Assembly: GCA_965541615.1 (NCBI GenBank)
Contig: CBEUCJ010000004.1
Coordinates: 21,167-85,166 of the forward strand
DNA from: an uncultured bacterium
GTDB taxonomy: Bacteria > Omnitrophota > Gorgyraeia > Duberdicusellales > CBEUCJ01
Length of the DNA: 64,000 bases
Direction of reading: 5' to 3'
Shown: positions 1-64,000 of the stretch, piece after piece
Position numbering within the stretch: position 1 is the first letter of the stretch
How the letters are laid out: each line of letters starts with the position of its first letter
The notes under the pieces: generated by a model
What the model was told of the DNA's origin: nothing
The model's database searches: none
The model's input: only the letters and a program-made list of their open reading frames with translations
Program-made: the position numbers and the translations under genes

Positions 1-709
1 ACCTATTGCTCAAAAATGTGCAGAAGTATTTATGAAGAGGCATCCTGAAGCAAACATTTCAGTGCGTGGTGGAGGTTCAGGGGTAGGCATTGCTGCTTTA
101 ATTGATGGGATATGTGACATTGCTGATTCTTCCCGTCCTATGAAAGATAAGGAAATTAAGAAAGCTTTAGAAAAAGGAGTTAATCCTGTTGCTCACGTCA
201 TAGCTATGGATGGGATTGCAGTAATTGTTCATCCTTCAAATCCAGTTAATGAACTTACACTCACTCAACTTAAAGATATCTATACTGGCAAAATATCTAA
301 CTGGGCTGAATTAGGAGGAAAAAACCAAAAAATAGTTGTTATATCGCGTGATGTTGCTTCAGGAACATTTGAATGTTTTAAAAAGTTAGTTTTAAAAAAA
401 GAACGTGTGCGTCCAGATGCTCTGCTTCAGGCTTCAAATGCAGCAGTCCTTTCAGTTGTTAAACGAACAGAAGGAGCTATTGGTTATGTGGGATTGGGGT
501 ATTTGAATTCAGAAGTTAAAGCTTTAAAGATTGAGGGGGTTTTTCCTTCAGAAGATACTGTATTAAAAGGCACCTATCCTATCTCAAGACCCTTATTTAT
601 GTATACCAACGGCAAACCAAAAGGATTAGCAAAAGATTTTATTGATTTTGTTTTAAGTAAAGAAGGACAAAAAATAGTTAAAGAACAGGGTTTTATTCCT
701 TTAAAGTAA
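1..709 (+). CDS. pstS: Phosphate ABC transporter substrate-binding protein PstS (5' end cut by window edge)
   Basis: PstS/PBP family sequence (…GGGSGVGI…RPM…); followed by pstC/pstA/pstB/phoU in canonical order. Confidence 0.85.
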   Translation, partial: PIAQKCAEVFMKRHPEANISVRGGGSGVGIAALIDGICDIADSSRPMKDKEIKKALEKGVNPVAHVIAMDGIAVIVHPSNPVNELTLTQLKDIYTGKISNWAELGGKNQKIVVISRDVASGTFECFKKLVLKKERVRPDALLQASNAAVLSVVKRTEGAIGYVGLGYLNSEVKALKIEGVFPSEDTVLKGTYPISRPLFMYTNGKPKGLAKDFIDFVLSKEGQKIVKEQGFIPLK

Positions 710-711
710 GT

Positions 712-1587
712 ATGAGGAAAGTAAAAGAAAATTTAATTAAAGGATTTTTTTGTCTGTTTGCTTCTCTTTCCATTTTCTTTCTTTTAGGGATCGTTATAGT
801 TTTATTTAAAGAAGGGTTGCCAATTTTTAAAGTTACTTCTCTTAAAAAATTTCTATTTGGTAAATTCTGGTATCCTACTTCTGAGCCTCCTGAATTTGGG
901 ATATTACCTCTTATTTTAGGCTCTTTCTTAGTCACATTTGGAGCATTAGTTATTTCTGTGCCTTTAGGGGTAGCTTCTGCTATCTACATCTCAGAAATAG
1001 CTTCTCCTAAAATTAAGGAATTTATAAAACCTGTAATTGAACTTCTTGCAGGTATTCCTTCTGTAGTCTATGGATTTTTTGGAATGGTAGTTGTAGCACC
1101 TCAGATAGCAAAAATCTTTAATTTAGCTGTAGGATTAAACGCTTTTACAGCTTCTTTGATTTTGGGTATTATGGCAATCCCTACTATTACAAGTATCTCT
1201 GAAGATGCAATTTCAGCAGTCCCCAAAAGATTTAAAGAAGCTTCTTACGCTTTAGGAGCAAATAAATGGGAGACTGTTATAAAAGTAACTCTTCCTGCTG
1301 CAGGAGGAGGAATAACTACAGCTATTATTCTGGGTATAGCAAGAGTTATTGGTGAGACAATGACAGTGTTAATGGTTGCAGGAGGAGCTCCTGTTATTCC
1401 ACACTCTTTTTTTGAACCTGTGAGAACCATGACAGCTACTATTGCTGCTGAGATGGGAGAGACAGTTGTAGGAAGTGCGCATTTCTGTGCCCTTTTTGCT
1501 ATTGCTATAGTTCTTTTTTTAATTACTTTAAGTTTTAATATCCTTGCTGATGTTTTATCTCAAAGATTTAGAAAAAGATTGGGATGA
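712..1587 (+). CDS. pstC: Phosphate ABC transporter permease PstC
   Basis: 6-TM permease; EAS-Y-ALGA motif region; operon context. Confidence 0.85.
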   Translation: MRKVKENLIKGFFCLFASLSIFFLLGIVIVLFKEGLPIFKVTSLKKFLFGKFWYPTSEPPEFGILPLILGSFLVTFGALVISVPLGVASAIYISEIASPKIKEFIKPVIELLAGIPSVVYGFFGMVVVAPQIAKIFNLAVGLNAFTASLILGIMAIPTITSISEDAISAVPKRFKEASYALGANKWETVIKVTLPAAGGGITTAIILGIARVIGETMTVLMVAGGAPVIPHSFFEPVRTMTATIAAEMGETVVGSAHFCALFAIAIVLFLITLSFNILADVLSQRFRKRLG

Positions 1588-2435
1588 ATTTAAGAAAGAT
1601 TAAAGAATTTATTGGCTTTACGATTTTAAGATTAGCTACTTTTACTATTCTTTTTTCTCTTTTTACTATTTTTTACTTTATAAGCATCAGGGGAATAAAA
1701 GTAATAAACTGGCAGTTTTTAACTCAAGTGCCTTCTCAAGGAATGACTTCTGGAGGAATTTTTCCTGCAATTTTGGGAACATTTTATTTAACTCTTTGTG
1801 CGGTTTGTTTTTCTTTACCTTTAGGAGTTGCAGCAGCTATATATTTAGCTGAATACGCAAAAGAAGGAAAGTTGGTAAGAATAATTCGCATTGGAATAAA
1901 TAATCTTGCTGGTGTTCCTTCTATAGTATTTGGGCTTTTTGGATTAGCAGTCTTTGTTAAATATCTTGGTTTTGGTGTATCAATTTTATCTGGTGGACTT
2001 ACTTTGGGGATATTGATTTTGCCTGTGATTATTCGTGCTTCTGAAGAAGCAATATTGGCTGTTCCAAAGTTTTTAAGAGAAGCCTCATTAGCTTTAGGAG
2101 CAACTAAATGGCAGACTATTTACAGAGTCGTTTTACCAAATGCTCTTCCAGGAATTTTGACTGGTGCAATATTAGGAATTGGAAGAGCTGCAGGTGAGAC
2201 TGCTCCTATACTTTTTACTGCAGTTACATTTTATTCAGCAAAGCTTCCTACTTCAATCTTTAGTGAAGTTCAGGCGCTTCCATATCACATTTATGCTTTA
2301 ATGACTGAAGGCACACACCCTGAGCTTCAGGTCCCTATTGCTTATGGAACAGCTTTAGTTTTACTCTTTTTAGTTTTGGGTATAGATTTGGTTGCTATTG
2401 TTATACGTAAAAGAGCGAGAAAAAGAAAATGGTAG
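1584..2435 (+). CDS. pstA: Phosphate ABC transporter permease PstA
   Basis: Paralogous permease with EAxxALGAT motif; overlaps pstC stop (translational coupling). Confidence 0.85.
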
Positions 2436-3205
2436 AAAAAATCACCAGTAAAAAAGATGTTAAAATCTCTATTCGTAATTTAAATATCTGGTATCAAGAT
2501 ACACATGTAATAAAGAATGTAAATCTTGATATTGAGAAGAATAAAGTTACAGCAATTATTGGTCCTTCAGGTTGTGGTAAATCCACACTTATAAAATCAA
2601 TAAATAGAATGCTGGATATAATACCTGAGGCAAAAGTAAAGGGTACAATTTTATTAGATGGTCAAAATATTTATGATATTGATGAGACAATTTTAAGAAA
2701 AAGAATAGGGATGGTATTTCAGATGCCTAATCCTTTTCCTAAATCTATATTTGAGAATGTTGCTTATGGATTAAAGATTCATAAGATGTTTAAAGATAAA
2801 CAAGATCTTTATTTTAAAGTTGAAAAGGCATTGAAACAAGCTGCTTTATGGGATGAGGTTAAAGATAATCTTGATAAATTTGCTTTAGATTTATCTGGAG
2901 GCCAACAGCAGAGATTATGTATTGCTCGGTGTATTGCTCTTGAACCAGAAGTTATATTATTTGATGAACCATGTTCTGCTTTGGATCCGGTTGCTACTGC
3001 AAAGATTGAGGAGTTGATTGAAAATTTAAAGAGAAATTATACAATAGTAATCGTTACTCACAATATGCAACAGGCAGCCAGGATTTCAGATTACACTGCT
3101 TTTTTATACTTGGGGAATTTGGTTGAATTTGGTCCTACACAAAAAATATTTACTACTCCTCAAAATAAATTGACTGAGAGGTATTTAACAGGTAGATTTG
3201 GATAA
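2429..3205 (+). CDS. pstB: Phosphate ABC transporter ATP-binding protein PstB
   Basis: Walker [18 protein letters not shown] signature; context. Confidence 0.9.
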
Positions 3206-3217
3206 AAAGGAGAGGTT

Positions 3218-3868
3218 ATGTTAGAAGAAAAATTAAACGAATTAAAGAAAAAATTAATTGAGGAAGCAAACTTAGCTCAAGATATGGTTAAAAAATCAAT
3301 TGAGGGGCTTATTAAAAAAAGAAAAGAAATTTTAGAAAAGGTAACTAAAGAATATGAACCTAAAATGAATGAGTTAGAAATAGAATTAGATGAATTATGC
3401 ACAAATTTAATTGCTCTTTATCAGCCAGAAGCAGGAGATTTAAGGACCATTCTTATGATTTTAAAGATGAATAATGATTTAGAAAGGATTGGAGATTTAG
3501 CAGTAAATATATCTGAAAGTGCTTTATATTTAATAGAAAAACCACCCGTTAAACCTTTAATTGACATTCCCAGAATGGCAGAAGAATCTATAGATATGTT
3601 AAAAAATGCAATTAACTCTTTTATAAATAAAGATGCAAATTTAGCAAAATCTGTATGTGAGAAAGATAGTGTTGTTGACAATTTAAGAGACCAGATTTTA
3701 AGAGAATTGATCACTTACATGAGTTCTGATCCTTCTACCATTGAGCGCTCAATCCACCTAATAAGAATCTCACGCTGTTTAGAACGCATAGCTGATTTAT
3801 CCACAAATATCTGTGAAGATGTAATATTTATGGTAGAAGGAAAAATTATAAAGCACCATAAAGAATAA
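3218..3868 (+). CDS. phoU: Phosphate uptake regulator PhoU
   Basis: Two PhoU repeats; follows pstB; RBS GGAGAGG upstream. Confidence 0.85.
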   Translation: MLEEKLNELKKKLIEEANLAQDMVKKSIEGLIKKRKEILEKVTKEYEPKMNELEIELDELCTNLIALYQPEAGDLRTILMILKMNNDLERIGDLAVNISESALYLIEKPPVKPLIDIPRMAEESIDMLKNAINSFINKDANLAKSVCEKDSVVDNLRDQILRELITYMSSDPSTIERSIHLIRISRCLERIADLSTNICEDVIFMVEGKIIKHHKE

Positions 3869-4030
3869 AGGATAAAAAAAGACTTTTGAATTTTGGTTTT
3901 GCTCTGTTTGTTATATAATAAGTTATGAAGTCGGTATTGATGAAGGAGCAGATGATAGCATTGAACATACATATCTAACTTTTGTGCTTGATACTCTATT
4001 CAAATTCAGTCTAAAGGTTAAAGTTTAAAT

Positions 4031-4051
4031 ATGCTTAGATTAGTTAAGCAT
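4031..4051. repeat. Perfect 7-bp inverted repeat ATGCTTA-N7-TAAGCAT between phoU and the methyltransferase gene
   Basis: Seen directly in sequence; no clear U-tract, so either weak terminator or operator. Confidence 0.3.
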
Positions 4052-4054
4052 TAG

Positions 4055-4939
4055 TTGAAGATAGTTTTTATGAGTGAGACAAACAGAAAAATAAAAGTGG
4101 AGGCGAATCTAACTAATACAGAATTACTGCAAATAAAAAAGGGAAGTGTATTCTTTGAAGCAAAAGAAGGAAAGATTAAGATAATTCATGACGATTTTTT
4201 AATGACAAACTTGATTAAAGAAAATTCAATCGATTTAATAGTAACTTCTCCTCCATATAATGTGGATATTCATTATAATTCATTTCAAGATGATATTCCT
4301 TATGAGAGATACCTTGAATTTACAGAAAAATGGTTAAAAAAGGCATTTACTTTAACAAAACCAGATGGAAGGATGTGTCTAAATATACCTTTAGATAAAA
4401 GCAAAGGTAGAAAAGGAGCAGGGTTTCAGACAGTTTATGCTGATATAGTAAATATTGCTAAAAAAGTAGGTTGGAAGTATTTTTCAACAATAATATGGAA
4501 TGAAGGGAATATATCCAGAAGAACTGCTTGGGGATCTTGGTTAAGTGCCAGAGCTCCTTATGTTATTGCTCCTGTGGAAGTAATTATAATTTTTTATAAA
4601 GAAAGATGGCAAAGGATAAAAAATGGGGAATCAGATATAAAAAGAGAGGAGTTTGTGGAATGGACTAATGGATTATGGACATTTCCAGGAGAAAGTAAGA
4701 AAAAAGTCGGACATCCTGCACCTTTTCCCGTCGAATTACCCAAAAGATGTATTAAACTCTTCAGTTTTGTAGGTGATACTGTATTAGATCCATTCTTAGG
4801 AAGCGGAAGTACTTTAATTGCATGTGCTTTATTAGACAGAAAGGGGATTGGAGTGGAGATAGATAAAAATTATTGCAAATTAGCTAAAAATAGATTGATA
4901 AAGGAATGTAAGATAAACCAGAAAAAGTTATGGGAATAA
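4055..4939 (+). CDS. DNA methyltransferase, beta-class amino-MTase (SPPY motif IV before FxGSG motif I), probably N4-cytosine
   Basis: Motifs SPPY (cat.) and DPFLGSGST (SAM binding) in beta-class order; ORF opens with TTG at 4055, first ATG at 4070. Confidence 0.75.
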   Translation: MKIVFMSETNRKIKVEANLTNTELLQIKKGSVFFEAKEGKIKIIHDDFLMTNLIKENSIDLIVTSPPYNVDIHYNSFQDDIPYERYLEFTEKWLKKAFTLTKPDGRMCLNIPLDKSKGRKGAGFQTVYADIVNIAKKVGWKYFSTIIWNEGNISRRTAWGSWLSARAPYVIAPVEVIIIFYKERWQRIKNGESDIKREEFVEWTNGLWTFPGESKKKVGHPAPFPVELPKRCIKLFSFVGDTVLDPFLGSGSTLIACALLDRKGIGVEIDKNYCKLAKNRLIKECKINQKKLWE

Positions 4940-5210
4940 TCAAATAAGAAAAGGATTTAAATGTAAAAAAGAAATATTAGAAAAATTAAAAGAGTGTTAC
5001 AATAGTATAGTAAGAAATAAATTCAGAGGAAGTTTCTTAGATGCGCTAAAAAATTTTGATTCTTTAGCTGAAAAGGAACTTCGTAAAATACTTATAAATT
5101 ATTATTCGAACCAGCGTAGTCAGGATCAAGCATGGAAAACATGTAAAGGTTCACTATACGAATATGCAGTTTTTAAATATATACAAAATGTTGTAGAAAA
5201 AGATAAAAAA

Positions 5211-5687
5211 TTGAAAAACAAGATTATAGCTATAATGGGAGAAGAGGCTTTAAATGCATATAAAGATCAGATAGTTATTAAAAACTGGTGCGATATTTTC
5301 CCTGATGTAGACATTCTTGTAATCGAAAAACAGACCAATTCAGTAATAGCTATTTTATCATGTAAAACCAGCTTAAGAGAAAGATTGACAGAGACAGCTT
5401 TTTGGAGAAGAGAACTTGAAAAGAAAAGGAGTACGAAAAAAATAAAGTTAGTTTTTATAACTACAGACAAGGATAATGAATTAAAGACAGAAACAAATCG
5501 TTATGTCCTCTTACATGTAGTTGACCATACTTTTATAACAGATCCAAAGAAATATAATGAATTGATAGAAGCATATAAAAAGAAATATGGTAATCGAGAT
5601 GATTTCTATAAACTTCTTATAAAAATTGAATTTATAGATAAAATAAAGGGCTTTATAGAGCTTCTTCTAAATAGGCAAAATAATTGA
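5211..5687 (+). CDS. Putative restriction endonuclease partner of the MTase (start unresolved; the same frame is open from 4917 with no start codon)
   Basis: Adjacent and co-oriented with MTase; D…(D/E)xK-like segment (DVDILVIEKQ); about 98 stop-free upstream codons in an AT-rich genome. Confidence 0.35.
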   Translation: MKNKIIAIMGEEALNAYKDQIVIKNWCDIFPDVDILVIEKQTNSVIAILSCKTSLRERLTETAFWRRELEKKRSTKKIKLVFITTDKDNELKTETNRYVLLHVVDHTFITDPKKYNELIEAYKKKYGNRDDFYKLLIKIEFIDKIKGFIELLLNRQNN

Positions 5688-5768
5688 ATATAATGCGACT
5701 GCTTTAGCCTGTGTTTTATTAACACTTACTTTTCTCACAAGATAGTTTAGAATAAAAAGTAAATCTTA

Positions 5769-8700
5769 TTACTCTGAGAATATTTCTTTAAATATCTTTT
5801 TCTTCCATTTTTTGTATATCTTTTCCCACAGTTGCATCCATACTCCATGGACAGAGATTTGTTTGGTAACTTCATTGTTAGTTTCATTTACTTCACCTAT
5901 TTGGTTTTCAGGGTCTACTATTACTTTAAAGATCAGAGGTCCTGGTGTTTGTGGAGTATAAGAGAATGAGAAAGAAGATGAAGAGTTAGCTTTAAGTCTT
6001 GGTAAAATTTTGGTATGAATAGGAGTATTGTTTGCTTTGACCAGAACTTTAACATTGTTTAAGTCTATTTTCCCTGCGTTATGTACAGTTATAAATAAAT
6101 TAACAGGTTCTCTCACATTTACTTTCAGAGAAGGCTTTAAGATAAAATCTTGAGGATAAATGCTTAAATCTGCTCCTTTTTCTTGGAAATAGTAAGGAGG
6201 ATACTCTCCTCCTTTTACATAAAAATAACTCTCCTTTGTTATTTCTCTTACTATCTTACCAAAATATACTTGAGCAGTAGCGCGAATCTTAAATTTCCCT
6301 GGATATACTGCTTTATAAGGAAAAGTAACTTGGAACTCTCCTTTATTTACAACAGATGGCCAAACTTTTACATAACTTGCATATCCAAATTTAGGATCTC
6401 TTTCTTTTTCAACATTGATGATCTCTATTTTTACCACAATATTTCTTAAACTCCTTCCAGAGATGTTTTTAAATTGCGCACCTATACTTTTAGTTTCTCC
6501 TACTTTTATAGGAGTATCAGTTCCCCAAAATTTTGTAACCATAAGAGGAATTCTTTTCTGTATTTCTTTTTCTTTCTGCTTTCTTTTATATGCTTGTTGG
6601 ACTGCTTTTTCAAAATTTCCATAAGTATAAGTTACTTCATTGTTATCTTCATTTACTTCTCTTACTCTATTATAGGGATCAACACTGATCACCATTTTAA
6701 AAGGAGGCTTTTGTGAGTAATTTATAGAAAAATCACGATACTTTTTTGCAGGTATTATTCTTGCAAAACTTGCCAAAACTTTAGATTTTACTTCATTTTC
6801 TTCTATATAAAAAACTTTAAATTTAACCAAAGCAGTTGCAGATTTGGTACCTCTATTAAACACTCTAACTTTACAGCTCTTTCTATCAAGCTTGACATCT
6901 TCTTTTCTTAATACAAAATCGACTCCTTTAACAGGTAGAAATTCTGGAACAGATATTTTTTTGGAGATAACATTATCTTTTTCATTTAGATCTTTGTATC
7001 CTTTTGTTTTAAGAATAGCTTTTATTATGTGAGTTCCACTCTCAGCTTTCCATACAATTAAGTCATTTTCTGGTTTACCATCACCAATTATTATCTTTTC
7101 TCCTGCAGGAATCTTTGTAGAGATATGTTTTATTAATGCAGAATCTACATAAACAAAAATATCTACAGGAGCTTTTGCCTTTCCTTTATTACTAACATTG
7201 ATAAGAAATTTAACTTCATCTTTAGCTTGAAAAGATTCAGGATTAAATTCTAATGAATCTATAGATAAATCATACTCAGGTAAACCAACCTCAACAGTAA
7301 AATAAATACTATTGTTTGATTCATTAAGTTCAGATATTGAATTGTGGGGGTCTACTGTAACTTTAAATGTATATTTGCGAGCTTTATCGAAAGTATATTG
7401 AATACTCGCTATTCTATAAGAGTTTCTTTTAATATAAGGAATGAAAACAGAAGTTATAGGTTTACCATCCTTTTCAAATAAAACATGCACATTTTTTGCA
7501 GGTCTATTTCCAAAGTTATAAACTTTCACCCATATTCTGGTTGGAACTCCTATTTGAGGAGCACCTCCTTTTTCAGATTCTACTCCAAAACCAGGTTCTG
7601 CCAATTTTCCAGAGATTTCTTCAGTTTGTAATAAAAGGTCAGGTTCTGGTGCTATATATACAGACTCATAAGCAGAATTGTTATTTTCCTTAAGTTCATC
7701 GATCTTATTTTCAGAGTCGACTATAGCAACAAATTTGTGTTTACCTGTTCTTTTTATATTGTATGCAGTTTCAATAGCTATAGATTCCTCTTTTTTTAAT
7801 TCTTTTATTATCTGCTTAAAGATAATTTTCCCTCCACATTTGATAACAAAAGGAATTTCTGAAGCATCTATTGCTCCTTTATTTTCAATCACAGCTTTAA
7901 TATTTATTGATTCATCTAATTTAGGTTTTGAAGGAGTAATATCTATAGATTTTACAGTTAAATCAGGACGATTAGGGCCTACTCCTATAGGATAAGGAAG
8001 TCCTTCAGGTATCTCAATACTCACCTCTTTTATTCCTATCCCCCACTTACGTAGCTTTGGAACACTTTCACCTGAGAAACAACTTTTATGTTTATAAAAA
8101 TTTATACAAGCTCCTGCTTCGTTTACGGCTGCTCCTGCTGCAACTACAAGAGAATCAAGTGACACATAAACTCTATAAGTTTTTCCTGCCTCCACAGGTA
8201 CATTTTTAAATTCATACGTTATTTCTTTTGAAATTACTTCATCTGCATCTAAAGCATCTACAGTGTAATCTACAACATCTAATATAGTTCCTATACCTAC
8301 TACTCCTGTTGCTTCTTCTATAGCTTCACTTGCAACTGTTTGAGCGACTTCTTCAGCCCAATCTACCCATTCTTTTTTATTCGTTTTAGCCCAAATAACT
8401 TTTTCTACTATTGGTGAGTTTAAAGGACCTGTAGCTCCTTCATGGACTCCTACACTTATCTTTGCTTTATAAAAATTCTGACCACCAGCAAAAGAACTGG
8501 CATTAATTACTCCAAAAAGAGAGACTTTAAATCTAATATTTACTTTGAATTTTGTTCCAGGTTTTATATTAACGAAACCAAAGGTTTTATAATGATATGT
8601 TCTTAGAGAAGCACGGGCTCCACCTATCCAGGCAGTTGCTGAGCACCAGGATTTTATTCCTGGACTTCTTTGTTTCCATGCAAATTCAGCTGTAGCTTGA

Positions 8701-8843
8701 GCCCCAGATGGATCTTTTTTCTTTGATTCTTTATCTATGTAAACTCCTCCTCCATAAATTTCTGCTTTTTGAATAGGTTCTTTGGCATATATAAAAGGGA
8801 TGAAGATGATTATTAAGAATAAAATTACAGCTTTTTTCTTCAT
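5769..8843 (-). CDS. Large secreted surface protein with N-terminal signal peptide and at least 4-5 CARDB-like repeats
   Basis: Signal peptide MKKKAVILFLIIIFIPFIYA; repeated DP.N.I.E.NE.NN motifs typical of CARDB domains; only minus-strand gene in window. Confidence 0.7.
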   Translation of the reverse strand: MKKKAVILFLIIIFIPFIYAKEPIQKAEIYGGGVYIDKESKKKDPSGAQATAEFAWKQRSPGIKSWCSATAWIGGARASLRTYHYKTFGFVNIKPGTKFKVNIRFKVSLFGVINASSFAGGQNFYKAKISVGVHEGATGPLNSPIVEKVIWAKTNKKEWVDWAEEVAQTVASEAIEEATGVVGIGTILDVVDYTVDALDADEVISKEITYEFKNVPVEAGKTYRVYVSLDSLVVAAGAAVNEAGACINFYKHKSCFSGESVPKLRKWGIGIKEVSIEIPEGLPYPIGVGPNRPDLTVKSIDITPSKPKLDESINIKAVIENKGAIDASEIPFVIKCGGKIIFKQIIKELKKEESIAIETAYNIKRTGKHKFVAIVDSENKIDELKENNNSAYESVYIAPEPDLLLQTEEISGKLAEPGFGVESEKGGAPQIGVPTRIWVKVYNFGNRPAKNVHVLFEKDGKPITSVFIPYIKRNSYRIASIQYTFDKARKYTFKVTVDPHNSISELNESNNSIYFTVEVGLPEYDLSIDSLEFNPESFQAKDEVKFLINVSNKGKAKAPVDIFVYVDSALIKHISTKIPAGEKIIIGDGKPENDLIVWKAESGTHIIKAILKTKGYKDLNEKDNVISKKISVPEFLPVKGVDFVLRKEDVKLDRKSCKVRVFNRGTKSATALVKFKVFYIEENEVKSKVLASFARIIPAKKYRDFSINYSQKPPFKMVISVDPYNRVREVNEDNNEVTYTYGNFEKAVQQAYKRKQKEKEIQKRIPLMVTKFWGTDTPIKVGETKSIGAQFKNISGRSLRNIVVKIEIINVEKERDPKFGYASYVKVWPSVVNKGEFQVTFPYKAVYPGKFKIRATAQVYFGKIVREITKESYFYVKGGEYPPYYFQEKGADLSIYPQDFILKPSLKVNVREPVNLFITVHNAGKIDLNNVKVLVKANNTPIHTKILPRLKANSSSSFSFSYTPQTPGPLIFKVIVDPENQIGEVNETNNEVTKQISVHGVWMQLWEKIYKKWKKKIFKEIFSE

Positions 8844-8889
8844 TTTTGAATATTATTTTAACATAATTTTTTGTATAATTAAAATTACC

Positions 8890-9624
8890 ATGATGGAGAG
8901 AGAAGTGCATATTACTGCACGAGATTTGCTTAATTTTTTGCAATTTAAAGATGGTGATTTTGGAGAAATAGCTATCGTTAGTGGACAACCTCAAAGAGCT
9001 AAGATGATTTTAGAAAAATTAGAAAGACCTAAAAAGAATTTTACTTTTCTGACTTACACTTTTTGGACAGGTTTTTATAAAGAAAAAAGAGTTACAGTGG
9101 GAAACGCAGGATTTTATGCTCCAGATTCAGCGTTCTTAACTGAGATGCTATGTGAAGGAGGAGTAGAGGTTCTTATTAGGGTAGGGTCTTGTGGAGCTTT
9201 AAAAAGAGAGATAAAAATAGGTGATTTTATAATTGTAGATAAAGTATTAAGAGGAGATGGAGTAACTAAATATTATGTAGATGAAGATTTTTCTCCTATC
9301 TTAGATAAAGAGTTAATGCAGAATCTAAAATTAATCTTTGAAAGAGTAGGAAATGTGTATGTAGGTGGTGTATGGACTACAGATGCTTTACTTAGAGAGA
9401 AAAAAGAGATTGTAAATTTTTATATAGAAAAAGGAGCTATTAGTGTAGATATGGTAAGTAGCCCTTTTGTTGTAGTTTCTAATCTTTATAAAAAGAGAGT
9501 AGGAGTGGTTTTAATCGTTTCTGATAATCTTATTACTGGTGAGTTTGGTTTTAGAGATAATAGATTTTTTGAAGCTCAAAAAAAAGCAGCTGAAAACATT
9601 TTGAGAATAGTAGAACTCATATAA
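8890..9624 (+). CDS. Nucleoside phosphorylase family I protein (PNP/MTA phosphorylase-like)
   Basis: PNP_UDP_1-type sequence (…VSGQPQRAKM…GSCGAL…IGDFIIVD…); start taken at ATGATG 8890, not the upstream ATG at 8782. Confidence 0.7.
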   Translation: MMEREVHITARDLLNFLQFKDGDFGEIAIVSGQPQRAKMILEKLERPKKNFTFLTYTFWTGFYKEKRVTVGNAGFYAPDSAFLTEMLCEGGVEVLIRVGSCGALKREIKIGDFIIVDKVLRGDGVTKYYVDEDFSPILDKELMQNLKLIFERVGNVYVGGVWTTDALLREKKEIVNFYIEKGAISVDMVSSPFVVVSNLYKKRVGVVLIVSDNLITGEFGFRDNRFFEAQKKAAENILRIVELI

Positions 9625-9630
9625 ATAAAG

Positions 9631-10626
9631 ATGCAAAAGGATAAAATAAAAAAAGAGATAATCTATTGGGCAAAGCTCTTAAATCAAAAAAATTTAGTAA
9701 GTGCAAGGAGTGGAAATATTTCTTATAAACTTTCTGAAGACAAAATTCTAATCACTTCTCATGATTGTTATTTAGGAGATTTGAAAGAAGAAGATATTCT
9801 TTTAATCAGCAAGGAGGGAGAGATTTTAGAAGGAGAAAAAGAGATTACCAGTGAAAAAAAATTACATTTAGATATCTATAAAGAGATTGAAGATGCAAAG
9901 GTAATCTTACACGCACACCCTCCTTATACAGTAGCTTTCTTTCACTATTTTGACAAGTTAGATATATTTTCATTTGAAGCAAGATTCTATTTGGGAAATG
10001 TTAAAGTAATTTTACAGGAGACTCCAACAGTAATAGATACCAAACCTGTAATAGAAGCTTTGAAAGCAGTAAATATCGTCGTTTTGAAAGAACATGGAGT
10101 AGTAAGCATAGGTAGAGATTTTAGAGAAGCTTTAAGTTTAATAGAGCTTCTTGAAGAGCAGAGCAAGATAAATCTTTTAATAAGATCAGGTTTTTTAAAA
10201 GAAGAAAAAGAGTTTTTTAAAGATGAAGATAACCAAAAAGAGGTTAAGACTAAGTATAAGTTACTTTCATCAGAACATATCAAAAGATTAGTTGAGTTAG
10301 TAAATAATGACAGACAGACTCAAGAATTGGGAGAAAAATACGACTTAACTTGCACTTTAGCTATAAAAAATCAGGATTCTAAAAGAACAATCTGCTTTTA
10401 TTACAAAAAAGGAAAGATTACAAAAGTAGACAACAATGAATATGCTGAAATTTTGATTACTGGAAAAGAGGAGATTTTAAAAAAGATCTTTAATCAGGAT
10501 TTAGATCCTTTTGTAGCTGCAACTCACAGAAAGATAGAAATAAAAGGAAATTTCTCTAAGATAAGTATGTGGTATCAGGTTTTAGCAAGGATATTTACAA
10601 TATGGAAAAGAGCACCAGTAGAATAA
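9631..10626 (+). CDS. Class II aldolase/adducin-domain protein (MtnB/FucA-like) fused to a C-terminal SCP2 sterol-carrier-like domain
   Basis: N-terminal ARSGNIS…HAHPPYTVAF (class II aldolase metal-binding His); C-terminal …DPFVAATHRKIEIKGNFSKISMW… matches the SCP2 pattern. Confidence 0.6.
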   Translation: MQKDKIKKEIIYWAKLLNQKNLVSARSGNISYKLSEDKILITSHDCYLGDLKEEDILLISKEGEILEGEKEITSEKKLHLDIYKEIEDAKVILHAHPPYTVAFFHYFDKLDIFSFEARFYLGNVKVILQETPTVIDTKPVIEALKAVNIVVLKEHGVVSIGRDFREALSLIELLEEQSKINLLIRSGFLKEEKEFFKDEDNQKEVKTKYKLLSSEHIKRLVELVNNDRQTQELGEKYDLTCTLAIKNQDSKRTICFYYKKGKITKVDNNEYAEILITGKEEILKKIFNQDLDPFVAATHRKIEIKGNFSKISMWYQVLARIFTIWKRAPVE

Positions 10627-10678
10627 AAATTAAAAGTAAAGCTTATCTTCAATTTAGAACTTAAATAAGCTAACCATT

Positions 10679-10707
10679 CTTGACAAAGAGGTTAAAGGTG
10701 TTAATAT
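10679..10707 (+). promoter_or_regulatory. Sigma70-like promoter TTGACA-17-TAATAT upstream of the lpt genes
   Basis: Near-consensus hexamers with 17-bp spacer, 14 nt upstream of ATG 10721. Confidence 0.35.
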
Positions 10708-10720
10708 AGATTAGTTTTTG

Positions 10721-11476
10721 ATGAAAAAATTTTTAGAATTATTTATCTTACTTTTAATTTTAGGAGCTTCACCTCAGAGAGTCATAAAAGATTTTCATCT
10801 TTTAGGTTTTGATAAAAATGGGAATAGAAATTATGAGCTTTGGGCACAAAGAGCAGAGATTTTTGAGAAGAAAGTAAAGATGCACAAGATCACAGCAAAT
10901 CTCTATGGAGAGAAAACTGTTCTCATAAAAGCAGAAAAAGCTTTCTTAGATGAAGATGCACAAAATTTAAAATTAGAGAAAAATGTAAATATAACTTCAG
11001 AAGATAAACTTTTGCTCACTCAAAGTCTGGATTGGGATATAAAAGAGAATAAAGCAAAAACCTCTTCACAAGTAGAGATTGAAGAACCTGAGTTCACAAT
11101 TAAAGCTACAGGTTTAGAAGCAGATTTAAATAATAAAAAAACTATTTTAAAAAATAAAGTTAGTCTCTCTTTTAAAAAAAGAGTGTTTACATCTGTTAGT
11201 TGCCAAGGTCCTATGGAGATAGATTACAAAAATAATATAGCTATTCTTTATAATAAAGTCAAAGTAGATGATACAGAAGGTCAAATTTTTTCAGATAAAA
11301 TGGAAGTTTATTTTGATCCTGAAAGCAAAAAGATAAAAAAAATTAGAGCTTTAGGCAATGTAAAGATAGTAAGAACAGATTCAGTAACTTATGCCAAAGA
11401 AGCTGAGTTCGATGTTAATTCAAAAAAACTAACTTTAAAAGGGAACCCTAGATTATTAATAATCTCTGAGAGATGA
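10721..11476 (+). CDS. LptC/LptA-family (OstA-like) LPS transport protein, N-terminally anchored
   Basis: Signal/anchor helix; OstA-like beta-jellyroll sequence; immediately upstream of lptB. Confidence 0.6.
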   Translation: MKKFLELFILLLILGASPQRVIKDFHLLGFDKNGNRNYELWAQRAEIFEKKVKMHKITANLYGEKTVLIKAEKAFLDEDAQNLKLEKNVNITSEDKLLLTQSLDWDIKENKAKTSSQVEIEEPEFTIKATGLEADLNNKKTILKNKVSLSFKKRVFTSVSCQGPMEIDYKNNIAILYNKVKVDDTEGQIFSDKMEVYFDPESKKIKKIRALGNVKIVRTDSVTYAKEAEFDVNSKKLTLKGNPRLLIISER

Positions 11477-12195
11477 AGCTTTTAGAGGTCAAAGATTTAA
11501 GAAAAAGTTTTGATTCAAAACCTGTAGTAGATGGAGTGAGTTTATATGTAAGGAGGGGAGAGATTGTAGGTTTGTTAGGACCTAATGGAGCTGGAAAGAC
11601 TACTTGCTTTTATATGATAATGGGTATAATAAATCCTGATGGAGGGAAAGTTCTGTTTGATAATCAAGATATAACTTATTTACCTATCCATGAGAGGTGC
11701 AGATTAGGGATAGGTTATTTATCTCAGGAACCTTCTATTTTCAGAAAGTTAACTGTAGAAGAGAACATTATGGCGATTTTGGAAACTTTACCTCTGAGTA
11801 GGTCTCAAAGAAAAGAGAGATTAGAAGAGTTATTAAGAGAGTTAAATATTGAACATTTAAGAAAGAAAAAAGCCTATCTTTTGTCAGGTGGAGAAAAAAG
11901 GAGATTAGAGATTACAAGAAGTCTGGTTACTAATCCTTCCTTTTTACTTTTGGATGAACCTTTTTCAGGAGTAGATCCAATAGTAGTAAATGAGATTCAA
12001 GATATAGTAAGATCACTTACAAAGAAAGGGATAGGTATTCTTCTTACAGATCACAATGTGAGAGAGACTTTAGAGATTACAGATAGAGCTTATCTAATAT
12101 ATGAAGGGAAGATATTAATGAGTGGATGTTCAGAAGATTTAATAAATTCACCAGAAGCCAAAAGAATATACTTAGGTGAAGATTTCAGAATGTAG
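11473..12195 (+). CDS. lptB: LPS export ABC transporter ATPase LptB
   Basis: Walker A GPNGAGKTT, LSGGEKRRLEI, about 240 aa, follows OstA-like gene. Confidence 0.8.
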   Translation: MKLLEVKDLRKSFDSKPVVDGVSLYVRRGEIVGLLGPNGAGKTTCFYMIMGIINPDGGKVLFDNQDITYLPIHERCRLGIGYLSQEPSIFRKLTVEENIMAILETLPLSRSQRKERLEELLRELNIEHLRKKKAYLLSGGEKRRLEITRSLVTNPSFLLLDEPFSGVDPIVVNEIQDIVRSLTKKGIGILLTDHNVRETLEITDRAYLIYEGKILMSGCSEDLINSPEAKRIYLGEDFRM

Positions 12196-12198
12196 AAA

Positions 12199-13098
12199 AT
12201 GAGAGCAGAGATAAAAAAAATAGATGCTACTAAAAGAGAGATATTAATAGAATTAGAGAAAGATTCTTTAGAAAAAGAATGGGATAGAGTTTACAAGGAA
12301 ATTTCTCAGGAAGTAAAAATACCAGGTTTTAGACCTGGAAAAGCTCCTCGTGAGATTTTAGAAAAGAATTACAAAGATTTGGCAAAAAAGAAATTAGCTG
12401 AATCACTAATCCCCAAATTATATGAAGAAGTTATAAAAAAAGAGAATCTAAAACCTTTGAGTTTACCTGAATTTAAAGATCTAAAGATAGAAGATGATTA
12501 TCTTAAATTTTCAGCTTTTGTGGAGGTAAAACCCCAGATTTCAATAAAAGATTATTATGGAATCTCTTTAAAATTTGAAGATATAGAAGTAAAGGATTCT
12601 GAAATAGAAGCAGCTTTAAAAAATTTGAGAGAATATTTTAAAAAAGAGCAGACTTTAGAGCTACCTCAAGATGCAGAAGAGAGAGCTTTATGCAAAAATT
12701 TTTATTGTAAAAACATAGAAGAATTAAAAGAGTGGATAAAAGCTCAAATTTATTTGCAAAAATATGAATCTAGGAAGAGAAGGATCCAATCCCAAATAGA
12801 AGAAAAGTTATTAAAAGAAAATAAAGTAGAGGTTCCTAAAAAAGCATTAGAAGCTCACCATCAGAGATTAGTAGAAGAAGCAATTTCAAATTTAAGATTT
12901 CAAGGAGTGCCTGAAGAAGAGATAGAAAAAAGAAAAAAGGATATAAAAGAAAAATTAAAACCTGTAGCTGAAAAACAACTCAAAATTTATTTCCTTTTAG
13001 AAACGATAGCTGAAAAAGAAGGAATTAAAATAGATGAGTCTGAAGATTTGATAGAGAAAGTTCTTTCATTTTTAGTGAGCAAGAGTAAATCAGAGTAA
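12199..13098 (+). CDS. tig: Trigger factor-like chaperone lacking the PPIase domain (N-terminal ribosome-binding and C-terminal arm only)
   Basis: TF signature GFRPGKAP at about residue 43; only 299 aa; located immediately upstream of clpP as in canonical tig-clpP. Confidence 0.65.
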   Translation: MRAEIKKIDATKREILIELEKDSLEKEWDRVYKEISQEVKIPGFRPGKAPREILEKNYKDLAKKKLAESLIPKLYEEVIKKENLKPLSLPEFKDLKIEDDYLKFSAFVEVKPQISIKDYYGISLKFEDIEVKDSEIEAALKNLREYFKKEQTLELPQDAEERALCKNFYCKNIEELKEWIKAQIYLQKYESRKRRIQSQIEEKLLKENKVEVPKKALEAHHQRLVEEAISNLRFQGVPEEEIEKRKKDIKEKLKPVAEKQLKIYFLLETIAEKEGIKIDESEDLIEKVLSFLVSKSKSE

Positions 13099-13126
13099 AA
13101 TTTTATTAAAATGAGGAGGTAATTTT

Positions 13127-13729
13127 ATGAAGATGCAAACTTTAATCCCTATAGTTATTGAACAGACAGGAAGAGCAGAACGTGCTTATGATATATACTC
13201 AAGATTATTAAAGGATAGAATAATTTTTATTGGCACCCCTATAGATGATCATGTAGCAAATTTGGTAATAGCTCAACTTTTATTCTTACAGATGGAAGAT
13301 GCTACAAAAGATATTCATGTTTATATTAACTCTCCTGGAGGGTCGGTAACTGCAGGATTAGCTATTTATGATACGATTCAGTTTGTTAAATGTGATGTAG
13401 CTACCTATTGTGTAGGACAAGCTTCGAGTATGGGAGCAGTGCTTTTAGCTGCAGGAAAAAAAGGAAAAAGATACGCTCTCCCTAATTCCAGAATTTTAAT
13501 TCATCAACCTTGGGGAGGAGTGCAAGGACAAGCTGAAGACATCTCTCGTCAAGCAAAGGAAATTTTAAGATTAAGAGATAAAATCATAGAGATATTAGCT
13601 TATCATACCAATCAACCTGTAGAAAAGATAAGAGCAGATACTGACCGTGACTTTTTTATGTCTGCTTATGAGGCAAAAGAGTACGGTATAATAGATGAGG
13701 TTATAGAACCTTTAAAAGAAAAAAAATGA
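13127..13729 (+). CDS. clpP: ATP-dependent Clp protease proteolytic subunit
   Basis: Catalytic motifs GQASSMGA (Ser), IHQP (His); RBS GGAGG. Confidence 0.95.
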
Positions 13730-14844
13730 GACATATTCTTCTCACTCCAGGACCTACTCCTTTACCTCCAGAAATTTTAGAGATCTTATCTAAACCTATA
13801 ATCCATCACAGAACTTCAGAGTTTAAAAAGATTTTAAATAGAGTTAGAGAAAAGATAAAGAAAGTATTTTTTACAGACTCAGAAGTCTTAATATTTGCAT
13901 CTTCAGGAACAGGAGCAATGGAAGCTGCTGTTGCTAATTTTTTTAAAGAAGGAGATAAAGTTTTGGTAATAGAGGGAGGAAAATTTGGTCAAAGATGGTC
14001 AGAGATTTGTAAAAGTTTTAGATTACAGGTTTTAAAAGAAGAAGTTGAATGGGGAAAATCTCTTTCTAAAGAAAGATTATCTGAGATTTTAGATTCTAAT
14101 CCAGATATTAAGGGAGTGTTTTCTACTCTATGTGAGACATCTACAGGAACAGTCTTTGATATAAAAGGATATGGAGAGTTATTAAAGGATAAAGAGTGTT
14201 TGTTAATAGTAGATGCTATCAGTGGTTTGGCTTCAGAGGTATTTTACCAAGATGAATGGGGAGCAGATGTTGTAGTATCTGCTTCACAAAAAGGATTGAT
14301 GCTGCCACCTGGTTTAGGTTTTTTAAGTTTTAGTAAGAAAGCTGAAAAATTTTTAGAAAGTTCAGATTTGCCAAAATATTATTTTGATGTGAAAAAATAC
14401 TATAAAAGTATCTTATCAGATGATACTCCTTTTACACCAGCTATTAATCTGGTAATAGCTTTAGATAAAGCTTTAGATATTCTTTTAGAAGAAGGTATGG
14501 AAAATGTTTTTAAAAAATTTGAGAAGATGAGCCAAGCTGTGAGAAAAGCAATTTCAGCTTTAGGGCTTAAGTTATTTTCAGAATCTCCTTCTCAGAGTGT
14601 AACAGCTGTAATTTCACCTGTAGATTCTGTAAAGTTAGTAAATCTTTTAAGGACTAAATATAAAGTGAGTATAGCTGGAGGTCAAGCTCATTTAAAAGGA
14701 AAGATTTTTAGGATAGCTCACATGGGATACATAAGTTATCAAGATTTGTTTTTAGGATTTTTGTATTTAGAAAAAGCATTAAAAGAATTAGGATTTGAGT
14801 TAAAAGAACTCTCCTCTCTCAATAAATTAAAAGAATATATGTAA
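13726..14844 (+). CDS. Class V aminotransferase (AGXT/SGAT family; probable phosphoserine aminotransferase given serA neighbour)
   Basis: N-terminal [10 protein letters not shown]; PLP-fold sequence; adjacent serA. Confidence 0.7.
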
Positions 14845-14846
14845 TT

Positions 14847-16430
14847 ATGAAGATTTTAGTATGTGATAAATTAGCCCCTCCAGGTATAGAAGTTTTAAAA
14901 AAAGCAGGTCTCCAAGTAATTGAAAAAACAAAACTTAGCTTAGAGGAATTAAAAAAAGAGATAGCAGATGTCGAAGCTGTGATTGTGAGGAGTCAAACCA
15001 AACTCACAAAAGAGGTCTTAGAATGTGCAAAAAATTTGAAAGTAATAGGAAGAGCAGGAGTAGGTTTAGATAATATAGATGTAGAGACTGCCACAAGATT
15101 AGGAATAATAGTAATGAATGCTCCAGGAGCTAATACGATTTCAACAGCTGAACATACTTTTGGATTGATATTAAGTATGATGAGAAATATCCCCCAAAGT
15201 TTTAATTCTCTTTTACAAGGAAAATGGGAAAGATCCAAATTTTTAGGAGAGGAATTATATGGAAAGACATTAGGAATAATAGGATTAGGAAGAATAGGTT
15301 CAGAAGTAGCTAAGCGCGCTTTAAGTTTTAAAATGAGAGTTTTAGCTTATGATCCTTTTATTTCTGAAGAAGTAGTAAAGAAGATAGAAGTACAACTGAC
15401 AGATTTTGAGACCCTTTTGAGAGAATCAGATATCATTACAATTCATGTTCCTTTAACCCCTGAAACCAAAAATATGATATCAGAAAAAGAATTTTCTCTA
15501 ATGAAAGATGGTGTAAAAATAGTTAACTGTGCAAGAGGAGGCATAGTAAATGAAGAGGCTTTGATTAAAGCTTTAGAATCTGGTAAAGTAAAGAAATGTG
15601 CTTTAGATGTTTTTGAAACTGAACCTTTACCTGCTTCTCACCCTATACTTAAATTTTCTGACAGAGTAGTTTTGACTCCTCACTTAGGAGCTTCTACCCA
15701 AGAAGCCCAAGTAAATGTAGCAATAGAAATAGCTAAAAATGTTGTAGATGCTTTAATGGGAAGACAGATAAGAAATGCTATAAATATTGTATCTTTGGAT
15801 TTTAAGACTTATAAAGTATTAGAGCCTTATATAAAGTTAGCTGAAAAGATGGGGATTATGAGTTCACAGTTAGTTCCTTTCAGAGTTAACAAAATAAGGA
15901 TTACATTTTCTGGTCTTCTTACAGAATACAAACTAGATCCTTTAAGTTCTGCTTTTCTAAAAGGATTTTTAACTCCCATTATAGAAGAAAATGTTAATTA
16001 CATAAATGCTAAAGAGATCTGTAAAGAGAGAGGAATAGAAACAGAGATCGTTACTTCCTCTAAGAAAAGTGAGTTTCTCAATACTATTCAAGCAGAGTTA
16101 ATTTCAGATAAAGAAGAAAAAAAGATCACAGGTACAGTTTTTGGTAAAGAGAGTTTAAGGATAGTAAGAATAGATGAATTTTATGTGGAAATAATTCCTC
16201 AAGGATATTTGTTATTCATCCTTAATATGGATAAACCTGGTGTAATAGGAAATATAGGCACTATATTAGGAAAAAAGAATATAAACATAGGTGGTATGAG
16301 TTTAGGGAGAGAATCTCCAGGTGGCAAAGCTCTTACTGTGCTTAATATAGATCAAAAAGTTTCTAAAGAAGTTTTAGAAGAGTTAAAGAGTTTAGATAAT
16401 GTTTTAGATGTAAGGTTTCTTGAATTATAG
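14847..16430 (+). CDS. serA: D-3-phosphoglycerate dehydrogenase with C-terminal ACT domain
   Basis: 2-hydroxyacid DH NAD motif GIIGLGRIGSEVA, catalytic R/E/H, 527 aa with ASB/ACT tail. Confidence 0.9.
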   Translation: MKILVCDKLAPPGIEVLKKAGLQVIEKTKLSLEELKKEIADVEAVIVRSQTKLTKEVLECAKNLKVIGRAGVGLDNIDVETATRLGIIVMNAPGANTISTAEHTFGLILSMMRNIPQSFNSLLQGKWERSKFLGEELYGKTLGIIGLGRIGSEVAKRALSFKMRVLAYDPFISEEVVKKIEVQLTDFETLLRESDIITIHVPLTPETKNMISEKEFSLMKDGVKIVNCARGGIVNEEALIKALESGKVKKCALDVFETEPLPASHPILKFSDRVVLTPHLGASTQEAQVNVAIEIAKNVVDALMGRQIRNAINIVSLDFKTYKVLEPYIKLAEKMGIMSSQLVPFRVNKIRITFSGLLTEYKLDPLSSAFLKGFLTPIIEENVNYINAKEICKERGIETEIVTSSKKSEFLNTIQAELISDKEEKKITGTVFGKESLRIVRIDEFYVEIIPQGYLLFILNMDKPGVIGNIGTILGKKNINIGGMSLGRESPGGKALTVLNIDQKVSKEVLEELKSLDNVLDVRFLEL

Positions 16431-17507
16431 ATGAAGAAGATCTTTATAGCTGCTACTCAACAGAATGATGGAAAGACTACAATAGCTTTAGGGTTAATTT
16501 TGAATTTAAAAGAAAAGGTTAAAAGAGTTGGTTACTTTAAGCCTATAGGTCAAAGGTTTTTAGAAGAAGAAGGGAGTTCTGTTAGTAAAGATACAGTTTT
16601 AATAGAGAAAGTATGCAAATTAAGGACAAAAAGCACAGATACGAATCCAATCGTAGTAAAAAGAGGCTTTACAGAAAAATACATACAAAATCCTAAAAAA
16701 GAAGAGATAACTCACAGAATATTAAAATCTTTTAAAAAAATATCTAAAAACAGAAAAATAATGATAATTGAAGGTACTGGACACGCAGGAGTAGGAGCGG
16801 TCTTTGATCATTCAAATGCAGAAGTTGCCAAAATTTTAGGAGCACAAGTAATAATAGTTTCTTCTGGAGGTATAGGTAAACCCATAGATGAGATATTTTT
16901 AAACCATAATCTCTTTAAATCTGTAGGAGTGAAAGTTTTAGGAGTAATAATTAATAAAGTCTTATTTGATAAACTTGAAAAAGTCAGTCATTATGTAAAA
17001 AAAGGATTAGAAAGAAAGAATATAAAAGTTTTAGGAGTTTTACCTTTTTATGAAGAGTTAAATACTCCTACCTTAGAACAGATATTAGAAGAGACCAATT
17101 ACGAGTTAATAAGTGGAAACAGATTTCTGAATAATAAAGTAACTAACATTATAGTAGGAGCTATGCCCACTTCAGATGCATTGAATCTCTTGAAAGCTGG
17201 GAGTTTAATTATTACTCCAGGAGATAGAGATGATATAATTCTGGCTGTGATAAGTTCAGTCTTATCAGGGATTAAAATTTCAGGGTTGATTTTAACTCAA
17301 GGGATTCTGCCTCATTTCAGAATCTTAGGTTTTCTTAAAAGAGCAGATTTTCCAGTAATCTTAGCTAAAGAAGATATATTTACTGTAGCTACAAAGATAA
17401 AGGATATAACGGTAAAAATAAGACCCAAAGATAAAGATAAGATTTTTTTAATTAAAGAGATGGTTAAAAAATACATAAATATTAAAGAGATAATAGAAAG
17501 CAATTAG
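16431..17507 (+). CDS. Phosphotransacetylase N-terminal regulatory domain (P-loop/DRTGG) encoded as a separate gene
   Basis: CobQ/MinD-like P-loop plus DRTGG region as in the N-terminal ~350 aa of long Pta; directly precedes pta catalytic gene. Confidence 0.65.
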   Translation: MKKIFIAATQQNDGKTTIALGLILNLKEKVKRVGYFKPIGQRFLEEEGSSVSKDTVLIEKVCKLRTKSTDTNPIVVKRGFTEKYIQNPKKEEITHRILKSFKKISKNRKIMIIEGTGHAGVGAVFDHSNAEVAKILGAQVIIVSSGGIGKPIDEIFLNHNLFKSVGVKVLGVIINKVLFDKLEKVSHYVKKGLERKNIKVLGVLPFYEELNTPTLEQILEETNYELISGNRFLNNKVTNIIVGAMPTSDALNLLKAGSLIITPGDRDDIILAVISSVLSGIKISGLILTQGILPHFRILGFLKRADFPVILAKEDIFTVATKIKDITVKIRPKDKDKIFLIKEMVKKYINIKEIIESN

Positions 17508-17518
17508 GAGGTTTGAAA

Positions 17519-18454
17519 ATGCATCCAGTAATAGAGATGATTAGAAAACAAGCCCAGAGAAATCCAAAGAGGATTATTCTTCCTGAAGCAGATGATGACA
17601 GGGTAAAAAAAGCAGCTGATATTATCTTAAAAGAAAAAATCGCAGATTTAATTCTTTTAGACAGAAAAAGTTTAGATCCCAAAAAACAGAAAGAATTCGC
17701 TTTAAAACTCTACGAGTTAAGAAAACAAAAAGGCTTAGATTTAGATACTGCTACTGAGTTTTTAAAAAATCCAGTATTTTATGCAGCTATGATGGTGAGA
17801 GAAAATCAAGCAGATGGTTTTGTAGCAGGAGCAGTTAATACTACATCTTTGGTAGCAAGGAGTGCTATATGGTGCTTAGAACCTCAGATCAAAGGAGGGG
17901 TGATTTCATCTGCTTTTATAATGATAGTTCCTAATTGTGAATATGGAGAAAAAGGTGTATTTATTTATGCTGATTGTGGAATCGTACCACAACCTACTCC
18001 TCAACAGTTAGCTCAAATAGCTGTTTACTCTGCAGAATTAGGAGAGAAAGTTTTGAATCTTTCTCCAAAGATAGCTTTTTTGAGTTATTCTACTAAAATG
18101 AGTGCAGAAGGTGTTTCTGTGAGTAAAGTAAGAGAGGCAGTAAAGATAGTAAAAGAAATTGCTCCTCATTTAAATGTGGATGGAGAACTGCAAGCTGATG
18201 CTGCTATAGTTCCAGAAGTGGCAAAGATTAAATGTCCTGATTCTAATGTAGCAGGAAAAGCTAATATTTTAATCTTTCCAAATTTAGATGCAGGTAATAT
18301 CTGTTATAAGTTAACCGAACGCTTAGCAAAAGCAAAAGCCATAGGACCTTTGTTTATGGGATTGAAAAACCCCTGTTCAGACCTATCAAGAGGTTGTAGT
18401 GTAGAAGATATCGTAGATTGTGTGGCAGTAACAGTAATAAGAGCTCAAAAATGA
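17519..18454 (+). CDS. pta: Phosphate acetyltransferase (catalytic PTA domain)
   Basis: PTA_PTB family sequence; RBS AGGAGG 17505-17510; followed by ackA. Confidence 0.85.
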   Translation: MHPVIEMIRKQAQRNPKRIILPEADDDRVKKAADIILKEKIADLILLDRKSLDPKKQKEFALKLYELRKQKGLDLDTATEFLKNPVFYAAMMVRENQADGFVAGAVNTTSLVARSAIWCLEPQIKGGVISSAFIMIVPNCEYGEKGVFIYADCGIVPQPTPQQLAQIAVYSAELGEKVLNLSPKIAFLSYSTKMSAEGVSVSKVREAVKIVKEIAPHLNVDGELQADAAIVPEVAKIKCPDSNVAGKANILIFPNLDAGNICYKLTERLAKAKAIGPLFMGLKNPCSDLSRGCSVEDIVDCVAVTVIRAQK

Positions 18455-19554
18455 AGATATTAACAGTTAATGCAGGTAGTTCTTCTGTAAAGTATAAGTT
18501 ATTTGAGATGCCAAAAGGCACCCTTATTAGCAGAGGCATAATTGAAAGGATAGGTGAACCACAATCTAAAGTGAAAGATCATGCACAAGCTATTAAGTTG
18601 ATGTTTGATGAATTAAAGAGTATTTTGAAAGATTTAAAAGAGATTGGAGGTATAGGACACAGAGTTGTGCATGGAGGAGAGGATTACAAGAATCCTGTAA
18701 TAATAGACAAAAAAGTTTTAAAAGTTATAGAGAAAAATATAGAGTTAGCTCCACTCCACAATCCTGCAAATTTAGCAGGTATTAAAGCTTGTCTTAAATA
18801 TTTGCCTCAAGTAAAGCAAGTTGCAGTCTTTGATACAGCTTTTCATCAAACTTTACCAGAGTATGCTTTTATATATGCAATTCCTTATCAATACTATGAG
18901 AAATATAAATTAAGAAAGTATGGTTTTCATGGGACTTCTCATCAATATGTAGCAATGCAAGCTTCTAAGATTTTGAAGAAGCCATTAAGTAAATTAAAAT
19001 TGATTACTTGCCATTTGGGAAATGGAGCAAGTATTACAGCTATTAAGAATGGAAGATCAGTTGACACCAGTATGGGTTTTACTCCTTTAGAAGGGTTAGT
19101 TATGGGCACAAGATGTGGAGATATAGATCCTGCTATAATCTTTTATTTAATGGAAAAAGAAAACCTTTCTCCACAACAAGTTTATGAGTTATTGAATAAA
19201 AAATCAGGCTTATTAGGAGTTAGCAAAATAAGTAACGATGTTAGGGTGTTAAAATCTGAAAGAAAAAAACAGAGGTTAGCTGACCTTTCTTTAAAAATCT
19301 TTCTTTATAGAATTAAAAAATATATAGGTGCATATATAAGTGTGTTAGGAGGAGTTGATGCTATAATATTTACCGCAGGCATTGGAGAGAATAATCCTGA
19401 TTTAGTAAAAGAGGTAACAAAAGATCTGGGTAAATTTTTAAAGAAAAAACCAAAAATTTTAATTATTCCCACAGATGAAGAAAAAATGATAGCTTATTTG
19501 ACTTATAAACTCTTGTTAAGCAAAGGAAAAAGAAAAAAGGAGGTTAAGAAATGA
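18451..19554 (+). CDS. ackA: Acetate kinase
   Basis: N-terminal MKILTVNAGSSSVKYKLF, acetate/propionate kinase signatures; start at ATG 18451. Confidence 0.9.
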   Translation: MKILTVNAGSSSVKYKLFEMPKGTLISRGIIERIGEPQSKVKDHAQAIKLMFDELKSILKDLKEIGGIGHRVVHGGEDYKNPVIIDKKVLKVIEKNIELAPLHNPANLAGIKACLKYLPQVKQVAVFDTAFHQTLPEYAFIYAIPYQYYEKYKLRKYGFHGTSHQYVAMQASKILKKPLSKLKLITCHLGNGASITAIKNGRSVDTSMGFTPLEGLVMGTRCGDIDPAIIFYLMEKENLSPQQVYELLNKKSGLLGVSKISNDVRVLKSERKKQRLADLSLKIFLYRIKKYIGAYISVLGGVDAIIFTAGIGENNPDLVKEVTKDLGKFLKKKPKILIIPTDEEKMIAYLTYKLLLSKGKRKKEVKK

Positions 19555-20120
19555 AGAAGATATTATTATGGAGTTTGTTTTTGAGTTTAATGTCTTTACA
19601 AGTTTTAGCACAACAAAAGTCAATAGCTATGATTATTGCTTTTGATAATTTTAGAGACGAAGAATTATTTACACCAAAAAAAATCTTTGAGAATGCAGGA
19701 TATAAAGTAGAGATTTTTTCATGGGAAACAGGCACAGCTAAAGGTATGTTAGGAGGAAAAGTTAAAGTTAAATATCTTCTAAAGGATTTGAATGTAGATG
19801 ATTTTGAAGCTATAGTATTTGTGGGAGGGATTGGAGCTCAAAAATATTGGTATGATGAGAAAGCTTTAGAGATCGCTAAAAAAGCTGTTGAAAGAGGAAA
19901 AGTTGTAGGTGCTATTTGTATTGCCCCTGTAATATTAGCAAATGCTCAAGTTTTAGAAGGTAAGAAAGCTACCAGTTGGTTTTCAGTTAGGAGTATGTTA
20001 ATGAGTAAAGGTGCTCAGTACACAAATAAAGGTGTGGAGACAGATGGCAAAATAATTACTGCACAAGGTCCTCAGTATGCTGAAAGATTTGCTTTAAAAA
20101 TATTAGAGGCATTAAAATGA
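19551..20120 (+). CDS. DJ-1/PfpI family protein with N-terminal signal peptide
   Basis: Signal peptide; nucleophile elbow AICIAP. Confidence 0.7.
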   Translation: MKKILLWSLFLSLMSLQVLAQQKSIAMIIAFDNFRDEELFTPKKIFENAGYKVEIFSWETGTAKGMLGGKVKVKYLLKDLNVDDFEAIVFVGGIGAQKYWYDEKALEIAKKAVERGKVVGAICIAPVILANAQVLEGKKATSWFSVRSMLMSKGAQYTNKGVETDGKIITAQGPQYAERFALKILEALK

Positions 20121-20479
20121 TGAGGATAATTTTAGCTTCAAAAATAAGTATAGCTACAGTAACTAGTAAAGAGTTATTTTACGAAGGAAGCATTACAATA
20201 GATAAAGAGATTATAGAGAAAGCAGATTTAAAACCAGGAGAAAAAGTAGAAGTTTTAAATTTAAATAATGGTGCAAGGATTCAGACCTATGTAATAGAAG
20301 GAGAAAGAAATTCAGGCATAATCTGTTTAAATGGACCTGCTGCCAGATTCTTTGAGGTGGGAGATAAGGTAATAATTCTGTGTTATAGATTAGTAGATGA
20401 GTCTGAAGTTCAAAATCACAAAGTTAGGTTTGTAAAGTTAGATGAAAAAAATAGAGTTATCTCTACAACTTTACGGTAG
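20117..20479 (+). CDS. panD: Aspartate 1-decarboxylase
   Basis: Canonical PanD sequence (…ASKISIATVT…GSITID…). Confidence 0.9.
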   Translation: MMRIILASKISIATVTSKELFYEGSITIDKEIIEKADLKPGEKVEVLNLNNGARIQTYVIEGERNSGIICLNGPAARFFEVGDKVIILCYRLVDESEVQNHKVRFVKLDEKNRVISTTLR

Positions 20480-20975
20480 TTCTGTTTTAAGGAAGAAAGC
20501 TAAAGAAGTAGATATAATAGATTCTGAAATAGAAAGTTATTTGGATGAGATGCTTAAGATTATGTACAAATATAATGGAATAGGTTTAGCTGCAAATCAG
20601 GCAGGTTTATTAAAAAAATTGGTAGTAATAGATTTGGGAAGATCACCTTTAAAATTAATTAACCCTAGGATAGTTAAAAGAAGTGGAAAAGTTGAATTTG
20701 AAGAAGGATGTCTAAGTCTACCAGGTTTAAGGGTAAAAGTGAGAAGATCAGCTGAAGTAACAGTAGAAGCTTTAGATACAAAAGGACATCCTTTGAAGAT
20801 TTCAGCTCAAGGATTATTAGCTATATGCCTTCAGCATGAGATAGACCATTTAGAAGGAAGGTTGATTTTGGATTATTTGCCTTTCATTAAAAGAGCAAGA
20901 GAAAAAAGGAAATTGATGGAGGTGGTAAAGAATGTCAAATTGTCCCAACAGGGAGAAAAATTTGAAAAGATGTAA
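20442..20975 (+). CDS. def: Peptide deformylase
   Basis: Motifs [24 protein letters not shown]; exact start uncertain (overlaps panD). Confidence 0.85.
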
Positions 20976-21144
20976 TTGTTCTTATGAACCTTGTGATAAA
21001 AAAGGTATCTGTTGTGAGTGTTTAAGATATCATTTAAAAAGAGGAGAGTTACCTGCCTGTTTTTTTCCTCCAGAGGTAGAAAAGACATACGATAGAAGTA
21101 TTCAAAGATTTTTATCTATTCATAAAGAAAATTTTTCTTCTTAA
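20932..21144 (+). CDS. Small cysteine-rich protein (CxC/CC cluster), unknown function
   Basis: Strong RBS GGAGGTGG 8 nt upstream; 9 Cys in first 45 aa. Confidence 0.45.
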
Positions 21145-21151
21145 AAACAAG

Positions 21152-22048
21152 ATGCCAGAATTAATAATTATAGGAGCAGGAGTAGCAGGTATTAGCTGTG
21201 CTATATACGCAAAAAGAGCTAATTTAGATTTTTTAATATTTGAAAAAGGACTTGTAGGTGGTCAACTAAATTTAATCCCCAAAATAGATAATTTCCCGGG
21301 TTTTAAAGAGATTTCTGGACATCAATTAATAGAAAGATTGAAAGAACATTTAAAAGCTTTAGATATTAAGATCAATACTGAAGAAGTTAAATCTTTAAAA
21401 AAAGAGAATGAATTTTTTAGAGTAGAGACAGATAAAAAAACATATTTTTCAAAGAGTGTGGTGGTAGCTACGGGTTCTGTAGAAAGAAAATTAGGTATAG
21501 AAGGAGAAGAAGAGTTTTTGGGTAAAGGAGTCTCTTATTGTGCTATTTGTGATGGATACTTTTTTAAAGATAAATATGTGTGTGTTATAGGTGGAGGGAA
21601 TACAGCTTTGGAAAGTGCTTTGTATCTTTCTAATTTAGCTAAAAAAGTTTACATAATCCATCGCCGAGATAGATTCAGAGGGTTTGAGAGTTTAGCCAGA
21701 CAAATTGCTGAAAAAAATAATATTGAAGTAATCTTTAACCATATTCTATTGAAAATAAAAGGAACTCAAGTTGTAGAGAGTGTTTTTATAAAAGATACTC
21801 AAACCCAAAGTGTTAAGGAATTACCTGTAGATGGAGTGTTTGTATGTGTGGGAAGGAAAGGTGTTACTGAATTTATCAACAAAAGTTTAATAGAAACAGA
21901 CCCTTTAGGTTTTATAAAGGAAGCTAAAACATCAGGTTTTTTCTTTTGCGGAGATGTTATTTCAAAGCCTCATAGACAGATAGGTTTAAGTCTTGGTGAA
22001 GGCATACAAGCTTTTTTTAAAGCCTATGAATTTTTGAGAGGTTTTTAA
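21152..22048 (+). CDS. Thioredoxin reductase-like FAD/NAD(P)-dependent disulfide oxidoreductase
   Basis: GAGVAG FAD motif, redox CAICDG, GGGNTA NAD motif. Confidence 0.75.
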   Translation: MPELIIIGAGVAGISCAIYAKRANLDFLIFEKGLVGGQLNLIPKIDNFPGFKEISGHQLIERLKEHLKALDIKINTEEVKSLKKENEFFRVETDKKTYFSKSVVVATGSVERKLGIEGEEEFLGKGVSYCAICDGYFFKDKYVCVIGGGNTALESALYLSNLAKKVYIIHRRDRFRGFESLARQIAEKNNIEVIFNHILLKIKGTQVVESVFIKDTQTQSVKELPVDGVFVCVGRKGVTEFINKSLIETDPLGFIKEAKTSGFFFCGDVISKPHRQIGLSLGEGIQAFFKAYEFLRGF

Positions 22049-22071
22049 AAAGATTAGGTTTTCTTAAAAAA

Positions 22072-23049
22072 GTGTCTTCTTTCTTGAAAAATAAAAAAAA
22101 TTTAATTTTTCTTCTAAGAATAGGTGTAAGTATAAGTGTAATTTTGTTTTTATTTAAAAAAATACATTTTGCGCAGATTTTAGAAATTTTAAAAAAAAGC
22201 AATCTTTTTTTAATTTTGGTCGCCTTTTTATTCTGTATTCTGCTTCATTTTTTAGGAGTACTGAGATGGAAGGTATTAATAAGTTGCAATATGAAAACGA
22301 GTTTTTTTCATTTGGCTTTTCCTTTTTTTAGCGGGTTGTTCTTTAATCTATTTTTTCCTAGTGTTTTAGCAGGAGATCTTTTTAGAGGAGCGATTCTGTT
22401 TAATGAAAAAAGATCTGCTCCTTTTATTCTGACATCTGTTCTTTTAGATAGGATCATTGGTTTTTTAGCATTAGCGAGTGTATGTTTGATATCTTTTTTG
22501 CTTAATCCTAAATTGATGAGAGAAAAAGATGTTTTGGGAATAGTTTTAATATTCTTTTTTGGATTAATATTTACTTTATTGGTTATTTTTTCAAAAAAAG
22601 TTTTAAATATTTTTTCAAAGATATGTAAAAAATTATCTTTTAACTTTGAAAATTGGAAAAAAAGCTTAATTTTTTTTAGAGAAAATCCTAAAGTTATATT
22701 AAAAGCTTTGGGTATTTCTTATTTAATTCAAATAGGAAGCATTTTAAGCATATGGCTTGTTTTTTTATCATTTGGAAAGAGTTTAAATATCTTAGATGTA
22801 TTTACTTTAGGTACTATTTCTACATTTATAAGTCTGTTACCTGTTAGTATAGCAGGTTTGGGGATAAGAGACTTAAGTTTTATATTCTTTTTTTCAAAAG
22901 TAGGTGTTGAGAGTTCAGTTTCTTTTTCAGCATCTCTTTTAATATTCACTTACAATGTAATTATGAGTTTAACAGGAGGTGTTATCTTTGCTTTATTATA
23001 TAATAGATGGTTACAACTTAATAAACAGTTTACCTCTCTTAAAGAATAA
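22072..23049 (+). CDS. Polytopic membrane protein, lysylphosphatidylglycerol-synthase-TM-region-like (UPF0104) family
   Basis: About 8 TM helices, family-like topology; function unknown. Confidence 0.5.
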   Translation: MSSFLKNKKNLIFLLRIGVSISVILFLFKKIHFAQILEILKKSNLFLILVAFLFCILLHFLGVLRWKVLISCNMKTSFFHLAFPFFSGLFFNLFFPSVLAGDLFRGAILFNEKRSAPFILTSVLLDRIIGFLALASVCLISFLLNPKLMREKDVLGIVLIFFFGLIFTLLVIFSKKVLNIFSKICKKLSFNFENWKKSLIFFRENPKVILKALGISYLIQIGSILSIWLVFLSFGKSLNILDVFTLGTISTFISLLPVSIAGLGIRDLSFIFFFSKVGVESSVSFSASLLIFTYNVIMSLTGGVIFALLYNRWLQLNKQFTSLKE

Positions 23050-23467
23050 ATCTTCATTAGAAGAAAAAAGACGCAGTCTCATAAATTTGATATCTAAATA
23101 TAAGCTGACAGGGAGCCCTCATAATAAAGTAATGATAGTCTTTGATGGAAAAGATGAATTTACAAGATTTCAGAAAGTATTTGATTTTGAAGTAGTCTTT
23201 ACAAATAATAAAGAAAAGGCAGATGATTTTATTATAAAAAAAGTAGAGGAATCAAAAAATCCACGCATAATAATTGTAGTTTCAGATGATAGAGAGTTAT
23301 GTTTTAAAGTAAAAAGACGCAGAGCTTTAACTCTTTCTGTAAAAGATTTTTTTGCTCCTTTATTTAGAAAGAATGAAAAAAGAGTTCCTGATAAATTTAT
23401 GTTGAGTCCTAAACAAATAAAGATGATAAATCAGGAATTAAAAAGATTATGGCTCAGAGAAGATTAA
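22979..23467 (+). CDS. NYN-domain (YacP-like) putative RNase
   Basis: N-terminal LYYIIDGYNLIN and …VMIVFDG… acidic residues of NYN fold. Confidence 0.6.
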   Translation: MLSLLYYIIDGYNLINSLPLLKNKSSLEEKRRSLINLISKYKLTGSPHNKVMIVFDGKDEFTRFQKVFDFEVVFTNNKEKADDFIIKKVEESKNPRIIIVVSDDRELCFKVKRRRALTLSVKDFFAPLFRKNEKRVPDKFMLSPKQIKMINQELKRLWLRED

Positions 23468-23480
23468 AATATCCTTTTCT

Positions 23481-23933
23481 ATGATTGAAAAAGTATTTGT
23501 GAGTTCATGTTTGGTAGGGATTAAGACCAGATACAATAAAAAATCTGCTTATAATGAGAAGGTATTAGATTTTTTAAAGGATAAGATAGCAATAATAGGA
23601 TGCCCAGAAGTTTTAGCAGGTTTAAAGATACCTCGCCTTCCTTTAGAGATCAAAGGTAAAGTCCAAGATTTATTGAGAGGAGAAGCCAAAATAATAAACA
23701 AAAGAGGAAAGGACCTTACTCCAAAAATATTTACAGCGTGTTTAGAAATAGTTTTCATTTTGAAAAAATTGAAAGTAAAAACAGCTATCTTAAAGTCTTT
23801 AAGCCCTGTATGTGGGAGTGGTAAAATTTATGATGGGAGTTTTAAAGGTAGAATTATTAAAGGAGATGGATTATTAGCTTACTTATTAAAGAAAAACAAA
23901 ATAAGAGTTATAACAGATGCAGAATTTAGATAG
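23481..23933 (+). CDS. DUF523 family protein (TudS-like Fe-S thiouracil desulfidase family)
   Basis: Conserved Cys pattern SSCLVG…GCPE…C typical of DUF523. Confidence 0.55.
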   Translation: MIEKVFVSSCLVGIKTRYNKKSAYNEKVLDFLKDKIAIIGCPEVLAGLKIPRLPLEIKGKVQDLLRGEAKIINKRGKDLTPKIFTACLEIVFILKKLKVKTAILKSLSPVCGSGKIYDGSFKGRIIKGDGLLAYLLKKNKIRVITDAEFR

Positions 23934-24987
23934 AGCTTTAAAAGTTTTAGGTAGTCTTTCTTATTTTGAATCTACAGGTTACCATCTAAAAAACAGTGAT
24001 TTTTTAGATTTTATTTACCCTGCTAAAGCAGGTTCAAAAATTTTTAGATTATTTAAAATTTTACAGACTAATTTTTGCGAAGGAGATTGTAAGTATTGTA
24101 TTAACAGAAAGTATAGGAACACACAAAGGTATTATCTTTCTCCTAAAAGATTAGCCTCAGTATTTATGGAGTATTATAAAAAAAGAAAAGTAGATGGTCT
24201 ATTTTTATCTTCTGGAGTATTTAAATCTCCAAATTTTATGCAAGAAAAAATGTTAGAGACGATTTTGATATTAAGAAAGAAATTTTTCTATAAAGGCTTT
24301 ATTCATCTTAAAATATTACCAGGAGCAGATTTAGAACTGATAAAGAAATTTATAGGTTTGGTAGATAGAGTTTCTATAAATATAGAAGCTCCTACTCAAA
24401 ATCTGTTTAATACATTGACCTCTACCAAAAATTTTAAAGAAGATATTTTAAAAAGGCTTAAATTCTTATCAGAGTTAAATAAGAAAAAAGTATTCAAAAA
24501 AGGAGTGACTACTCAAATGATAGTTGGAATCTCAAATGAAAAAGACATTAATGTCTTAAAATCAGCTTATTTTCTTTACAAAAATTTCAATTTAAGTAGA
24601 GTCTATTACAGTGGCTTTATTCCTGTAAAAAATACGCCTTTAGAGAATCTTCCTATGTGTTCTTTAAAGAGAGAGTTGAGAATTTATCAAGCAGATATTT
24701 TATTAAGAAAGTATGGTTTTTCTGTTGAGGATTTAGTCTTTGATAAAGAAGGAAATCTTCCTTTACATACAGATCCTAAAACTTTATATGCTTTAAATCA
24801 TCCAGAATTATTTCCTATTAATATTAATAAAGCTAGTTTTAAAGAACTGTTGAAAATCCCTGGAGTAGGACCTATTAGTGCAAAAAGGATTTTATTTTTG
24901 AGAAAAGAAAAAAAGATATCTAAATTGACTGAATTAGAAAAAATAGGAGTAAACCTTAAAAGAGCCAAAGACTATGTTAAGTTCTAA
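23917..24987 (+). CDS. Radical SAM protein with C-terminal helix-hairpin-helix (putative DNA modification/repair radical SAM family)
   Basis: CEGDCKYC (CxxxCxxC) motif; C-terminal IPGVGPISAKRI HhH. Confidence 0.65.
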   Translation: MQNLDRALKVLGSLSYFESTGYHLKNSDFLDFIYPAKAGSKIFRLFKILQTNFCEGDCKYCINRKYRNTQRYYLSPKRLASVFMEYYKKRKVDGLFLSSGVFKSPNFMQEKMLETILILRKKFFYKGFIHLKILPGADLELIKKFIGLVDRVSINIEAPTQNLFNTLTSTKNFKEDILKRLKFLSELNKKKVFKKGVTTQMIVGISNEKDINVLKSAYFLYKNFNLSRVYYSGFIPVKNTPLENLPMCSLKRELRIYQADILLRKYGFSVEDLVFDKEGNLPLHTDPKTLYALNHPELFPININKASFKELLKIPGVGPISAKRILFLRKEKKISKLTELEKIGVNLKRAKDYVKF

Positions 24988-25759
24988 AGACTGGATAAAG
25001 TTTTTAGGGACAGCTGGTGCTAGATTTGTGATGATAAAACAATTAAGATTTTCAGGTGGTATTTGGTTACATCTAAAAGGAAAAAATATTATCTTAGATC
25101 CAGGACCTGGAAGTCTTTTAAGATGTGCAAAATCAAAACCTCCTTTAGATGCCACAAAATTAGATGCTATAATTTTAACTCATAAACATTTAGATCACTC
25201 TTGTGATGTAAACGTAATGATTGAAGCTATGACTGAAGGAGGTTTTAAAAAGAGAGGAGTTCTTTTTTGTCCAAGAGATTGCTTAGATACAGATCCAGTA
25301 GTTTTAAATTATTTGAGACCTCATTTAGAAAAGATAGAGATTTTAGAAGAGAATAAGAGTTTCAGACTTAAAGATTTAGAGTTTTTTTGTCCATTTAGAA
25401 ATATCCACCCTGTAGAGACCTATGGAATAGTATTCAAATTAAATAATATTAAAATTTCTTTTGTTTCAGATACTGCTTTTTGTCCTGAGATCATAGAGAA
25501 ATATAAAGCTGAGGTTATGGTATTAAATGTAGTTTTTTTTAAAAAGAGACCTGAATTTCAGCATTTAAGTTGCGAGGATGCAGAAGAGATTATAAAAAGA
25601 GCAAAACCTAAACTTACAATCTTAACTCACTTTGGTATGACTATGCTAAGAAATAACCCTGAAAAAATAGCCAGAACTTTGTCTCAAGCTACAAATCTGA
25701 AAGTTATAAGTGCTTGGGATGGGATGAGTATAGATTTGGAAAATATAGAAAATATTTAA
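24974..25759 (+). CDS. MBL-fold metallo-hydrolase
   Basis: THKHLDHSCD metal-binding motif. Confidence 0.7.
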   Translation: MLSSKDWIKFLGTAGARFVMIKQLRFSGGIWLHLKGKNIILDPGPGSLLRCAKSKPPLDATKLDAIILTHKHLDHSCDVNVMIEAMTEGGFKKRGVLFCPRDCLDTDPVVLNYLRPHLEKIEILEENKSFRLKDLEFFCPFRNIHPVETYGIVFKLNNIKISFVSDTAFCPEIIEKYKAEVMVLNVVFFKKRPEFQHLSCEDAEEIIKRAKPKLTILTHFGMTMLRNNPEKIARTLSQATNLKVISAWDGMSIDLENIENI

Positions 25760-26130
25760 AAATTATGTGTGCAGATTACAAATTTCAGGAAAAAAGAAGA
25801 TGTGGTAGATGGAAGATAGGAGGTTTAGTTTTTATTAAGAAAGGGGATGAAGAAATAAGAGGATTTTGTGAAGATGTAAGTTTTAAAGGAATTAGAATCA
25901 TTGTGTTTAGAGATTTAGATTTATCAGAAATTTTTGAATTAACATTGACTTTTCCTGAAAGAAGACCTATAAAGACTATATGTAAAGTAATATGGAAAAA
26001 AGAGATTTCAAATAATAAATTGCGAGCAGGTTTATCATTTTTAAAGATCTCAGATGCAGATAAAGAAGAGATATTTGATTATGTGTTAAAGACAGATCCT
26101 CTTCAACTTTCAAATTCCTGGTGGAGGTAA
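25714..26130 (+). CDS. PilZ-domain protein (c-di-GMP receptor-like)
   Basis: RRCGR…(RxxxR) and DVSFKGI (D/NxSxxG) PilZ motifs. Confidence 0.55.
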   Translation: MGWDEYRFGKYRKYLKIMCADYKFQEKRRCGRWKIGGLVFIKKGDEEIRGFCEDVSFKGIRIIVFRDLDLSEIFELTLTFPERRPIKTICKVIWKKEISNNKLRAGLSFLKISDADKEEIFDYVLKTDPLQLSNSWWR

Positions 26131-26136
26131 ATCTTT

Positions 26137-26487
26137 ATGGAAGAAAATTTTTCTGAGATTTGTTTAAAATGTATGAAATGCTGCAAAGGAGAAGGCTTTG
26201 TGTTTTTGAAAGAATCTGAGATTAAACAGATTTCAGATTTTTTAGGTATAAAGCCTGAAGTTTTTTTAGAAAAATTTTGTGAAAATAAAATGGGCAGAGT
26301 AGTTTTAAAATCAAAACCCAATTCAGAATGTATTTTTTTAACCAAGTCAGGATGTAAGATTTATCCTGTAAGACCTGAACAATGCAAAACTTTTCCTTTT
26401 AAATGGAAATATCCAGGAGCAGAATCTGAATGCCTTTTGTTAAGATTGAAATTAGTTTCTCCAGTTGATTCAAACTCAGATTCTTAA
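26137..26487 (+). CDS. YkgJ-family (UPF0153) Cys-cluster zinc/iron-binding protein
   Basis: CLKCMKCCKGEG … C…C pattern of the family. Confidence 0.55.
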   Translation: MEENFSEICLKCMKCCKGEGFVFLKESEIKQISDFLGIKPEVFLEKFCENKMGRVVLKSKPNSECIFLTKSGCKIYPVRPEQCKTFPFKWKYPGAESECLLLRLKLVSPVDSNSDS

Positions 26488-27316
26488 AAAAATAGTTCAG
26501 GTTCCAAAGGATATAATAATCTTAGGAGAAACAGATACTGGCAAAAGCTATTTAGCTTTTGAAATCTTAAAAGTTTTAAAAGAAAGAAATTTAAATTTTG
26601 GATATTTGAATTCAGATGTAGGACAATCTCAAATTGGGGTGCCATCTGTTTTGAGTTCGGTCTACTTTAAAAAGAAGATATTTAAAAAAATTAATCCTGA
26701 GTTAAAAATATTTTTTGGGGATATCACACCTTCTTCTAATATTGAATGGTTTTTATTGTGTTTTTTAAAACTTTACAAAGAATCAAAAAAATTTATGCAA
26801 AATTTAATTATTGACACAACAGGTTTCATAAAGCAACCTGCAGCACATCTTCTAAAATTATTAAAAGTAAATATCCTTGAAGACTGCTACATTATATGCA
26901 TAGGAGAATCAAAGAAATTTGAATTTCTGAATGGAGTTAAAAAAGAAAAGATTTTTTTAAAGCCACATTTTAGAGTTAAGAAAAAAAGTGCCAAAAAAAG
27001 AGAGATATACAGACAATTCAGATTTAAAAATTATTTTAAAAATTTTAAAAAAATTTCTTTAAGATTTAAAACTAAAAAGAAAATAATAGAAAATCAACTT
27101 ATAGGTTTCCAAAATTCAGATGGATTTTTAGAATATTTAGGAGTAGTAGATAAGATTAAGAAAGGTCATTTGGAGATTTTAGTTCCTCATTATTTTGATT
27201 TCAAAAGAATTAACAGTATTATTTTAGGAAATTTAATTTTAGATGTTAAAAAAGGAACTCATCAAAGAATATCTTCTCATTTTATGCCTACAAAGTTACT
27301 TTGTATGATAAAATAA
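26465..27316 (+). CDS. Clp1/Grc3-like P-loop polynucleotide kinase with Lys-rich C-terminal tail
   Basis: GETDTGKSYL Walker A in Clp1-like context, followed by …NSDVGQ…. Confidence 0.5.
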   Translation: MIQTQILKKIVQVPKDIIILGETDTGKSYLAFEILKVLKERNLNFGYLNSDVGQSQIGVPSVLSSVYFKKKIFKKINPELKIFFGDITPSSNIEWFLLCFLKLYKESKKFMQNLIIDTTGFIKQPAAHLLKLLKVNILEDCYIICIGESKKFEFLNGVKKEKIFLKPHFRVKKKSAKKREIYRQFRFKNYFKNFKKISLRFKTKKKIIENQLIGFQNSDGFLEYLGVVDKIKKGHLEILVPHYFDFKRINSIILGNLILDVKKGTHQRISSHFMPTKLLCMIK

Positions 27317-27352
27317 AAAAATGAGATTGATTTGTGAGGTAAAAATTGTGAA

Positions 27353-28198
27353 ATGAATTGTAAAAAAGAATTAGAAACCTTAAAAAAGTATTTCCAAAAA
27401 GAAAATGAAGTAATATTAGCTTTCCTTTTTGGTTCTCATGCAGAGGAGAGAGCGAGAAGCTTTTCTGATTGGGATATAGGAGTTTATTTTAAGCCAAAAG
27501 AATATTTAGAATTAGTTTCATCTTGTAGATACCCAAAAGAAGAAAAAATCTGGTCTGATTTGGTAGAGATATTAAAAACAGATAATATTGATTTTGTAGT
27601 ATTAAACAGAGCCTCTCCTGATTTAGTTTATAAAGTGTTAAAAGATGGGATCCCTTTAACAATTAAAGATGAAAAATTGTATTATGATCTTTTATGTAAA
27701 GCAAGTTATGAATCAATAGATTGGTGGCAATTTGTAGATGAATACTGGAGAATAAGAGAAAATGCAAAGTCTTTGAGTCCTCAGGCAAAAGCGCAGGTTC
27801 AGAAAAGGCTTATTTTTTTAGAAGAACAATTTCAGGATTTTGAATATTTTAAAAAATTAACTTTTTCTGTTTATTCTACAGATAGAAAGGAACGCAGAAA
27901 TGTAGAAAGATGGATAGAGAATTTGGTAATTTCAGCTATAGATATTGCTCAGATTTTTTTAGCTTCAGATAAAAAAGAGATTCCTCAAACTTACAAAGAG
28001 ATTTTAAAAGTATTCACCACTATTTACCTTAACTTTCCTCCTGAATCTGCTGAGAAATTTTCTGATTTTGTAAAATTGAGAAATATAATTACCCATGAAT
28101 ATTTAGATATTAGATGGCAAAAGATAAAAGATTTTATTGACCAAGGCTATTTTTTATATTCCCAGTTTATAGAAAAAGTAAAAGCTAAATTATTGTAA
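27353..28198 (+). CDS. Fused MntA-like nucleotidyltransferase / HepT-like (DUF86) HEPN protein
   Basis: N-terminal LFGSHAEERARSFSDWDIG (NTase GS…D.D); C-terminal RNIITHEY (Rx4HxY HEPN motif). Confidence 0.65.
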   Translation: MNCKKELETLKKYFQKENEVILAFLFGSHAEERARSFSDWDIGVYFKPKEYLELVSSCRYPKEEKIWSDLVEILKTDNIDFVVLNRASPDLVYKVLKDGIPLTIKDEKLYYDLLCKASYESIDWWQFVDEYWRIRENAKSLSPQAKAQVQKRLIFLEEQFQDFEYFKKLTFSVYSTDRKERRNVERWIENLVISAIDIAQIFLASDKKEIPQTYKEILKVFTTIYLNFPPESAEKFSDFVKLRNIITHEYLDIRWQKIKDFIDQGYFLYSQFIEKVKAKLL

Positions 28199-28248
28199 TA
28201 ACCTGTAATTATATAGCACTCTCTTCAGCGAAGCACAGAAAAGTAATT

Positions 28249-28638
28249 TTGAGAAAGTATGGTATAATAGGAAATGTGAAAGAAGAGCAATTGAAAACAA
28301 AAATCATAGAAATTTTTGACAAATATTTAGGAGAAGAATATATATTATTTCTTTTTGGCTCTTCTTCTAAAAAAACTTCTGATATTACTTCAGATATAGA
28401 TTTGGCAGTTTATTGTGATTATACTATTTCTCCTCTTTTAGTTCTTAAAATAAAAGAAGAACTTGAGCATAAACTACATACTCTAAAGGATATAGATTTG
28501 ATAAACCTCACTGATACCACTATAAATAAAAATTTGTTAGAAAGCATCCTAAGGGAGAGCATTTTATGGAAGAAAGGCAAAAATTATCAAGAACTTTTGA
28601 AAAGTTTGAGAGAGCGTTTAGAAAATTTGAAGAGGTAG
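28249..28638 (+). CDS. Minimal nucleotidyltransferase (MNT) antitoxin-like
   Basis: LFGSSS…SDIDLAV NTase motif. Confidence 0.7.
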   Translation: MRKYGIIGNVKEEQLKTKIIEIFDKYLGEEYILFLFGSSSKKTSDITSDIDLAVYCDYTISPLLVLKIKEELEHKLHTLKDIDLINLTDTTINKNLLESILRESILWKKGKNYQELLKSLRERLENLKR

Positions 28639-28994
28639 TAAGATCACCCTATCTTTTTGAGTTTTTAAATGAAGAATTAATAATTGAAATATCTACTAAG
28701 AGATTTGAATATACTTTTGAAAGCCTATGGAAGACATTGAAAGAATTTTTGAGAGTAGAAGGAGTAATTTGTTCTACACCTTTGCAGTGCTTTAAAGAAG
28801 CTTTTAAAAGAGGACTTATAAAAGAAGAAGATGAGAGTATATTTGCTCAAATGATAGAAAAAAGAAATAGGATAGTTCATATATGTGGACTCGAAGAAGC
28901 AAAAGAGATTTATGAATTTATAAAGAAAGAAGAAGTGTATTCTGCTCTCCAGAATATTTATGAGAAACTAAAGGACACAATAAAATCTTCTTAA
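28566..28994 (+). CDS. HEPN-domain protein (HI0074-like NTase substrate-binding), toxin-like partner of preceding MNT
   Basis: RNRIVH (Rx4H) motif; overlaps MNT gene. Confidence 0.7.
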   Translation: MEERQKLSRTFEKFERAFRKFEEVVRSPYLFEFLNEELIIEISTKRFEYTFESLWKTLKEFLRVEGVICSTPLQCFKEAFKRGLIKEEDESIFAQMIEKRNRIVHICGLEEAKEIYEFIKKEEVYSALQNIYEKLKDTIKSS

Positions 28995-29040
28995 TCTAAG
29001 AATTTTGAATATTAAAAAATAGATCAACATTTAGTATTAG

Positions 29041-29060
29041 AAACAATAGCCTATTGTTTT
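29041..29060 (+). terminator. Hairpin AAACAATAG-C-CTATTGTTTT downstream of the HEPN gene (candidate intrinsic terminator)
   Basis: 9-bp inverted repeat ending in T-run, seen directly. Confidence 0.4.
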
Positions 29061-29211
29061 AGCTATATTCTGATAAGTAAGATTCTTTTGAGCAGATAAT
29101 TTTGGTATATAGGCTTTTTAACTTTTTAAATATACTATGTGCCTTTACTTTTCTTGACAATAAAAATAAAAGATTAACAAAAAGATGAAGTAATGTATAA
29201 TAATTTAAATA

Positions 29212-30447
29212 ATGAAAAGAAAATTTGTAATTACAGGAATTGGAGTGGTAAGTTCAGTTGGAATTGGAAAAGAAGAATTTTGGAATGCATTAAAAGAAGG
29301 CAGACAAGGAGTAAAAGAAATAGAATATCCTGAGTTAAAAGAATTAAAAGTAAGAAAAGCTTACCAAGTTTCAGATTTAGAACCTGCTAAGTTTTTAGGT
29401 CATAAAGGATTAAGGAATTTAGATAAGCCAACTAAATTACTGCTAATTTCTGCAAAGTTAGCTTTAGAGGATGCAAATTTAGAAATTACAGAAAAAAATA
29501 CAGATTGTGTAGGAGTAGTTACAGGCACAACTTTAGGGAGTATTCCTTCTATAACTGAGTTTAATAAAGAAGTTCTTTTGGAGGGAATAGAATTTTCAAA
29601 CCCTGCACTTTTTCCTAACACAGTAATAAATGCTCCCTCTTCTCAAATTTCTATAAGATTTGGTATTCAAGGGTTTAATACTACCATTTCTACAGGTTTT
29701 ACTTCAAGTTTAGATGCGTTAAAATACGCTTTAGATTTTCTGGAATTAGAAAAAGCTCAACAGATTTTAGTAGGAGCTGTAGAGAGTTTAGATTTTTCTA
29801 TTTACTTTGGATTTTATAAATTGGGGTATTTAGCAGGAATAAGAGGACCTGAGATTATGTGTCCTTTTGATAGAAGAAGAAATGGAGTAATTTTAGGAGA
29901 AGGAGCAGTGAGTTTAATTTTAGAGACAGAATCTGAAGCAAAAAAAAGAAAGGCGAAGATTTATGCTGAGGTCAAAAGTTGTGTCCAATTTTTTGATGGA
30001 TTTAGGTTAGGCAAAATTCATCCTCAAGGAGAAGGTTTAGAAAGAGCTATAAAGAAAGCTGTGGAGATATCAGGATTAGATTTAAAAGATTTTGATTATG
30101 TAAACTGTTCTGCAAACTCCACAAAAGATTTAGATAAGATTGAACTTAATGTTTTAGAAAAAACTTTTGGGAAAAGATTATTAAAAAAAATTCCAATAAC
30201 TTCTATAAAATCTATGATCGGTGAGACTTATTCAGCTTCTGGAGCTTTTCAGATAGCAAGTTGCGTAGGAAGTTTTGTAAAGGGATTTATTCCAAGAACT
30301 TTAAATTATAAAGAAAAAGATCCTCAGCTTCCAGAGGTTAACATAGTAACTGATGATATGATAAAAAGTAAAATAAATAATATTTTAATTTCATGTTTTG
30401 GTCCGGGAGGATACAACTCAGCTTGCGTAATAAGTAGATATTCTTAA
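29212..30447 (+). CDS. Beta-ketoacyl synthase-like protein with all three catalytic residues substituted (CLF/KS-beta-like, Cys>Phe, His>Asn, His>Glu)
   Basis: Thiolase-fold KS sequence, but TGFTSSLDAL where TACSSSL is expected, CSANST where HGTGT is expected, IGETYSASGA where IGHxxGAAG is expected. Confidence 0.75.
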   Translation: MKRKFVITGIGVVSSVGIGKEEFWNALKEGRQGVKEIEYPELKELKVRKAYQVSDLEPAKFLGHKGLRNLDKPTKLLLISAKLALEDANLEITEKNTDCVGVVTGTTLGSIPSITEFNKEVLLEGIEFSNPALFPNTVINAPSSQISIRFGIQGFNTTISTGFTSSLDALKYALDFLELEKAQQILVGAVESLDFSIYFGFYKLGYLAGIRGPEIMCPFDRRRNGVILGEGAVSLILETESEAKKRKAKIYAEVKSCVQFFDGFRLGKIHPQGEGLERAIKKAVEISGLDLKDFDYVNCSANSTKDLDKIELNVLEKTFGKRLLKKIPITSIKSMIGETYSASGAFQIASCVGSFVKGFIPRTLNYKEKDPQLPEVNIVTDDMIKSKINNILISCFGPGGYNSACVISRYS

Positions 30448-30454
30448 AATTCTT

Positions 30455-31189
30455 ATGCAGGAATTTAAAAATAAGGTAGTAATTATTACTGGTGGAACAA
30501 GAGGAATAGGAAAAGAATTAGTAATAAAATTTTCACAACAAGGAGCAGATGTAATTTTTACTTATTTAAAAAATAAGAGTTTGGCAAATAAGATGAAAAA
30601 AGAATTTAAAAATGTTCTACCTATCCAAGCAGATGTAAAAAAATATGAAGATTGCAAAAAAGTAGTTGAGAAGGTTTTAAAAAAGTTTAAAAAAATAGAT
30701 ATTCTTGTAAATAATGCAGGAATAAGAAGAGATAAATCATTATTAATGATGGATTTAGAGGATTGGAGAGAAGTTTTAGATACAAATTTAAATGGTGTTT
30801 TTAATATGTGTAAAGCAAGCATAGTCTGGTTTATGAAGCAGAAGTTTGGTTGTATAATAAATATAAGTTCAGTAAGTGGAATAATGGGGTTAGTAGGACA
30901 AACAAATTACTCAGCTTCTAAAGCTGGAATTATTGGTTTTTCTAAAGCTTTAGCAAAAGAATTAGCCTCTTACAACATAAGAGTAAATGTAGTAGCTCCT
31001 GGGTTTATAGAAACAGATATGACCAAAGATTTAAGAGAAGAGTTTAAGAAAGAAATGGTTAAATTAATTCCTATGAAAAGATTTGGAACTCCTTCTGAAG
31101 TAGCTGAGCTATGTTTATTTTTAGCAAGTAATAAAGCAAGTTATATTACAGGAGAAATTATAAAAGTAGATGGAGGTTTGTGTATATAA
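30455..31189 (+). CDS. fabG: 3-oxoacyl-ACP reductase (SDR)
   Basis: TGGTRGIG, NNAG, YxxxK (YSASKAG) motifs. Confidence 0.85.
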   Translation: MQEFKNKVVIITGGTRGIGKELVIKFSQQGADVIFTYLKNKSLANKMKKEFKNVLPIQADVKKYEDCKKVVEKVLKKFKKIDILVNNAGIRRDKSLLMMDLEDWREVLDTNLNGVFNMCKASIVWFMKQKFGCIINISSVSGIMGLVGQTNYSASKAGIIGFSKALAKELASYNIRVNVVAPGFIETDMTKDLREEFKKEMVKLIPMKRFGTPSEVAELCLFLASNKASYITGEIIKVDGGLCI

Positions 31190-31204
31190 AAAAGGAGAAA
31201 AGTC

Positions 31205-31462
31205 GTGGGTAAAAGAAAAGAAGTAGGAGATATTAAAAAAGAGATAAAAAAAGTTGTTTCAGAGATTGTAGAGGTTCCAGAATCAGAATTAAAAGAAGAT
31301 GCAGATTTCCAGGATTTGGGTGTTGATTCTATGATGGCTTTGGAGATTGTAGCTACTATTGAGAAAAAATTTAAGATAGTCATTCCTGAAGAGGAAATTC
31401 CAAAGGCTACTAACTTAAAAAAGATTTACGAGTTAGTAGAAAGACTTAAAAAGAAAAAATAA
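31205..31462 (+). CDS. Acyl carrier protein
   Basis: LGVDSM phosphopantetheine site; GTG start with AAAGGAG RBS. Confidence 0.8.
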   Translation: MGKRKEVGDIKKEIKKVVSEIVEVPESELKEDADFQDLGVDSMMALEIVATIEKKFKIVIPEEEIPKATNLKKIYELVERLKKKK

Positions 31463-31912
31463 GTGCAAGATATTAAAATAAAAAAAATTCTTCCTCACAG
31501 GTATCCTTTCATTTTTATAGACAAAGTAGAAGAGGTAGATTTAAAGAATAAAAAAATAATTTGCAAAAAGAAATTCAGCATCAGCGAGTATTTTTTCAAG
31601 GGTCATTTTCCACAGAATCCTGTCGCCCCAGGAGTTTTATTGATAGAAAGTATGGCTCAAAGTGCAATAATTTTATATGCAAGTATTTATCCTGAAATAG
31701 CTAAATTAAAACCAGATTATTATTTAGGAAAAGTATCTGCAAAGTTTTTGAATCCAGTTAAGATAGGAGATGTGCTAAAAATAGAAGTAAAAATGATCAA
31801 GTCTTTAAAAAATGCAGGTATTGTAGAAGCTGAATGTTTTGTTGAAGACAAAAAAGTATGTGAAGGTGTGTTAAGTTTTGGAGTAAAAGTAAATTCAACA
31901 TCAACTACTTAG
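31463..31912 (+). CDS. 3-hydroxyacyl-ACP dehydratase, FabZ-like hotdog
   Basis: LPHRYPFIFIDKV and HFP…PVAPGVL catalytic His motif; abuts ACP stop. Confidence 0.8.
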   Translation: MQDIKIKKILPHRYPFIFIDKVEEVDLKNKKIICKKKFSISEYFFKGHFPQNPVAPGVLLIESMAQSAIILYASIYPEIAKLKPDYYLGKVSAKFLNPVKIGDVLKIEVKMIKSLKNAGIVEAECFVEDKKVCEGVLSFGVKVNSTSTT

Positions 31913-31930
31913 CTAATTCTAATTTTTATT

Positions 31931-33151
31931 ATGAAAAGAAGGGTAGTAATTACAGGGTTAGGAGTAGTGAGTCCTATAGGGATTGGCAAAGAGGAATTCT
32001 GGAAAAATTTAATAAAAGGTAAAAGTGGAGTAAGAAAAATAACTCTGTTTGATACTTCTAAATTTAAAAGACATTATGCAGCAGAAGTTAAAAATTTTAA
32101 CCCTTCTCAATTCATAGATAAAAGAAAACTTAAATTTTTAGGGCGTTCATCTCAACTTTCAATCGTAGCTACAATTTTAGCTTTAAAAGATGCTAATATA
32201 AATTTCAAAGATGTAAATGGAGTATTAATAGGAACTACAATGGCTGAACATCAACAAGTAGAAGTGCTTTTGAAAGAGTGGTTTAAAGGAGATAAAAAAA
32301 TAGAGAAAAATAGAGTAGTTTTATCTCCTGCAAGTAATTTGAGTGCGAATACAGCTCAAAGTTTAAAAATAAAAGGTTTAAATATGCTTATTCCCACAGC
32401 TTGCTCAGCTGGAAATTATACTATTAGTTATGGATTTGATTTAATTAAAAAAGGTGATGCTGATTGCATAATAGTAGGAGGAGCTGATGCTTTGTCATTC
32501 ATTGCTTTTTCAGGATTTCAAAGATTATACGCAATGGCTCCTAAAGTCTGTCAGCCTTTTGATAAGAATAGAAAAGGTATGATATTAGGAGAAGGAGCAG
32601 GAGTTTTGGTTTTAGAATCTTTAGAGAAAGCTTTAAAAAGGAAAGCAAAAATTTATGCAGAAATTTTAGGGTATGGGTTATCTTGTGATGCTTATCATAT
32701 GACGATCCCTCATTATAAAGGAATAGAAAAAGCAATAAAAAAAGCTTTAGATTCAGCAAATGTTAGTCCTGAGGACATAGATTACATATGTGCCCATGGA
32801 ACAGGAACTATTCAAAATGATAAAGCTGAATGCAAAGCTATAAAAAATGTGTTTGGCAGAAGATATAAAAAGATTCCTGTGAGTTCTATAAAATCTATGA
32901 TTGGACATTGTATGGGAGCAGCATCTAGTATAGAAGCAGTAGCTTGTTGTTTGGCAATTGAAAATGGAGTTATCCCCCCTACCATCAATTTCCAAACACC
33001 TGATCCTGAATGTGATATAGATTGCGTTCCTAACAAATCAAGAAAAGCAAATTTAAGAATAGTCCTAAACAATGGATTTGCTTTTGGTGGAAATAATTGT
33101 TGTGTGGTTTTAGGAAAAGTCAATGATCAAACTTATAAATTGCATCATTAA
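31931..33151 (+). CDS. Beta-ketoacyl-ACP synthase (active KS; Cys-His-His intact)
   Basis: IPTACSAG (Cys), CAHGTGT (His), KSMIGHCMGAAS (His). Confidence 0.85.
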   Translation: MKRRVVITGLGVVSPIGIGKEEFWKNLIKGKSGVRKITLFDTSKFKRHYAAEVKNFNPSQFIDKRKLKFLGRSSQLSIVATILALKDANINFKDVNGVLIGTTMAEHQQVEVLLKEWFKGDKKIEKNRVVLSPASNLSANTAQSLKIKGLNMLIPTACSAGNYTISYGFDLIKKGDADCIIVGGADALSFIAFSGFQRLYAMAPKVCQPFDKNRKGMILGEGAGVLVLESLEKALKRKAKIYAEILGYGLSCDAYHMTIPHYKGIEKAIKKALDSANVSPEDIDYICAHGTGTIQNDKAECKAIKNVFGRRYKKIPVSSIKSMIGHCMGAASSIEAVACCLAIENGVIPPTINFQTPDPECDIDCVPNKSRKANLRIVLNNGFAFGGNNCCVVLGKVNDQTYKLHH

Positions 33152-33235
33152 GAAAAATAAAAAATAAGTAGTTCCTCGCATTTTTTAAAAATTTTTACTT
33201 TTAAATTTCTTTAAAAAACTTTTTAAATGAATACA

Positions 33236-33258
33236 GAAATCAGAGCTGTGATATAATA
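33236..33258 (+). promoter_or_regulatory. Candidate extended -10 promoter (TGaTATAAT) upstream of reductase gene
   Basis: TGnTATAAT seen about 10 nt upstream of ATG 33268; weak -35. Confidence 0.25.
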
Positions 33259-33267
33259 ATATAAAAA

Positions 33268-34380
33268 ATGGAAGAAAATAAAGTAGCCCTCCTTACAGGT
33301 TCTACAGGATTTTTAGGAAGTTTTTTAGCAAAAGAATTACTTGATAAAAATTATTTTCTTTATCTATTGGCTCGCCCTAAGAAAAATAAATCTGCATTTG
33401 AAAGAGTGATAGAAAGTTTGAAATTTGTTTATGAAGATGAATGGACTGATAAATTGTTATCTCGAATAAAAGTAATTTCAGGTGATATTACACAAGATAA
33501 TCTTGGGATTCATTCTAAAAAAGAAATAGAGGAACTCATTAAAGAGGTAGAGATTATATTTCATTCTGCTGCTTTAGCTGAGTTAAGGGTTCCTTTAGAG
33601 AAAATTAGAAAAATAAATGTGGAGGGAACAAGAAATATATTAAAGTTCGCTTTAAAATGTAAAGAAAAAGGGAGATTAAAAAAGGTAAATCATATAAGTA
33701 CAGCTTATGTAGTAGGTAAAAAAATAACTAATTTTAGTGAAGATATGTTAGATTTGGGTCAAGAATTTAATAATACATATGAGCAATCCAAATTTGAAGC
33801 AGAGCTTTTAATAAATGAATTTAGAGAAAAAGGTTTAAAGATTTCTATTTTTAGACCAAGTATGATAATGGGAGATTCCAAAACTGGAAAGACAAATAAA
33901 TTTAAAATATTTTATCAACTATTACATGCTTTTTCTTTAGAAATCTATAAAAAATTTCCAGCAAATTTAAAATCTACACAGAATCTAATAAATATAGATA
34001 CTGTAGCAAAAGCTGTAAGTATTTTAGGCGAAATAGAAGAAAATTCCACTTATCATATTGTGAGTCCAGAAGATACTTCTGTTGAATTTTTTATGAAATT
34101 AGTTTCAGATTATTTTGGATTTAAATTGCCAGAATTTATTCCTGTGGAAGAATTTAATTTTGACGAATGGAGTCCTGTTCAAAAAGCGTTGGCTGAGCCT
34201 TACATTCCTTATTTTAATTTTAAAACAAAATTTTTATCACAGAAAACTCAGCAGGCTCTTAAAAAATATAATTTTATTTATCCTAAGATTGATAAGAATA
34301 ATTTTTTTAATATTTTTGAATACTGGCATAAAAAAAGTTTCGTCAGGAAAAGCTTACATGGACCTCTTGCAATTAATTAG
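33268..34380 (+). CDS. Stand-alone thioester reductase-domain protein (fatty acyl-ACP/CoA reductase-like SDR)
   Basis: TGSTGFLGSFL (TGxTGFLG R-domain motif), YEQSK catalytic YxxxK. Confidence 0.7.
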   Translation: MEENKVALLTGSTGFLGSFLAKELLDKNYFLYLLARPKKNKSAFERVIESLKFVYEDEWTDKLLSRIKVISGDITQDNLGIHSKKEIEELIKEVEIIFHSAALAELRVPLEKIRKINVEGTRNILKFALKCKEKGRLKKVNHISTAYVVGKKITNFSEDMLDLGQEFNNTYEQSKFEAELLINEFREKGLKISIFRPSMIMGDSKTGKTNKFKIFYQLLHAFSLEIYKKFPANLKSTQNLINIDTVAKAVSILGEIEENSTYHIVSPEDTSVEFFMKLVSDYFGFKLPEFIPVEEFNFDEWSPVQKALAEPYIPYFNFKTKFLSQKTQQALKKYNFIYPKIDKNNFFNIFEYWHKKSFVRKSLHGPLAIN

Positions 34381-34941
34381 GTATCGTAGAACCATAAGAA
34401 AATATAAAGATAAATCACTTTCAAAAAAAATAATAAAAAGGATTATTATAGCTGGAAAATGGGCTCCTTCTCCTCATAATTCTCAACCATGGTTATTTGT
34501 GATAATAAGGAATGATAAGCTTAAGGAGGAACTTTTAAATTTGTTAAATAGATCTTCAAAAGAATTTTTGGTAGGCGTTAGAGTATTATTCAAGAATACT
34601 ATACAAATAATAAAAGAAGCTCCACTTATAATTTTAGTATACAATACAAAATCTCTCTCTCAAAAAGTTAAAAAATTAGGGAACCTTATTTTTCTAATGC
34701 TTATATTTCAGAAATACAAGGAATATCTTCTGCCATACAAAATATGTATTTGATGGCTACTTCTTTAGGCATAGGTATGGCTTGGTTGATGTTCCCATTG
34801 TTGGTTAAGGGAAAGATCAATAGATTACTTAAGATAAAAAAATATGAATTAGTTGCAATTTTAACATTAGGTTATCCTGCTGAAAGAGGAAAACGTTTAA
34901 AAAGGAAATCTTTATCTGAAATAGTAAAATTTATAGAATGA
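34358..34941 (+). pseudogene. Nitroreductase-family gene interrupted by a -1 frameshift in an A6 run near 34670-34676
   Basis: N-terminal part (RRTIRKY…PSPHNSQPW) and C-terminal part (AIQNMYLMATSLGIGMAW) are in different frames; one extra A restores …VKKIREPYFSNAY…. Confidence 0.6.
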
Positions 34942-34955
34942 GAAAAATAGAACTC

Positions 34956-35150
34956 TATGCAAGAAAGCACGATGCAATAATAAATAATAAATTGAAATGA
35001 AGATTAGAAGTTTAGTTGATGAATGTTATTTAGCAGAGACAGAATTGAAGGGTTCTTGATTGTTGAAAGAATGATAAGCTAGGAGGATAGTGGCACTTCT
35101 TTTGAAAGAGATGGATGTAAGGTTTATTGTAGAAGATTTATTAATCGTGT
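34956..35150 (+). pseudogene. Decayed ~190-nt duplicate of the 5' end (including ATG) of the CrtI-like gene at 36613
   Basis: By-eye alignment to 36612-36775 about 75-85% identical; frame contains stops (MQESTMQ*). Confidence 0.6.
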
Positions 35151-35170
35151 AAGACAAAAATAATTTGCTT

Positions 35171-36460
35171 ATGGAATTTGATTATATTATTGTAGGAGCT
35201 GGTTTAAGCGGATTAAATTTAGCAAAAGAGTTAGTAAATAGAAAAAAGAAGGTTCTAATATTAGAGAAGGGACAATTCTTAAATAGAGTAGGTAGAATTT
35301 TTTACGCAGCAGCTTTTTATGATAAATGTGCTCTGGCAAAAAGTAAAGAAGGAGTTCTTATTTATAGAGTCTTTGGTGTAGGAGGAACTAGTATAGTAAG
35401 TTGTGCCAATGCTGTAGAGCCCTCTCAGGATATAAAAGAAAAGTTTAAAAAGTTTGGTATAGAGTTTGAAAAAGAGATAAAGGAAGTGAAGAGAGAATAC
35501 CAAGTAAGTGTTAAAAATTTACCGGTAGGAAAAGTTTCTTTAAAGATCATGGAGATTGCTAACAAATTAGGATATGAAACGAAAATTATGCCTAAATTCG
35601 GTGCTTCAGGAGAGTGCAGATTATGTGGGAGATGTGTTTTGGGATGTAGATGGGGGGTAAAGTGGACAGCGTTAAAATTTTTAGAGGATATAGATGAGAA
35701 GAATTTTAAAATAGTTACTAATTTCAATGTTAAAAAGATAATTATCTCCAATGGGAAAGCAAAGGGGGTGGAAGGAAGCTATTTAAAGATAAGAAAAAAG
35801 AAGTTTTATGCTGATAGAATAATTCTAGCTGCAGGAGGAATAGGAACACCTGTTATATTGCAAAATTCAGGAATTGAGGCAGGTAATAACTTATTTGTGG
35901 ATTACTTTAATGTAACTTATGGAATTCATCCTTCGCTTACTCAGAAAAAGGAGCCATGTATGTCTGTGATATGTGATAAGTTCCATCAAAATGAAGGATT
36001 TATATTATCTCCTTTTGTGGATAATTTTGTAGGTTTTCTTTCGTCTGTAAAAAAGAAATATTTTTTTAGAGTTTTTAAACTGAATCAAATTTTAGGAATT
36101 ATGACTAAGATTAAGGATGAAGAAAATGGTAAAGTTTTTAAAAATGGAGTAATAAAAAAGGAGCCTACTCAAAGAGATTTAGAAAAGTTGGAAAAGGGCA
36201 GTAAAATTGCTAAAGAAATTTTGATTAAATGTGGAGTAATTCCTCATAGTATAATTGTAACCAAACCCCGTGGTGCTCATCCTGGAGGAACTGCAAGAAT
36301 AGGTGAAGTAGTTAACAATAAATTGGAGACACAAATAAAAAATTTATTTGTATGTGACGCAAGTGTTTTGCCAACATCTTTAGGGATTCCCCCAATGCTA
36401 ACATTAATTGCTTTAGGAAAATGGTTTGTGAAAAATGTTTTAATAGAGGGAGTTAAATGA
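35171..36460 (+). CDS. GMC-family FAD-dependent oxidoreductase (short form)
   Basis: DYIIVGAGLSG N-terminal FAD motif; C-terminal GAHPGGTARIG…CDASVLP GMC signature. Confidence 0.65.
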   Translation: MEFDYIIVGAGLSGLNLAKELVNRKKKVLILEKGQFLNRVGRIFYAAAFYDKCALAKSKEGVLIYRVFGVGGTSIVSCANAVEPSQDIKEKFKKFGIEFEKEIKEVKREYQVSVKNLPVGKVSLKIMEIANKLGYETKIMPKFGASGECRLCGRCVLGCRWGVKWTALKFLEDIDEKNFKIVTNFNVKKIIISNGKAKGVEGSYLKIRKKKFYADRIILAAGGIGTPVILQNSGIEAGNNLFVDYFNVTYGIHPSLTQKKEPCMSVICDKFHQNEGFILSPFVDNFVGFLSSVKKKYFFRVFKLNQILGIMTKIKDEENGKVFKNGVIKKEPTQRDLEKLEKGSKIAKEILIKCGVIPHSIIVTKPRGAHPGGTARIGEVVNNKLETQIKNLFVCDASVLPTSLGIPPMLTLIALGKWFVKNVLIEGVK

Positions 36461-36612
36461 GTTTTCTAAAAACACTAATATTTAATGTGGAAGACTTTAA
36501 GAAAGTATAAAATAGACAAGTTTCAAAATTAGATATTTTGCGAAAAAGAATGTTAGAAAAGTAAAATAATAAAAAAAGTGGTGAGGTAAAATTTGTATAT
36601 TATAAAAAACAC

Positions 36613-38052
36613 ATGCAAAAGAAATACGATGTAGTAATAATTGGAGCAGGAATTGGAGGTTTGGTTTGTGGATGCTATTTGGCAAAGGCAGGATTGAAGG
36701 TTTTGATTGTTGAGAAAAATGATAAGCCAGGAGGATATTGTACTTCTTTTGAAAGAGATGGGTATAGATTTGATGTGGGAGTGCATTATTTGGGAGGTAT
36801 AAAGAGAGGAACGTTAGGAAGAATTTTAGAAGAATTAGAAGTAAAGGATAATATAAAGTTTCGCCAGTTTGATCCTACAGATAAGATAGTTATGCCTGAG
36901 AATATAACTTATATAAGAGCGAACCCTTATGATACTATCAAAGAATTTAAAAAAAGTTTTCCTAATGAGAGAAAGAATATTGAAAGATTTTTTAAATTTG
37001 TGATGCAGAGGAATTTTTTAGAGATTTATAAAAAAATAAGAAAATTAACTTTTAAACAGATTTTAGATGCATTTTTCAACGATTATAAACTGAAAGGAGC
37101 ATTGAATGTATTATTAGGAAACATTGGAGTTCATGCAAGTATAGCTCCAGCTTTAAGTGGAGTGATTTTGTATAGAGAGTTTATTCTTGATCCAGGCTAT
37201 TATCCTGAAGGAGGGATGCAAAGTTTTTCTGATGCACTGGCTAAGAAATTTAAAGAGTACGGAGGAGAAATAATGTTTTCTGAAGAAGTGAAAAGGATTT
37301 TAGTGAAAAAGAAAAAAGTAGATAAAATTCTATTAAAGGGAAATAAGGAGATCTGTGGTAAAATAGTAATTTCTAATAATGATCCAAGACAAACCTTCTG
37401 TAGATTAATAAATATAAAGACTAAAGAATCTTATATTGTAAAGAAATTGCAATTAAGCCCTTCTATTTTTGGAATATATTTAGGAATAAATTTCAACCGA
37501 AAGAATGAGGTAAAAACATATCCCTGTGTGTGGATTTCTAGGATTTATGATTTAAATACCTCCTTTGTTCCTTCTATAGAAAGAATTGTAAAAGGTAAGT
37601 TTCTTTTATCAATGTTTACATTTTTCCCTATTTTACAAACCAAAGTTTCTATTGAAATATTTACATTAGTTCCTTTTGTTTCACATAGTTTTTGGAAGAA
37701 TCCACCAATGAGATTAGTAGAAGAGTTGATAAAAGCTGCCCAAAGAGAATTCGGTTTTAAAAAAAACAACTTAGAGATAAAGGAAATAGCTACTCCTGTA
37801 ACTTTTGAAAAATTCACTTCAAATACTCAAGGAGTAGCTTTTGGTTGGAAATCTACATTAAACCAAATAAAACTTTCTACATTTCCTTTAGAGACTTCTA
37901 TTAGAGGACTTTTTATAGCAAGTCAATGGGGGACTGTGGGGAGTGGACAAGGAGGGATTCCTAAAGTAGCTTTTTGTGGAAGAAAAACAGCTTATTTGGT
38001 ACTAAGTAAGTTAAAGAAAGAATGGCCATATTCTACACATTTGATAATGTAA
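36613..38052 (+). CDS. FAD-dependent oxidoreductase of the phytoene-desaturase (CrtI/CrtD-like) family
   Basis: YDVVIIGAGIGGL…VLIVEKNDKPGGY amine-oxidase/CrtI-type N-terminus. Confidence 0.65.
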   Translation: MQKKYDVVIIGAGIGGLVCGCYLAKAGLKVLIVEKNDKPGGYCTSFERDGYRFDVGVHYLGGIKRGTLGRILEELEVKDNIKFRQFDPTDKIVMPENITYIRANPYDTIKEFKKSFPNERKNIERFFKFVMQRNFLEIYKKIRKLTFKQILDAFFNDYKLKGALNVLLGNIGVHASIAPALSGVILYREFILDPGYYPEGGMQSFSDALAKKFKEYGGEIMFSEEVKRILVKKKKVDKILLKGNKEICGKIVISNNDPRQTFCRLINIKTKESYIVKKLQLSPSIFGIYLGINFNRKNEVKTYPCVWISRIYDLNTSFVPSIERIVKGKFLLSMFTFFPILQTKVSIEIFTLVPFVSHSFWKNPPMRLVEELIKAAQREFGFKKNNLEIKEIATPVTFEKFTSNTQGVAFGWKSTLNQIKLSTFPLETSIRGLFIASQWGTVGSGQGGIPKVAFCGRKTAYLVLSKLKKEWPYSTHLIM

Positions 38053-40206
38053 ATGATGAGTCTAAATTTATTTAGTATTTCTTCTTTTCTAATTTTCATT
38101 TTTAGTATTTCTTTGGGTATTTTTACTTTTTTAAAGAATAGAGAAAGAATAGGAAAAATATGGATTTCTTTTTGTTTTCTTGCTTCTATTTGGGGGTTTG
38201 GGGGATACAAGTTCTCTACGGTTTCTAACTACGACGATGCTTTTTTTTGGTGGCAGGTTGCATATATATGTGTAATTCTCTCTCCTGTGGTGTACACTCA
38301 TTTTGTATTTGTTTTTCTTGAAATAAAGAAGAAGTTTTTTTTGTGTTGTTTTTATATCTTAGCAGGAATATTTTTAGGACTTAATTTTTTTGCTCCTAAA
38401 CTTTTCTTAGGAGATTTAAGGTTCATATTTAATCAATTTTGGTGGCATGATTGGGTTAAGAGAAAAAATGTAGTATGGTTAATTTTTTATTTTTGTTTTT
38501 ACTGGTATCTTTTGGTATATTGCTTTTTTCTATTGATAAAATATTATAAGAGAACTTCTGGTGTAAAAAAGTTTCAGTTAAAATATTTTATATTAGCTTC
38601 AGTTTTTGGGTGGATAGGTCCAATTGTAGATTATCTTCCCGTTTTTCGGATCGATATTTATCCTTATGCTAATTTTTTAACAATTCTTTATCCCTTTCTT
38701 ATTACGTATGCCGTTGTCAAGTATCGTCTTATGGACATTCGCATTACGATTACTCAAACAGGCATTTTTGGTTTAGTTTATGCTTTGATATTGGCTATCC
38801 CTTTTGCAATAACTTTCTGGGGAAGAGGACATTTATATCCTTATTTTGGAGAATTCTGGTGGGTGCCTTCATTTATACTTTTAGCAGTTTTAGCTTCTAC
38901 AGGTCCTTTTATTTATATGTATTTACAAAAGAAAGCAACAGATTTTTTATTAAGAGAAGAGAGGAAGTATCAAGAGGCGCTTTTGGCTTTGGCAAAAGAA
39001 ATGGTGAATGAGAAAGATTTAGATAGATTATTGAGGATTATAGTTTTAAGAGTTTACAGATTAATGAAGTTAAAATTTACAGGAGTCTATTTATGTGAAA
39101 AAGAAGATAGTTTTGCTGTTTTGAAATATAAATGGCCTAAAAAAGAAAATCCATTGCCCCAAAGACTTCACTTACACACATCTTCTCTAATAAAAGCTAT
39201 TAAGGAAAAGAAATCTCCTTTTGGTTTAGATGAAGCAGAAGTCGATAAAGAATCAGAAGGTTTACCTGATTACGGAGCAATAATTCCTTCTTTTATGGAT
39301 GATACCTTAATTGGTTTTTTATTTTTAGGTCCTAAAAAGAAAGGAGATTTTTCGCCAAGAGACTATGAAGTATTTGAGACTTTAAGTTTACAAGCAGCTT
39401 TAGCTATTGAGAATGCTTTATATTTAGAAGAGTACAAAAAGACTCAAGAAGCTTTGTTTCAAGCTGAAAAATTAGCAAATATAGGTGTGATGGCTTCAGG
39501 GATGAGTCATCAGATGAATAACAGATTGCAGGTCATAAGTCTAATAGCAGGAGATATAAAAGATGAGATAAATTTCTTAAAGGAAACCGACCCTGAAACT
39601 CTAAAAACTTTCATTGCTCATGTAAAAGAAAATATGGAAAGATTAGAAGAAGAGATAAAGCATGGAAGAGAAGTGATAAGAGGTCTTTTAGATTATTCAA
39701 AGAAAAGACAGATAAGGTTTATGCTTGTAAATTTTGAAAAGGACATCTTGCAAGATGCTTTAAAACTTTTGTATACCAAGCAAAAAATAGAAGATGCAGA
39801 ACTCAACTTTGAGATTCAAAAAGATTTACCTTCTATTTGGGCAGAACCTACTCAGATGGCAGAAGTCGTGTTTAACTTATTAGACAACGCTTACGAAGCT
39901 GTAATTATGAAAAAGAATCATCTAAATGATTCAAATTTTAAAGGGAGAATAACATTGAAAGCCTACAGTATAAATGAATTTTTTAGAATAGATGTAGAGG
40001 ACAATGGAATAGGAATTAAAGAAGAAGATAAAAAGAAAATTTTTATCCCCTTTTTCACAACAAAATCTTCTACAAAATCAGGTTTTGGATTAGGTATGTA
40101 TGTAGTAAAGAGGATAATAGAATCTCATAAAGGTAAAATCTGGTTTGAATCTAAATATTTAGAAGGAACCAAATTCCATATAGAACTCCCCTTACCTCAA
40201 TTTTAA
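38053..40206 (+). CDS. Sensor histidine kinase with large multi-TM N-terminal sensor, no adjacent response regulator
   Basis: About 10 TM helices, then HisKA (SHQMNNRL) and HATPase_c (DNGIGI…GFGLGM) motifs. Confidence 0.75.
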   Translation: MMSLNLFSISSFLIFIFSISLGIFTFLKNRERIGKIWISFCFLASIWGFGGYKFSTVSNYDDAFFWWQVAYICVILSPVVYTHFVFVFLEIKKKFFLCCFYILAGIFLGLNFFAPKLFLGDLRFIFNQFWWHDWVKRKNVVWLIFYFCFYWYLLVYCFFLLIKYYKRTSGVKKFQLKYFILASVFGWIGPIVDYLPVFRIDIYPYANFLTILYPFLITYAVVKYRLMDIRITITQTGIFGLVYALILAIPFAITFWGRGHLYPYFGEFWWVPSFILLAVLASTGPFIYMYLQKKATDFLLREERKYQEALLALAKEMVNEKDLDRLLRIIVLRVYRLMKLKFTGVYLCEKEDSFAVLKYKWPKKENPLPQRLHLHTSSLIKAIKEKKSPFGLDEAEVDKESEGLPDYGAIIPSFMDDTLIGFLFLGPKKKGDFSPRDYEVFETLSLQAALAIENALYLEEYKKTQEALFQAEKLANIGVMASGMSHQMNNRLQVISLIAGDIKDEINFLKETDPETLKTFIAHVKENMERLEEEIKHGREVIRGLLDYSKKRQIRFMLVNFEKDILQDALKLLYTKQKIEDAELNFEIQKDLPSIWAEPTQMAEVVFNLLDNAYEAVIMKKNHLNDSNFKGRITLKAYSINEFFRIDVEDNGIGIKEEDKKKIFIPFFTTKSSTKSGFGLGMYVVKRIIESHKGKIWFESKYLEGTKFHIELPLPQF

Positions 40207-40470
40207 ATAAATTAGCTTTCTTAAAATAAACTTTTTAATACATGTAACACCTAATGCCATTTATTCAGCACTAAACTTTGGGGTTAGAAGATAATGTAAT
40301 AATTTTTTAGATATTAAAAATGGGGCATTTTATAAGGACTCTTTTTGTTTCAATACTTTTGTTAGAAAATAAAGAATATTTGCTTTTTGTATAATGATAT
40401 GTGATAATTTATTGATTTTAGAAAAAAGAAAAAAAATATTTTGAGAGTTATTTAAAATTTGCAAGATTAA

Positions 40471-40737
40471 TTAAGAAAAAAAGCCAATCACATTTTTGGA
40501 GAGGTTAAAGTATTAGTTTTTGGCTCAGTTGTAAAAGGAGACTATCTTTCAAATAGGGATATAGACATTTTAATCATAACTGAAAATTTGCCTCAAGAAT
40601 TTTTTGAGCAAGTTAAATTAAAACAAAAATTATTAGAAGGTTTAGAAGAGAATCCTTTCCAGATACATCTTGCTGCTCCTCAAATGTATCAAAGATGGTA
40701 TAAGAATTTTATAAAAGATAATTATTTAGAAGTTTAA
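40471..40737 (+). pseudogene. N-terminally truncated nucleotidyltransferase (MNT) paralogue of the gene at 41139; no start codon in frame
   Basis: …VLVFGSVVKGDY…DIDILIITENLP…FQIHLAAP…, about 55% aa identity to 41139 product; frame opens right after a TAA. Confidence 0.5.
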
Positions 40738-40747
40738 GAGGTGTCAA

Positions 40748-41142
40748 ATGGACATTGGATTCTTGAAAGAGAGAGCAAATGAATTTTTTGAAGAAGCGCA
40801 AGAATTATTAAAGAAAAAGAAGTATAATCTTTCAGTTTTCAATTTAGAGCAAGCAATTCAATTATGGATAAAATACTTGATTGGCAAGAAAATAGGAGAT
40901 TGGCCTAAGACGCATTTTTTTCAGAATTAATTCCTCAATTAGCTCAGGTTTATGAGGAAGAAAAGATTTTAGAATTTTATAAAGAAAATGAACTATTTTT
41001 TGATAGTTTAGAAGATGCTCATTTTACTTCTCGGTATTTTCCAAAAAAATTCACTGAAAATGTTATATTAAAACTTTTTGAATATTCTAAAAAATTTTTT
41101 AAATTGATTAAAGAGACTATTAATGAAGATTTTTCCCTATGA
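40748..41142 (+). pseudogene. HEPN-domain gene with -1 frameshift in a T7 run (about 40912-40918)
   Basis: Two consecutive ORF pieces; T8 would give …KTHFFSELIPQLAQV… continuing to HFTSRYFP HEPN motif. Confidence 0.55.
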
Positions 41143-41495
41143 AGAAAAGTCTGGTCGATATAATTTTACCTATACATAAAAAAAAGGAGATGTACTTTAG
41201 GAATTATAAGTCTTATTGTCAAGAAATTAAAAGAATAGCAAAATGTTCTTTGAAAGAAGTAAGAGTGTTAGTGTTTGGTTCAGTGGTAAAAGATAAACAT
41301 ACTCCAAGTAGTGATATCGATGTTTTAATAATTTCTAATAACCTTCCTGAAGAATTTGAAGAGAGAGAAAAGATCAAGACAAATATTAAGTCAAAAATAG
41401 ACCCCTTTTCTCCATTTCAGCTCCATTTAGCCACACCTAAGGAATTTAAAGAATGGTATGAAAACTTTTTGAAAGGTAATTATCTAGAAATATAA
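41139..41495 (+). CDS. Minimal nucleotidyltransferase (MNT)
   Basis: VLVFGSVVKDKHTPSSDIDVLII NTase motif. Confidence 0.7.
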   Translation: MKKSLVDIILPIHKKKEMYFRNYKSYCQEIKRIAKCSLKEVRVLVFGSVVKDKHTPSSDIDVLIISNNLPEEFEEREKIKTNIKSKIDPFSPFQLHLATPKEFKEWYENFLKGNYLEI

Positions 41496-41546
41496 TTTTT
41501 TTAAAAAAATTTCAACTTGACAAAATACAGATTATAGTATATATTT

Positions 41547-41565
41547 GAAAATGAAAATCATTATC
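41547..41565 (+). promoter_or_regulatory. Fur box upstream of fur (17/19 match to GATAATGATAATCATTATC)
   Basis: GAAAATGAAAATCATTATC, 16 nt upstream of fur ATG; overlaps likely -10 region. Confidence 0.6.
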
Positions 41566-41580
41566 AATAAGGAGTGATCA

Positions 41581-42069
41581 ATGCCACACAGAAGGCATAG
41601 AAAAGGAATGATGTGGTGGCATATGAGGTTTATAGATGCAGGTTTTAGAATGACTTTGCCAAGACAAGCAATTATGGAGGTTTTAAGTAACACTACAGAG
41701 CATTTGAGTGCTGAAGAAATATACCTTAAAGTGCGCAAAAGATATCCTGGAATAGGACTTACAACTGTGTACAGAACTTTAGATATTCTAGTTAACATGG
41801 GACTCATATCTAAATTTGATTTTGGAGATGGCAGAGCACGTTATGAATTATCAGAGACTTCAAAGGGTGCAAAACCTCATCATCATCATTTGGTATGTAG
41901 AGAGTGTGGGAAAATAATAGATTATACAGAGTTTATAGATGATGAAGTAGAATTAATTAACAACATTCAGAAAAAACTTTCAGAAAAATATAACTTTAAG
42001 ATAACAAATCACATTATTCAATTTTATGGATTGTGTGATAAATGTCAGCAGAAGAATAAAGTAACGTAA
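41581..42069 (+). CDS. fur: Ferric uptake regulator family transcriptional regulator (Fur/Zur/PerR)
   Basis: Winged-helix N-terminus; HHHHLVCRECG and CDKC metal sites. Confidence 0.8.
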   Translation: MPHRRHRKGMMWWHMRFIDAGFRMTLPRQAIMEVLSNTTEHLSAEEIYLKVRKRYPGIGLTTVYRTLDILVNMGLISKFDFGDGRARYELSETSKGAKPHHHHLVCRECGKIIDYTEFIDDEVELINNIQKKLSEKYNFKITNHIIQFYGLCDKCQQKNKVT

Positions 42070-42088
42070 ATTTTTTTCTTTGGTAAAT

Positions 42089-42107
42089 GAAAATGATTAT
42101 CATTATT
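42089..42107 (+). promoter_or_regulatory. Second Fur-box-like site (16/19) immediately upstream of the aromatic small-protein operon
   Basis: GAAAATGATTATCATTATT, 21 nt upstream of ATG 42128. Confidence 0.5.
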
Positions 42108-42127
42108 AATAAAAGGGGGTGAGAAAA

Positions 42128-42355
42128 ATGAGAGGAAGAAATTTTTGGGGACCAGGATTTTGGAAATTTGGGTATTTAGGATATCCTTATTATCCAAGCT
42201 ATTTTGGATTTCCTTTTTTCTGGGGTAGAGGAAGAGGGAATCCATTTCCTTTTTGTAGATGGTTTCCATTTTTACCTCGTGGATGGTGGGCGATGCCATT
42301 CTTTTTAAGTATGTGGCAAAATATTTATCCATATCAAGGAGGAACTACAAAATGA
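42128..42355 (+). CDS. Small W/F/Y/P/G-rich protein 1 (75 aa; no coiled-coil tail)
   Basis: RBS GGGGGTG; about 45% aromatic+Pro+Gly; ORF-track start 42119 (GTG) replaced by ATG 42128. Confidence 0.55.
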   Translation: MRGRNFWGPGFWKFGYLGYPYYPSYFGFPFFWGRGRGNPFPFCRWFPFLPRGWWAMPFFLSMWQNIYPYQGGTTK

Positions 42356-42519
42356 TTTTTAGAGAAAGCTTTTTAAAATTTATTGATTCTAAATCTTTGC
42401 ATAATGATTCTGCTTACTTTGCTATACATTGGCCCTATTTTTGGAATAGGACTCTTATAGGAAAGAATGTTCAAAAAAAGAAAGAAGGAATAAAAGAAAA
42501 AGTTAAAAAAAGGAGGTGA
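42352..42519 (+). CDS. Small ORF (55 aa) with strong RBS, aromatic/basic
   Basis: GGAGG 8 nt upstream of ATG 42352; fills gap between neighbours. Confidence 0.35.
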   Translation: MIFRESFLKFIDSKSLHNDSAYFAIHWPYFWNRTLIGKNVQKKKEGIKEKVKKRR

Positions 42520-42755
42520 TAGTTATGCCTTTCGGAATGGGACCAGCTGGTTGGTTTTTAGCACCATACATTTATCCTCAGATTTTAAATTTTTATCAAA
42601 ATTTTCTAAGAATGTGGGGTTATCCATTTTATGGATTCTCAATGCCCTTTTATGGAGGTGATGAATTAAGTTACTTAAAACAATTAAAGCAGAATTTAGA
42701 ACTTCAGTTACAAGACATTGAAAGAAGGATTAAAGAATTAGAATCTACTACTTAA
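42516..42755 (+). CDS. Small W/F/Y/P/G-rich protein 2 with C-terminal coiled-coil (…LELQLQDIERRIKELEST)
   Basis: RBS GGAGGTGA; MPFGMGPAGWF… N-terminus; heptad-like C-terminus. Confidence 0.65.
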   Translation: MIVMPFGMGPAGWFLAPYIYPQILNFYQNFLRMWGYPFYGFSMPFYGGDELSYLKQLKQNLELQLQDIERRIKELESTT

Positions 42756-42777
42756 TAAAATAAGGAGGTGAGGGGAT

Positions 42778-43080
42778 ATGAGAGGTTATAGACATAGAAA
42801 TATGTATTATTTAACAGGATTACCTGGTTGGATGAGATTTGGATTTAGTCCTGGGTGGGGAGGTTTACCTCCTGGAGCTCAATATATGTTTACAGGAAAT
42901 TGGCCTACTCTGCAGGCAAATTCTTTATGGTCAAATATTTCTCAAAATGCAACATTTGATCCTTATAAAGTCTCTCAGATTAGTAAAGAGCAAGAGTTGC
43001 AGCTTTTAAAGCAACAGGCAGAAGCTTTAAAAGCTCAGCTTGAAAGAATAGAAAAAAGAGTTCAAGAGTTAGAGTCTTAA
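42778..43080 (+). CDS. Small W/F/Y/P/G-rich protein 3 with C-terminal coiled-coil (…LKAQLERIEKRVQELES)
   Basis: RBS GGAGGTGA; paralogue of the preceding two genes. Confidence 0.65.
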   Translation: MRGYRHRNMYYLTGLPGWMRFGFSPGWGGLPPGAQYMFTGNWPTLQANSLWSNISQNATFDPYKVSQISKEQELQLLKQQAEALKAQLERIEKRVQELES

Positions 43081-43115
43081 AAAGTTGTAAGTTTGTTTAA
43101 TAAAGGAGGGAGTTT

Positions 43116-43634
43116 ATGAAAATTTGCGTAACAGCTCAAGGAAATACTTTAGAATCTTTGGTAGATCCCAGATTTGGAAGAGCTCAATATTTTATAATTT
43201 ATGATACTGAGACTGATTCTTTTGAAAGTATCTTAAATCCAAATTTAAATCTATTTTCAGGAGCAGGAATTCAAAGTGCACAACTTATAGTACAAAAAGG
43301 AGTTCAAGTTTTAATTACAGGAAACGTGGGACCCAATGCTTTTAATGTATTAACAGCTGCTGGAATAAATATAATAACAGGTATAATGGGAGTATCAGTA
43401 AAGGAAGCTATAGAAAGATTTAAGAGAGGAGAGTTGAATTTTACTTTTTCTCCAACAGTCTCTAAACACTTTGGAGCTCAAATGTATCCACCAAACTTTG
43501 GGACGATGCCATATCAATTTCAAACTTCTAAAGCACAAGAACTTAATATGTTAAAACAACAACTTCAATTTTTAAAACAGCAGATCGAGATGATAAACCA
43601 GAGAATAAAGGAGTTAGAAAAAAATGAGCAATAA
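43116..43634 (+). CDS. NifB/NifX-fold protein ('dinitrogenase FeMo-cofactor-binding' domain) with a C-terminal aromatic+coiled-coil extension homologous to the preceding small proteins
   Basis: …DPRFGRAQYFIIYD…ITGNVGPNAF…; tail GAQMYPPNFGTMPYQF…LKQQLQFLKQQIEMINQRIKELE. Confidence 0.65.
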   Translation: MKICVTAQGNTLESLVDPRFGRAQYFIIYDTETDSFESILNPNLNLFSGAGIQSAQLIVQKGVQVLITGNVGPNAFNVLTAAGINIITGIMGVSVKEAIERFKRGELNFTFSPTVSKHFGAQMYPPNFGTMPYQFQTSKAQELNMLKQQLQFLKQQIEMINQRIKELEKNEQ

Positions 43635-43914
43635 AGCTACAGTCCTTAAAGAAATTTGTAGAGGATGTGGACTTTGTGCTTTTAGTTGTCCTCAGAATGC
43701 TATAACTATCATCTTTGGAAAAGCTGAAGTAGATAAATCTAAGTGTATAGGATGCAGAAGATGCATCCAAGTATGTCCTGTAAAAGCTATTGTAATCACT
43801 CCTTCTGTAAATAAAGAAGAAGTAGAGATTTTTAAAAAACAGGTTAGAAGATTAAAGGAGAGAATAACGACTGTTAACAGAAAGATAAAAGATTTATTAG
43901 AAAAAAGGAGGTGA
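43624..43914 (+). CDS. 2x[4Fe-4S] ferredoxin with C-terminal basic coiled-coil tail
   Basis: CRGCGLCAFSCP and CIGCRRCIQVCP; tail …RRLKERITTVNRKIKDLLEKRR. Confidence 0.75.
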   Translation: MSNKATVLKEICRGCGLCAFSCPQNAITIIFGKAEVDKSKCIGCRRCIQVCPVKAIVITPSVNKEEVEIFKKQVRRLKERITTVNRKIKDLLEKRR

Positions 43915-43917
43915 TTT

Positions 43918-44625
43918 TTGAAAGTAGCTATAGCTGTAGATAAAGGTAAAGTTTCAGCTCATTTTGGAAGATGTGAAGAGTTTGTCTTATTAGAAATAGA
44001 AGATTCAAAAGTAATCAGTAAAAAAATGATTAAAAATCCAGGACATAAACCTGGATTTCTACCTCAATTTTTAAAGGAGCTAAAAGTAGATGTAATAATC
44101 ACAGGAGGGATGGGTAAAAAAGCTTTAGAATTGTTTGAGAAAGCGCAAATAAAAGTTATTTTGGGGATCACAGGAGAAGTTGAAGACGTAATAAATGAGT
44201 TTTTGAAAGGTAATTTAAAAAGTAAGGAAAGTTTATGTACACGAGATACATTTAAAGAAACTGAAGTTAAGTATTATAAAGAAAAAGGTAGTAAGATTTG
44301 TATTACTTCTAAAGGAGATAGTTTAGATTCAGAGTTAGATCCTAATTTTGGAAGGTGCAACTATTTTATCATTTTTGATTTAGAGAGTTCAGATTACGAA
44401 GCTATAGAAAACCCTTATAAAGATTTACCTCAAGGAGCAGGGATAAGGAGCGCTCAATTTGTTATAGAAAAAAATGTAGATACTCTTTTAACAGGAGAAG
44501 TAGGTCCTCATGCTCAGGAAGTTTTACAGAAAGGCGGGGTTAATTTAATAAAAAGAATTTCAGGAAGAGTAAGAGAAGTAATTGAAGCGTTTAAAAAAGG
44601 AGGACCTAATTATGTGGGGCAATAG
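43918..44625 (+). CDS. Tandem NifB/NifX-fold domain protein (two 'FeMo-cofactor-binding'-like domains)
   Basis: Two repeats of …FGR(C)..F…D…ITGG/TGEVGP… pattern; TTG start with RBS GGAGGTGA. Confidence 0.6.
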   Translation: MKVAIAVDKGKVSAHFGRCEEFVLLEIEDSKVISKKMIKNPGHKPGFLPQFLKELKVDVIITGGMGKKALELFEKAQIKVILGITGEVEDVINEFLKGNLKSKESLCTRDTFKETEVKYYKEKGSKICITSKGDSLDSELDPNFGRCNYFIIFDLESSDYEAIENPYKDLPQGAGIRSAQFVIEKNVDTLLTGEVGPHAQEVLQKGGVNLIKRISGRVREVIEAFKKGGPNYVGQ

Positions 44626-44800
44626 AGAAGAAGATATCAATAGAATTCAGAGAGGACAAGGAAGGATGGGTAGAAGAGGTTTAGGTCCTGGAGGATTTTG
44701 TAAATGCTTAAGATGTGGCACAAGAATTCCTCATCAAAGAGGAACCCCTTGTTATACTTTAACTTGTCCTAACTGTGGGGCAAGGATGGTTAGAGAATAA
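44612..44800 (+). CDS. Small Gly/Arg-rich zinc-ribbon protein (CxC…CG…CPNCG)
   Basis: GRMGRRGLGPGGFCKCLRCG…CPNCG; ORF-track start 44582 would overlap upstream gene, ATG 44612 preferred. Confidence 0.5.
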   Translation: MWGNREEDINRIQRGQGRMGRRGLGPGGFCKCLRCGTRIPHQRGTPCYTLTCPNCGARMVRE

Positions 44801-44821
44801 TTTTGAAGTTTTTTGAAAAAA

Positions 44822-45673
44822 ATGAAAATATCTGTTGCCAGTGGAAAAGGAGGAGTAGGCAAAACCACAGTAGCTGTAGCTTTAGCAGATGTTTTGGTTT
44901 CATCAAAAAATGTGAATGTTTTGTTCTTAGATTGTGATGTAGAAGAACCAAATTCTTATTTTTTTATAAAACCTCAAATAACCCAAAAAATTCCAATCTA
45001 TACTCAGATTCCTCAGGTAGATAAAAATAAGTGTAATTTTTGTGCAAAATGTAGTAAAATTTGTGCTTATAATGCTATAGCAGTGGTGAAAACAGAGGTC
45101 TTAATATTTGATAATCTTTGTCATGGATGTGGAGCTTGTAGTTTTTTTTGTCCTCAAAAAGCAATAAAAGAAGTGAACAAAGAAATAGGATTTATTGAAA
45201 TAGGAGAAAAAGAAAATTTAAAATTTATTCATGGCAAATTGAAAATAGGACAAGCAATACCTACACCTTTAATTAAAGCTGTAAAAAGCTATATAAATGG
45301 TTTTGATTTTACTATAATAGATGCTCCTCCAGGAGCAAACTGTAGTGTAGTAGAATCTGTTAAGAACACAGATTTTTGTATTGTAGTTACAGAGCCTACC
45401 CCTTTTGGTTTAAGTGATATGATTCAGTTGACGCAGCTTTTAAAAAGGCTTGGTATTAAATTTGGAGTGATTATAAATAAAGAGAATTTAGGAGATGAAA
45501 GAGTTGAAAAGTTTTGCAAAGAAAATGATATTCCTATTCTACTAAAGATTCCTTTTCTGAGAGAAGTGAGTTTTCAAAGTGCAAAAGGTCAAATTTTAAC
45601 AAAAATCCTACCTGAGTATAAAAGAGAGTTTGACAAAGTTATAGAAAGAATTAAAGTTCTAAACTCAAATTAG
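44822..45673 (+). CDS. MinD/ParA-superfamily P-loop ATPase with inserted 2x[4Fe-4S] ferredoxin domain
   Basis: SGKGGVGKTT; CNFCAKCSKIC and CHGCGACSFFCP. Confidence 0.8.
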   Translation: MKISVASGKGGVGKTTVAVALADVLVSSKNVNVLFLDCDVEEPNSYFFIKPQITQKIPIYTQIPQVDKNKCNFCAKCSKICAYNAIAVVKTEVLIFDNLCHGCGACSFFCPQKAIKEVNKEIGFIEIGEKENLKFIHGKLKIGQAIPTPLIKAVKSYINGFDFTIIDAPPGANCSVVESVKNTDFCIVVTEPTPFGLSDMIQLTQLLKRLGIKFGVIINKENLGDERVEKFCKENDIPILLKIPFLREVSFQSAKGQILTKILPEYKREFDKVIERIKVLNSN

Positions 45674-45687
45674 GAGGGGGGTAGAGT

Positions 45688-47034
45688 ATGTTTATTAATA
45701 CTGATATTCTAATAATTGGCGCAGGTCCTGCTGGAATAGTAACAGCAACTACTGCACGTAAATACTATCCTGAGAAGAAAATTTTGATAGTAAAAAATGT
45801 AGAAAGAGGAGTAATCCCTTGTGGAATTCCTTACATGTTTTATAGTTTAAAGAATCCTGAGGAAAATGAGTTAAAGATTACTCCTTTAGAAAAGAAAAAT
45901 ATTCAGGTAATTATAGATGAAGTAGTAAACATAGATAGAATTCAGAAGATAGCCTATACAAAGAATGGAGATATGATAAATTATGAGAAATTAATAATGG
46001 CAACAGGCTCTCTTCCTCAAAGTTTGCCTATTCCTGGAATAGAGAAAGAAGGAGTTTATTTGATTTATAAAGATATGGAATATCTCAGAAAAGTGGTAGA
46101 AAAAGTAAAGAATTCAAAGAATGTCTTAATAATAGGAGGAGGGTTCATTGGATGTGAAGTGGCAGATGAGATTTCCAAAATAGAAGGAGTAAATGTGTAT
46201 TTAGTAGAAGTTTTACCTAATTTGTTAGCAAATTCTTTTGATCCTGAATTTTCTAAAATCGTAGAAGAAAAGTTAGTTTCAGAAGGTGTCAAGGTCTTAA
46301 CTAATACTAAAGTAGTAGAGATTATAGGTAAAGAAAAGGTCGAAGAAGTCCTGTTATCTGATGGAAGAAAAATAAAAGTAGATGTGGTGATTTTAGGGAT
46401 AGGTTCTGTTCCTAATACAGAGTTAGCTCAAAAAATAGGTTTAGAGATAGGTAAAAGAAAGGGGATAAGAGTAGATGAATACATGAGGACTTCAGATCCA
46501 AACATATTTGCAGTCGGAGACTGTGCAGAAAAAAGAGATTTTTTTACACGTAAACCTGTTCAAGTAATGTTAGCTTCTACTGCTACAGCTGAAAGCAGAA
46601 TCTGTGGAGCAAATATTTATAAATTAAAAGTAATCCGTGAAAATAAAGGTACAATCGCTATCTATTCAACATTTATAAATGGAGTAGTTTTAGGTTCTGC
46701 AGGTTTAACTGAAAAAACTGCAAATTTAGAAGGATTTGAGATTATAACAGGCATTGCAGAAGCTCCAGACAAACACCCTAAAACTTTACCTTCAGCAAAC
46801 AAAATAAAAGTAAAGCTTATTTTCTCAAAACATTCAGGGATTATTTTAGGAGGACAGGTTGCAGGAGGCATGAGTTGTGGAGAGTTAATAAATTTAATAG
46901 GTGTAGCTATTCAAAAAAGAATGTCTTTTACAGAATTAGAGACTTTACAGATGGCTACACACCCTTATTTAACACCAGCACCTACAATGTATCCTGTAGT
47001 TTTAGCTGCTCAAGATGCAGCGAATAAGATTTAG
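45688..47034 (+). CDS. Pyridine nucleotide-disulfide oxidoreductase of the CoA-disulfide reductase / NADH oxidase (single-Cys) family
   Basis: IIGAGPAG FAD motif, redox PCGIPY Cys, IIGGGFIGCE NAD motif. Confidence 0.75.
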   Translation: MFINTDILIIGAGPAGIVTATTARKYYPEKKILIVKNVERGVIPCGIPYMFYSLKNPEENELKITPLEKKNIQVIIDEVVNIDRIQKIAYTKNGDMINYEKLIMATGSLPQSLPIPGIEKEGVYLIYKDMEYLRKVVEKVKNSKNVLIIGGGFIGCEVADEISKIEGVNVYLVEVLPNLLANSFDPEFSKIVEEKLVSEGVKVLTNTKVVEIIGKEKVEEVLLSDGRKIKVDVVILGIGSVPNTELAQKIGLEIGKRKGIRVDEYMRTSDPNIFAVGDCAEKRDFFTRKPVQVMLASTATAESRICGANIYKLKVIRENKGTIAIYSTFINGVVLGSAGLTEKTANLEGFEIITGIAEAPDKHPKTLPSANKIKVKLIFSKHSGIILGGQVAGGMSCGELINLIGVAIQKRMSFTELETLQMATHPYLTPAPTMYPVVLAAQDAANKI

Positions 47035-47040
47035 AGAGAG

Positions 47041-47916
47041 ATGAATCCAAAAGAGTTAGTTATAATTAGTGGAAAAGGTGGCACAGGTAAAACTACTCTT
47101 GCTTTGGGTTTAGTTTCCATTTTTAAAAATATAGTAATTGCAGATTGTGATGTAGATACTCCTGATTTACATTTGGTATTAAAGCCTTATAAGACAGAAG
47201 AAAAAGGAATATTCAAAGAGAGGTTTACAGCTTTCATAAATAAAGACAGATGTATAGAATGCGGAAAGTGTAGACAAGTTTGTAGATTTGAAGCTATAAG
47301 CAAAGATTTAGTGGTGAACTCTTTAGAATGTCAGGGTTGTAGATTTTGTGAATTAGTGTGTCCTCAAAAAGCAATAGAGATGAGAGAAGAGATTACAGGA
47401 AACTGGCAGATTTCTCAAACAAGATTTGGTCCTTTTGTTTGGGCTCAACTTACTAATTTAGGTGAGAATTCAGGAAAATTGGTAAGTTTAATAAGAGAGA
47501 AGGCAAGAAATCTTGCTAAAAAAATAGGTTCAGAATTAGTCATCATAGATGGTTCACCAGGTATTGGATGTCCAGTAATAGCTTCTATAACTGGTGCAAA
47601 TTTTTGCGTAGTAGTCACAGAGCCTAGCTTATCAGCTTTACATGATGCTGAGAGAGTTATAAGACTTACTGAACATTTTAGAATAAAAGCGGGTTTAGTG
47701 ATAAATAAATACGATTTAAATCCAGAGTTAACTCAAAAGATCCAAGATTGGGCTCAAAAAGAAGAGGTTGCTATTTTAGGAAAAATAAAGTTTAAAGAGT
47801 CAGTAATAAAAGCTATGTTGGAGTTAAAAACCGTAATAGAATTTCCAGATCAAGAAATAAAATCTACTTTTTACGAGATTGCATCTAAAATAAAAGAAAG
47901 ATTAGAAGCTAGTTAA
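47041..47916 (+). CDS. Second MinD-type ATPase with inserted 2x[4Fe-4S] ferredoxin domain
   Basis: SGKGGTGKTT; CIECGKCRQVC and CQGCRFCELVCP. Confidence 0.8.
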   Translation: MNPKELVIISGKGGTGKTTLALGLVSIFKNIVIADCDVDTPDLHLVLKPYKTEEKGIFKERFTAFINKDRCIECGKCRQVCRFEAISKDLVVNSLECQGCRFCELVCPQKAIEMREEITGNWQISQTRFGPFVWAQLTNLGENSGKLVSLIREKARNLAKKIGSELVIIDGSPGIGCPVIASITGANFCVVVTEPSLSALHDAERVIRLTEHFRIKAGLVINKYDLNPELTQKIQDWAQKEEVAILGKIKFKESVIKAMLELKTVIEFPDQEIKSTFYEIASKIKERLEAS

Positions 47917-47930
47917 TTGGAATAATTATT

Positions 47931-48755
47931 ATGCAAGGAGTAGATAATTTTTCCCAAATAAAAATGCAGATAAAAGAAAATCTTTCTCAAGTAAAATATA
48001 AATTACTTATTATCAGTGGAAAAGGAGGGGTAGGCAAAACCACAGTAGCTGTAAATTTAGGATATAGTTTAGCTGTTAAAAAATATAAAGTTGGAATATT
48101 AGATGTAGATATTCATGGTCCAAATGTGCCTAAAATGTTAGGGATAGAAAATCAAAGACTTACAGCCTCTGAAAGTGGAAGAATAGAACCCGTTCAGGTT
48201 TTACCTAACTTAAAAGTAGTGAGTTTAGCTTTAGTAGGTGAGGATCCTGAAAAACCAGTCATATGGCGAGGACCTTTAAAAACAGCAGTAATTAGACAGT
48301 TTTTAGCTGAAAGTAATTGGCAAGATTTAGATTTCTTAATTGTAGACTCTCCTCCTGGAACAGGAGATGAACCTTTAAGTGTTTGTCAATTGATCTGTGA
48401 GTTAGATGGAGCAATAGTAGTAGCTACTCCTCAAGAAGTAGCTCTTTTAGATGTTAAAAAGAGTATTTTATTTGCTAAAGAGTTAGGTGTCCCAATAATT
48501 GGAATAGTTGAGAATATGAGTTTCTTTATATGTCCTCATTGCCAAAAAAAGATAGATTTACTCACAACACAAAAAATTGAAGAAATTATTCAAAAGACTG
48601 GTATTCAGATTTTAGGAAGACTTCCTTTTGATATTGATGTGTTAAGATTTCAAGATAGAGGAAGACCTTTTGTTTATTTTAATAAAGATTCAGAAGCAGC
48701 CAAAATTATGGATAGAATTACAGATAAAATTGTAGATTTTTTAGTAAAAAAATGA
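47931..48755 (+). CDS. Mrp/ApbC/NBP35-family Fe-S cluster carrier ATPase
   Basis: SGKGGVGKTT plus C-terminal CPHC motif. Confidence 0.8.
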   Translation: MQGVDNFSQIKMQIKENLSQVKYKLLIISGKGGVGKTTVAVNLGYSLAVKKYKVGILDVDIHGPNVPKMLGIENQRLTASESGRIEPVQVLPNLKVVSLALVGEDPEKPVIWRGPLKTAVIRQFLAESNWQDLDFLIVDSPPGTGDEPLSVCQLICELDGAIVVATPQEVALLDVKKSILFAKELGVPIIGIVENMSFFICPHCQKKIDLLTTQKIEEIIQKTGIQILGRLPFDIDVLRFQDRGRPFVYFNKDSEAAKIMDRITDKIVDFLVKK

Positions 48756-49651
48756 GAACGTATTTAGATTGTATTCCTTGTTTTTTTAAGCAAGCATTAG
48801 AAGCTTCAAGGATTTCTGGAGCGAGCAGAATAACACAAAAAAAAGTGTTAGATGAATTAGCAAAAATTTTGCCTAAGTTTTCTTTAAACACACCTCCTCC
48901 TTTGATGGGTAGAGTTATTTATAAATTGGTTAGTAAACTTACTAAAAATTTAGATCCTTATCGTGAGATAAAAATAAAAAGTAATGAATTAGCTTTAAAT
49001 ATTTATCCAAAGTTAAAGAGAAAAGTAGCACTTTCAAAAGATAGATTAAAAAAAGCTATAGAGTTAGCTATTGCAGCAAATTCTATAGATTATGGAGTAA
49101 GAAACTCTTTGAATATAGAAGAAGAATTAAAAAGAATTTTAAGAGAAGAAGAAAAGACTATTAAAGTGGAAAATAAAAGATTTTTTGAGTATGAGGAATT
49201 TAAAAAAGCTTTAAATAAAGCAAAGACTATTCTTTATTTAGGTGATAATGCAGGAGAGGTGGTTTTTGATAGAGTTTTGATTGAAGAGATTAAAAAAATA
49301 GATAAGAATAAAAAAATAATTTATGCAGTAAAATCTAAACCTATTATAAATGATGCTTTAGTTGAAGATGCTTTACAAGCAGGCATTCATAAAGTAGCTG
49401 AGATAATCCTTTCAGGAGTAGATGCTCCAGGCACTATTCTTTCTTTATGTTCAAAAGAATTTTTAAAAGTTTATAAAAATGCAGATCTAATAATCAGTAA
49501 AGGACAAGGAAACTTTGAAGCTTTATCAGACAAAAAGCATCCAATATTCTATTTGTTTATGGCAAAGTGTAAAACTGTGGCCAACCACTTAGGATGTAAA
49601 CTTAGAGATATAATTCTGTTTCATAATTTAAATAATAAAGTGTTAAAATAA
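48752..49651 (+). CDS. DUF89 (ARMT1-like damage-control phosphatase) family protein
   Basis: N-terminal DCIPCFF motif and overall DUF89-like sequence. Confidence 0.55.
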   Translation: MRTYLDCIPCFFKQALEASRISGASRITQKKVLDELAKILPKFSLNTPPPLMGRVIYKLVSKLTKNLDPYREIKIKSNELALNIYPKLKRKVALSKDRLKKAIELAIAANSIDYGVRNSLNIEEELKRILREEEKTIKVENKRFFEYEEFKKALNKAKTILYLGDNAGEVVFDRVLIEEIKKIDKNKKIIYAVKSKPIINDALVEDALQAGIHKVAEIILSGVDAPGTILSLCSKEFLKVYKNADLIISKGQGNFEALSDKKHPIFYLFMAKCKTVANHLGCKLRDIILFHNLNNKVLK

Positions 49652-49666
49652 AAAGGAGGTAGAACT

Positions 49667-49927
49667 ATGCCTACATATGAATATGAATGCCAAAATTGTA
49701 AGTTTAAATTTGAAAAATTTCAAAATATGACAGATACTCCTTTAGAAACTTGTCCTAAGTGTGGAGGAAGATTAAAAAGGGTAATAAGTGGAGGGGCAGG
49801 GGTTATTTTTAAAGGACCAGGTTTTTATGCAACAGATTACAAAAATACTTCTGTTAGAACTTGCTGTGGTAGAACAGAACCTTGTGAAAAACCTCCTTGT
49901 GCAGATGATGGAGTTTGCAAACGTTAA
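49667..49927 (+). CDS. FmdB-family zinc-ribbon protein
   Basis: MPTYEYECQNC…CPKCGG; RBS AAGGAGG. Confidence 0.65.
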   Translation: MPTYEYECQNCKFKFEKFQNMTDTPLETCPKCGGRLKRVISGGAGVIFKGPGFYATDYKNTSVRTCCGRTEPCEKPPCADDGVCKR

Positions 49928-49936
49928 TTTAGAGAA

Positions 49937-50971
49937 ATGATAGGAGAAGTAATACTTCACAATTTTAAACATGCAGGAATGATAACAGTCTTTGTCTTCA
50001 TAATGATGATATTTACAGATTATCTTAATGTTTTAACAAAAGGCAGAATGAGTAAGATGATAAAAGGAGGTTTATTTAGACAATATCTTATAACTTCATT
50101 TTTAGGAGCAACACCTGGGTGTTTAGGGTCTTTTATGAATGTGTCTTTTTATGTACATGGATTAATCTCTTTTGGAGCAATAGTAGGGGGAATGATTGCT
50201 ACTTGTGGAGACGAAGCTTTTGTAATGCTAGCAGTTATTCCTAAACAAGCTTTGATATTATTTGGTATCCTTTTTGTTTTAGGAGTAATCTCTGCATACA
50301 TTGTAGATAAAATAGTTCCTCTTTTAAAGATTAAGCCTTGTAAAGTGTGTGAACTTTCAAATTTACATCTGCAACCTGAATGTAGATGTCTTGAATTTAA
50401 AGAAATAATCGAGCACATAAAAAAGATGTCTTTACAAAGATTTTTACTTTTGTTCCTTTTGTTTATATTTCTTTATGGATTTGTTGGAGGGATAATTGGT
50501 CCTTCTGAATGGAATTGGAAGAGGATTACTTTTGTTTCTCTATTGAGTTTAGCTATTTTTATAGTAATTACAGTTCCTGACCATTATTTAGAAGAACATA
50601 TTTATTCTCATATTTTTAAAACGCATATTTGGAAAGTATTCTTGTGGAGTTTTGGGGCATTAGTTTTGACAGATTTAGGTTTACATTTCTGGGATTTAAA
50701 GGCATTTATAAGTCAGCATATGATATGGGTGCTTTTAATTGCAACTTTTGTAGGAATAATTCCAGAATCTGGACCAAATTTAGTTTTTGTTATGATGTTC
50801 TCAAAAGGATTAATACCTTTTTCTGTGCTTTTGGCAAATTCAATAGTTCAGGATGGTCACGGTATGTTACCTTTGTTATCTTATACAATAAAAGATTCAA
50901 TGTTGGTAAAATTGTTTAATTTAATTATTGGTTTAGGAGTAGGAACTTTTTTATACTTTCTGGGATTTTAA
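49937..50971 (+). CDS. Polytopic membrane protein with internal two-fold repeat (putative permease)
   Basis: About 10 TM helices; halves share G(L/I)(I/P)xFxxxxAxxIxxxG pattern. Confidence 0.45.
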   Translation: MIGEVILHNFKHAGMITVFVFIMMIFTDYLNVLTKGRMSKMIKGGLFRQYLITSFLGATPGCLGSFMNVSFYVHGLISFGAIVGGMIATCGDEAFVMLAVIPKQALILFGILFVLGVISAYIVDKIVPLLKIKPCKVCELSNLHLQPECRCLEFKEIIEHIKKMSLQRFLLLFLLFIFLYGFVGGIIGPSEWNWKRITFVSLLSLAIFIVITVPDHYLEEHIYSHIFKTHIWKVFLWSFGALVLTDLGLHFWDLKAFISQHMIWVLLIATFVGIIPESGPNLVFVMMFSKGLIPFSVLLANSIVQDGHGMLPLLSYTIKDSMLVKLFNLIIGLGVGTFLYFLGF

Positions 50972-50997
50972 TTTTTAATTAAAAAGGAGGTGTAGCT

Positions 50998-51639
50998 TTG
51001 AAGATAACCATAATTTCTGATAATACTACAGCTTTTAGAGATTTAAAATCTGAATGGGGGTTTTCTGCTTTAATTGAAGTAGAAAACACTCCTTTAATAC
51101 TCTTTGATACAGGAGCTGATAGTCAAATTCTTTTACATAATATGGAGAAGTTAAAGATTTCACCTACAAGTATTCAATGCGTTTTTATCTCTCATTCACA
51201 TTGGGATCATACAGGAGGTTTAAGAGACTTTTTAAAGTTGAATCCAGAAGTAAAATTATATGTACCTGAGGATTTTTCTGATGATGTTAGAGCAAAAGAA
51301 GTAATAAAAGTTAAAGATTCTACAAAAATATATGAAAATGTATTCTCAACAGGAACTCTCAAAGGAATAGAGCAGTCTCTGGTAATAAAAAAAGGAGAAG
51401 AGGTAGTAATAATTGTAGGATGTTCTCACAGTGGAGTAGGAGAGATTTTAAAAGAGAGTAAAAAATTTGGAAGACCCAAAGCTTTGATAGGAGGTTTACA
51501 TGGATTTTCTGAGTTTTCTTTAATTAAAGATTTAGATTTAATATGCGCTACCCATTGCACTCAATATAAAGATAAAATAAGAGAGTTGTATCCAGAAAAA
51601 TTTATAGAAGGAGGAGCAGGCAGAGTTATAGAGATATAA
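50998..51639 (+). CDS. MBL-fold metallo-hydrolase
   Basis: SHSHWDHTGG motif; TTG start with RBS AGGAGGTG. Confidence 0.65.
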   Translation: MKITIISDNTTAFRDLKSEWGFSALIEVENTPLILFDTGADSQILLHNMEKLKISPTSIQCVFISHSHWDHTGGLRDFLKLNPEVKLYVPEDFSDDVRAKEVIKVKDSTKIYENVFSTGTLKGIEQSLVIKKGEEVVIIVGCSHSGVGEILKESKKFGRPKALIGGLHGFSEFSLIKDLDLICATHCTQYKDKIRELYPEKFIEGGAGRVIEI

Positions 51640-51658
51640 AGAGGAGGTGTTAAAATCT

Positions 51659-51976
51659 ATGAGTATTAATCTTACAGATTCTAATTTTGAGTCTGAAGTC
51701 TTAAAATCTGAACTCCCAGTTTTGGTAGATTTTTGGGCTGAGTGGTGTATGCCCTGTCAAATTTTAGCACCTGTTATTGAAGAAATAGCTACAGAGTATC
51801 AAGGGAAGTTGAAAGTGTGTAAATTAAATGTAGATCAAGCTCCACAAATAGCTGCTAAATACCAAATTATGGGTATACCTACTTTAATTCTTTTTAAAGA
51901 TGGTCAAATTAAAGAAAAAATTGTAGGAGTAGTTCCAAAAGAAATAATTAAAGAAAAAATTTCACCTTATATTTAA
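51659..51976 (+). CDS. Thioredoxin with non-canonical WCMPC active site
   Basis: VLVDFWAEWCMPCQ in place of WCGPCK; thioredoxin fold sequence otherwise canonical. Confidence 0.75.
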   Translation: MSINLTDSNFESEVLKSELPVLVDFWAEWCMPCQILAPVIEEIATEYQGKLKVCKLNVDQAPQIAAKYQIMGIPTLILFKDGQIKEKIVGVVPKEIIKEKISPYI

Positions 51977-51992
51977 AAAGGGGGGATAGATT

Positions 51993-52208
51993 ATGCCAAT
52001 CTATACTTTTGTCTGTAAAGATTGCAAAGAAAAATTTGATTTATTGATAGGAGTAACTATGGATAAACCTGAACTTAAATGTAAAAAGTGCGGTAGTAAA
52101 AATATTGAAAGAATAATAAGTAGTTTTAATGTAGGTGAATCTTCTAAAAATACTCAGACATCTTCTGGTTCAGGGTGTCCAGGAGGAGTGTGTCCAACTT
52201 GCTTTTAA
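51993..52208 (+). CDS. FmdB-family zinc-ribbon protein (paralogue 2)
   Basis: MPIYTFVCKDC…CKKCG…C-rich tail. Confidence 0.6.
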   Translation: MPIYTFVCKDCKEKFDLLIGVTMDKPELKCKKCGSKNIERIISSFNVGESSKNTQTSSGSGCPGGVCPTCF

Positions 52209-52217
52209 AAATTAATT

Positions 52218-52535
52218 GTGTTTGAGTTTGAACAAATAGATAAAGCTAGAAGAATCTTAAAGTTAGAAGAATGTGCAACTTTAGAGGAGATAAAAAAAGC
52301 TTACAAAGAATTAGCTAAAAAATACCATCCAGATACCTGCAAAGCTTCTAACAAAGCAAAATGTGAAGAAAAGTTTAAAGAAATAAACTGGGCATATCAA
52401 CTCCTTTTAAAATATTGTCAAAATTATAAATATTCTTTTAAAAAAGAAGATGTAGAAAAACAAAAAATCTCTCCCCAATATTATCAACATTTAAAAAGAT
52501 TCTATGATGGCTGGTGGGCTGATTTAGAAATTTAA
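52218..52535 (+). CDS. J-domain (DnaJ-like) protein
   Basis: KKAYKELAKKYHPD HPD motif; GTG start. Confidence 0.6.
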   Translation: MFEFEQIDKARRILKLEECATLEEIKKAYKELAKKYHPDTCKASNKAKCEEKFKEINWAYQLLLKYCQNYKYSFKKEDVEKQKISPQYYQHLKRFYDGWWADLEI

Positions 52536-52552
52536 TTATTTACTTTTAAAAA

Positions 52553-53182
52553 ATGGGGACGAATAATATATTTGATTTGTATTATGATGAATATGATAGA
52601 TGGTATGAAAAAAATGAGTTTGCTTATCTATCAGAATTGGAAGCACTTAAAAAAGTTTTACCTAAAAAAGGAAGAGGATTAGAGATTGGAGCAGGTACTG
52701 CCAGATTTACTAAGCCTTTAAATATTTGGGTAGGAATCGATCTTTCAAAGAATATGGCAAAGATCGCTAAAGAAAGAGGAGTAAGAATTATTGTGAGTAG
52801 AGCAGAAGAACTACCTTTTAAAGATTCAATTTTTGACTATGTAGCTATTATATTTGCCTTGTGTTTTGTTGATGAGCCTTTGAAGATGTTAAGAGAAGCT
52901 AAAAGAGTTTTGAAAAGAAGAGGTAAAATCATTATAGGTATAATCGATAAAGAAAGTTTTTTAGGAAAAGCTTATCAAATAAAGAAAAGTATTTTTTATA
53001 GCAGAGCAAAATTTTTTAGTGTAAAAGAAGTAACAGATATTTTGCAGACTATGGGTTTTGACAGATTTTCATATTATCAGACTATCTTCAATTTTCCTCA
53101 AGAAATTAAGAACATCCAAAAACCTCAAAAAGGATTTGGTAAAGGAGCTTTTGTTGCAATTTCAGCAGAGCTCATAATATAA
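52553..53182 (+). CDS. Class I SAM-dependent methyltransferase
   Basis: LEIGAGTARF motif I. Confidence 0.65.
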   Translation: MGTNNIFDLYYDEYDRWYEKNEFAYLSELEALKKVLPKKGRGLEIGAGTARFTKPLNIWVGIDLSKNMAKIAKERGVRIIVSRAEELPFKDSIFDYVAIIFALCFVDEPLKMLREAKRVLKRRGKIIIGIIDKESFLGKAYQIKKSIFYSRAKFFSVKEVTDILQTMGFDRFSYYQTIFNFPQEIKNIQKPQKGFGKGAFVAISAELII

Positions 53183-53260
53183 AAATTTTTTTAAGGATTT
53201 AAAAGAAGAAAAAGTTGGATAAAATAAATAATAGAATAATAGTTACTGAAAAATTTAGAG

Positions 53261-53842
53261 ATGTTTACAGGGATTATTCAAGAAGTAGGTACAATAAAAA
53301 ACATTGAAAAGAAAGCTTCTTTTTGGAGGTTAGGAATCTTATCTACAAAAGTTTATAAAGATATTAATTTATCTCAAAGTGTTTGTGTGAATGGGGTATG
53401 CCTTACATTAACAAAAAAAGAAAATAACGTTCTTTTTTTTGAAGTAATTAAACCCACTTTAGAGAATACCAATTTAAAAAGATTAAGACCATTGTGTAAA
53501 GTTAATTTAGAATTGCCTTTAAAACCTGATGATAGATTAGGAGGTCATTTTGTTTTAGGGCATATAGATTGTGAAACTCAAATAAAAAGTATTATAAAAA
53601 AGAACGGATTTTATAGTTTTGAAATAAAAACACCACTTCAATTTAAAAAATTTTTAATAGAAAAAGGCTGCATAGCTATAGAAGGAATAAGTTTAACTGT
53701 GCAAAAAGTCTTAAGTAAAAGTTTTATAGTCAATATAATCCCTTTTACTTTTAATCATACAAATTTAAACACAAAAAGACCAGGTAGTTGGGTAAATTTG
53801 GAATTTGATTATCTTCTTAAAGCAGTTTTGAAAAACACTTAA
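53261..53842 (+). CDS. ribE: Riboflavin synthase alpha subunit
   Basis: MFTGIIQEVG and second lumazine-binding repeat. Confidence 0.85.
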   Translation: MFTGIIQEVGTIKNIEKKASFWRLGILSTKVYKDINLSQSVCVNGVCLTLTKKENNVLFFEVIKPTLENTNLKRLRPLCKVNLELPLKPDDRLGGHFVLGHIDCETQIKSIIKKNGFYSFEIKTPLQFKKFLIEKGCIAIEGISLTVQKVLSKSFIVNIIPFTFNHTNLNTKRPGSWVNLEFDYLLKAVLKNT

Positions 53843-53857
53843 AGAAGAAAAATTTTT

Positions 53858-53933
53858 CGGGGCGTAGCTCAGCCAGGTTTAGAGCACTTGGTTCGGGACC
53901 AAGAGGTCGCAGGTTCAAATCCTGTCGCCCCGA
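53858..53933 (+). tRNA. tRNA-Pro (anticodon CGG), CCA not encoded
   Basis: Hand-folded cloverleaf: 7-bp acceptor CGGGGCG/CGCCCCG, D-arm GCTC…GAGC, anticodon stem CTTGG/CCAAG with loop TTCGGGA, T-loop TTCAAAT; closely resembles E. coli tRNA-Pro(CGG). Confidence 0.85.
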
Positions 53934-53955
53934 GATTACTTGACATACTAAATTA

Positions 53956-54254
53956 TTGATGTTAAAAAAAACTGTTATGGAAAATATTATTCAAGTTCAC
54001 TGTTATTTTTCAGGAATAGTTCAAGGAGTAGGGTTTAGGTTTACTTCAAGATATTTAGCACGCAAACATAATCTAAAAGGATGGGTAAGAAATCTTTATG
54101 ATGGTAGAGTAGAGTTAGTAGCTCAAGGAGAAAAGCAAAATATAATGAATTTTTTAGAAGATTTGAAATCTGAATTTTCAGGATACATAAAAAATATAGA
54201 TTTAGAGTGGCAGACCCCTCAAGAAGAATTTGAAGATTTTGAGATAAGATTTTA

Positions 54255-54255
<1 letters not shown>
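53956..54255 (+). CDS. Acylphosphatase
   Basis: GIVQGVGFR and GWVRN motifs. Confidence 0.8.
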
Positions 54256-57464
<3,209 letters not shown>

Positions 57465-57468
<4 letters not shown>

Positions 57469-58064
57469 ATTTGGAGATAAAAAGATATGTATTAGGAGAT
57501 TTTGAGACTAACACTTATATTTTAAATTTCAAAGAACAGAACAAAGCCATAATAATAGATCCAGCAGATCTCCTCCCTAAAGAAATTAGAGATCTCAATA
57601 TAATTTTTATACTTTTAACTCATGGACATATAGATCACATCAAAGGATTAAAGTATTTAAAAGGAATAAAAGTTTTTTGTTTTAAAGAAGAAGCTGACAT
57701 TATAAAGAATCCTTTTTATAATCTCTCTCATTTTTTAGGAGAAGAGTTTAGTTTTGAATCTGAATTGAATTTTTTAAATGAAGGAGTAAATTCTGTAGAA
57801 GGGATAGACTTTAGAGTACTACACACTCCAGGTCACACTCCTGGGAGCTGTTGTTTTTTATTTAATAATTTCCTTTTTTCAGGAGATACTCTTTTTTATA
57901 GAAGTATAGGAAGGACTGACATCCCTCTTGCAGATACTACTAAGTTAATAAATTCTATAAAGGAGAAGTTATTTAAATTACCTCCAGAGACCAAAGTTTA
58001 TCCAGGTCATGGTCAGTTTACAAGTATAAAAGAAGAGATAGAAGAGAACCCTTTTTTATTATAA
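57465..58064 (+). CDS. MBL-fold hydrolase (glyoxalase II-like)
   Basis: THGHIDH motif. Confidence 0.7.
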
Positions 58065-58065
58065 A

Positions 58066-58956
58066 TTGATGGAGAAATACATAGATTACTTTTTGAATTT
58101 TTTAGAATTAGAGAGAGGTTTATCTAAGAACACGATTATTTCCTATATGAGGGATCTTAAGAAAAAGTATTTACCTTTCTTAGAAAAGAAAGGAATAAAG
58201 AGCTGGTCTCAAGTAACTAAAAGAGATATTCAGGATTTTTTGTTTTATTTGTACAAAAAAGCAGAGCCTGCTTCTGTAATGAGGTATTTAGCAGCTATAA
58301 AGATGTTTCACAGATTTATGGTAAGAGAAGGATTTTTAAAATCTGACCCTTCAAACTTAATAGAGTTTCCTAAATTATGGAGAAAGATCCCGCAGGTTTT
58401 AACTCAAACTGAAGTAAAAAGATTAATGGAAGCGTGTAATCAAAAAAATAAAATAGCTAAAAGAGACAGAGCAATTTTAGAATTGTTATATGCTACAGGA
58501 ATGAGAGTTTCAGAATTAGTAAATTTAAAAATTGAAGATTTATATTTAGATATAGGATTTATAAGGTGCAAAGGAAAAGGCAAAAAAGAAAGGCTACTCC
58601 CTTTAAGTGAACTTTCCAAAAAATTATTAGAAGAATATTTAGAGATCTATAGACCTAAAATTTTAAAGAACAGAAATTCTGAATATGTATTTGTAAATAA
58701 TAGAGCAAAACCTTTAAGTAGACAGAGTATCTGGAAGATGATAAAACACTATGCAAGAAAAGCTGGTATTAACAAAAAAATTACTCCACATACTTTAAGA
58801 CATTCAATAGCTACTCATCTTTTAGAGAGAGGTGCAAACTTGAGGTTCGTTCAAGAGATACTAGGTCACAGAAATCTGAGTACTACTCAAATTTATACTC
58901 ATATAAATAGAATGAGATTGAAAGAAATCCATGAAAAGTTTCATCCACGTGCTTAA
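58066..58956 (+). CDS. xerD: Tyrosine recombinase XerC/XerD family
   Basis: R…HxxR…Y catalytic set (LRHSIATHLL…TQIYTHI). Confidence 0.85.
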   Translation: MMEKYIDYFLNFLELERGLSKNTIISYMRDLKKKYLPFLEKKGIKSWSQVTKRDIQDFLFYLYKKAEPASVMRYLAAIKMFHRFMVREGFLKSDPSNLIEFPKLWRKIPQVLTQTEVKRLMEACNQKNKIAKRDRAILELLYATGMRVSELVNLKIEDLYLDIGFIRCKGKGKKERLLPLSELSKKLLEEYLEIYRPKILKNRNSEYVFVNNRAKPLSRQSIWKMIKHYARKAGINKKITPHTLRHSIATHLLERGANLRFVQEILGHRNLSTTQIYTHINRMRLKEIHEKFHPRA

Positions 58957-58966
58957 AGAAAAACCA

Positions 58967-60235
58967 ATGAATTTTAAAGACGAAATATTAAGTTTAAATA
59001 AAAAAACACTCAATTTAATAAATCTTTTGAGAGAGATTTCTAAAAAGTTGAATATAAAAATTTATTTAGTAGGAGGTAGTGTAAGAGATTTAATTTTAAA
59101 GAAGAGAAATTTTGATTTAGATTTTGTAACAGAAGGTTCAGCCATAAAGGTATGTGAACAGCTTTCAAAAATATTAAATTGTGAATGTATTTATAATTCT
59201 CAATTTTTGACTGCTAAATTGAATTTTGAAGATAAGACTTTAGATTTTGCCACTGCAAGGAGAGAAAAATATCTGTTCCCTGGAGCTTTACCTAAGGTAT
59301 CTATGTCAAATTTGAGAGAGGATCTATTCAGAAGAGATTTTACAATAAATGCTATGGCAATCTCTTTGAATGAATCTGATTTTGGAACACTTTATGATTT
59401 TTACAATGGTTATCAAGATTTAAAAGAGAAGATAATAAGAGTTTTACATCCAAAAAGTTTTTTAGATGACCCTACCAGAATATTTAGAGGAATAAGGTTT
59501 AAAGAGAGATTAAACTTCAATTTTGATAGACTTACTTTTTCACTAATGTTAGATGCAGTTAAAAAAAATGCTCTTTTTACTATAGATGAGCATAGGATAA
59601 AAGATGAGATCTTCTTAATATTGAGAGAAGAAGGAGTAGCAAAGTATTTAAAGAGCATACAAAAAATATGTAGTTTTAGATTTATTAACAAAAAAATAAA
59701 ATTGGATAAAAAAGATTTAGATTTTATAGATAGATTGGAAAAAAACTTAACGAGTTTCTCAAAAAGATTTAAATTAAATTTAGATAAGGCTTCTATAATA
59801 TTAGGAGTAATGTTTTCTAAGCTTAATAAAGAAGAGATTGCAGAGATTTATAAAAGATTTGGATATAAAAAAACTGAACAGAAAATATTTTTAGATATAA
59901 AAAAAATAAACATTTTAAAAAATTACTTGAAAAAAGTCAGTAGCTCTTCTAAACTATATTTTCTTTTAAAATCTCTGAGTAACGAAGCTCTGTATGTTCT
60001 TTATCAAAAGAGTAAAAAGTTTTTGAGAAAAAAGATAGAATTTTATCTTGAGGAACTTAGATTTGTAAAGATTCAAACTACAGGTGATTTTTTAAAAAAA
60101 TTAGGAGTAAAAGAAGGTCCTATTTACTCAGAGATTTTTAAAAAAGTTCTTTTGAAAAAATTGGAAGCCAAAATTAAAGATAGAGCTGAAGAGGAAGCTT
60201 ATATAAAAAAGTTGTTAAAGACTCAAGTTAAATGA
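58967..60235 (+). CDS. CCA-adding enzyme / poly(A) polymerase family nucleotidyltransferase
   Basis: GGSVRDLIL…DLDF head-domain motifs; start at ATG 58967. Confidence 0.75.
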   Translation: MNFKDEILSLNKKTLNLINLLREISKKLNIKIYLVGGSVRDLILKKRNFDLDFVTEGSAIKVCEQLSKILNCECIYNSQFLTAKLNFEDKTLDFATARREKYLFPGALPKVSMSNLREDLFRRDFTINAMAISLNESDFGTLYDFYNGYQDLKEKIIRVLHPKSFLDDPTRIFRGIRFKERLNFNFDRLTFSLMLDAVKKNALFTIDEHRIKDEIFLILREEGVAKYLKSIQKICSFRFINKKIKLDKKDLDFIDRLEKNLTSFSKRFKLNLDKASIILGVMFSKLNKEEIAEIYKRFGYKKTEQKIFLDIKKINILKNYLKKVSSSSKLYFLLKSLSNEALYVLYQKSKKFLRKKIEFYLEELRFVKIQTTGDFLKKLGVKEGPIYSEIFKKVLLKKLEAKIKDRAEEEAYIKKLLKTQVK

Positions 60236-60510
60236 AGATAGGTTTAATGAGATTTCAATTATATATTCCTTATTCTCATTCTTTGAAAAATAAAAGACAG
60301 ATAGTTAACAGATTGAAAGATAAAATAAGGAATAAATTCAATGTTTCTGTTTGTGAAAAACCTTCAAACAATTCCAAATTTTCAGAGATAAATATAGTTT
60401 GTATTAATTATTCTATAGAGGTGATAGAAAATACCTTTAATTGTATTAAAAAATTTGTATTTCAAAACAGAGAATACGAAGTTTTAGATTTTTGTAAAGA
60501 ATTTTTATGA
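60232..60510 (+). CDS. DUF503 (YlxP-like) protein
   Basis: Sequence and position just upstream of rbfA. Confidence 0.6.
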   Translation: MKIGLMRFQLYIPYSHSLKNKRQIVNRLKDKIRNKFNVSVCEKPSNNSKFSEINIVCINYSIEVIENTFNCIKKFVFQNREYEVLDFCKEFL

Positions 60511-60875
60511 GTATAAGGACAGATAAAGTTTCTCAACTTTTGAAAAGAGAGATAGGAAAAATCTTAGAACATAATATATGTGATCCAGATTTAGGATTTG
60601 TAAGTATAGTAGATGTAAAGGTAACTCCTGATTTGAGGTTAGCAAAAGTATACTTTTCTGTCTTAGGAGATAGGATAAGTAAAGAAAAGACAAAGAAAGT
60701 GTTAGAAAAAGCCAAAGGTTATATTAAAAAATTGCTATCTGAGAGGATAAGATTAAAATTTATGCCTGATATTCAATTTTGTTTAGATGAGTCTATAGAA
60801 TATAGTCTTAGAATAGAAAAAATCCTGGAGGAGTTGAATGCTCAAAAAAATAAGCAGGATAATAAAAGAGAATAG
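60507..60875 (+). CDS. rbfA: Ribosome-binding factor A
   Basis: RbfA KH-like sequence. Confidence 0.85.
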   Translation: MSIRTDKVSQLLKREIGKILEHNICDPDLGFVSIVDVKVTPDLRLAKVYFSVLGDRISKEKTKKVLEKAKGYIKKLLSERIRLKFMPDIQFCLDESIEYSLRIEKILEELNAQKNKQDNKRE

Positions 60876-61803
60876 AATTTTTTTAATAGTAACTCACAAA
60901 AATATGGAGGCAGATGCTTTAGGTTCGCAATTAGCTTTAGGAAGACTTTTGAAAAAATTAAAGAAAAAAGTAATTTTAATAAATGCAGATAAAGTCCCTT
61001 CTATTTACCATTTTCTACCTGGAGCTCAAGAGGTTAAAAACACTATTCCTAATAAAAAAATAGATGTGTGTTTTGTTTTGGATTGTTCAGATTTAGAAAG
61101 GACAGGCAGATTAGCACAAAAGATTAAAAATTATTTTATTGTTAATATAGATCACCACATAAGTAACACTAGATTTGGAAATGTGAACTGGATAGATTCT
61201 CATTCTACATCTACTTGTGAGATGATCTATAGACTCTACAAATTTTTAAAAATAAATTTAGATAAAAAATCTGCCTTGTGTATATATGCAGGAATACTTT
61301 CTGATACAGGTTCTTTTTCTTTTATGAATACTACCCCTCAAGCTCACAAGATCTCTTATGAGCTTTTAAAGTTTGGGATAAAGCCTTGGTATGTACATCA
61401 GCAAATTTATAATAATTTTTCTTTAAAAGAGATTAAATTTTGTTCAGAGATTTTGAGAAATATTAAATCTTGTTATAGAGGAAAGATAGTATATTGCCAA
61501 ACAAATAAGTGGAGAGAAAATTTAAAAGGAAGTTCAGAGCTGACTGAATTCATTCTTTCTTTGATGAGAAGTGTTAAGAGCTCAGAAGTAGCAATTTTAT
61601 TTAAATATATGAGAGATAAAGTTAGAATTAATTTAAGATCAAAAGGCAAAGTAGATGTAAATAAAATAGCCTCTTTTTTTGGTGGAGGAGGTCACACTTG
61701 TGCTTCAGCAGTTACTGTGAAAGGAAGTTTAAGAGATGTAAAAAATAAGGTATTAAGTAAAATTGTAAAAGAACTTGCAAAATGGGAGAAAAAAAAGATA
61801 TAG
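60838..61803 (+). CDS. nrnA: DHH-family phosphoesterase (NrnA-like oligoribonuclease/pAp phosphatase)
   Basis: DHH motif NIDHHISN, DHHA1 GGGH. Confidence 0.8.
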   Translation: MLKKISRIIKENRIFLIVTHKNMEADALGSQLALGRLLKKLKKKVILINADKVPSIYHFLPGAQEVKNTIPNKKIDVCFVLDCSDLERTGRLAQKIKNYFIVNIDHHISNTRFGNVNWIDSHSTSTCEMIYRLYKFLKINLDKKSALCIYAGILSDTGSFSFMNTTPQAHKISYELLKFGIKPWYVHQQIYNNFSLKEIKFCSEILRNIKSCYRGKIVYCQTNKWRENLKGSSELTEFILSLMRSVKSSEVAILFKYMRDKVRINLRSKGKVDVNKIASFFGGGGHTCASAVTVKGSLRDVKNKVLSKIVKELAKWEKKKI

Positions 61804-62456
61804 AAGGGATTATAATAGTAAATAAACCTCAAGGGCTTACTTCTTGTAGAGTAGTAGAGATTTTAAGAAAAAAGTTAAAGATAAAAAAGATGGGACATGC
61901 AGGCACTTTAGATCCTATGGCGACAGGTGTTCTTGTAATATTAGTAGGTAAAGCTACAAAGAGATTCCAAGAATTTATAGAATATCCAAAGGAATATTCA
62001 GCTACTTTAAAACTTGGAGAGTCAACCGACACAGGAGACGCTCAAGGCAAAATCATTTCTAAAGGAGATTACAGTAAAGTTTCTTTAGAGATGTTTAAAC
62101 AAGCATTAGAATGTTTTAAGGGAGAAATAGAACAAGTTCCTCCAATGGTGAGTGCTTTAAGATACAAAGGTCAAAGATTATATAAATTAGCGAGAAAAGG
62201 AATAACTGTAGAAAGAAAACCTCGCAAGGTTAAAGTATATGATATAAGGTTAGAGAAATTTTATTTACCATTTGTGGATCTCTACATAAAATGCTCAAAA
62301 GGCACATATATAAGAAAGATAGCTGAAGACTTAGGAAATCTATTAGGTTGTGGAGCTCATATAGTTAAAATTACAAGACTTTCTCAAGGACCATACAGAT
62401 TAGAAGAAGCAAAGTCCTTAGAAGAAATAGATGAAAGTTCTATCATCTCTATCTGA
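61782..62456 (+). CDS. truB: tRNA pseudouridine(55) synthase
   Basis: HAGTLDPMATGVL catalytic Asp motif. Confidence 0.9.
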   Translation: MGEKKDIEGIIIVNKPQGLTSCRVVEILRKKLKIKKMGHAGTLDPMATGVLVILVGKATKRFQEFIEYPKEYSATLKLGESTDTGDAQGKIISKGDYSKVSLEMFKQALECFKGEIEQVPPMVSALRYKGQRLYKLARKGITVERKPRKVKVYDIRLEKFYLPFVDLYIKCSKGTYIRKIAEDLGNLLGCGAHIVKITRLSQGPYRLEEAKSLEEIDESSIISI

Positions 62457-63360
62457 AGTTCCTTTAAAGCCTTTATTTTTTACATTAGGTATTTTTGACT
62501 CTTTTCACTTAGGGCACCAAAAGATATTTAAAAGATTGAATTATTTCAAAGAAAAATATAAGTGCAAAAGTTGTGTTATAACTTTTTATCCCCATCCAGA
62601 AAAAATCTTAAAAAAAAGTTTTTTAGGATACGTATTACCTCTTAAAAAAAGATTAAATTTTTTTAAAAAACAAAATGTAGATTATTGTGTAATTATGAAT
62701 TTTAATAAAAGATTAGCTAAAATCTGTGCTGAAGATTTTTTAAAGAGATTGATAAAAAAAAGTTGTATAAAAGGGATAATAGTAGGAGAAGAATTTAAGT
62801 TAGGTAGAGATCAAAGGTATTTAAGAGAGTTTAAAAATTTTTTTGAGAGAAGAGGAATAATTGCAGAATTTGTTAAAGTTTATAAAAAGAAAAAGAAAAA
62901 AATATCGACTAAATTTATAAAAGCTCTAATAAGAAAGGCAGATTTTAAAAATTTAAAACTTTTGTTAGGAAGAGAGTATAGTATTTGTTCTAAAGTTATA
63001 AAAGGAAAAGGTAGAGGTAAAATTTTAGGCTTTCCTACAGCAAATTTGGATACAAAAGATTTAGTTTTACCTAAAGAGGGAGTTTATATTTCTAAAACTC
63101 TAGTTAATAAGAATATTTACTTTTCTTTATTGAGTGTTGGAAGGAGACCTACTTTTGAGAAAAAAGGAAAGTTATGTTGTGAAGTTTACATTTTGAATTT
63201 TAAAGGTAATTTATATGGAAAAGAGTTAGAAGTGTTTCCTTTAAAGTTCTTGAGAAGACAGGAGAAATTTAAAAATCTGTATTTGTTAAAGAAAAGGATA
63301 AATGAAGATGTAAAAATACTTGAAAAGTTTATGAAAAATTATTATATTAAAAAGTTATGA
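62431..63360 (+). CDS. ribF: Bifunctional riboflavin kinase / FAD synthetase
   Basis: GIFDSFHLGH N-terminal motif, C-terminal GFPTANL kinase motif. Confidence 0.85.
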   Translation: MKVLSSLSEVPLKPLFFTLGIFDSFHLGHQKIFKRLNYFKEKYKCKSCVITFYPHPEKILKKSFLGYVLPLKKRLNFFKKQNVDYCVIMNFNKRLAKICAEDFLKRLIKKSCIKGIIVGEEFKLGRDQRYLREFKNFFERRGIIAEFVKVYKKKKKKISTKFIKALIRKADFKNLKLLLGREYSICSKVIKGKGRGKILGFPTANLDTKDLVLPKEGVYISKTLVNKNIYFSLLSVGRRPTFEKKGKLCCEVYILNFKGNLYGKELEVFPLKFLRRQEKFKNLYLLKKRINEDVKILEKFMKNYYIKKL

Positions 63361-64000
63361 GAGTCTTTTTAATAATAATTTGCATTTGTGTTTATTCTAT
63401 AGCATTTTCTGCATCTGTAGAAGATTATCTTTTAGAATTAGGCAAAACTTATTGGAAAAGGGGTGATTTTAAAAATGCAGAGATAGAATTTAAAAAAGTT
63501 TTGCTAATAAACCCTAACAATCTGGAGGCAAAAGAATACTTAAAAAAAATCTATCAAGCAAAAAAAGGTTCTCTTGGAGAAACTAAATTTGAGAGTATAA
63601 AAAAAGAGGAAAAAAGAAAAAAGAAAAGTAAATTTAAATTAAGAGGAGAGTATCAATTAAGTTTTGGAATAAAAGATAAAGAATTCATTTGGAAAAGAGC
63701 TAATTACGATCTTAATGAAAAAAATTGGAGGTTACTCAGTGAAGATGTTTACAATTACAGAGAAAACACTTATGACCCTCAAATACTTTCTTATTTAAGA
63801 TTTAATTTAGATTGCCTTTCACAAGATGGTTTGAGTTTTTATTCAAGTTTTGATATCAGTCCATACAGTTTTATTGGAAAGACAGATGAAATAACTATTA
63901 GAGGTGTAGGAGGAGATTCAGCAAAGATTCAGTTAAAATACTGGGCAAATACTGGTTATACGATTAATGAGACAGTTTACACTTTAGAGAATGGAGATTC
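63357..64000 (+). CDS. Secreted protein with N-terminal signal peptide and TPR-like repeat (3' end cut by window)
   Basis: Frame open from ATG 63357 to window end; hydrophobic N-terminus. Confidence 0.5.
   Translation, partial: MRVFLIIICICVYSIAFSASVEDYLLELGKTYWKRGDFKNAEIEFKKVLLINPNNLEAKEYLKKIYQAKKGSLGETKFESIKKEEKRKKKSKFKLRGEYQLSFGIKDKEFIWKRANYDLNEKNWRLLSEDVYNYRENTYDPQILSYLRFNLDCLSQDGLSFYSSFDISPYSFIGKTDEITIRGVGGDSAKIQLKYWANTGYTINETVYTLENGD

Follow-up and report, generated by a model that had tools for sequence, protein, structure and literature searches.

Inactive proteins of the ketosynthase (KS) fold are described from anammox bacteria and from type II polyketide synthases (PKSs). Triad-less FabF paralogues were tabulated by Rattray et al. 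in 2009, with Val/Asn/Glu listed for Kuste3606 and Phe/Asn/Glu for Kuste2805 (PMC2649909). Kuste2805, the 'non-canonical FabB' of Kuenenia stuttgartiensis, is listed with Phe163, Asn298, Asn300, Lys328, and Glu333 (PMC2649909, Table 2). A bioRxiv preprint (10.64898/2026.05.19.726425) presents amxFabFmut (Kuste3606/Broful02170; PDB 9s5h chain C and 9s5i) as the inactive subunit of amxFabFhet, a KS/chain-length-factor-like heterodimer. In this work, amxFabFmut co-purifies and co-crystallises with amxFabF2, the heterodimer structures reach 2.6 and 2.1 Å, and activity appears only when both proteins are together, each being inactive alone. The preprint also names B. subtilis FabF as the closest structure to amxFabFmut, places residues F135, T138, and V139 in the tunnel wall, with F135 and V139 affecting length preference, and assigns to the protein a part of the ACP docking surface. 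The tunnel of amxFabFmut is described there as lacking access to the catalytic triad and the subunit as unlikely to be catalytic; the heterodimer decarboxylates malonyl-ACP, an activity that the mutagenesis described there does not assign to either subunit.

The published literature treats the anammox FAS-like cluster as exclusive to ladderane producers, and antiSMASH 'ladderane' calls outside anammox bacteria have already been noted in genome-mining papers. In type II PKSs, the chain-length factor (CLF, or KS-beta) is an inactive KS-fold heterodimer partner that closes or shapes the acyl tunnel, and its gene lies directly 3' of the KS-alpha gene, often translationally coupled to it (PMC9006962). 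A literature search on fatty-acid synthesis in Omnitrophota gave nothing relevant.

The triad-less protein KSmut and its family

The window, that is, the whole 64,000-nucleotide stretch of DNA analysed, contains at 29212..30447 (+ strand) an intact ORF of 411 amino acids, here called KSmut, which belongs to the amxFabFmut type of FabF paralogues lacking a triad. Both KS Pfam domains are present (PF00109, 6.9e-31; PF02801, 2.3e-23), and the TIGR03150 score of 286.4 bits is below the 493.75 cutoff. An AF2 model of the monomer (pTM 0.86) shows low confidence precisely at a helix-loop-helix (res. 108–138). The top Foldseek match of this model in a PDB library with entries to 2026-04-08, which lacks 9s5h, is B. 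subtilis FabF (TM 0.89). Among solved structures, Brocadia fulgida amxFabFmut (PDB 9s5h_C) is the closest (E-value 4e-90, 41% identity), and the next match has an E-value of 1.7e-61. Residues F134, T137, and V138 of KSmut correspond to the tunnel residues F135, T138, and V139 of amxFabFmut.

We set the register of the catalytic motifs by BLASTP against the intact KS encoded downstream (31931..33151, + strand), by HMMER against PDB 9s5h_C and 9s5h_B, and by a MAFFT alignment of 120 homologues. The three independent alignments are concordant and gapless around all three motifs. Phe163 of KSmut (STGFTSSL) lies opposite Cys158 of the intact KS (TACSAG), Ser300 (NCSANST) opposite His289 (CAHGTGT), and Glu338 (IGETYSASGA) opposite His326 (IGHCMG); Asn302, part of an A301-N302-S303 motif, faces the Thr of HGTGT, two residues after the first catalytic His (His1). 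KSmut is a FabF-fold protein without any Cys-His-His triad. An earlier note on this DNA had read the three changes as Cys>Phe, His>Asn, and His>Glu. The first and the last are borne out, as is the complete loss of the triad, but the middle motif had been mis-registered by two residues: the real change is His>Ser, and correcting the register brings no catalytic residue back. A true Asn at His1 is found in some relatives, including Brocadia amxFabFmut (YISANAYSG) and an Omnitrophota subgroup (YISANANST). The note was also right that the downstream KS retains its whole triad (C158/H289/H326), and the Lys and gating Phe of that protein are intact as well.

At least 80 species genomes, most of them labelled Omnitrophota or Nitrospirota, encode close relatives of KSmut (48–61% identical), and the closest relatives carry the labels Omnitrophota, Nitrospirota, or Endomicrobiales; a scan of GTDB found no identical KSmut locus, the best reaching 61%. 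We fetched 84 loci, made up of 80 species genomes, two MAG loci, and the Logan duplicates of the latter. All 84 KSmut proteins lack the triad, and the partner KS has Cys-His-His in each of the 62 loci where it could be recovered. The gene order KSmut-KR-ACP-DH-KS is conserved in related loci as far as the contigs reach. Glu at the second His position (His2) is invariant (84/84) and near-universal across ~50 distant clusters built at 50% identity, the A-N-S motif is present in 121 of 121 sequences, and Lys333 is invariant in an alignment of 21 sequences 51–76% identical to the query, which has 59 invariant columns. Pro stands in place of the gating Phe in 83 of the 84 family proteins, and the tunnel residues F/T/V are identical in 63 of 85. 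Relatives share the absence of a triad and the Glu at His2, but not the residues at the other two catalytic positions: the Cys position is occupied across the wider family by F, Y, M, I, V, E, Q, S, A, L, N, P, or R, and His1 by C, S, N, A, or G. Such strict invariance of Glu and A-N-S is more than mere filler residues would call for, and some chemical function may have been retained.

The dN/dS of KSmut against its closest relative is 0.20, compared with 0.11 for the partner KS and 0.09–0.19 for housekeeping genes, and therefore indicates purifying selection on the gene. A first neighbour-joining tree of representatives at 50% identity was star-like. In a bootstrapped neighbour-joining tree, where the deepest split and the monophyly of the anammox proteins are the only nodes with usable support, the triad-less members form one clade beside FabF2-type KSs and are split from active KSs in 100 of 100 replicates. 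The anammox proteins make up a tight clade of their own (at least 65% identity), and no replicate out of 100 placed them as sisters of the Omnitrophota 'FNE' subgroup. Among the representatives are 46 fused proteins of ~660–870 amino acids, all with an N-terminal KS carrying Cys and His1 and a C-terminal triad-less domain; 44 of the 46 have the full Cys-His-His set in the N-terminal KS.

Genes of the KSmut operon

A 217-nt gap 5' of the operon contains a promoter-like site (TTAACA-16-TATAAT, 11/12 match; 29174..29201, + strand) that ends ~10 nt before the KSmut ATG. It is the top match of an 11.8-kb scan, but the scan returned 63 sites with 53.8 expected, so the site is weak evidence. Reading the sequence ahead of the ATG revealed no obvious Shine-Dalgarno sequence.

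All genes of the operon are on the + strand. KSmut is followed by a FabG-type 3-oxoacyl-ACP reductase (KR; 30455..31189; adh_short_C2, 5.5e-71; TIGR01830, 318.7 with a cutoff of 297.75), which recurs in 69 related loci. Next is a dedicated ACP of the amxACP type (31205..31462), recognised by its PP-binding Pfam domain and a DS phosphopantetheine-attachment motif, whose top PDB matches are the anammox amxACPs 7qv0_D (1.5e-14), 7auf_A, and 9s5i_E, with canonical ACPs at 2e-9 or weaker. The 3-hydroxyacyl-ACP dehydratase (DH; 31463..31912) has the hallmarks of amxFabZ, with Ile69 at the place of the tunnel Gly and leucines (Leu96 and Leu115) at two positions of basic ACP-docking residues. Of 61 related loci, 53 likewise have Ile as the bulky tunnel residue. 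The active KS (31931..33151) is of the amxFabF2 type, with gate residue F385, and its top PDB match is amxFabF2 (9s5h_B; 9.5e-141, 54% identity), followed by the Iga11 ketosynthase (1.6e-109). Its tunnel and gate residues are conserved, and the equivalents of A164, F203, M337, and F394 are kept.

Farther downstream, a stand-alone thioester/acyl reductase of the NAD_binding_4 family (33268..34380; PF07993, 2.4e-62; TIGR01746 below cutoff), found in many related loci, probably releases the chain reductively. The nitroreductase-family gene (34358..34941) is split by a frameshift, the N-terminal part running to a stop at 34753 and the C-terminal part occupying 34708..34941 in another frame; it is likewise split in the closest relative (L085). 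A GMC-family flavin oxidoreductase (35165..36460, by Pfam), recurrent in Omnitrophota-type loci, and a CrtI/phytoene-desaturase-like flavoenzyme (36613..38052, by profile matches), present in 30 related loci, follow. Directly 3' of the CrtI-like gene is a HisKA_7TM-GAF-HATPase sensor histidine kinase (38053..40206), a cross-phylum conserved neighbour adjacent in 43 related loci; a 7TM sensor kinase frequently stands beside the gene module discussed below. Profile scans of the operon ORFs found no recognisable enoyl reductase. No B12 radical-SAM gene was seen near the operon, and the sole radical-SAM ORF among those of the window scanned with Pfam (23917..24987) is of the HhH type, lacks a B12 domain, and lies 4 kb upstream among unrelated genes. 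A B12 radical-SAM gene is also absent from the Pfam-annotated related loci L001, L003, and L085 and from ten Pfam-checked recurrent gene clusters.

Possible roles of KSmut

By homology to amxFabFmut, KSmut is very probably the non-catalytic subunit of a heterodimeric ketosynthase that also contains the intact KS (31931..33151). KSmut keeps the full FabF fold but has lost the nucleophile and the histidine pair and would therefore neither accept acyl groups nor decarboxylate malonyl-ACP in the usual manner. It is predicted to pair with the KS encoded four genes downstream, taking the place of the second subunit of the FabF homodimer, with its helix-loop-helix lining the acyl tunnel of the partner through F134, T137, and V138 and its surface forming part of the docking site for the operon's own ACP. 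In doing so, it may activate the partner and set the accepted chain lengths in the way of a chain-length factor, the pair working with the KR, the amxFabZ-type dehydratase, and the dedicated ACP. We infer that heterodimer formation, the inactivity of single subunits, and the effect of F135 and V139 on length would carry over from the anammox homologue to the pair in the window. The fused KS-KSmut proteins lend independent Rosetta-stone support to a putative physical pairing of the two subunits. The earlier note had proposed a purely structural heterodimer partner; the non-catalytic partner agrees with the homology to amxFabFmut, but 'purely structural' says too little because amxFabFmut supplies tunnel-wall residues and part of the ACP docking surface. 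As to the product, we put forward only tentatively that the operon makes a chain of short to medium length, perhaps unsaturated, that is set free by the thioester reductase as aldehyde or alcohol and then tailored by the flavoenzymes.

The conservation of Glu at His2 (84/84, and nearly throughout the ~50 distant clusters), of A-N-S (121/121), and of Lys333 would also suit a neofunctionalised protein, in which the aromatic residue at the Cys position, A-N-S, Glu338, and Lys333 make up a new active site. Such a site would act on the ACP-bound chain with or without the partner, for example by decarboxylating malonyl-ACP for priming, by isomerisation, or by cyclisation. A distinct reaction was proposed by Rattray et al. 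(PMC2649909), and the mutagenesis described for the anammox heterodimer does not assign its malonyl-ACP decarboxylation to a subunit. We nevertheless judge this reading unlikely: the Cys position is freely variable in the wider family and His1 varies too, the gating Phe has become Pro in 83 of 84 members, and the anammox subunit, as described in the preprint, is inactive alone and has a tunnel without access to the triad. Loss of all three catalytic residues and a dN/dS about twice that of the partner KS are what a decaying duplicate or pseudo-enzyme without a role might show, yet this explanation is hardly credible for an intact 411-residue ORF with 59 invariant columns over 21 sequences, a position and sequence conserved in 80 species genomes from at least two phyla, and a dN/dS at housekeeping level. 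Readings of KSmut as a pseudogene or an assembly artefact were rejected on conservation and dN/dS.

The absence of a recognisable enoyl reductase, the Iga11 ketosynthase as second-best PDB match of the partner KS (1.6e-109), and weak ApeP/ApeI-like Pfam matches of the relatives' dehydratases would fit a KS-beta of a highly reducing (polyene-type) type II PKS, similar to those for ishigamide or aryl polyenes. We regard this assignment as quite improbable, since KSmut has no Gln at the Cys position, its gene is upstream of the KS gene and uncoupled from it, and more than 50 FabF/FabB entries are closer to KSmut than the actinorhodin CLF (1tqy_B; 5.2e-33). Iga12 is absent from the best 60 PDB matches of KSmut, and the triad-less clade lies beside FabF2-type KSs, separated from active KSs in all 100 bootstraps. 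Because this clade adjoins FabF2-type KSs in the neighbour-joining tree, the data point to an origin of the KSmut family from FabF independently of PKS CLFs. A Gln-bearing representative (P0157) was considered as a PKS CLF and proved to be of the amxFabFmut type. The amxFabFmut-type and CLF readings overlap functionally, as both describe inactive partners that shape a tunnel.

Comparison with the anammox cluster, chain-length factors, and FabF

KSmut itself adds little that is new, since proteins of its kind were listed as early as 2009 and their structural basis was given in 2026. Nor is the variant unusual, as the earlier note had called it, given the 2009 table (PMC2649909) and a family abundant in at least 80 species genomes. 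The wider distribution may carry more weight: many non-anammox genomes without the radical-SAM gene encode together the complete set of four FAS-like components known from the putative ladderane cluster, diagnostic residues included. This co-occurrence qualifies the published exclusivity and leaves the radical-SAM step as the ladderane-specific part; in view of the earlier antiSMASH 'ladderane' calls, the non-anammox occurrence is only partly new. The KS/KSmut tunnel also offers many natural sequence variants for testing how an inactive subunit sets chain length.

The module of orthogonal ACP, blocked-tunnel FabZ, FabF2/FabFmut, and CrtI-like enzyme may not be ladderane-specific at all; the anammox module may instead be a single branch of a pathway that is old, widespread among Omnitrophota, Nitrospirota, and other groups, and directed at a different product, a proposal that we rate about as likely as not. 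If true, the product of the pathway might be a short/medium unsaturated fatty aldehyde or alcohol, a guess based on the frequent company of thioester reductase, GMC oxidoreductase, and nitroreductase genes. Anammox bacteria would then have added a B12 radical-SAM enzyme to an inherited module, and carriers amenable to enrichment, Ca. Velamenicoccus archaeovorus among them, would offer a natural 'minus-rSAM' comparison in work on ladderane biosynthesis.

KSmut and amxFabFmut have in common the FabF fold, the loss of the whole triad, the His2>Glu change, and the tunnel residues F/T/V. They differ at the Cys position (Phe in KSmut, Val/Thr in amxFabFmut) and at His1 (Ser versus Asn), and KSmut is only 41% identical to amxFabFmut, whereas other members of its family reach 50%. 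The operon shares with anammox the FabF2-type KS, the amxACP-type ACP, the FabZ with Ile for the tunnel Gly, and the CrtI-like flavoenzyme, which holds the position of PDH in anammox Cluster I. The KSmut and KS genes are three genes apart in the window but adjacent in anammox bacteria; unlike the anammox cluster, the operon lacks a B12 radical-SAM gene and has in addition a KR, a thioester reductase, a GMC oxidoreductase, and a nitroreductase. An anammox (Brocadiales) host does not fit the data: the window has ~30% GC, the relatives are labelled Omnitrophota or Nitrospirota, the genes are arranged in the Omnitrophota manner, and the anammox homologues form a separate clade. The published charge asymmetry of the interface (mut positive, KS negative) was not reproduced by the net charge of interface segments, a crude proxy that fails for the Brocadia pair too: the segment count gives −3 for the Brocadia mut helix-loop-helix, described as positive in the preprint.

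Compared by listed residues alone, the Phe/Asn-at-300/Glu pattern of Kuste2805 is also found in KSmut and in the Omnitrophota 'FNE' subgroup, but the Kuste2805 gene lies in another small cluster, one that includes a radical-SAM gene. With the classical CLFs (actinorhodin CLF, Iga12, AntE, and ApeC), KSmut shares the type of role, that of an inactive KS-fold partner; ApeC is half-sized. In classical CLFs (CDD cd00832), the active-site Cys is replaced by Gln, whereas KSmut has Phe163 at this position, and the KSmut gene lies upstream of the KS gene with KR, ACP, and DH between, where a CLF gene lies downstream. Canonical FabF is the nearest fold (TM 0.89) at 27–32% identity, but in KSmut the triad is gone and the gating Phe is a Pro, and the FabF homodimer contrasts with the heterodimer predicted for KSmut.

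Catalytic positions and constraint of KSmut

The ORF at 29212..30447 (+) encodes KSmut, a 411-residue FabF-like protein that matches Pfam PF00109 (6.9e-31) and PF02801 (2.3e-23) and scores 286 bits against the NCBIfam FabF model, far under the 494-bit cutoff. A BLASTP alignment with the intact downstream ketosynthase of the window (KS, 31931..33151, +; 35% identity) is gapless in the motif regions and places STGFTSSL opposite PTACSAGN (Cys>Phe163), NCSANST opposite CAHGTGT (His>Ser300), and IGETYSASGA opposite IGHCMGAASS (His>Glu338). The identical register was obtained from HMMER alignments to PDB 9s5h chains C and B, and from 120 homologues aligned with MAFFT, which leaves 0 gaps in the motif region. 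Because the three registers agree, the catalytic triad is wholly absent, as the earlier note had claimed, and two of its three substitutions (Cys>Phe and His>Glu) stand. The third, given as His>Asn, was shifted by two positions: the residue replacing the first His is Ser300, and Asn302 pairs with the Thr two residues past the His of the window KS.

Homologues share the loss of the triad, which is missing throughout the best 120 database matches (at least 51% identity). Tyr or Phe occupies the Cys position, with Cys kept in one protein; the first His position is Cys, Ser, Asn, Ala, or Gly followed by an invariant Ala-Asn-Ser; and the second His position is Glu, except for Asp in two. Against L085, the closest related locus (77% amino acid identity, synteny over >20 kb), dN/dS is 0.20 for KSmut versus 0.11 for the partner KS, 0.13 for KR, 0.13 for ACP, 0.15 for the dehydratase (DH), and 0.09–0.19 for flanking housekeeping genes, all approximate values because dS is 0.5–1.1. 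KSmut is kept by selection, somewhat looser than its catalytic partner, and the conservation data rule out a decaying duplicate.

A putative heterodimer with the downstream ketosynthase

The top PDB match of KSmut, by a wide margin, is 9s5h chain C (E 4e-90), followed by 9s5h chain B (1.7e-61) and then ordinary FabFs. This entry is a heterodimer of Brocadia fulgida amxFabF2 and amxFabFmut, both encoded in the putative ladderane ‘Cluster I’ (May 2026 preprint, 10.64898/2026.05.19.726425). Neither subunit is active by itself; upon co-expression, they co-purify, decarboxylate malonyl-amxACP, and form acetoacetyl-ACP. In the crystal structure, Phe135, Thr138, and Val139 of the inactive amxFabFmut form part of the active tunnel wall, and Phe135/Val139 mutants have an altered length preference in crosslinking assays (10.64898/2026.05.19.726425). 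Identity between KSmut and amxFabFmut is 41%, and F134, T137, and V138 of KSmut align with these residues. The window KS is 54% identical to amxFabF2 (top PDB match 9s5h_B, 9.5e-141) and carries A157, F196, M328, and F385 at the tunnel and gate positions A164, F203, M337, and F394 (preprint numbering).

The AlphaFold2 model of KSmut (mean pLDDT 79, pTM 0.86) has a FabF fold, and its top Foldseek match is B. subtilis FabF (TM 0.89), also the nearest structure reported for amxFabFmut (10.64898/2026.05.19.726425). This comparison bears out the fold, using a library older than 9s5h. The lowest confidence in the monomer model falls on residues 108–138 (nt about 29533..29625), a helix-loop-helix segment that takes on order in the heterodimer alone, being disordered in the homodimer crystal of S. 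brodae amxFabFmut (10.64898/2026.05.19.726425); the predicted parallel is suggestive and does not count as evidence.

An exhaustive HMMER search covered 1.84 billion cluster representatives, of which the best 150 matches were examined. These include about 50 more triad-less 50%-identity clusters of roughly 400 residues, where His>Glu at the second His is nearly universal and the Cys position is very variable, and 46 fused proteins of about 660–870 residues (among P0125–P0269). The N-terminal KS of the fusions retains Cys and the first His in 46/46 and the full triad in 44/46, the C-terminal half is a triad-less KS-like domain, and the x-A-N-[SG] and Glu signatures recur in several fusions. These natural fusions lend independent support to a physical pairing.

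The homology to the solved pair and these fusions favor the heterodimer-partner role proposed in the earlier note. Very probably, KSmut is a non-catalytic, chain-length-factor-like subunit that would heterodimerize with the KS at 31931..33151, fill out its tunnel and ACP-docking surface, and be required for activity of the pair. A neofunctionalized enzyme, to which the invariant Glu338, Asn302, and Lys333 might point, is improbable given that the Cys and first His positions drift freely and that the tunnel of the homologue amxFabFmut was judged non-catalytic. KSmut is functionally analogous to the classical PKS chain-length factors and does not belong to their family: it has no Gln at the Cys position, the gene order differs, and the similarity is weaker than to FabF, with actinorhodin CLF 1tqy_B low in the PDB match list (5.2e-33).

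The operon and its surroundings

Between KSmut and KS lie KR (30455..31189), ACP (31205..31462), and DH (31463..31912). Three anammox amxACP entries (1.5e-14 to 2.4e-12) outrank canonical ACPs (2e-9 or weaker) as matches of the ACP. The hallmarks of amxFabZ are Ile69 in place of the tunnel Gly and, at 96 and 115, non-basic residues instead of the Arg/Lys with which canonical FabZ docks ACP (JBC 2023, PMC10139942). The window dehydratase aligns Ile69, Leu96, and Leu115, versus Gly/Arg/Arg and Gly/Arg/Lys in the canonical FabZ of Campylobacter and Pseudomonas, respectively. Judged by such residues and matches, the remainder of the operon has the same anammox character as KSmut. Downstream follow a thioester reductase (TR, 33268..34380), a frameshifted nitroreductase, a GMC oxidoreductase (35165..36460), a CrtI-like flavoenzyme (36613..38052), and a 7TM sensor kinase. 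No enoyl reductase, FabD, or FabH was recognizable among the scanned window ORFs, whose sole radical-SAM gene (23917..24987) is of the HhH type with unrelated neighbors. The Ile-blocked dehydratase, the conserved constriction near C8, the missing enoyl reductase, and the thioester reductase are tentative hints of a product with a short-to-medium, possibly unsaturated chain that would be reductively released.

The only 11-of-12 sigma-70-like match of the region (29174..29201) stops roughly 10 nt short of the KSmut ATG, and no Shine-Dalgarno was obvious by inspection before this ATG; the leader of KSmut, the first gene, may be very short or missing altogether. A frameshift interrupts the nitroreductase at nearly the same point in the window (34358..34941) and L085 (16572..17155), leaving a first piece of 129 residues in both; in the related locus L003 the gene is one 201-residue ORF. 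The split gene may represent a pseudogene common to both, a protein made in two pieces, or a case of programmed frameshifting. Between the window and L085, TR and the CrtI-like enzyme are 41% and 50% identical versus 72–89% for their neighbors, and GMC and nitroreductase are swapped in order. The tailoring part appears exchanged or fast-evolving and the KS core stable. Three NTase/HEPN (HepT-like) toxin-antitoxin-type genes at 27353..28994, a fused NTase-HepT gene and then an overlapping NTase and HEPN pair, separate a CLP1_P gene from the KSmut operon; since they are missing at the equivalent position of syntenic L085, they are probably an insertion.

A HisKA_7TM sensor histidine kinase lies directly 3' of the cluster in 43 related loci of Omnitrophota and Nitrospirota (window 38053..40206; L001 15911..18031; L085 18701..20845; also L003), frequently near response regulators that include RR-HD-GYP types, which suggests dedicated, possibly membrane- or lipid-sensing, pathway control. 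Directly 5' of the KSmut operon, L003 (6268..8586) and 17–19 other Omnitrophota loci carry an LplA-B_cat lipoyl-protein ligase/octanoyltransferase, a lipoyl carrier domain protein, and an E3-like Pyr_redox_2 gene, a neighborhood missing from the window; the C8-type features of the tunnel make it conceivable that the pathway is connected to octanoyl-ACP and lipoate supply. Nitrospirota-type clusters have a third, more distant KS-like gene after or near the CrtI-like gene (L001 14607..15914 and other loci; about 435 residues, 24–33% identical to the window KS), and a 513-residue START/polyketide-cyclase and ornithine-cyclodeaminase/mu-crystallin-like protein lies near the cluster in 16 loci (L056 2571..4109 and 15 others).

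The window has 27–34% GC and almost all genes on the + strand. The sole minus-strand ORF of at least 120 residues, a 1024-residue CARDB-repeat protein (5769..8843, -), coincides with the single negative bin of an otherwise uniformly positive GC-skew profile. A type II restriction-modification pair (N6/N4 DNA methylase, then BsaWI-like endonuclease) occupies 4055..5687. The segment 43116..49651, preceded by a Fur-family regulator (41581..42069), encodes two Nitro_FeMo-Co (NifX/NifB-C-terminal-like) proteins, three P-loop Fe-S ATPases (two MinD/ParA type with 4Fe-4S ferredoxin inserts, one NUBPL/ParA type), a pyridine-nucleotide disulfide oxidoreductase, and an ARMT1-like phosphatase.

Distribution and relation to ladderane clusters

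A GTDB scan (one genome per species) returned 156 KSmut relatives; the best 80 are mostly labeled Omnitrophota, Nitrospirota/Thermodesulfovibrionia, and Endomicrobiales and include the complete genome of Ca. Velamenicoccus archaeovorus, an omnitrophotan. The core KSmut-KR-ACP-DH-KS is present in nearly all loci of sufficient length, with the order KR-KSmut in Nitrospirota. A CrtI-like gene occurs in 30 related loci, and many loci of the Omnitrophota type also have TR, GMC, and nitroreductase. Across 84 fetched loci, KSmut is triad-less in every case (84/84), and each of the 62 partner KS that could be recovered is Cys-His-His. The best 120 matches of Brocadia amxFabFmut are exclusively anammox proteins (65% identity or more), and its identity to Omnitrophota family members reaches 50%. 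In a neighbor-joining tree, triad-less proteins split from active KS in 100/100 bootstraps and the anammox proteins group as one monophyletic clade, the two groupings to which usable support is confined.

KSmut is the same kind of triad-less FabF as amxFabFmut. The earlier note had called the variant unusual, a claim that falls because such paralogues were tabulated in 2009 by Rattray et al. (Kuste3606 Val/Asn/Glu, Kuste2805 Phe/Asn/Glu) and the amxFabF2/amxFabFmut heterodimer is now solved. Structural papers describe the ladderane cluster as unique to, or exclusive to, ladderane producers (10.64898/2026.05.19.726425; PMC10139942). By gene content and residue signatures, the whole amx-type module is common outside anammox bacteria, which is only partly new since antiSMASH ‘ladderane’ calls outside the anammox group had been pointed out before in genome-mining papers (PMC11968836). 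Compared with ladderane Cluster I, the non-anammox loci have all of the amx-type module, diagnostic residues included, and no B12 radical-SAM gene was seen among the scanned window ORFs, in L001, L003, and L085, or among ten recurrent gene clusters checked by Pfam.

Follow-up and report, generated by a model that had tools for sequence, protein, structure and literature searches.

A decayed 5' copy of a CrtI-like gene as a probable scar of recombination between two layouts of an Omnitrophota gene cluster

How did a broken copy of the start of a gene come to lie upstream of a different, intact gene, with the complete original on the other side of that gene? The question is raised by a 64,000-nucleotide stretch of DNA (hereafter the window) with a GC content of 30%, nearly all genes of which are on the + strand and every named database relative of which, at the protein level, comes from a Candidatus Omnitrophota/Omnitrophica MAG. 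The locus belongs to a cluster that opens with genes for a KAS (29212-30447), FabG (30455-31189), an ACP (~31205-31468), a FabA-like dehydratase (31463-31912), and a second KAS (31931-33151). These are followed, all on the + strand, by a thioester-reductase-like gene of the 'Type II' allele described below (R', 33268..34380; NAD_binding_4, Pfam PF07993, E=2e-62), a nitroreductase gene in two reading frames (N', 34358..34941; Pfam PF00881 on both pieces), and the fragment that concerns us here (psiC, 34957..35146). Beyond it are a gene for a GMC-family oxidoreductase (35171..36460; Pfam PF00732 and PF05199), a spacer of 152 nt (36461-36612), the intact gene of a CrtI-like (phytoene-desaturase-family) FAD oxidoreductase of 479 aa (36613..38052; Pfam PF13450 and PF01593), and, as a conserved downstream neighbour, a 7TM-GAF histidine kinase gene (38053..40206; Pfam PF16927, PF13492, and PF02518). 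A sequence-only reading had taken 34956-35150 to be a degenerate duplicate of the beginning of the CrtI-like gene, and had proposed that the GMC gene was inserted recently, in an event that duplicated its target.

The fragment was compared with the whole window by BLASTN, using 34801-35300 as the query. The sole non-self match above noise joined 35003-35114 to 36652-36761 (93/113 identical, 82%, with 4 gap positions); its E value of 1.4e-24, against 0.026 for the next-best match, places the similarity far above AT-rich chance. In MAFFT and Smith-Waterman alignments the homology reached back to the ATGs at 34957 and 36613 and forward to about 35146 and 36790, with an uncertainty of ±~15 nt at the 3' limit of psiC; the copy thus identified earlier was genuine, with its start codon corrected to 34957 and that of the GMC gene set at 35171. 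The two copies shared 83% identity over 159 aligned columns, with 27 substitutions and ~9 indels, one of them an 8-nt insertion, which agrees with the 75-85% identity and small indels first estimated by eye. The stops that had been seen in the copy were present in all three frames, just ~190 of the 1440 nt of the CrtI-like gene were kept, and the longest exact match to the intact copy was 20 nt. The GMC ORF between the two copies was uninterrupted, as had been read.

In the CrtI-like protein, the N-terminal ~62 residues (KYDVVIIGAGIGGLVCGCYLAKAGLKVLIVEKNDKPGGYCTSFERDGYRFDVG...; window 36613-36800) are near-invariant across the related loci L011, L012, L016, L019, and L024, although the same proteins are only 47-57% identical overall; this N-terminal conservation is unusually strong and reaches past the FAD-binding motif. 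Because the first 62 codons are near-invariant, with orthologous 5' ends 81-89% identical at the nucleotide level, an identity of 82% is by itself no proof of a duplicate that arose within the genome, and third codon positions had to be analyzed. At these positions psiC was 82% identical to the window's own gene, compared with 59-71% to L024, L011, L012, L016, and L019 and 41% to the most distant orthologue, that of L013; the intact window gene was itself 53-71% identical to the same five orthologues and 35% to L013. By these values, the sister of psiC is specifically the CrtI-like gene of the window itself. Judged by sequence comparison, psiC is a copy of the start codon and the first ~60 codons of that gene.

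The 27 differences were spread evenly (9/9/9) over codon positions 1/2/3, with no third-position excess, which indicated that the copies were near-identical when psiC stopped being a gene and that nearly all of their divergence is neutral decay of psiC. Compared with six orthologues, every first- and second-position change was unique to psiC; 13 of the 19 changes that could be polarised were GC->AT, the GC content had come to 30.7% versus 36.5% in the intact homologous stretch, and the invariant GxGxxG motif was destroyed. The fragment therefore shows what marks a pseudogene fragment, namely homology, a broken and truncated frame, no codon-position bias, and no conservation in relatives: it was found in none of the related loci, which had at this place an intact CrtI-like gene (L024, L013-L018, and L106/L107) or other content. 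We conclude that psiC is a non-functional orphan 5' fragment, an ordinary dead piece of a gene and no new kind of element.

Its position directly upstream of the GMC gene, together with two promoter-like hexamer pairs within it (35063-35091 and 35102-35130), could suggest that psiC was retained for a function, be it that of a GMC promoter or leader, of a small ORF (MQESTMQ*), or of a structured RNA. We consider this very improbable. Promoter-like sites were not enriched over shuffled sequences (15 vs 10.3 +/- 3.2), the same scan found no terminator-like site, and an Rfam search of 34300-36800 returned nothing in psiC or in the spacer; moreover, the substitutions look unconstrained and drift to the GC content of the genome, and psiC is carried by no other genome. 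The lone Rfam match, a sub-threshold hit to DUF805b RNA inside the GMC coding sequence (35267-35294; 17.4 bits against a gathering threshold of 35.6, E=0.13), is almost certainly due to chance.

We addressed the native arrangement of the locus with ~30 related Omnitrophota loci, which were gathered by exact-protein look-ups and one metagenome scan and ordered by tblastn with reference proteins; a scan of genome contigs with the CrtI-like protein gave, among the matches listed, only distant relatives (<=53% over short stretches). Two layouts were observed, with and without the GMC gene. Type I has the order KAS-reductase-GMC-nitroreductase-CrtI-kinase (L019/L020, L023, L025, L027, L028, L029, L031, L036, L037, and L038). 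Three further contigs (L021, L022, and L026) end after the GMC gene, so that the order past GMC was read only from longer contigs; in every GMC-bearing relative that extends that far, GMC lies between the reductase and the nitroreductase. In more distant homologues the GMC gene is directly before the kinase. Type II has the order reductase'-nitroreductase-CrtI-kinase, without GMC (L024, L106, and L107), and the nitroreductase also directly abuts CrtI, with no GMC between, in L013-L018. The GMC gene immediately upstream of CrtI was not found in 80 metagenome loci, and only the window has that order. The comparison of related genomes for presence of the GMC gene, which had been suggested as a check, thus bore out the view that the cluster was remodelled: in relatives with the same type of reductase, the nitroreductase abuts an intact CrtI-like gene and GMC is absent.

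The cluster as a whole, KAS-FabG-ACP-FabA(ApeI/ApeP-like)-KAS-thioester reductase-(GMC)-nitroreductase-CrtI-like-7TM kinase, recurs in many Omnitrophota MAGs in several layouts, as read from window 29212-40206 and from L013, L016, L019, L021, L029, L031, L105, and L106; its dehydratase matches resemble those of aryl-polyene clusters. In L012 the region upstream of the CrtI-like gene (6-374) is the end of a different, unannotated gene of 122 aa, a 90% identical start of which is present in L025 (4957-5019), ~1.4 kb downstream of the nitroreductase; L012 and L025 represent one more layout, in which additional genes separate the nitroreductase from CrtI. Nucleotidyltransferase/HepT (HEPN) toxin-antitoxin pairs were observed at 27353-28994 of the window, between a CLP1_P-like gene and the first KAS. 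L019 lacks them at the corresponding spot; next to the Type I locus of L025 there is a piece with 93% identity (1-251), and toxin-antitoxin pairs also lie between nitroreductase and CrtI in L011 (2641-3769). These pairs appear to be mobile toxin-antitoxin cassettes that landed repeatedly in the cluster.

Within this framework, the left part of the window locus is that of a Type II locus. The contig of L024 is collinear with window 33032-35119, through the KAS 3' end, R', the R'-N' overlap, and N' including its 3' end, and then 160 nt into psiC; the same L024 gene start also aligns to the intact gene (36613-37310). The psiC ATG follows the N' stop at 34941 by 15 nt, and in relatives the distance from nitroreductase stop to CrtI start ranges from a 4-nt overlap (L106/L107) to 33 nt (L024) and 54 nt (L019). 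The collinearity and the spacing together indicated that psiC occupies the native CrtI start position of a Type II locus.

N' itself is frameshifted near 34680-34700, by the loss of 1 nt at KKLGN|PYFSNAYISEIQ in a three-frame translation against intact relatives, and is thereby split into a 132-codon ORF from the ATG at 34358 (the last ~20 codons out of frame) and a 65-aa ORF; the shift may reflect genuine pseudogenisation or else a miscalled base. The nitroreductase is also split (129 + 65 aa) in L019 (9292-9875), the nearest Type I relative, and in L020 (2907-3490), at a different site (AAIQ|NMIL, with an A-run one base short). The split genes of the window and L019 represent either independent disruptions in two sister lineages or the same type of sequencing error.

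Downstream of psiC, an abrupt change of homology was found. CrtI homology fades by ~35146-35160, at about nt 190 of the gene, and GMC homology of the relatives begins at 35171-35174, so that unrelated sequences are joined inside a gene, with GMC-locus homology starting within ~25 nt of the point where CrtI homology ends. The left junction between psiC and the GMC-bearing segment, placed at 35147..35170 by these limits, bears by eye a 17-nt resemblance to the last codons of the L019 reductase that is too short for testing; any microhomology at the junction is unreadable after ~17% decay, and candidate matches there are very short. A 12-nt match between 35124-35135 and GMC codons 6-9 (35187-35198) was discarded as junction microhomology, since both copies are present, 63 nt apart, and are not fused.

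Truncated pseudogenes often arise by later deletion, and psiC has a proper ATG start just past the nitroreductase stop; it might thus be the remnant of a complete second CrtI-like paralogue, in an order N'-CrtI_1-GMC-CrtI_2, that later lost ~1250 nt at its 3' end. This course of events is improbable, because in the ~30 loci the CrtI-like gene occurs neither twice nor in a CrtI-GMC-CrtI order, no remnant of its 3' end was found upstream of GMC, and the deletion would need to have stopped ~20 nt or less from the GMC start codon.

The other side of the GMC gene was informative as well. Type I nitroreductase genes begin at the GMC stop or slightly ahead of it, and in the window an ATG at 36457 overlaps the GMC stop in the same manner. 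Eleven codons past this ATG, after a frame slip, the translation reads 'KTLRKYK', which fits the R-T-I-R-K-Y-K of the family at profile positions 11-17. Against a profile of nitroreductase N-termini this region scored 6.8 bits, a value equalled by 2/400 shuffles (p about 0.005), and no other 158-nt tile of the 64-kb window scored higher, the real N' excepted; support at the nucleotide level was weak (summed score 219 vs 196 +/- 12). No significant match to any of the fetched loci was obtained for the spacer by BLASTN or TBLASTX, and a protein profile for the nitroreductase 3' end gave no significant match in its 152 nt. A relic of that 3' end was also sought by nucleotide alignment to N', where the signal was weak (z=2.5, 14/500 shuffles, eight targets), and was set aside as unproven. 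From the ATG position and the seven-residue motif, the first ~80 nt of the spacer (psiN, 36457..36535, + strand) are probably a relic of the 5' end of a second nitroreductase. Such a relic directly after the GMC stop suggests that the GMC gene had kept its Type I downstream neighbour.

The genes of the locus differ in their nearest relatives. R' was 89% identical at the amino acid level to the reductase of L024 and 60% to that of L106/L107 (P0245), against only 41-43% for those of L019, L021, and L023; Type I reductases are 60-74% identical among themselves. The GMC protein of the window was 83/81/77% identical to those of L019/L023/L021 (82.7% at the nucleotide level to that of L019). The CrtI-like protein was closest to that of L012 (70% aa, 75% nt), followed by L011 (56%), L024 (54%), and L019 (49-51%). 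Overall, the nearest relative was L024 for R', L011 for N', L019 for GMC, and L012 for CrtI and the 7TM part of the kinase. Breakpoints in identity, either of which may or may not belong to the event behind psiC, were located at ~33070-33117, at the KAS 3' end, and at ~38750 in the kinase gene. The region 33117-38750 is thus a patchwork of alleles with differing nearest relatives, to which more than one event may have contributed. In conjunction with the two layouts, which both occur in related Omnitrophota and could supply donors with and without GMC, these allele affinities showed that the locus is a hybrid, in which a Type II left part (R'-N'-CrtI 1-190) is joined to a Type I piece (GMC with the probable nitroreductase relic) and a full CrtI gene.

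Two further features of the mosaic were observed. A tract of ~780 nt (window 33075-33850, L024 ~110-890), which spans the KAS 3' end, the intergenic region, and the first ~580 nt of R', is 97-100% identical to L024, a contig that is otherwise 50-90% identical; the identity drops sharply left of ~33070 and declines gradually rightward. This tract has the look of DNA imported by recombination very recently, long after the origin of psiC. In the kinase gene, the 7TM part (38053-38750) has ~37-67% nucleotide identity to L019/L024 and is as divergent as the CrtI-like gene, and past ~38750 the identity jumps to ~75-92% (L019) and 90-100% (L024). For both relatives together, the step at ~38750 is one from ~50-65% to ~85-100%. 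It seems that the 7TM sensor domain and the variable enzyme block move together.

A locus of this kind in an assembled genome could also be an artefact, produced when co-occurring Type I and Type II strains were joined through their CrtI 5' sequence; the source is a 190,618-nt contig of an uncultured organism, and strain-level mosaicism is clear in the population. This explanation is hardly credible, since an assembler cannot make 27 substitutions, 9 indels, and stops, and the decayed copy must therefore be real DNA; the 20-nt longest exact match between the copies is too short for a mis-join, and there is no repeat at the psiC/GMC junction.

We therefore turn to how the two parts were joined, and consider it likely that psiC is a scar from the splicing of two alternative cluster architectures, with a Type II left part and a Type I piece. 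On the simplest route, a single recombination event would have used a homology anchor on one side (the KAS gene, or CrtI/kinase) and, on the other side, an illegitimate join of CrtI nt ~190 to the base just upstream of GMC, giving R'-N'-CrtI(1-190)-GMC-N-CrtI-kinase. The redundant second nitroreductase would then have been internally deleted, leaving the 152-nt spacer, and psiC would have decayed neutrally towards the genome's 30% GC. We infer the one-sided-homology mechanism, the order of these steps, and the resident half from the present arrangement; neither a pre-event arrangement nor the same post-event arrangement was found in any relative, and the event was rebuilt from distant loci (49-89% aa). 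That the two CrtI 5' ends were near-identical when the event took place means that the donor was conspecific or that the gene start was truly duplicated within the genome.

Evidence was found for either half being the incomer. In favour of an incoming GMC segment, the GMC-less L024 comes nearest to the window both in R' (four-fold K=0.14) and at the kinase 3' end (90-100% nt), and the four-fold K of GMC to L019 (0.64) exceeds that of the flanks (0.34-0.54) and resembles the L019-L023 value (0.65). In favour of an incoming R'-N'-psiC segment, the KAS genes and the kinase on either side have their closest match in L019, a Type I genome (77-89% aa), and the nucleotide identity of GMC to L019 equals that of the KAS region (82.6%). 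The 82.7% GMC identity was at one point taken as proof that GMC was resident; this argument was dropped because four-fold sites show GMC to be somewhat more diverged than its flanks. In a rough split of our own, the chances are about even that a Type II locus received the GMC segment; entry of the R'-N'-CrtI5' segment into a Type I locus is somewhat unlikely, and a more complex route is rather unlikely. The sequence-only reading, in which GMC is the incomer, accordingly has as its alternative the import of R'-N'-CrtI5' upstream of a resident GMC.

Insertion with a true duplication of the target, as that reading proposed, would mean that a GMC fragment entered a resident nitroreductase-CrtI locus and duplicated ~190 nt (or more) of it, through Campbell-type integration of a circular intermediate or through replicative template switching, both copies deriving from the same resident gene. 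We give this account less than an even chance. It would explain the direct repeats on both sides of GMC; the 9/9/9 pattern and 82% third-position identity fit copies that were identical at time zero; L024, closest for R' and the kinase 3' end, is GMC-less with its nitroreductase directly abutting CrtI; and the K of GMC to L019, above that of the flanks and equal to that of L019-L023, hints that GMC was not co-inherited with them. However, the ~30 loci contain no donor with GMC next to CrtI, and a circular intermediate with both genes would need an origin of its own; mobile-element features are absent, and to our knowledge no bacterial insertion mechanism duplicates 190 nt of its target. The relic of a nitroreductase that follows GMC, moreover, implies that the inserted piece was cut from a Type I array, which ordinary one-sided recombination fits too. 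A transposon target-site duplication in particular was rejected, as the repeat is ~190 nt long and encloses only the GMC ORF and the 152-nt spacer, with no transposase and no terminal inverted repeats. Of the insertion claim, then, the dead direct repeat beside GMC and its tie to a relocation of GMC have held, and a transposon-type duplication has not; nor did GMC move alone, given the probable nitroreductase 5' relic after its stop.

Returning to the scar of two spliced architectures, its age can be estimated from psiC. The proportion of differences (p=0.17) corresponds to a Jukes-Cantor distance of ~0.19 substitutions/site, in addition to the ~9 indels. Between the window and L019, the nearest sequenced relative, the total four-fold-site K of the flanking genes is 0.34-0.54. 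The distance of psiC is thus about half of this K and roughly the per-lineage synonymous distance, which indicates that the event was not recent; on this point the earlier claim of recent remodelling was contradicted. The divergence of psiC is also about an order of magnitude above that in the 97-100% identical tract common to L024. RecA needs tens of identical bases for recombination, and with a longest exact match of 20 nt, recombination between psiC and the intact gene, which could once have excised GMC, would now be unlikely.

The value of psiC is that of a marker: it fixes one rearrangement breakpoint in a cluster with wide conservation across the uncultured phylum Omnitrophota and reveals at least two layouts of this cluster, which recombine with each other; the variable block of the cluster is a mosaic. 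psiC also serves as a rough clock, which dates the event to about the time when the lineage parted from its nearest sequenced relative, other tracts of the locus having been exchanged much later. As such psiC is useful background for annotating the cluster and opens no new question by itself. A broader idea, which we offer tentatively and consider unlikely as it stands, is that the block 33117-38750, which holds the reductase, the GMC gene where present, the nitroreductase, the CrtI-like enzyme, and the 7TM sensor part of the histidine kinase, is a hypervariable, often exchanged cassette of Omnitrophota, like O-antigen or effector-immunity loci. If so, recombination under diversifying selection on a lipid of the cell envelope would pass alternative enzyme sets and their matching membrane sensor from lineage to lineage, and displaced modules would have left their first visible scars in psiC and the nitroreductase relic.

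Passages in PMC3240628 describe homology-facilitated illegitimate recombination (HFIR), in which one end of the incoming DNA is joined by homology and the other by an illegitimate join; the original reports, as cited in PMC5361080, are de Vries & Wackernagel 2002 and Prudhomme et al. 2002. In passages of the same two sources, one-sided homologous and illegitimate recombination is a described route to orphaned gene pieces (PMC3240628; PMC5361080). HFIR would yield, as here, a resident gene cut at an arbitrary point (CrtI nt ~190) and joined to foreign sequence just upstream of GMC, with normal homology resuming on the far side; unlike in HFIR, we infer the mechanism here from the end product alone, rather than from a donor/recipient pair. 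Orphaned fragments left by module displacement are also described for the Rhs/CDI 'orphan' 3' regions and the T6SS effector-immunity arrays of Vibrio cholerae (PMC5361080). In those systems, as in the window, a variable block between conserved genes swaps modules and the displaced pieces stay as scars beside the new module. They differ in that 3' toxin ends or immunity genes are left, possibly functional, whereas the window holds the dead 5' end of a metabolic enzyme gene, as one scar (with a possible nitroreductase relic) rather than an array, and no evidence ties its locus to inter-bacterial conflict.

Target-site duplications of transposons and insertion sequences are 2-15 nt long. The window has in common with them the direct repeats around an inserted gene, but its repeat is ~190 nt long and its 'insert' is a piece cut out of a neighbouring operon layout. 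psiC also resembles an ordinary AT-biased pseudogene fragment, with which it shares the stops, the indels, the equal rates at codon positions, the excess of GC->AT changes, and a GC content brought down to the genome mean. There is no essential difference between the two; as a direct repeat around an intact gene, psiC in addition dates and locates a rearrangement.

Follow-up and report, generated by a model that had tools for sequence, protein, structure and literature searches.

The Fur box of E. coli and B. subtilis is a 19-bp element, GATAATGATAATCATTATC, read as overlapping 7-1-7 repeats, and in classical fur autoregulation the operator overlaps the promoter of the fur gene itself. In delta-proteobacteria, Rodionov et al. 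(2004, PMC545781) described the FUR box WTGAAAATNATTTTCAW upstream of fur and feoAB, in places as overlapping boxes shifted by 6 bp; across five genomes, their boxes also precede flavodoxin and hypothetical genes. The NifX-like genes Dde_3197-3199 of D. alaskensis G20 co-vary with feoA and flavodoxin (PMC10533852).

Two described systems resemble the genes that accompany the fur gene studied here. The ORP complex of Desulfovibrio vulgaris comprises Orp3, Orp4, Orp5, Orp8 and MrpORP (PMC6345978), and its divergent operons are controlled by sigma-54, OrpR and IHF (PMC8359166, PMC3897727). IssA of Pyrococcus furiosus is a thioferrate iron-sulfur storage protein made when iron and sulfide are abundant, with a tail of 70 residues that includes 14 aromatic residues, 15 Gly, 11 Pro and 7 cationic residues (PMC5524996). 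As for repressors bound within a transcription unit, roadblock repression is well documented in CodY and CcpA, and the Fur-family protein Zur has been examined for it (PMC4324032); roadblock termination has been reviewed (PMC10310618).

Two near-consensus Fur boxes flank a fur gene

The window, by which we mean the whole 64-kb stretch of DNA analysed, contains a fur gene with a candidate Fur box on either side. The features of this region are as follows.

41517..41545, + strand: predicted sigma-70-type promoter of fur (-35 TTGACA at 41517-41522, 17-nt spacer, -10 TATATT at 41540-41545)
41547..41565, no strand assigned: Fur box 1 (19-mer), with its best 7-1-7 core TGAAAATCATTATCA at 41552-41566 (14/14)
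41569..41574, + strand: Shine-Dalgarno AAGGAG of fur, read from the sequence
41581..42069, + strand: fur, encoding a 162-aa Fur-family regulator with an N-terminal extension of about 20 aa (PF01475 match)
42071..42077, + strand: T7 tract, directly 3' of the fur stop and 10 nt 5' of the box 2 core
42083..42107, no strand assigned: Fur box 2, two overlapping 19-mers (42083-42101 and 42089-42107), with its best 7-1-7 core TGAAAATGATTATCA at 42088-42102 and a second core at 42094-42108

Box 1, GAAAATGAAAATCATTATC, occupies 41547-41565 with two mismatches to GATAATGATAATCATTATC, and box 2, GAAAATGATTATCATTATT, occupies 42089-42107 with three mismatches on the + strand and two on the - strand. These positions are as the initial annotation had given them, and its counts of 17/19 matches to the 19-bp consensus for box 1 and 16/19 for box 2 were reproduced, the latter becoming 17/19 when the - strand is read. 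It had further placed the boxes 16 nt before the fur ATG (41581) and 21 nt before the first small gene, whose ATG is at 42128; both do lie close upstream of these start codons, but the gaps are 15 and 20 nt, respectively. A perfect 7-1-7 core, TGAWAATNATTWTCA, is present in both boxes (41552-41566 and 42088-42102), each of which carries a second, 12/14 copy of the core at an offset of 6 bp.

When up to three mismatches to GATAATGATAATCATTATC were allowed, these two boxes were the only matches in the entire 64-kb window, and dinucleotide shuffles gave a mean of 0.06 matches, with the observed count reached in none of 100. A weight matrix derived exclusively from sites in the loci of other organisms assigned 24.0 bits to box 1, 21.0 bits to box 2 and 18.1 bits to the overlapping site at 42083, shifted 6 bp from box 2; the next independent site in the window scored 12.2 bits. 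The maximum score under a Markov-1 null had a mean of 11.6 (sd 2.7; 200 windows), and 21 bits was reached in none of 1000 random sets of intergenic composition.

The promoter assigned to fur matches the sigma-70 consensus at 11 of 12 positions, and its -10 element ends 1 nt before box 1. Since box 1 lies immediately 3' of the -10, the predicted transcription start (~41553) would be covered by it, and this predicted geometry is the usual arrangement for autorepression. In 65 of 66 related loci the box is adjoined by the pattern TTGACA-17-TATAWT, and in the consensus of the loci AATAAGGAG follows on its 3' side. The adjacency of the -10 and box 1, both in the window and in these 65 loci, lends support to the earlier proposal that box 1 serves fur autoregulation.

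The two-box arrangement is conserved across phyla

A comparison set of 80 related loci was drawn from more than ten phylum-level lineages, and the two-box arrangement around orthologous fur genes was found to recur across these loci at the same distances. The median position of the upstream site was -36.5 nt relative to the fur ATG (66 loci), with the window site at -34, and that of the downstream site was +21 nt relative to the fur stop (57 loci), with the window site at +19. Conservation was tested with the E. coli consensus alone, hence the test was not circular. At a threshold of at least 14/19 matches, a site was present in 55 of 77 upstream flanks (71%) and in 46 of 78 downstream flanks (59%), compared with 0.8% of 3558 control windows taken from the same loci. 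The symmetrised consensus of 123 sites from the orthologous loci was exactly GATAATGATAATCATTATC.

Sites of at least 14 bits in the 541,669 bp covered by the loci were concentrated around fur, with 74 before the gene, 77 after it and 17 elsewhere, most of the last lying before a first gene that had been inserted or a DUF5320 gene that was displaced. L086, a sister lineage, has kept both boxes as well as the promoter, and its sequence upstream of the -35 has diverged; the core of its box 2 is identical to that in the window. Lineages with a Fur-family gene and two operators on the cluster include Omnitrophota, WOR-3, Atribacterota, Nitrospirota, bins labelled as Planctomycetota and others. The recurrence of the sites at fixed positions indicates that both are very probably genuine operators of the Fur-family repressor encoded between them.

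A distinct subfamily of Fur regulators

The match of the regulator to PF01475 (E 7.7e-36) spans profile positions 2-121 of 121, taking in the winged-helix and dimerisation parts, and its best NCBIfam and PDB matches were Fur proteins. None of the NCBIfam Fur equivalog cut-offs was reached (140.4 bits against 220 for NF051892, the Bacillus-type Fur, and 106 against 146 for NF006999), which places the protein in a separate subfamily rather than in an equivalog. This subfamily is tightly conserved, with 60-70% identity across phyla, and is always linked to one specific operon, not to feo genes. Its unique N-terminal extension has invariant W12, G21 and R23 residues, mostly as GCGYR, with a Cys that the window protein and the members from the Atribacterota lack. 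An N-terminal MPxGDGTGP motif is common to the regulator, the DUF5320 proteins and a small zinc-ribbon protein encoded in the same operon. A literature search retrieved no description of this Fur subfamily or its regulon, a C. beijerinckii match having proved to be true nif genes.

Candidate metal ligands are H41, E89, H100-103, D114, E122/E124 and H144, which are invariant or nearly so across the subfamily and align with H33, E81, H87-H90, E101 and H125 of V. cholerae Fur, the alignment near E122/E124 being uncertain owing to a 3-residue insertion. A Cys4 set (C106, C109, C152 and C155) is also conserved in the subfamily. Fur is discriminated from PerR by a Glu where PerR has Asp and by an Arg where PerR has Asn (PMC8638967), and the regulator is Fur-type at both positions, with E89 and with R65, the latter invariant within the recognition helix TVYRTL. 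Together with the operator consensus, these two residues disfavour identity as PerR or Zur. From the signature residues and the geometry of the sites, we infer that iron is the signal and repression the direction of control.

The operon downstream of box 2

Box 2 sits in the 58 nt that separate fur from a tightly packed series of about 13 downstream genes, which are listed below.

42128..42355, + strand: small protein 1, a 75-aa protein that lacks acidic residues (36% aromatic, 16% Gly, 13% Pro; pI 10.3)
42352..42519, + strand: small ORF, 55 aa, with a start that overlaps the stop of small protein 1; a gene call in public assemblies
42525..42755, + strand: small protein 2 (76 aa), aromatic in its N-terminal half and with a C-terminal coiled coil of DUF5320 type
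42778..43080, + strand: small protein 3, 100 aa, truncated DUF5320-like (PF17253, 26.7 bits against a cut-off of 27)
43116..43634, + strand: NifX-like (Nitro_FeMo-Co) domain with a 66-aa DUF5320-type tail, IssA-like architecture (PF17253, 27.5 bits against a cut-off of 27)
43624..43914, + strand: 2x[4Fe-4S] ferredoxin
43918..44625, + strand: protein with two NifX-like (Nitro_FeMo-Co) domains (E 1e-48, two stretches)
44612..44800, + strand: Gly/Arg-rich Cys4 zinc-ribbon protein, 62 aa
44813..45673, + strand: MinD/ParA-type P-loop ATPase with an inserted 2x[4Fe-4S] motif, Orp3/Orp4-like
45688..47034, + strand: pyridine-nucleotide disulfide oxidoreductase, CoA-disulfide-reductase-like; gene also present in loci L083 and L086
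47041..47916, + strand: second MinD/ParA-type ATPase with ferredoxin motifs
47931..48755, + strand: Mrp/NBP35-type Fe-S carrier ATPase (PF10609, E 3.3e-91)
48752..49651, + strand: ARMT1-like/DUF89 protein, probably the last gene of the tightly packed operon

Full DUF5320 proteins (PF17253) combine an N-terminal MPxGDGTGP...GYC motif with a C-terminal coiled coil, and it is the coiled coil only that is matched by small protein 2 (hhalign 92%, E 5.5e-7, residues 43-75) and small protein 3 (97%, E 9e-12). Small protein 1 had no match to Pfam, NCBIfam or the DUF5320 profile, so that its consideration as a DUF5320 homologue was not supported, and no family match was obtained for the 55-aa ORF at 42352..42519. 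Across the loci, the first gene after fur encodes a full DUF5320 protein in 59 of 71 cases and a NifX-like protein in 5 of 71, and box 2 is always 5' of the DUF5320/NifX-like genes. Orthologues of the zinc-ribbon protein are present in most loci, have about 70 aa and start with MPxGDGTGP.

Components related to the ORP system were recognised in the form of Orp3/Orp4-type MinD-like proteins with two ferredoxin motifs and an Orp8-type NifX-like protein. The two-domain MrpORP, a fusion of Mrp/NBP35 and Di-Nase, was not found in the operon, where Mrp/NBP35 is a separate gene; the protein at 43918..44625 scored 139.6 bits against the MrpORP C-terminal domain (NF041136), below the cut-off of 450 and over the Di-Nase part only. 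Judged by its gene content, the operon looks like an ORP/IssA-type system for the handling or storage of iron-sulfur. A full-text literature search found no study of DUF5320 function.

Proposed signal and mode of repression

With the boxes as operators of the encoded regulator, a metal-loaded Fur dimer, most probably with Fe2+, would bind box 1 and block initiation, thereby lowering transcription of fur and of the entire fur-led operon from 41581 to about 49651. Box 2, as an overlapping double site, could hold two dimers and would impose a second, stronger layer of repression on the downstream genes only. When the metal is scarce, both boxes would be vacated and the operon expressed.

That the boxes might be chance products of AT-rich intergenic DNA is scarcely credible, even though the window has approximately 30% G+C, the Fur consensus is itself AT-rich, and 22.4 bits was reached in one of 200 Markov-1 random windows. 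All three nulls (shuffled, Markov and intergenic) speak against such an origin, and it is refuted by the position-specific conservation in 80 loci of 33-56% G+C, in line with the initial view that two such matches would seldom arise by chance. Were the genome to encode a second Fur paralogue at another place, that protein could use the boxes as well. The regulator might sense something other than Fe2+, such as Mn2+, Zn2+, Ni2+, peroxide or, via its N-terminal extension, an Fe-S species, given that it scored below all NCBIfam equivalog cut-offs, belongs to a distinct subfamily with a unique conserved extension and is invariably linked to one operon instead of feo genes. We regard this as improbable, as Glu89 in place of Asp and Arg65 in place of Asn argue against PerR, the Fur site-2 and site-3 ligand positions are all conserved, the operator consensus is the classical Fur box rather than a Zur or PerR box, and the N-terminal Cys is absent from the window protein and from the Atribacterota members.

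The manner in which box 2 would act is a separate question. The initial annotation had it heading a small-protein operon; its place as a Fur operator before the small-protein genes is upheld by the conserved position, but not its role at the head of a separate transcription unit, for which there is no recognisable promoter. No promoter-like site was found on the + strand near 42040-42128, and a sigma-54 element (TGGCAC-N5-TTGC) was not seen when the same stretch was read by eye. Nor was a canonical sigma-70 promoter found at box 2 in the related loci: no conserved -35/-10 pair precedes box 2 in 58 loci, and matches of at least 9/12 occur in 9 of 58 at scattered positions. Lacking such a promoter, box 2 probably acts inside the fur-led operon, and we consider it more likely to be an internal operator of this operon of about 8 kb than part of a separate promoter. 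Overlap with a weak or non-canonical promoter, making the small-protein operon an independent Fur-repressed unit, is nonetheless a possibility, if a somewhat unlikely one. In its favour are the ribosome-binding site and start codon that follow box 2 with the spacing seen at box 1, and the A/T-rich flank just 5' of box 2 (WWWAAT). Furthermore, in loci L027 and L033 the DUF5320/NifX-like genes are displaced from fur and the DUF5320 gene has its own canonical promoter and box, meaning that the operon can be transcribed on its own. It is opposed by the missing promoter elements in the window and the 58 loci, and the T at -1 and the A at +20 that are conserved there form part of the operator palindrome.

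An internal box 2 could work together with the T tract that precedes it. Runs of at least six T occur at a fixed distance before box 2 in 44 of 57 loci, the T7-8 tract lying 9-10 nt upstream of the box 2 core; the corresponding figures are 9 of 65 for box 1 and 3.8% for random windows. No terminator-like hairpin was found before the T tract of the window, and one precedes just 7 of 52 T tracts in the loci, hence a classical intrinsic terminator after fur was rejected. A search of the two spacers for known RNA elements in Rfam (E up to 1) returned only a meaningless snoRNA match inside fur. Box 2 and the hairpin-less tract might instead constitute a Fur-dependent roadblock terminator, in which bound Fur would stop polymerase arriving from the fur promoter at a point where the polymerase active site contains a U-rich hybrid, and the transcript would be released, such that Fur would still be made with the downstream genes off. 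Consistent with this, the tract is absent where the DUF5320 gene has its own promoter and box (L027 and L033), and it is kept in the loci of Nitrospirota, whose operons have fur as their second gene; moreover, the conserved sigma-70 promoter so regularly found at box 1 (65/66) has no counterpart before box 2 (9/58). The terminator is proposed from geometry. Roadblocks formed by EcoRI or LacI stall polymerase roughly 14 bp ahead of the bound protein, a distance that would here correspond to the start of the T tract and not its end. The tract could instead aid Fur binding as a shape element, enhance translation as a U-rich element or belong to a promoter that has escaped recognition, and we consider the terminator unlikely on balance. 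It would refine how box 2 works and is compatible with both boxes being Fur operators.

Significance

Fur boxes and fur autoregulation are textbook matters, and the value of the present sites lies in the genes they point to: this is a known kind of control element with a new regulon. Clusters of DUF5320, stand-alone NifX-like proteins and MinD-like ferredoxin ATPases are among the most widespread uncharacterised gene clusters of anaerobes, and study has been confined to two relatives, the Desulfovibrio ORP complex and Pyrococcus IssA, each of which is regulated differently. A fur gene and two operators on the cluster yield a testable statement, namely that it belongs to the iron response, along with an operator/repressor pair ready for reporter assays. 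The fixed T tract before box 2 adds a small puzzle that could reveal a roadblock-type terminator. At its most speculative, and with a low probability of holding in all its parts, the combined picture would be of a dedicated Fur subfamily in more than ten mostly uncultured anaerobic phyla that controls a DUF5320-based, IssA/ORP-like machine for the storage or trafficking of iron-sulfur, through an initiation block at the fur promoter and an iron-dependent roadblock terminator ahead of the target genes. The MPxGDGTGP motif, as a possible common docking or cofactor-binding tag, would tie sensing to the machine.

Comparison with known systems

The consensus of the loci is identical to the classical Fur box, and here too the operator overlaps the promoter of fur. 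The locus departs from classical Fur control in that its regulator, which has an N-terminal extension, comes from a separate subfamily, a second operator lies directly after the fur stop with no evident promoter, and the regulon seen is one specific operon rather than uptake genes. The cores TGAAAATCATTATCA and TGAAAATGATTATCA each differ from the delta-proteobacterial WTGAAAATNATTTTCAW at one position, and the overlapping boxes shifted by 6 bp and the box upstream of fur are further likenesses, whereas the two-box fur arrangement with DUF5320/NifX-like genes in uncultured phyla is not described in that work (PMC545781).

With the ORP system, the locus shares paired MinD-like ATPases (2x[4Fe-4S]), single-domain NifX-like (Di-Nase) proteins and an Mrp/NBP35 carrier in one cluster. 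It differs in being a single co-directional operon led by a Fur-family gene, with Fur boxes and a sigma-70-type promoter, in the addition of DUF5320 and aromatic small proteins, and in that the Mrp and NifX-like domains are unfused.

IssA joins a NifX/NifB-type IPR003731 domain to an unstructured cationic, aromatic and Gly/Pro-rich tail, and partly similar elements recur here. The IPR003731 domain occurs three times in the operon, and the middle regions of the DUF5320 proteins have 20% aromatic residues, 26% Gly, 10% Pro, 13% K+R and 1% D+E; the tail of the protein at 43116-43634 has a pI of 9.2 and only 3% Gly. In this operon, by contrast, most tail-like segments are polypeptides of their own that end in a coiled coil. 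IssA, moreover, is induced by abundant iron and sulfide, not by a Fur-type low-iron signal. There is a tension of logic between its synthesis at abundant iron and sulfide and the expression at low iron that repression by holo-Fur predicts. As in the roadblock repressors CodY and CcpA of B. subtilis and LacI at O2, the operator at box 2 would lie inside a transcription unit, 3' of the promoter, although the conserved hairpin-less T tract that precedes it here is a feature not described for those repressors.

Two conserved operators flank fur

The Fur-family regulator gene of the window, fur, has a Fur box on either side, box 1 before its start and box 2 after its stop codon, and these lie amongst the following features.

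Features of the fur region in the window
41517-41522 and 41540-41545, fur promoter, -35 TTGACA and -10 TATATT with a 17-nt spacer (11/12 matches)
41547-41565, box 1 19-mer, GAAAATGAAAATCATTATC
41569-41574, fur ribosome-binding site, AAGGAG
41581-42069, + strand, fur, 162 aa, FUR domain (PF01475, E 7.7e-36)
42071-42077, T tract directly after the fur stop codon
42089-42107, box 2 19-mer, GAAAATGATTATCATTATT

The initial annotation had placed both 19-mers exactly, and overstated each distance to the next gene by one nucleotide: 15 nt, not 16, separate box 1 from the fur ATG (41581), and 20 nt, not 21, separate box 2 from the ATG of the first small gene (42128). When both strands of the 64 kb window were searched for GATAATGATAATCATTATC at three or fewer mismatches, box 1 and box 2 were the only positions returned. 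Chance matches averaged 0.06 and none of 100 dinucleotide-preserving shuffles equalled the observed count, upholding the earlier view that two such matches were unlikely to be fortuitous. A perfect 7-1-7 core, TGAWAATNATTWTCA, is found at 41552-41566 in box 1 and at 42088-42102 in box 2, each accompanied by a second copy (12/14) offset by 6 bp. With a weight matrix derived from the sites of related loci, the window being left out, box 1 scored 24.0 bits and box 2 21.0 bits; a shifted site overlapping box 2, at 42083, scored 18.1 bits, and the next independent site in the window 12.2 bits.

A scan with the subfamily alignment yielded 80 loci around orthologous fur genes, one genome per species, with a G+C content of 33-56%. 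They were labelled as Omnitrophota, WOR-3, Atribacterota, Thermodesulfovibrionales/Nitrospirota, Planctomycetia-labelled bins, Calditrichota, TA06, Ignavibacteriaceae, Elusimicrobiota, Spirochaetota, Cloacimonadota, Clostridia and Syntrophaceae. The E. coli consensus alone was used to scan 80 nt ahead of the fur start codon and 70 nt beyond the stop codon, and matches of at least 14/19 were detected in 55/77 upstream and 46/78 downstream flanks; among 3558 control windows taken from these loci, the frequency was 0.8%. Median site positions were -36.5 nt and +21 nt (-34 and +19 in the window), and the symmetrised consensus of 123 sites from the loci was exactly GATAATGATAATCATTATC. Recurring at similar positions around fur in most of the flanks surveyed, both sites are true, conserved Fur-type operators. 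In the closest relative (GCA_053996315.1; Fur 85% identical), the promoter and both boxes were retained and the sequence 5' of the -35 element could not be aligned with that of the window.

The loci total 541,669 bp, in which 74 sites of at least 14 bits preceded fur, 77 followed it and 17 lay elsewhere, a partly circular count. Most of the 17 were informative. In five Nitrospirota loci, promoter and box stood ahead of a gene for a 122-aa Cys-rich protein inserted before fur, and in L027, L033 and L071 a DUF5320 (PF17253) gene displaced away from fur carried a box.

Genes for the 122-aa Cys-rich protein, by locus
L011, 131-499
L031, 3604-3972
L035, 124-492
L038, 3591-3959
L066, 572-940

This protein of the Nitrospirota/Thermodesulfovibrionales bears the motifs CVGGC and CGGCPG, and in the loci that encode it fur takes second place in the operon.

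Over loci L006-L085 the consensus of box 1, GATAATGGAAACCATTTTC, contains a single good 7-1-7 core and has a central G/C pair, and that of box 2, GAAAATGATTATCATTAAC, contains two overlapping cores. Because the boxes differ in this systematic manner, different affinities or stoichiometries are suggested for them.

Directly upstream of the fur promoter, the window holds two consecutive HEPN and nucleotidyltransferase gene pairs (~40004-41495), toxin-antitoxin-like, which are absent in the sister lineage L086, where fur follows a histidine kinase gene.

The Fur-family protein

The best curated matches of the fur product were Bacillus-type Fur (140 bits) and E. coli-type Fur (106 bits), followed by PerR (101 bits) and Zur (44 bits), with scores below the equivalog cut-offs of the Fur, PerR and Zur models. 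The nearest solved structures were Fur proteins, namely 9ire, then V. cholerae 2w57 and C. jejuni 6d57/4ets. A database-wide search retrieved 3669 relatives, the best 120 of which were 63-85% identical and belonged to WOR-3, Omnitrophota, Atribacteria, Nitrospirae, Latescibacteria and unnamed bins. When 25 subfamily members were aligned, H41, E89, H101-103, D114, E122 and H144 were invariant, as were four cysteines (C106, C109, C152 and C155) and, in the recognition helix, Y64 and R65; the invariant residues line up with the metal-binding residues of V. cholerae Fur. By published criteria, Fur-type proteins have Glu at the E89 position, where PerR has Asp, and Arg in the helix, where PerR has Asn (PMC8638967).

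The subfamily also conserves an N-terminal extension of ~20 residues, with the consensus MPxRxGxGPPWWHGRFRGCGYR. An N-terminal motif, MPxGDGTGP, is common to the DUF5320 proteins and a ~70-aa Cys4 zinc-ribbon protein (L006-L085), is weak in the Fur extension (window 41581-41640), and is degenerate in the window's own versions. For an HMM of the DUF5320 N-terminus run against a 1754-ORF database, E values were 1e-6 to 1e-2 for the zinc-ribbon proteins and 0.008-5 for 11 Fur N-termini.

Genes downstream of box 2

The interval 42128-49651 is densely filled with genes, in the following order.

Genes of the packed stretch
From 42128, four small genes
Protein with a NifX-like (Nitro_FeMo-Co) domain and a DUF5320-type tail
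2x[4Fe-4S] ferredoxin
Double NifX-like protein
Gly/Arg-rich Cys4 zinc-ribbon protein
MinD-like ATPase with ferredoxin motifs
Pyridine-nucleotide disulfide oxidoreductase
Second MinD-like ATPase
Mrp/NBP35 carrier (PF10609, E 3e-91)
To 49651, ARMT1-like protein

Among the other loci, fur was followed first by a gene for a full DUF5320 protein (59/71) or a NifX-like protein (5), and then by two NifX-like, a zinc-ribbon and two MinD-like genes. In the window, what appear to be derived forms take the place of the DUF5320 gene. Only the C-terminal coiled coil of DUF5320 is left in small proteins 2 and 3 (hhalign 92% and 97%), and small protein 1 (42128-42355) had no detectable similarity to DUF5320 or any family. 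The latter is 36% aromatic (27/75), 16% Gly (12) and 13% Pro (10), with 8 Lys plus Arg, one Cys, no acidic residues and a pI of 10.3. In the 85%-identity sister lineage this position is likewise taken by a 75-aa gene.

After a gap of 285 nt, the operon is followed by a gene for an ArsP_2-type putative heavy-metal exporter with 10 TM segments (49937-50971), before which the weight-matrix scan of the window found no Fur-like site. Across positions 1-64000 the + strand bears nearly all ORFs of at least 150 aa and GC skew is positive in all 2-kb bins but one; on the minus strand, the only large gene (5769-8843, 1024 aa) gave a weak PorU-like match.

Proposed mode of action of the two boxes

With the fur promoter ending one base before it, box 1 covers the predicted start site, ~41553. 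This promoter-against-box arrangement was also present in 65/66 loci, and upstream sites often have G at box position 8, which fits an initiating purine. Such geometry is standard for promoter occlusion, and points to autoregulation.

At box 2, no promoter-like site was found on the + strand between the fur stop and 42128, and only 9/58 box 2 sites had promoter matches of at least 9/12, at scattered positions. Conserved instead was a T run directly after the fur stop: at least six T occurred at a fixed spacing of 9-10 nt from the main 7-1-7 core in 44/57 loci; ahead of box 1 such runs occurred in 9/65, and in random windows of 45 nt their frequency was 3.8%. In the window and in L006-L085 this tract is T7-8, mostly hairpin-less and 5' of the box 2 core. 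A terminator-like hairpin preceded only 7/52 T tracts and was not found before the window's tract. The tract was absent where DUF5320 has its own TTGACA-17-TATATT and box (L027, L033). Most simply, fur would form one operon with the genes that follow it, and box 2 would be a second, internal operator. Speculatively, Fur bound at box 2 could act as a roadblock, stalling RNA polymerase on a U-rich hybrid and causing iron-dependent termination at a point that would separate fur from its targets. CodY and CcpA are known examples of roadblock repression, which was also tested for Zur (PMC4324032), and roadblock termination has been reviewed (PMC10310618). Alternatively, box 2 may cover a weak, unrecognised promoter. 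The initial interpretation of one autoregulatory operator and another acting on the downstream system is supported, and we infer which metal acts as the effector, in which direction the operon responds and how Fur acts at box 2.

Comparison with known systems

The kind of element is already known; in the literature searched, no description was found of this Fur subfamily, of its regulon or of two operators combined with a T tract. Through these operators, a gene cluster that is very widespread and uncharacterised is tied to metal sensing. The window operator equals the classical Fur box and nearly equals the delta-proteobacterial FUR box WTGAAAATNATTTTCAW, instances of which overlap with a 6 bp shift and also precede fur (PMC545781).

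The gene set resembles that of the Desulfovibrio orange protein (ORP) complex, with its MinD-like ferredoxin proteins Orp3/Orp4, NifX-like Orp8 and MrpORP. The genes of that complex are transcribed from divergent promoters under sigma-54, OrpR and IHF (PMC8359166, PMC3897727), and its Mrp is fused to a NifX-like domain; no window protein reached the cut-off of the fused MrpORP model. The DUF5320 middle regions (20% aromatic, 26% Gly, 10% Pro, 13% Lys plus Arg, 1% Asp plus Glu) match the tail chemistry described for IssA, a tail proposed to wrap anionic thioferrate (PMC5524996), although the tail-like parts are here separate proteins. IssA is produced when iron and sulfide are plentiful (PMC5524996), the opposite of what repression by holo-Fur predicts. 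A supportive observation comes from a cultured organism, D. alaskensis G20, in which the NifX-like Dde_3197-3199, adjoining the MrpORP gene Dde_3202, co-vary with feoA and flavodoxin (PMC10533852), both predicted FUR-regulon members in Desulfovibrio species (PMC545781).

Follow-up and report, generated by a model that had tools for sequence, protein, structure and literature searches.

Organization of the locus

The window analysed here is a 64-kb stretch of DNA, and positions 42119-52208 of its + strand hold 18 co-directional genes, in agreement with the sequence-only reading, which had counted at least 18. The features of this region, with fur upstream and two further genes downstream, are given below; fractions of 83 refer to the loci compared in the next section.

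41517..41545, +: predicted fur promoter, sigma-70-like, TTGACA-17-TATATT (11/12 consensus matches)
41552..41566, +: Fur box 1, TGAAAATCATTATCA, an exact 7-1-7 match just 3' of the fur -10 element
41581..42069, +: fur, 162 aa (PF01475, E 8e-36)
42088..42102, +: Fur box 2, TGAAAATGATTATCA, an exact 7-1-7 match 26 nt upstream of the A1 start codon
42128..42355, +: A1, 75-aa aromatic/Gly/Arg protein with the motif GRGNPFPFCRWFPxLPRGWW
42352..42519, +: S55, 55-aa basic protein; AGGAGG RBS, start overlapping the A1 stop (ATGA)
42525..42755, +: A2, aromatic N-terminus (MPFGMGPAGWF...), then a C-terminal coiled-coil module
42778..43080, +: A3, DUF5320-type with coiled-coil module (PF17253, 26.7 bits, cut-off 27)
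43116..43634, +: N1, NifX-fold domain like that of the orange protein, followed by a disordered linker and a coiled-coil tail of the DUF5320 type (PF02579, E 8e-25; PF17253, 27.5 bits)
43624..43914, +: Fd, 2x[4Fe-4S] ferredoxin (Fer4 families) with a C-terminal coiled-coil module (weak DUF5320 match)
43918..44625, +: N2, tandem NifX-fold protein (PF02579 twice, E 1e-48)
44612..44800, +: Z, mini-protein of 62 aa, rich in Cys, with the pattern GPGGxCxCxxCG..H..C..CPxCG (invariant: 6 Cys, 1 His)
44813..45673, +: M1, MinD-type ATPase with a 2x[4Fe-4S] insert, Orp3/Orp4-like (GKGGVGKT; two CxxCxxCxxxC)
45688..47034, +: Ox, CoA-disulfide/persulfide reductase or NADH-oxidase-type flavoprotein (Pyr_redox_2)
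47041..47916, +: M2, second MinD-type ATPase with a 2x[4Fe-4S] insert
47931..48755, +: Mrp/NBP35 Fe-S carrier (PF10609, E 3e-91; GKGGVGKT and CPHC motifs)
48752..49651, +: DUF89/ARMT1-like predicted metal-dependent phosphatase (PF01937, E 2.5e-69; 17/83 loci)
49667..49927, +: FmdB-type zinc-ribbon protein 1 (Zn_ribbon_8, PF09723; 21/83 loci)
49937..50971, +: ArsP_2 10-TM permease (PF11449)
50998..51639, +: metallo-beta-lactamase-fold (MBL) protein of the kind accompanying NifX-like genes (31/83 loci)
51647..51976, +: thioredoxin, WCMPC (PF00085, E 1e-32; 7/83 loci)
51993..52208, +: FmdB-type zinc-ribbon protein 2 (Zn_ribbon_8, PF09723; 17/83 loci)
52218..52535, +: J-domain protein (PF00226; ends the cluster in 11/83 loci)
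52553..53182, +: class I SAM methyltransferase (PF08241; within or ending the cluster in 26/83 loci)

The domain assignments of the sequence-only reading were all confirmed with Pfam: the Nitro_FeMo-Co domain occurs three times (once in N1, twice in N2), and M1 and M2 are MinD/CbiA ATPases with Fer4 inserts. Its description of the packing needs correction. Gaps were put at 20 nt or less throughout, and four are larger (fur-A1 58 nt, A3-N1 35, ArsP_2-MBL 26, A2-A3 22); strong GGAGG-type ribosome binding sites, attributed to almost all genes, precede only about 11-12 of 20. The weight it placed on tight packing was also too great: since 65 of the 66 window ORFs of at least 110 aa lie on the + strand, with short gaps throughout the 64 kb, co-direction and close spacing say little for a unit. 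The limits of the predicted unit are instead set by synteny, with the fur promoter (41517) at one end and the methyltransferase (53182) at the other; the J-domain and methyltransferase genes probably still belong to it. The small ORFs are under purifying selection, with dN/dS values of 0.16 for A1, 0.32 for S55, 0.06 for A2, 0.09 for A3 and 0.14 for Z.

Conservation of the gene order

Comparison of 83 loci, drawn from more than 10 phyla of bacteria and archaea, shows a recurrent order, Fur-(DUF5320/N1*)-N2-N1-(Fd)-Z-M1-(Ox)-M2-(Mrp)-(DUF89)-(Zr)-(MBL), which stays the same while the flanking genes vary among loci of unrelated phyla. Because this order recurs in so many phyla, we regard the block as a real gene cluster, a predicted functional unit rather than a random juxtaposition. 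Most loci pair M1 with M2. The fur gene adjoins the cluster in 40 of the 83 loci and is absent from half of them, including all archaeal ones; one archaeal cluster contains a fusion of a CDF transporter with NifX.

The aromatic small proteins, which had been tied to the cluster from the window alone, are linked to it in both directions: all four reverse look-ups from DUF5320 proteins reach NifX/MinD-Fd clusters. A3 has 339 homolog clusters and the invariant motif R-x3-Y-x-TG-x-PGW-x-RFG-x-SPGW, and archaeal loci also carry an A1-related motif, CRWFPWLPRWWWTG. For S55, the close relative supplied the only ortholog found. The same heptad-patterned C-terminal helix ends A2, A3, N1 and Fd, with 78-80% hydrophobic residues at the a/d positions of the four modules and helices predicted there by AF2 (residues 70-99 in A3). 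With an HMM of this module, 114 ORFs were detected across 68 loci, where it is joined to NifX, ferredoxin or aromatic N-termini. Z, whose start we moved from 44582 to 44612 on the basis of start codon and RBS, reaches the threshold of no Pfam family, has 964 representative homologs and is present in 52 of the 83 loci.

The fur gene and its operators

The 64 kb contain exactly two copies of the 7-1-7 motif TGAWAATNATTWTCA, against 0.02 expected, and none of 100 shuffled sequences held two or more. Both boxes are kept in a relative (L001) with proteins 67-96% identical, box 1 with one mismatch and box 2 unchanged, which bears out the Fur-box-like site first noticed at the start of the block. Box 1 has, relative to the predicted promoter, the geometry of autoregulation. 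Its position recurs across phyla, as does, in many phyla, a box 17-32 nt past the fur stop. The fur gene sits between two putative Fur-type operators, the first in its own promoter region and the second ahead of the first structural gene, and this arrangement recurs across phyla. In a scan of 85 loci (1.16 Mb), 33 of 55 Fur-box matches fell within the 15.6 kb adjoining fur, which is 1.3% of the scanned sequence, and 12 of the 13 matches with at most one mismatch lay beside fur. These matches and the adjacency of fur support the proposed link between the cluster and Fur.

Both operators follow the TGA-N9-TCA pattern, which we take to be the Fur-type 7-1-7 box. PerR-type boxes (TTATAAT-N-ATTATAA) and Zur-type boxes differ from it. 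The regulator itself scores best with the Bacillus-type Fur model of NCBIfam (140 bits, against 101 for PerR and 44 for Zur), a score below every NCBIfam Fur cut-off, and its top PDB matches are Fur proteins.

Relationship to the orange-protein complex and IssA

[quoted passage not shown] In terms of the Desulfovibrio complex, whose components include Orp3/4, Orp8 and MrpORP (PMC6345978, PMC8359166), N1 resembles ORP/Orp8, M1 and M2 resemble Orp3/Orp4, and Mrp with N2 resembles MrpORP. N1 shares 43% identity in its domain with the orange protein of D. gigas; it matches orange protein structure 2WFB in sequence (E 1e-23), and its AF2 model superposes on 2WFB with a TM of 0.92 and an rmsd of 0.8 A. 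Mrp is closest to the P-loop part of MrpORP (NF041136, 340.8 bits, profile positions 1-250), and N2, which opens with a domain of the MrpORP Di-Nase type (HFGRCE, NPGHKPGFLP), matches positions 265-365 of the NCBIfam MrpORP profile (139.6 bits). The two proteins match the two halves of the model and together look like a split MrpORP. In vitro, MrpORP passes Fe-S clusters to Orp3/Orp4 (PMC6345978).

The joining of NifX to a cationic-aromatic tail is known from IssA (PMC5524996), the thioferrate-storage protein of Pyrococcus, whose tail resembles the Gly/Arg/aromatic segments seen here. That tail has a pI of 10.7, 20% aromatic residues, 21% Gly and one Cys (PMC5524996); A1 is similar in composition, with a pI of 10.3, 36% F+W+Y, 16% Gly, 13% Pro, one Cys and no acidic residues. 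When 8,600 ORFs were ranked with a Thermococcales IssA-tail HMM, the highest places went to the (GxGRG)n linkers found in N1-family proteins. Pfam DUF5320 was not detected in IssA tails; the similarity is one of repeat and composition. The N1 of the window lacks the GRG repeat and falls outside the criteria published for IssA (last 40 residues with 0% Gly, pI 7.8). The expected regulation differs as well: P. furiosus IssA is made at abundant iron and sulfide, whereas a Fur box of the repressor type would lead to expression when iron is low. [quoted passage not shown]

The sequence-only reading knew of no described counterpart. This no longer applies to the NifX/MinD/ferredoxin core, which matches the Desulfovibrio complex, or to the NifX-tail design of IssA. 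What does look new is the recurrent gene order with its adjacent fur and concentrated Fur boxes, the DUF5320-type aromatic proteins with invariant motifs in a NifX/MinD-Fd setting, and the conserved 6-Cys/1-His mini-protein Z.

Possible functions

An iron-responsive role in Fe-S cluster assembly, storage or delivery is a reasonable suggestion, and our best reading of the block is an iron-regulated assembly for handling or storing Fe-S (metal-sulfide) material. In its fullest form, to which we give about an even chance, the block would be this genome's version of an ORP-type metallocluster-handling system, widespread and of the anaerobe type, under a cluster-linked Fur repressor, serving Fe-S buffering and delivery.

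The cluster isolated with the D. gigas orange protein, [S2MoS2CuS2MoS2], bound non-covalently (PMC6345978), is Mo-Cu-S and not Fe-S, which counts against this reading, as do the loci that lack fur, the departure of N1 from the IssA criteria and the production of P. furiosus IssA at abundant iron. With the resemblance of N1 to that orange protein and the ArsP_2 "heavy-metal exporter" in the block, the Mo-Cu-S cluster would fit handling of a thiometallate of another metal (Mo, W or Cu sulfide) for detoxification or storage. The linkage of fur in nearly half the loci, the permease in only 3 of 83 and the lack of molybdate/tungstate transport or ModE-type genes in the contexts read make this improbable. 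A spatial job, in cell division, polarity or cargo positioning, is unlikely too, though less so. The two ATPases belong to the MinD/ParA superfamily, and ParA/MinD systems typically have coiled-coil partner proteins, a place that the DUF5320 coiled coils could take as cytoskeleton-like adaptors, with the Fe-S clusters only as redox or iron sensors. A role in cell division was proposed for the D. vulgaris ORP complex, with MrpORP at one cell pole (PMC6345978, PMC8359166). However, Fur control across phyla points to iron and not the cell cycle, the neighbourhood is without division genes, and NifX-fold binders, Mrp, ferredoxin and a metal permease or CDF fusion would be unexpected in a pure positioning system.

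We think it quite unlikely that the regulator is a PerR-like peroxide or redox sensor and the operon a system for oxidative-stress repair of Fe-S proteins through thioredoxin, the CoADR/NADH oxidase, the J-domain protein and Mrp. Those genes are present in the block, rubrerythrin, desulfoferrodoxin and flavodiiron-type genes adjoin the cluster in three loci (L003, L004, L087), redox potential affects the Desulfovibrio orp operons (PMC8359166), and the regulator's sub-threshold Fur score and 101 bits with PerR would be compatible. Yet Fur proteins head both its family and its PDB matches, the TGA-N9-TCA operators are kept across phyla, and thioredoxin and Ox (15 of 83 loci) are accessory, not core. 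That the genes are mere neighbours in a compact, single-strand genome is scarcely credible, even with nearly every large ORF on one strand and no intergenic terminator or promoter evidence bounding an operon: the same order stands between differing flanks in dozens of loci of unrelated phyla, and look-ups begun from DUF5320 proteins end in NifX/MinD-Fd clusters. For the core genes, synteny refutes it; ArsP_2, thioredoxin and S55 may possibly be such neighbours.

If the block does handle Fe-S material, low free Fe(II) would take Fur off both operators and the operon would be transcribed. Mrp would then build or carry [4Fe-4S] clusters and load both MinD-ferredoxin ATPases as well as Fd, while the NifX-fold proteins would retain labile, non-covalently bound iron-sulfide species. 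The common C-terminal coiled coil could join the NifX protein, ferredoxin, A2 and A3 in one multimeric particle, with A1 perhaps joining via its aromatic motif, and cationic-aromatic segments may wrap the anionic Fe-S material there, as proposed for the IssA tail. M1 and M2 would power loading, release or positioning. The net role would be Fe-S buffering and delivery in surroundings that are sulfidic and poor in Fe(II).

The CoADR-type reductase, thioredoxin, DUF89, MBL and permease would be lineage-variable accessories, for reductant or sulfide supply or metal movement. Ox is of the CoADR/Nox type, and its active-site Cys aligns. The permease exceeds the cut-off of an NCBIfam "arsenic efflux" subfamily and is also found in L086. 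The metallo-beta-lactamase gene was missing from the earlier gene list; homologs (E 1e-27) lie 1-2 kb from Thermococcales issA-like genes.

Gene content of the fur-headed cluster

The cluster comprises fur and 20 more genes within 41517-53182, all on the plus strand.

Products of the cluster and their assignments
Fur, 41581-42069, + strand: Fur-family regulator (PF01475, E 8e-36)
A1, A2, A3, + strand: small aromatic proteins; no Pfam family reaching threshold
S55, + strand: 55-aa basic protein; no Pfam family reaching threshold
N1, 43116-43634, + strand: NifX-fold protein, Nitro_FeMo-Co domain (PF02579, E 8e-25) and DUF5320 tail
Fd, + strand: 96-aa tailed ferredoxin, 2x[4Fe-4S]
N2, 43918-44625, + strand: NifX-fold protein, Nitro_FeMo-Co domain twice
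Z, 44612-44800, + strand: 6-Cys mini-protein; no Pfam family at threshold
M1, M2, + strand: MinD/CbiA ATPases carrying Fer4 inserts (MinD-Fd; Pfam)
Ox, + strand: CoADR/Nox-type flavoprotein, Pyr_redox_2 (Pfam)
Mrp, 47931-48755, + strand: Mrp-type carrier (PF10609, E 3e-91)
DUF89, + strand: ARMT1/DUF89 (Pfam)
Zinc ribbons 1 and 2, + strand: FmdB-type (Pfam)
Permease, + strand: ArsP_2 (Pfam)
MBL, + strand: metallo-beta-lactamase fold (Pfam)
Trx, + strand: thioredoxin, WCMPC
DnaJ, + strand: J-domain protein (Pfam)
MT, + strand: methyltransferase (Pfam)

Pfam bore out every enzyme-like assignment of the sequence-only reading. [quoted passage not shown] Compared with their orthologs in one relative, the small ORFs all show purifying selection (dN/dS 0.16 for A1, 0.32 for S55, 0.06 for A2, 0.09 for A3 and 0.14 for Z), and are therefore real genes.

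Some details of the original description had to be revised. The start of Z was moved to 44612, where it is preceded by AAGGAGG. GGAGG sites had been called nearly universal, but a strong Shine-Dalgarno sequence is found on only about 60% of the genes. The claim that all genes overlap or lie within 20 nt of one another holds apart from four gaps of 58, 35, 26 and 22 nt. Co-direction and tight packing, offered as evidence for a unit, are the norm throughout the window, where 65 of 66 ORFs of at least 110 aa lie on the plus strand.

No terminator was detected in the intergenic positions inside the block, and the promoter scan gave no clear promoter separating fur and A1. An Rfam search returned only a tRNA at 53858-53933; for the block itself it gave neither riboswitch nor sRNA. 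The A1 coding sequence contains a hairpin with a T-run behind it, similar to a terminator (42281-42301), which could attenuate transcription past fur and A1 or be a chance match.

Conservation of the cluster across phyla

The comparison used 80 loci, one genome per species, together with contexts taken from assemblies; ORFs were called and assigned to the window proteins by best phmmer match. The recurrent order is Fur-(DUF5320 or tailed NifX)-N2-N1-(Fd)-Z-(MT)-M1-(Ox)-M2-(Mrp)-(DUF89)-(Zn ribbon)-(MBL)-(Trx)-(Zn ribbon)-(DnaJ)-(MT).

Occurrence of cluster genes among 83 loci
MinD-Fd: 65
N2: 64
Z: 52
Small DUF5320-type: 47
Fur: 40
Mrp: 36
MBL: 31
MT: 26
Zn ribbon 1: 21
DUF89: 17
Ox: 15
DnaJ: 11
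Trx: 7
ArsP_2: 3

Because the same gene order recurs among the 83 loci, chance juxtaposition is excluded as an explanation for the core genes. The genes flanking the cluster vary from locus to locus. Judged by gene order, the block is a conserved unit spanning 41517-53182, and the original observation stands with its limits extended.

The window's own closest relatives carry the label Omnitrophota. According to MAG labels, bacterial hosts are Omnitrophota, Planctomycetia, WOR-3, TA06, Aerophobetes, Auribacterota, Firestonebacteria, Aminicenantes, KSB1, Thermodesulfovibrionales, Dehalococcoidia and Desulfobacterota, and archaeal hosts include Bathyarchaeia, Nitrososphaeria, Thermoplasmatales, Methanocellaceae and ANME. 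Homologs of N1 number more than 3,000, and many have the same layout of NifX domain, linker and coiled coil. The Z family has 964 representatives and the invariant pattern GPGGxCxCxxCG...H...C...CPxCG. The Z domain also occurs as three to five repeats in proteins of about 1,000-1,500 aa (P0249, P0250, P0261).

Predicted Fur operators

The Fur-box-like site first noticed at the head of the block proved to be one of two exact copies of the 7-1-7 motif TGAWAATNATTWTCA, the only copies in 64 kb, and both lie beside fur. The expected number in the window is 0.02, and none of 100 shuffles reached two.

Promoter and predicted operators
41517-41545: near-consensus promoter, TTGACA-17-TATATT
41552-41566: predicted Fur box 1, directly downstream of the promoter
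42088-42102: predicted Fur box 2, 26 nt ahead of A1

The signature of a Fur regulon, a Fur-family regulator (PF01475) with a 7-1-7 operator in the promoter region, is present here. Boxes located at or after the core promoter have the geometry expected if metal-loaded Fur represses the genes. Both boxes are retained in one relative, whose proteins are 67-96% identical, and the sites are conserved across phyla. Allowing up to two mismatches, TGATAATNATTATCA has 55 matches in 1.16 Mb of loci, and 33 of these fall inside the 15.6 kb beside cluster-linked fur genes; with no more than one mismatch, 12 of 13 matches are beside such genes. The usual positions are 9-37 nt 5′ of the fur start and 17-32 nt 3′ of the fur stop. 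At a Thermodesulfovibrionales locus (L069), exact consensus boxes flank fur on both sides. The link between Fur and the cluster is a phylogenetic footprint.

Inspection by eye revealed no sigma-54 -24/-12 element upstream of A1, and the flanks of the window cluster hold no sigma-54 activator. OrpR-like activators do adjoin some related loci (L085, L086). In L086 (KSB1; 5645-7363, 12183-12677), an OrpR-like PAS-sigma54 activator lies upstream and fur lies within the cluster; in L085 (Omnitrophota; 5171-8943), rpoN and a sigma-54 response regulator are directly 5′ of fur. Some related clusters combine sigma-54-type and Fur regulators.

Aromatic DUF5320-type proteins and a shared coiled coil

A2, A3, N1 and Fd end in a common C-terminal module, roughly ELxxLKQQxxxLKxQ[LI]ExIxxRIKELE, whose a/d positions are 78-80% hydrophobic. 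AF2 predicts helix for the module in A3 (70-99) and N1 (139-171). An HMM of the module recovered 114 ORFs across 68 loci, with N-terminal parts of five kinds.

N-terminal parts joined to the module
Kind 1: NifX domain (57 ORFs)
Kind 2: ferredoxin
Kind 3: A3-type motif
Kind 4: A2-type MPFGMGPxGWF
Kind 5: canonical DUF5320 start MPRGDGTGPxGxGPMTGRxAGYCAGY, then GRG repeats

Against PF17253 (DUF5320, gathering score 27 bits), the N1 tail scores 27.5, A3 26.7 and Fd 20.7, and A1 and A2 give no match. Precomputed annotation places PF17253 on many A3 homologs. The A3 family (339 cluster representatives) has invariant residues R7, Y11, T13, G14, P16, G17, W18, R20, F21, G22, S24, P25, G26 and W27, columns common to bacteria and archaea. 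By this conservation, the A3 N-terminus is a specific motif and not simply a stretch of odd composition. The AF2 model of A3 has pLDDT below 50 over the motif, and therefore gives no fold information there. Only eight homologs of A1 are detectable, so that its connections further afield depend on motifs held in common. The A1-related motif CRWFPWLPRWWWTG occurs in archaeal cluster members and in coiled-coil fusions such as P0128; shared motifs and fusion proteins of this kind tie both A1 and A2 to the DUF5320 family.

The association of aromatic proteins with NifX and MinD-Fd genes was upheld from the opposite direction. All four contexts reached from distant A3-type proteins (KSB1, Chloroflexi, ANME-1, Thermoplasmatales) are NifX/MinD-Fd/Mrp clusters. 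One of the four contains a CDF-transporter-NifX fusion, and another fur and ArsP_2. The fusion, in a Thermoplasmatales MAG (L089, 11705-12940), joins a Cation_efflux and ZT_dimer transporter to a NifX-like domain within a DUF5320/NifX/MinD-Fd cluster, and has a divergent DUF134 regulator and a radical-SAM gene as neighbours.

Relation to the ORP complex, IssA and Suf

[quoted passage not shown] The window cluster resembles it in several respects, including restriction to anaerobes. N1 is a NifX-fold homolog of the orange protein, of the Orp8 single-domain type, and its domain is closest to the D. gigas orange protein (2WFB): residues 2-113 match by sequence with E 1.4e-23, and the AF2 model superposes with TM 0.92, rmsd 0.8 A and 43% identity. 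M1 and M2 are a paralogous pair of MinD-type ATPases with CbiA/ParA and Fer4 families and two CxxCxxCxxxC [4Fe-4S] motifs each; their likeness to Orp3/Orp4 is one of architecture. MrpORP is the nearest match of the Mrp/NBP35 carrier, and the cluster also has an MrpORP-type Di-Nase domain. However, the MrpORP fusion itself is absent, and its halves are the separate genes Mrp and N2. Mrp scores 340.8 bits against the MrpORP model NF041136 (cut-off 450), covering profile positions 1-250 only, and N2 matches the Di-Nase part (265-365) with 139.6 bits. In contrast to the divergent sigma-54/OrpR/IHF operons, an arrangement not seen in the window, the genes here form a single co-directional cluster with fur and predicted Fur boxes at its head. 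The orange-protein homolog N1 has a DUF5320 coiled-coil tail, and the cluster adds the DUF5320 small proteins, Z, the tailed Fd and the DUF89, MBL, CoADR and Trx accessories.

The second relative is IssA of Pyrococcus furiosus, a thioferrate-storage protein in which a NifX domain precedes a cationic, aromatic, Gly-rich tail (PMC5524996). Published sequence criteria for the IssA clade are a pI of at least 9, fewer than five Cys and a Gly content of 20% or more over the final 40 residues (PMC5524996). N1 has the N-terminal domain of the clade (IPR003731/PF02579, E 8e-25) and one Cys, and departs from it in pI (7.8) and in the last 40 residues, which contain 0% Gly and are the coiled coil. Many N1 homologs have tails of 17-26% Gly positioned before the coiled coil; the GRG-type repeat has been lost from the window's N1. 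Thermococcales-type IssA orthologs were fished from metagenomes with the peptide encoded by a published primer, and their tails run from a Pro-rich stretch through (GWGRG)n to LGYCPWTG..RRNWFARYFGWW. A profile of these tails put the N1-family (GxGRG)n linkers first among 8,600 ORFs. Pfam DUF5320 did not match the metagenomic tails, so the likeness shown between IssA tails and DUF5320 is one at the level of repeats only.

The layouts agree in having an IPR003731/NifX domain and then a disordered, cationic, Gly/aromatic-rich segment. They differ in that N1-type tails terminate in a coiled coil, which IssA lacks, and in that the window's aromatic and cationic segments are on separate small proteins. 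A1 is IssA-tail-like in composition (pI 10.3, 36% aromatic, 16% Gly, 13% Pro, one Cys). The Thermococcales issA-like loci (L090-L098, metagenomic) differ in that no MinD-Fd, Mrp or fur genes were found in the flanks covered. A member of the cluster's own MBL family occurs 1-2 kb from the issA-like genes. Behind each of the latter comes another NifX-domain gene, whose tail is (GMGRG)n, and the MBL gene, of the COG1237 type, lies 1-2 kb further on.

The E. coli sufABCDSE operon is a Fur-repressed operon for Fe-S biogenesis. The present cluster likewise has a Fur operator, here predicted, at the promoter of Fe-S carrier genes, and the two may by analogy share the logic of producing the machinery that handles Fe-S under iron scarcity. 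Unlike suf, the block has no SufBCD, SufS or IscU homologs, it is made up of NifX-fold, MinD-ferredoxin and Mrp proteins, and its first gene is that of the regulator itself.

The sequence-only reading had found no described counterpart for the cluster. The ORP and IssA relatives contradict this in part. On DUF5320, named in just two papers on unrelated subjects, and on Fur control of such clusters, the literature searched offered nothing relevant. Searches on the Fur regulon with NifX, on COG1149/COG1433, on NifX with MinD, ferredoxin and Mrp, and on iron limitation with dinitrogenase iron-molybdenum cofactor and Fur likewise returned nothing relevant. The cluster is a variant, linked to Fur, of systems of the ORP/IssA kind, and the DUF5320-type proteins and Z are two uncharacterised conserved families integral to it.

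Possible functions

Several functions could be proposed for such a system. N1 shares the PF02579 fold of the FeMo-co chaperones NifX, NafY and the NifB C-terminus, and by analogy might also bind a complex metal-sulfur cluster non-covalently. A role in nitrogenase maturation was rejected, as there are no nifB radical-SAM, nifEN or nifHDK genes nearby and the fold match is weak (E about 3e-4 for NifX/NafY vs 4e-14 for the orange protein). Thiometallate handling is one rival. Another rival is a PerR-type stress role. The regulator scores 101 bits as PerR, 140 as Bacillus-type Fur, 106 as E. coli Fur and 44 as Zur, every score being below its NCBIfam equivalog cut-off; its closest PDB relatives are Fur proteins. 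Judged by the B. subtilis Fur, PerR and Zur boxes, the TGA...TCA half-sites are of the Fur type and not of the PerR or Zur type. Finally, the system may serve positioning or cell division. A cell-division role has been proposed for the Desulfovibrio ORP complex (PMC6345978, PMC8359166).

Our own model starts from four demonstrated parts: the conserved fur-operator-cluster layout, the ORP-type components, the coiled coil found across functionally different proteins, and the IssA-like repeats in the family. The function that we infer as most likely is one of iron-sulfur buffering. Low free Fe(II) would cause Fur to release the operon. Mrp would pass [4Fe-4S] clusters to the MinD-ferredoxin ATPases and the ferredoxin, and labile iron-sulfide species may be carried by the NifX-fold proteins. 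The coiled coil would assemble NifX protein, ferredoxin and the aromatic and cationic proteins into a particle that buffers Fe-S and hands it over, with loading, release or positioning powered by the ATPases. The reductase, thioredoxin, DUF89, MBL and permease would be variable accessories.

A bolder reading, which we consider rather unlikely, is that co-assembly of DUF5320, NifX-fold and tailed Fd proteins through the shared coiled coil yields a protein-scaffolded iron-sulfide particle, loaded, unloaded or positioned by the two Fe-S MinD-type ATPases under dedicated Fur control. Such a particle would be related, in bacteria and archaea, to the IssA thioferrate nanoparticle. If this reading is true, it describes an "organelle" with which anaerobes store and deliver iron-sulfur, widespread and hitherto unrecognised, and supplies a function for the enigmatic ORP complex.

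The main tension of the mechanism concerns iron supply. P. furiosus IssA is produced at high iron and sulfide (PMC5524996), whereas the repressor-type Fur boxes predict expression here when iron is scarce. The closest physiological parallel is M. voltae, where two IssA-clade NifX proteins are up together with FeoAB in pyrite-grown cells sensing Fe(II) limitation (PMC8516115, PMC9431491).

The ways in which strict anaerobes store and move iron and sulfide are poorly understood. Since 2011 no function has been assigned to the ORP complex, while reports of IssA come from one archaeal order only. Here, genes of the ORP type, tails like that of IssA and a regulator with operators that we take to be of the iron-Fur type are united in one conserved gene set, occurring in more than ten mostly uncultivated phyla. 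The analysis also singles out two families with sharply conserved motifs, the DUF5320-type aromatic coiled-coil proteins and the 6-Cys Z.

Genomic setting

A fatty-acid/polyketide-like set lies upstream of the cluster at 29212-38052, and likewise upstream of fur in the close relative's locus (L001). It includes two ketoacyl synthases, a FabA-like dehydratase, a ketoreductase, an NAD_binding_4 acyl reductase, a GMC oxidoreductase and an amine-oxidase-type flavoprotein, and is followed by a 7TM-GAF histidine kinase (38053-40206). Between the kinase and fur, the region 40588-41495 looks like an inserted HEPN/MNT toxin-antitoxin module that has been duplicated and has decayed in part; it is missing from L001. 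It contains a 49-aa fragment resembling a nucleotidyltransferase C-terminus (40588-40737), a truncated HEPN gene (40748-40930; 60 aa vs a 117-position domain) and a nucleotidyltransferase gene (41139-41495).

Downstream, a gap of 78 nt separates the cluster from ribE (riboflavin synthase, 53261-53842), which was left out of the unit because no Fur box precedes it; ribF is 9 kb beyond, at 62431-63360. GC content of the window is about 30%. GC skew is positive in every 2-kb bin except 6001-8000, which contains part of the sole minus-strand gene (5769-8843).
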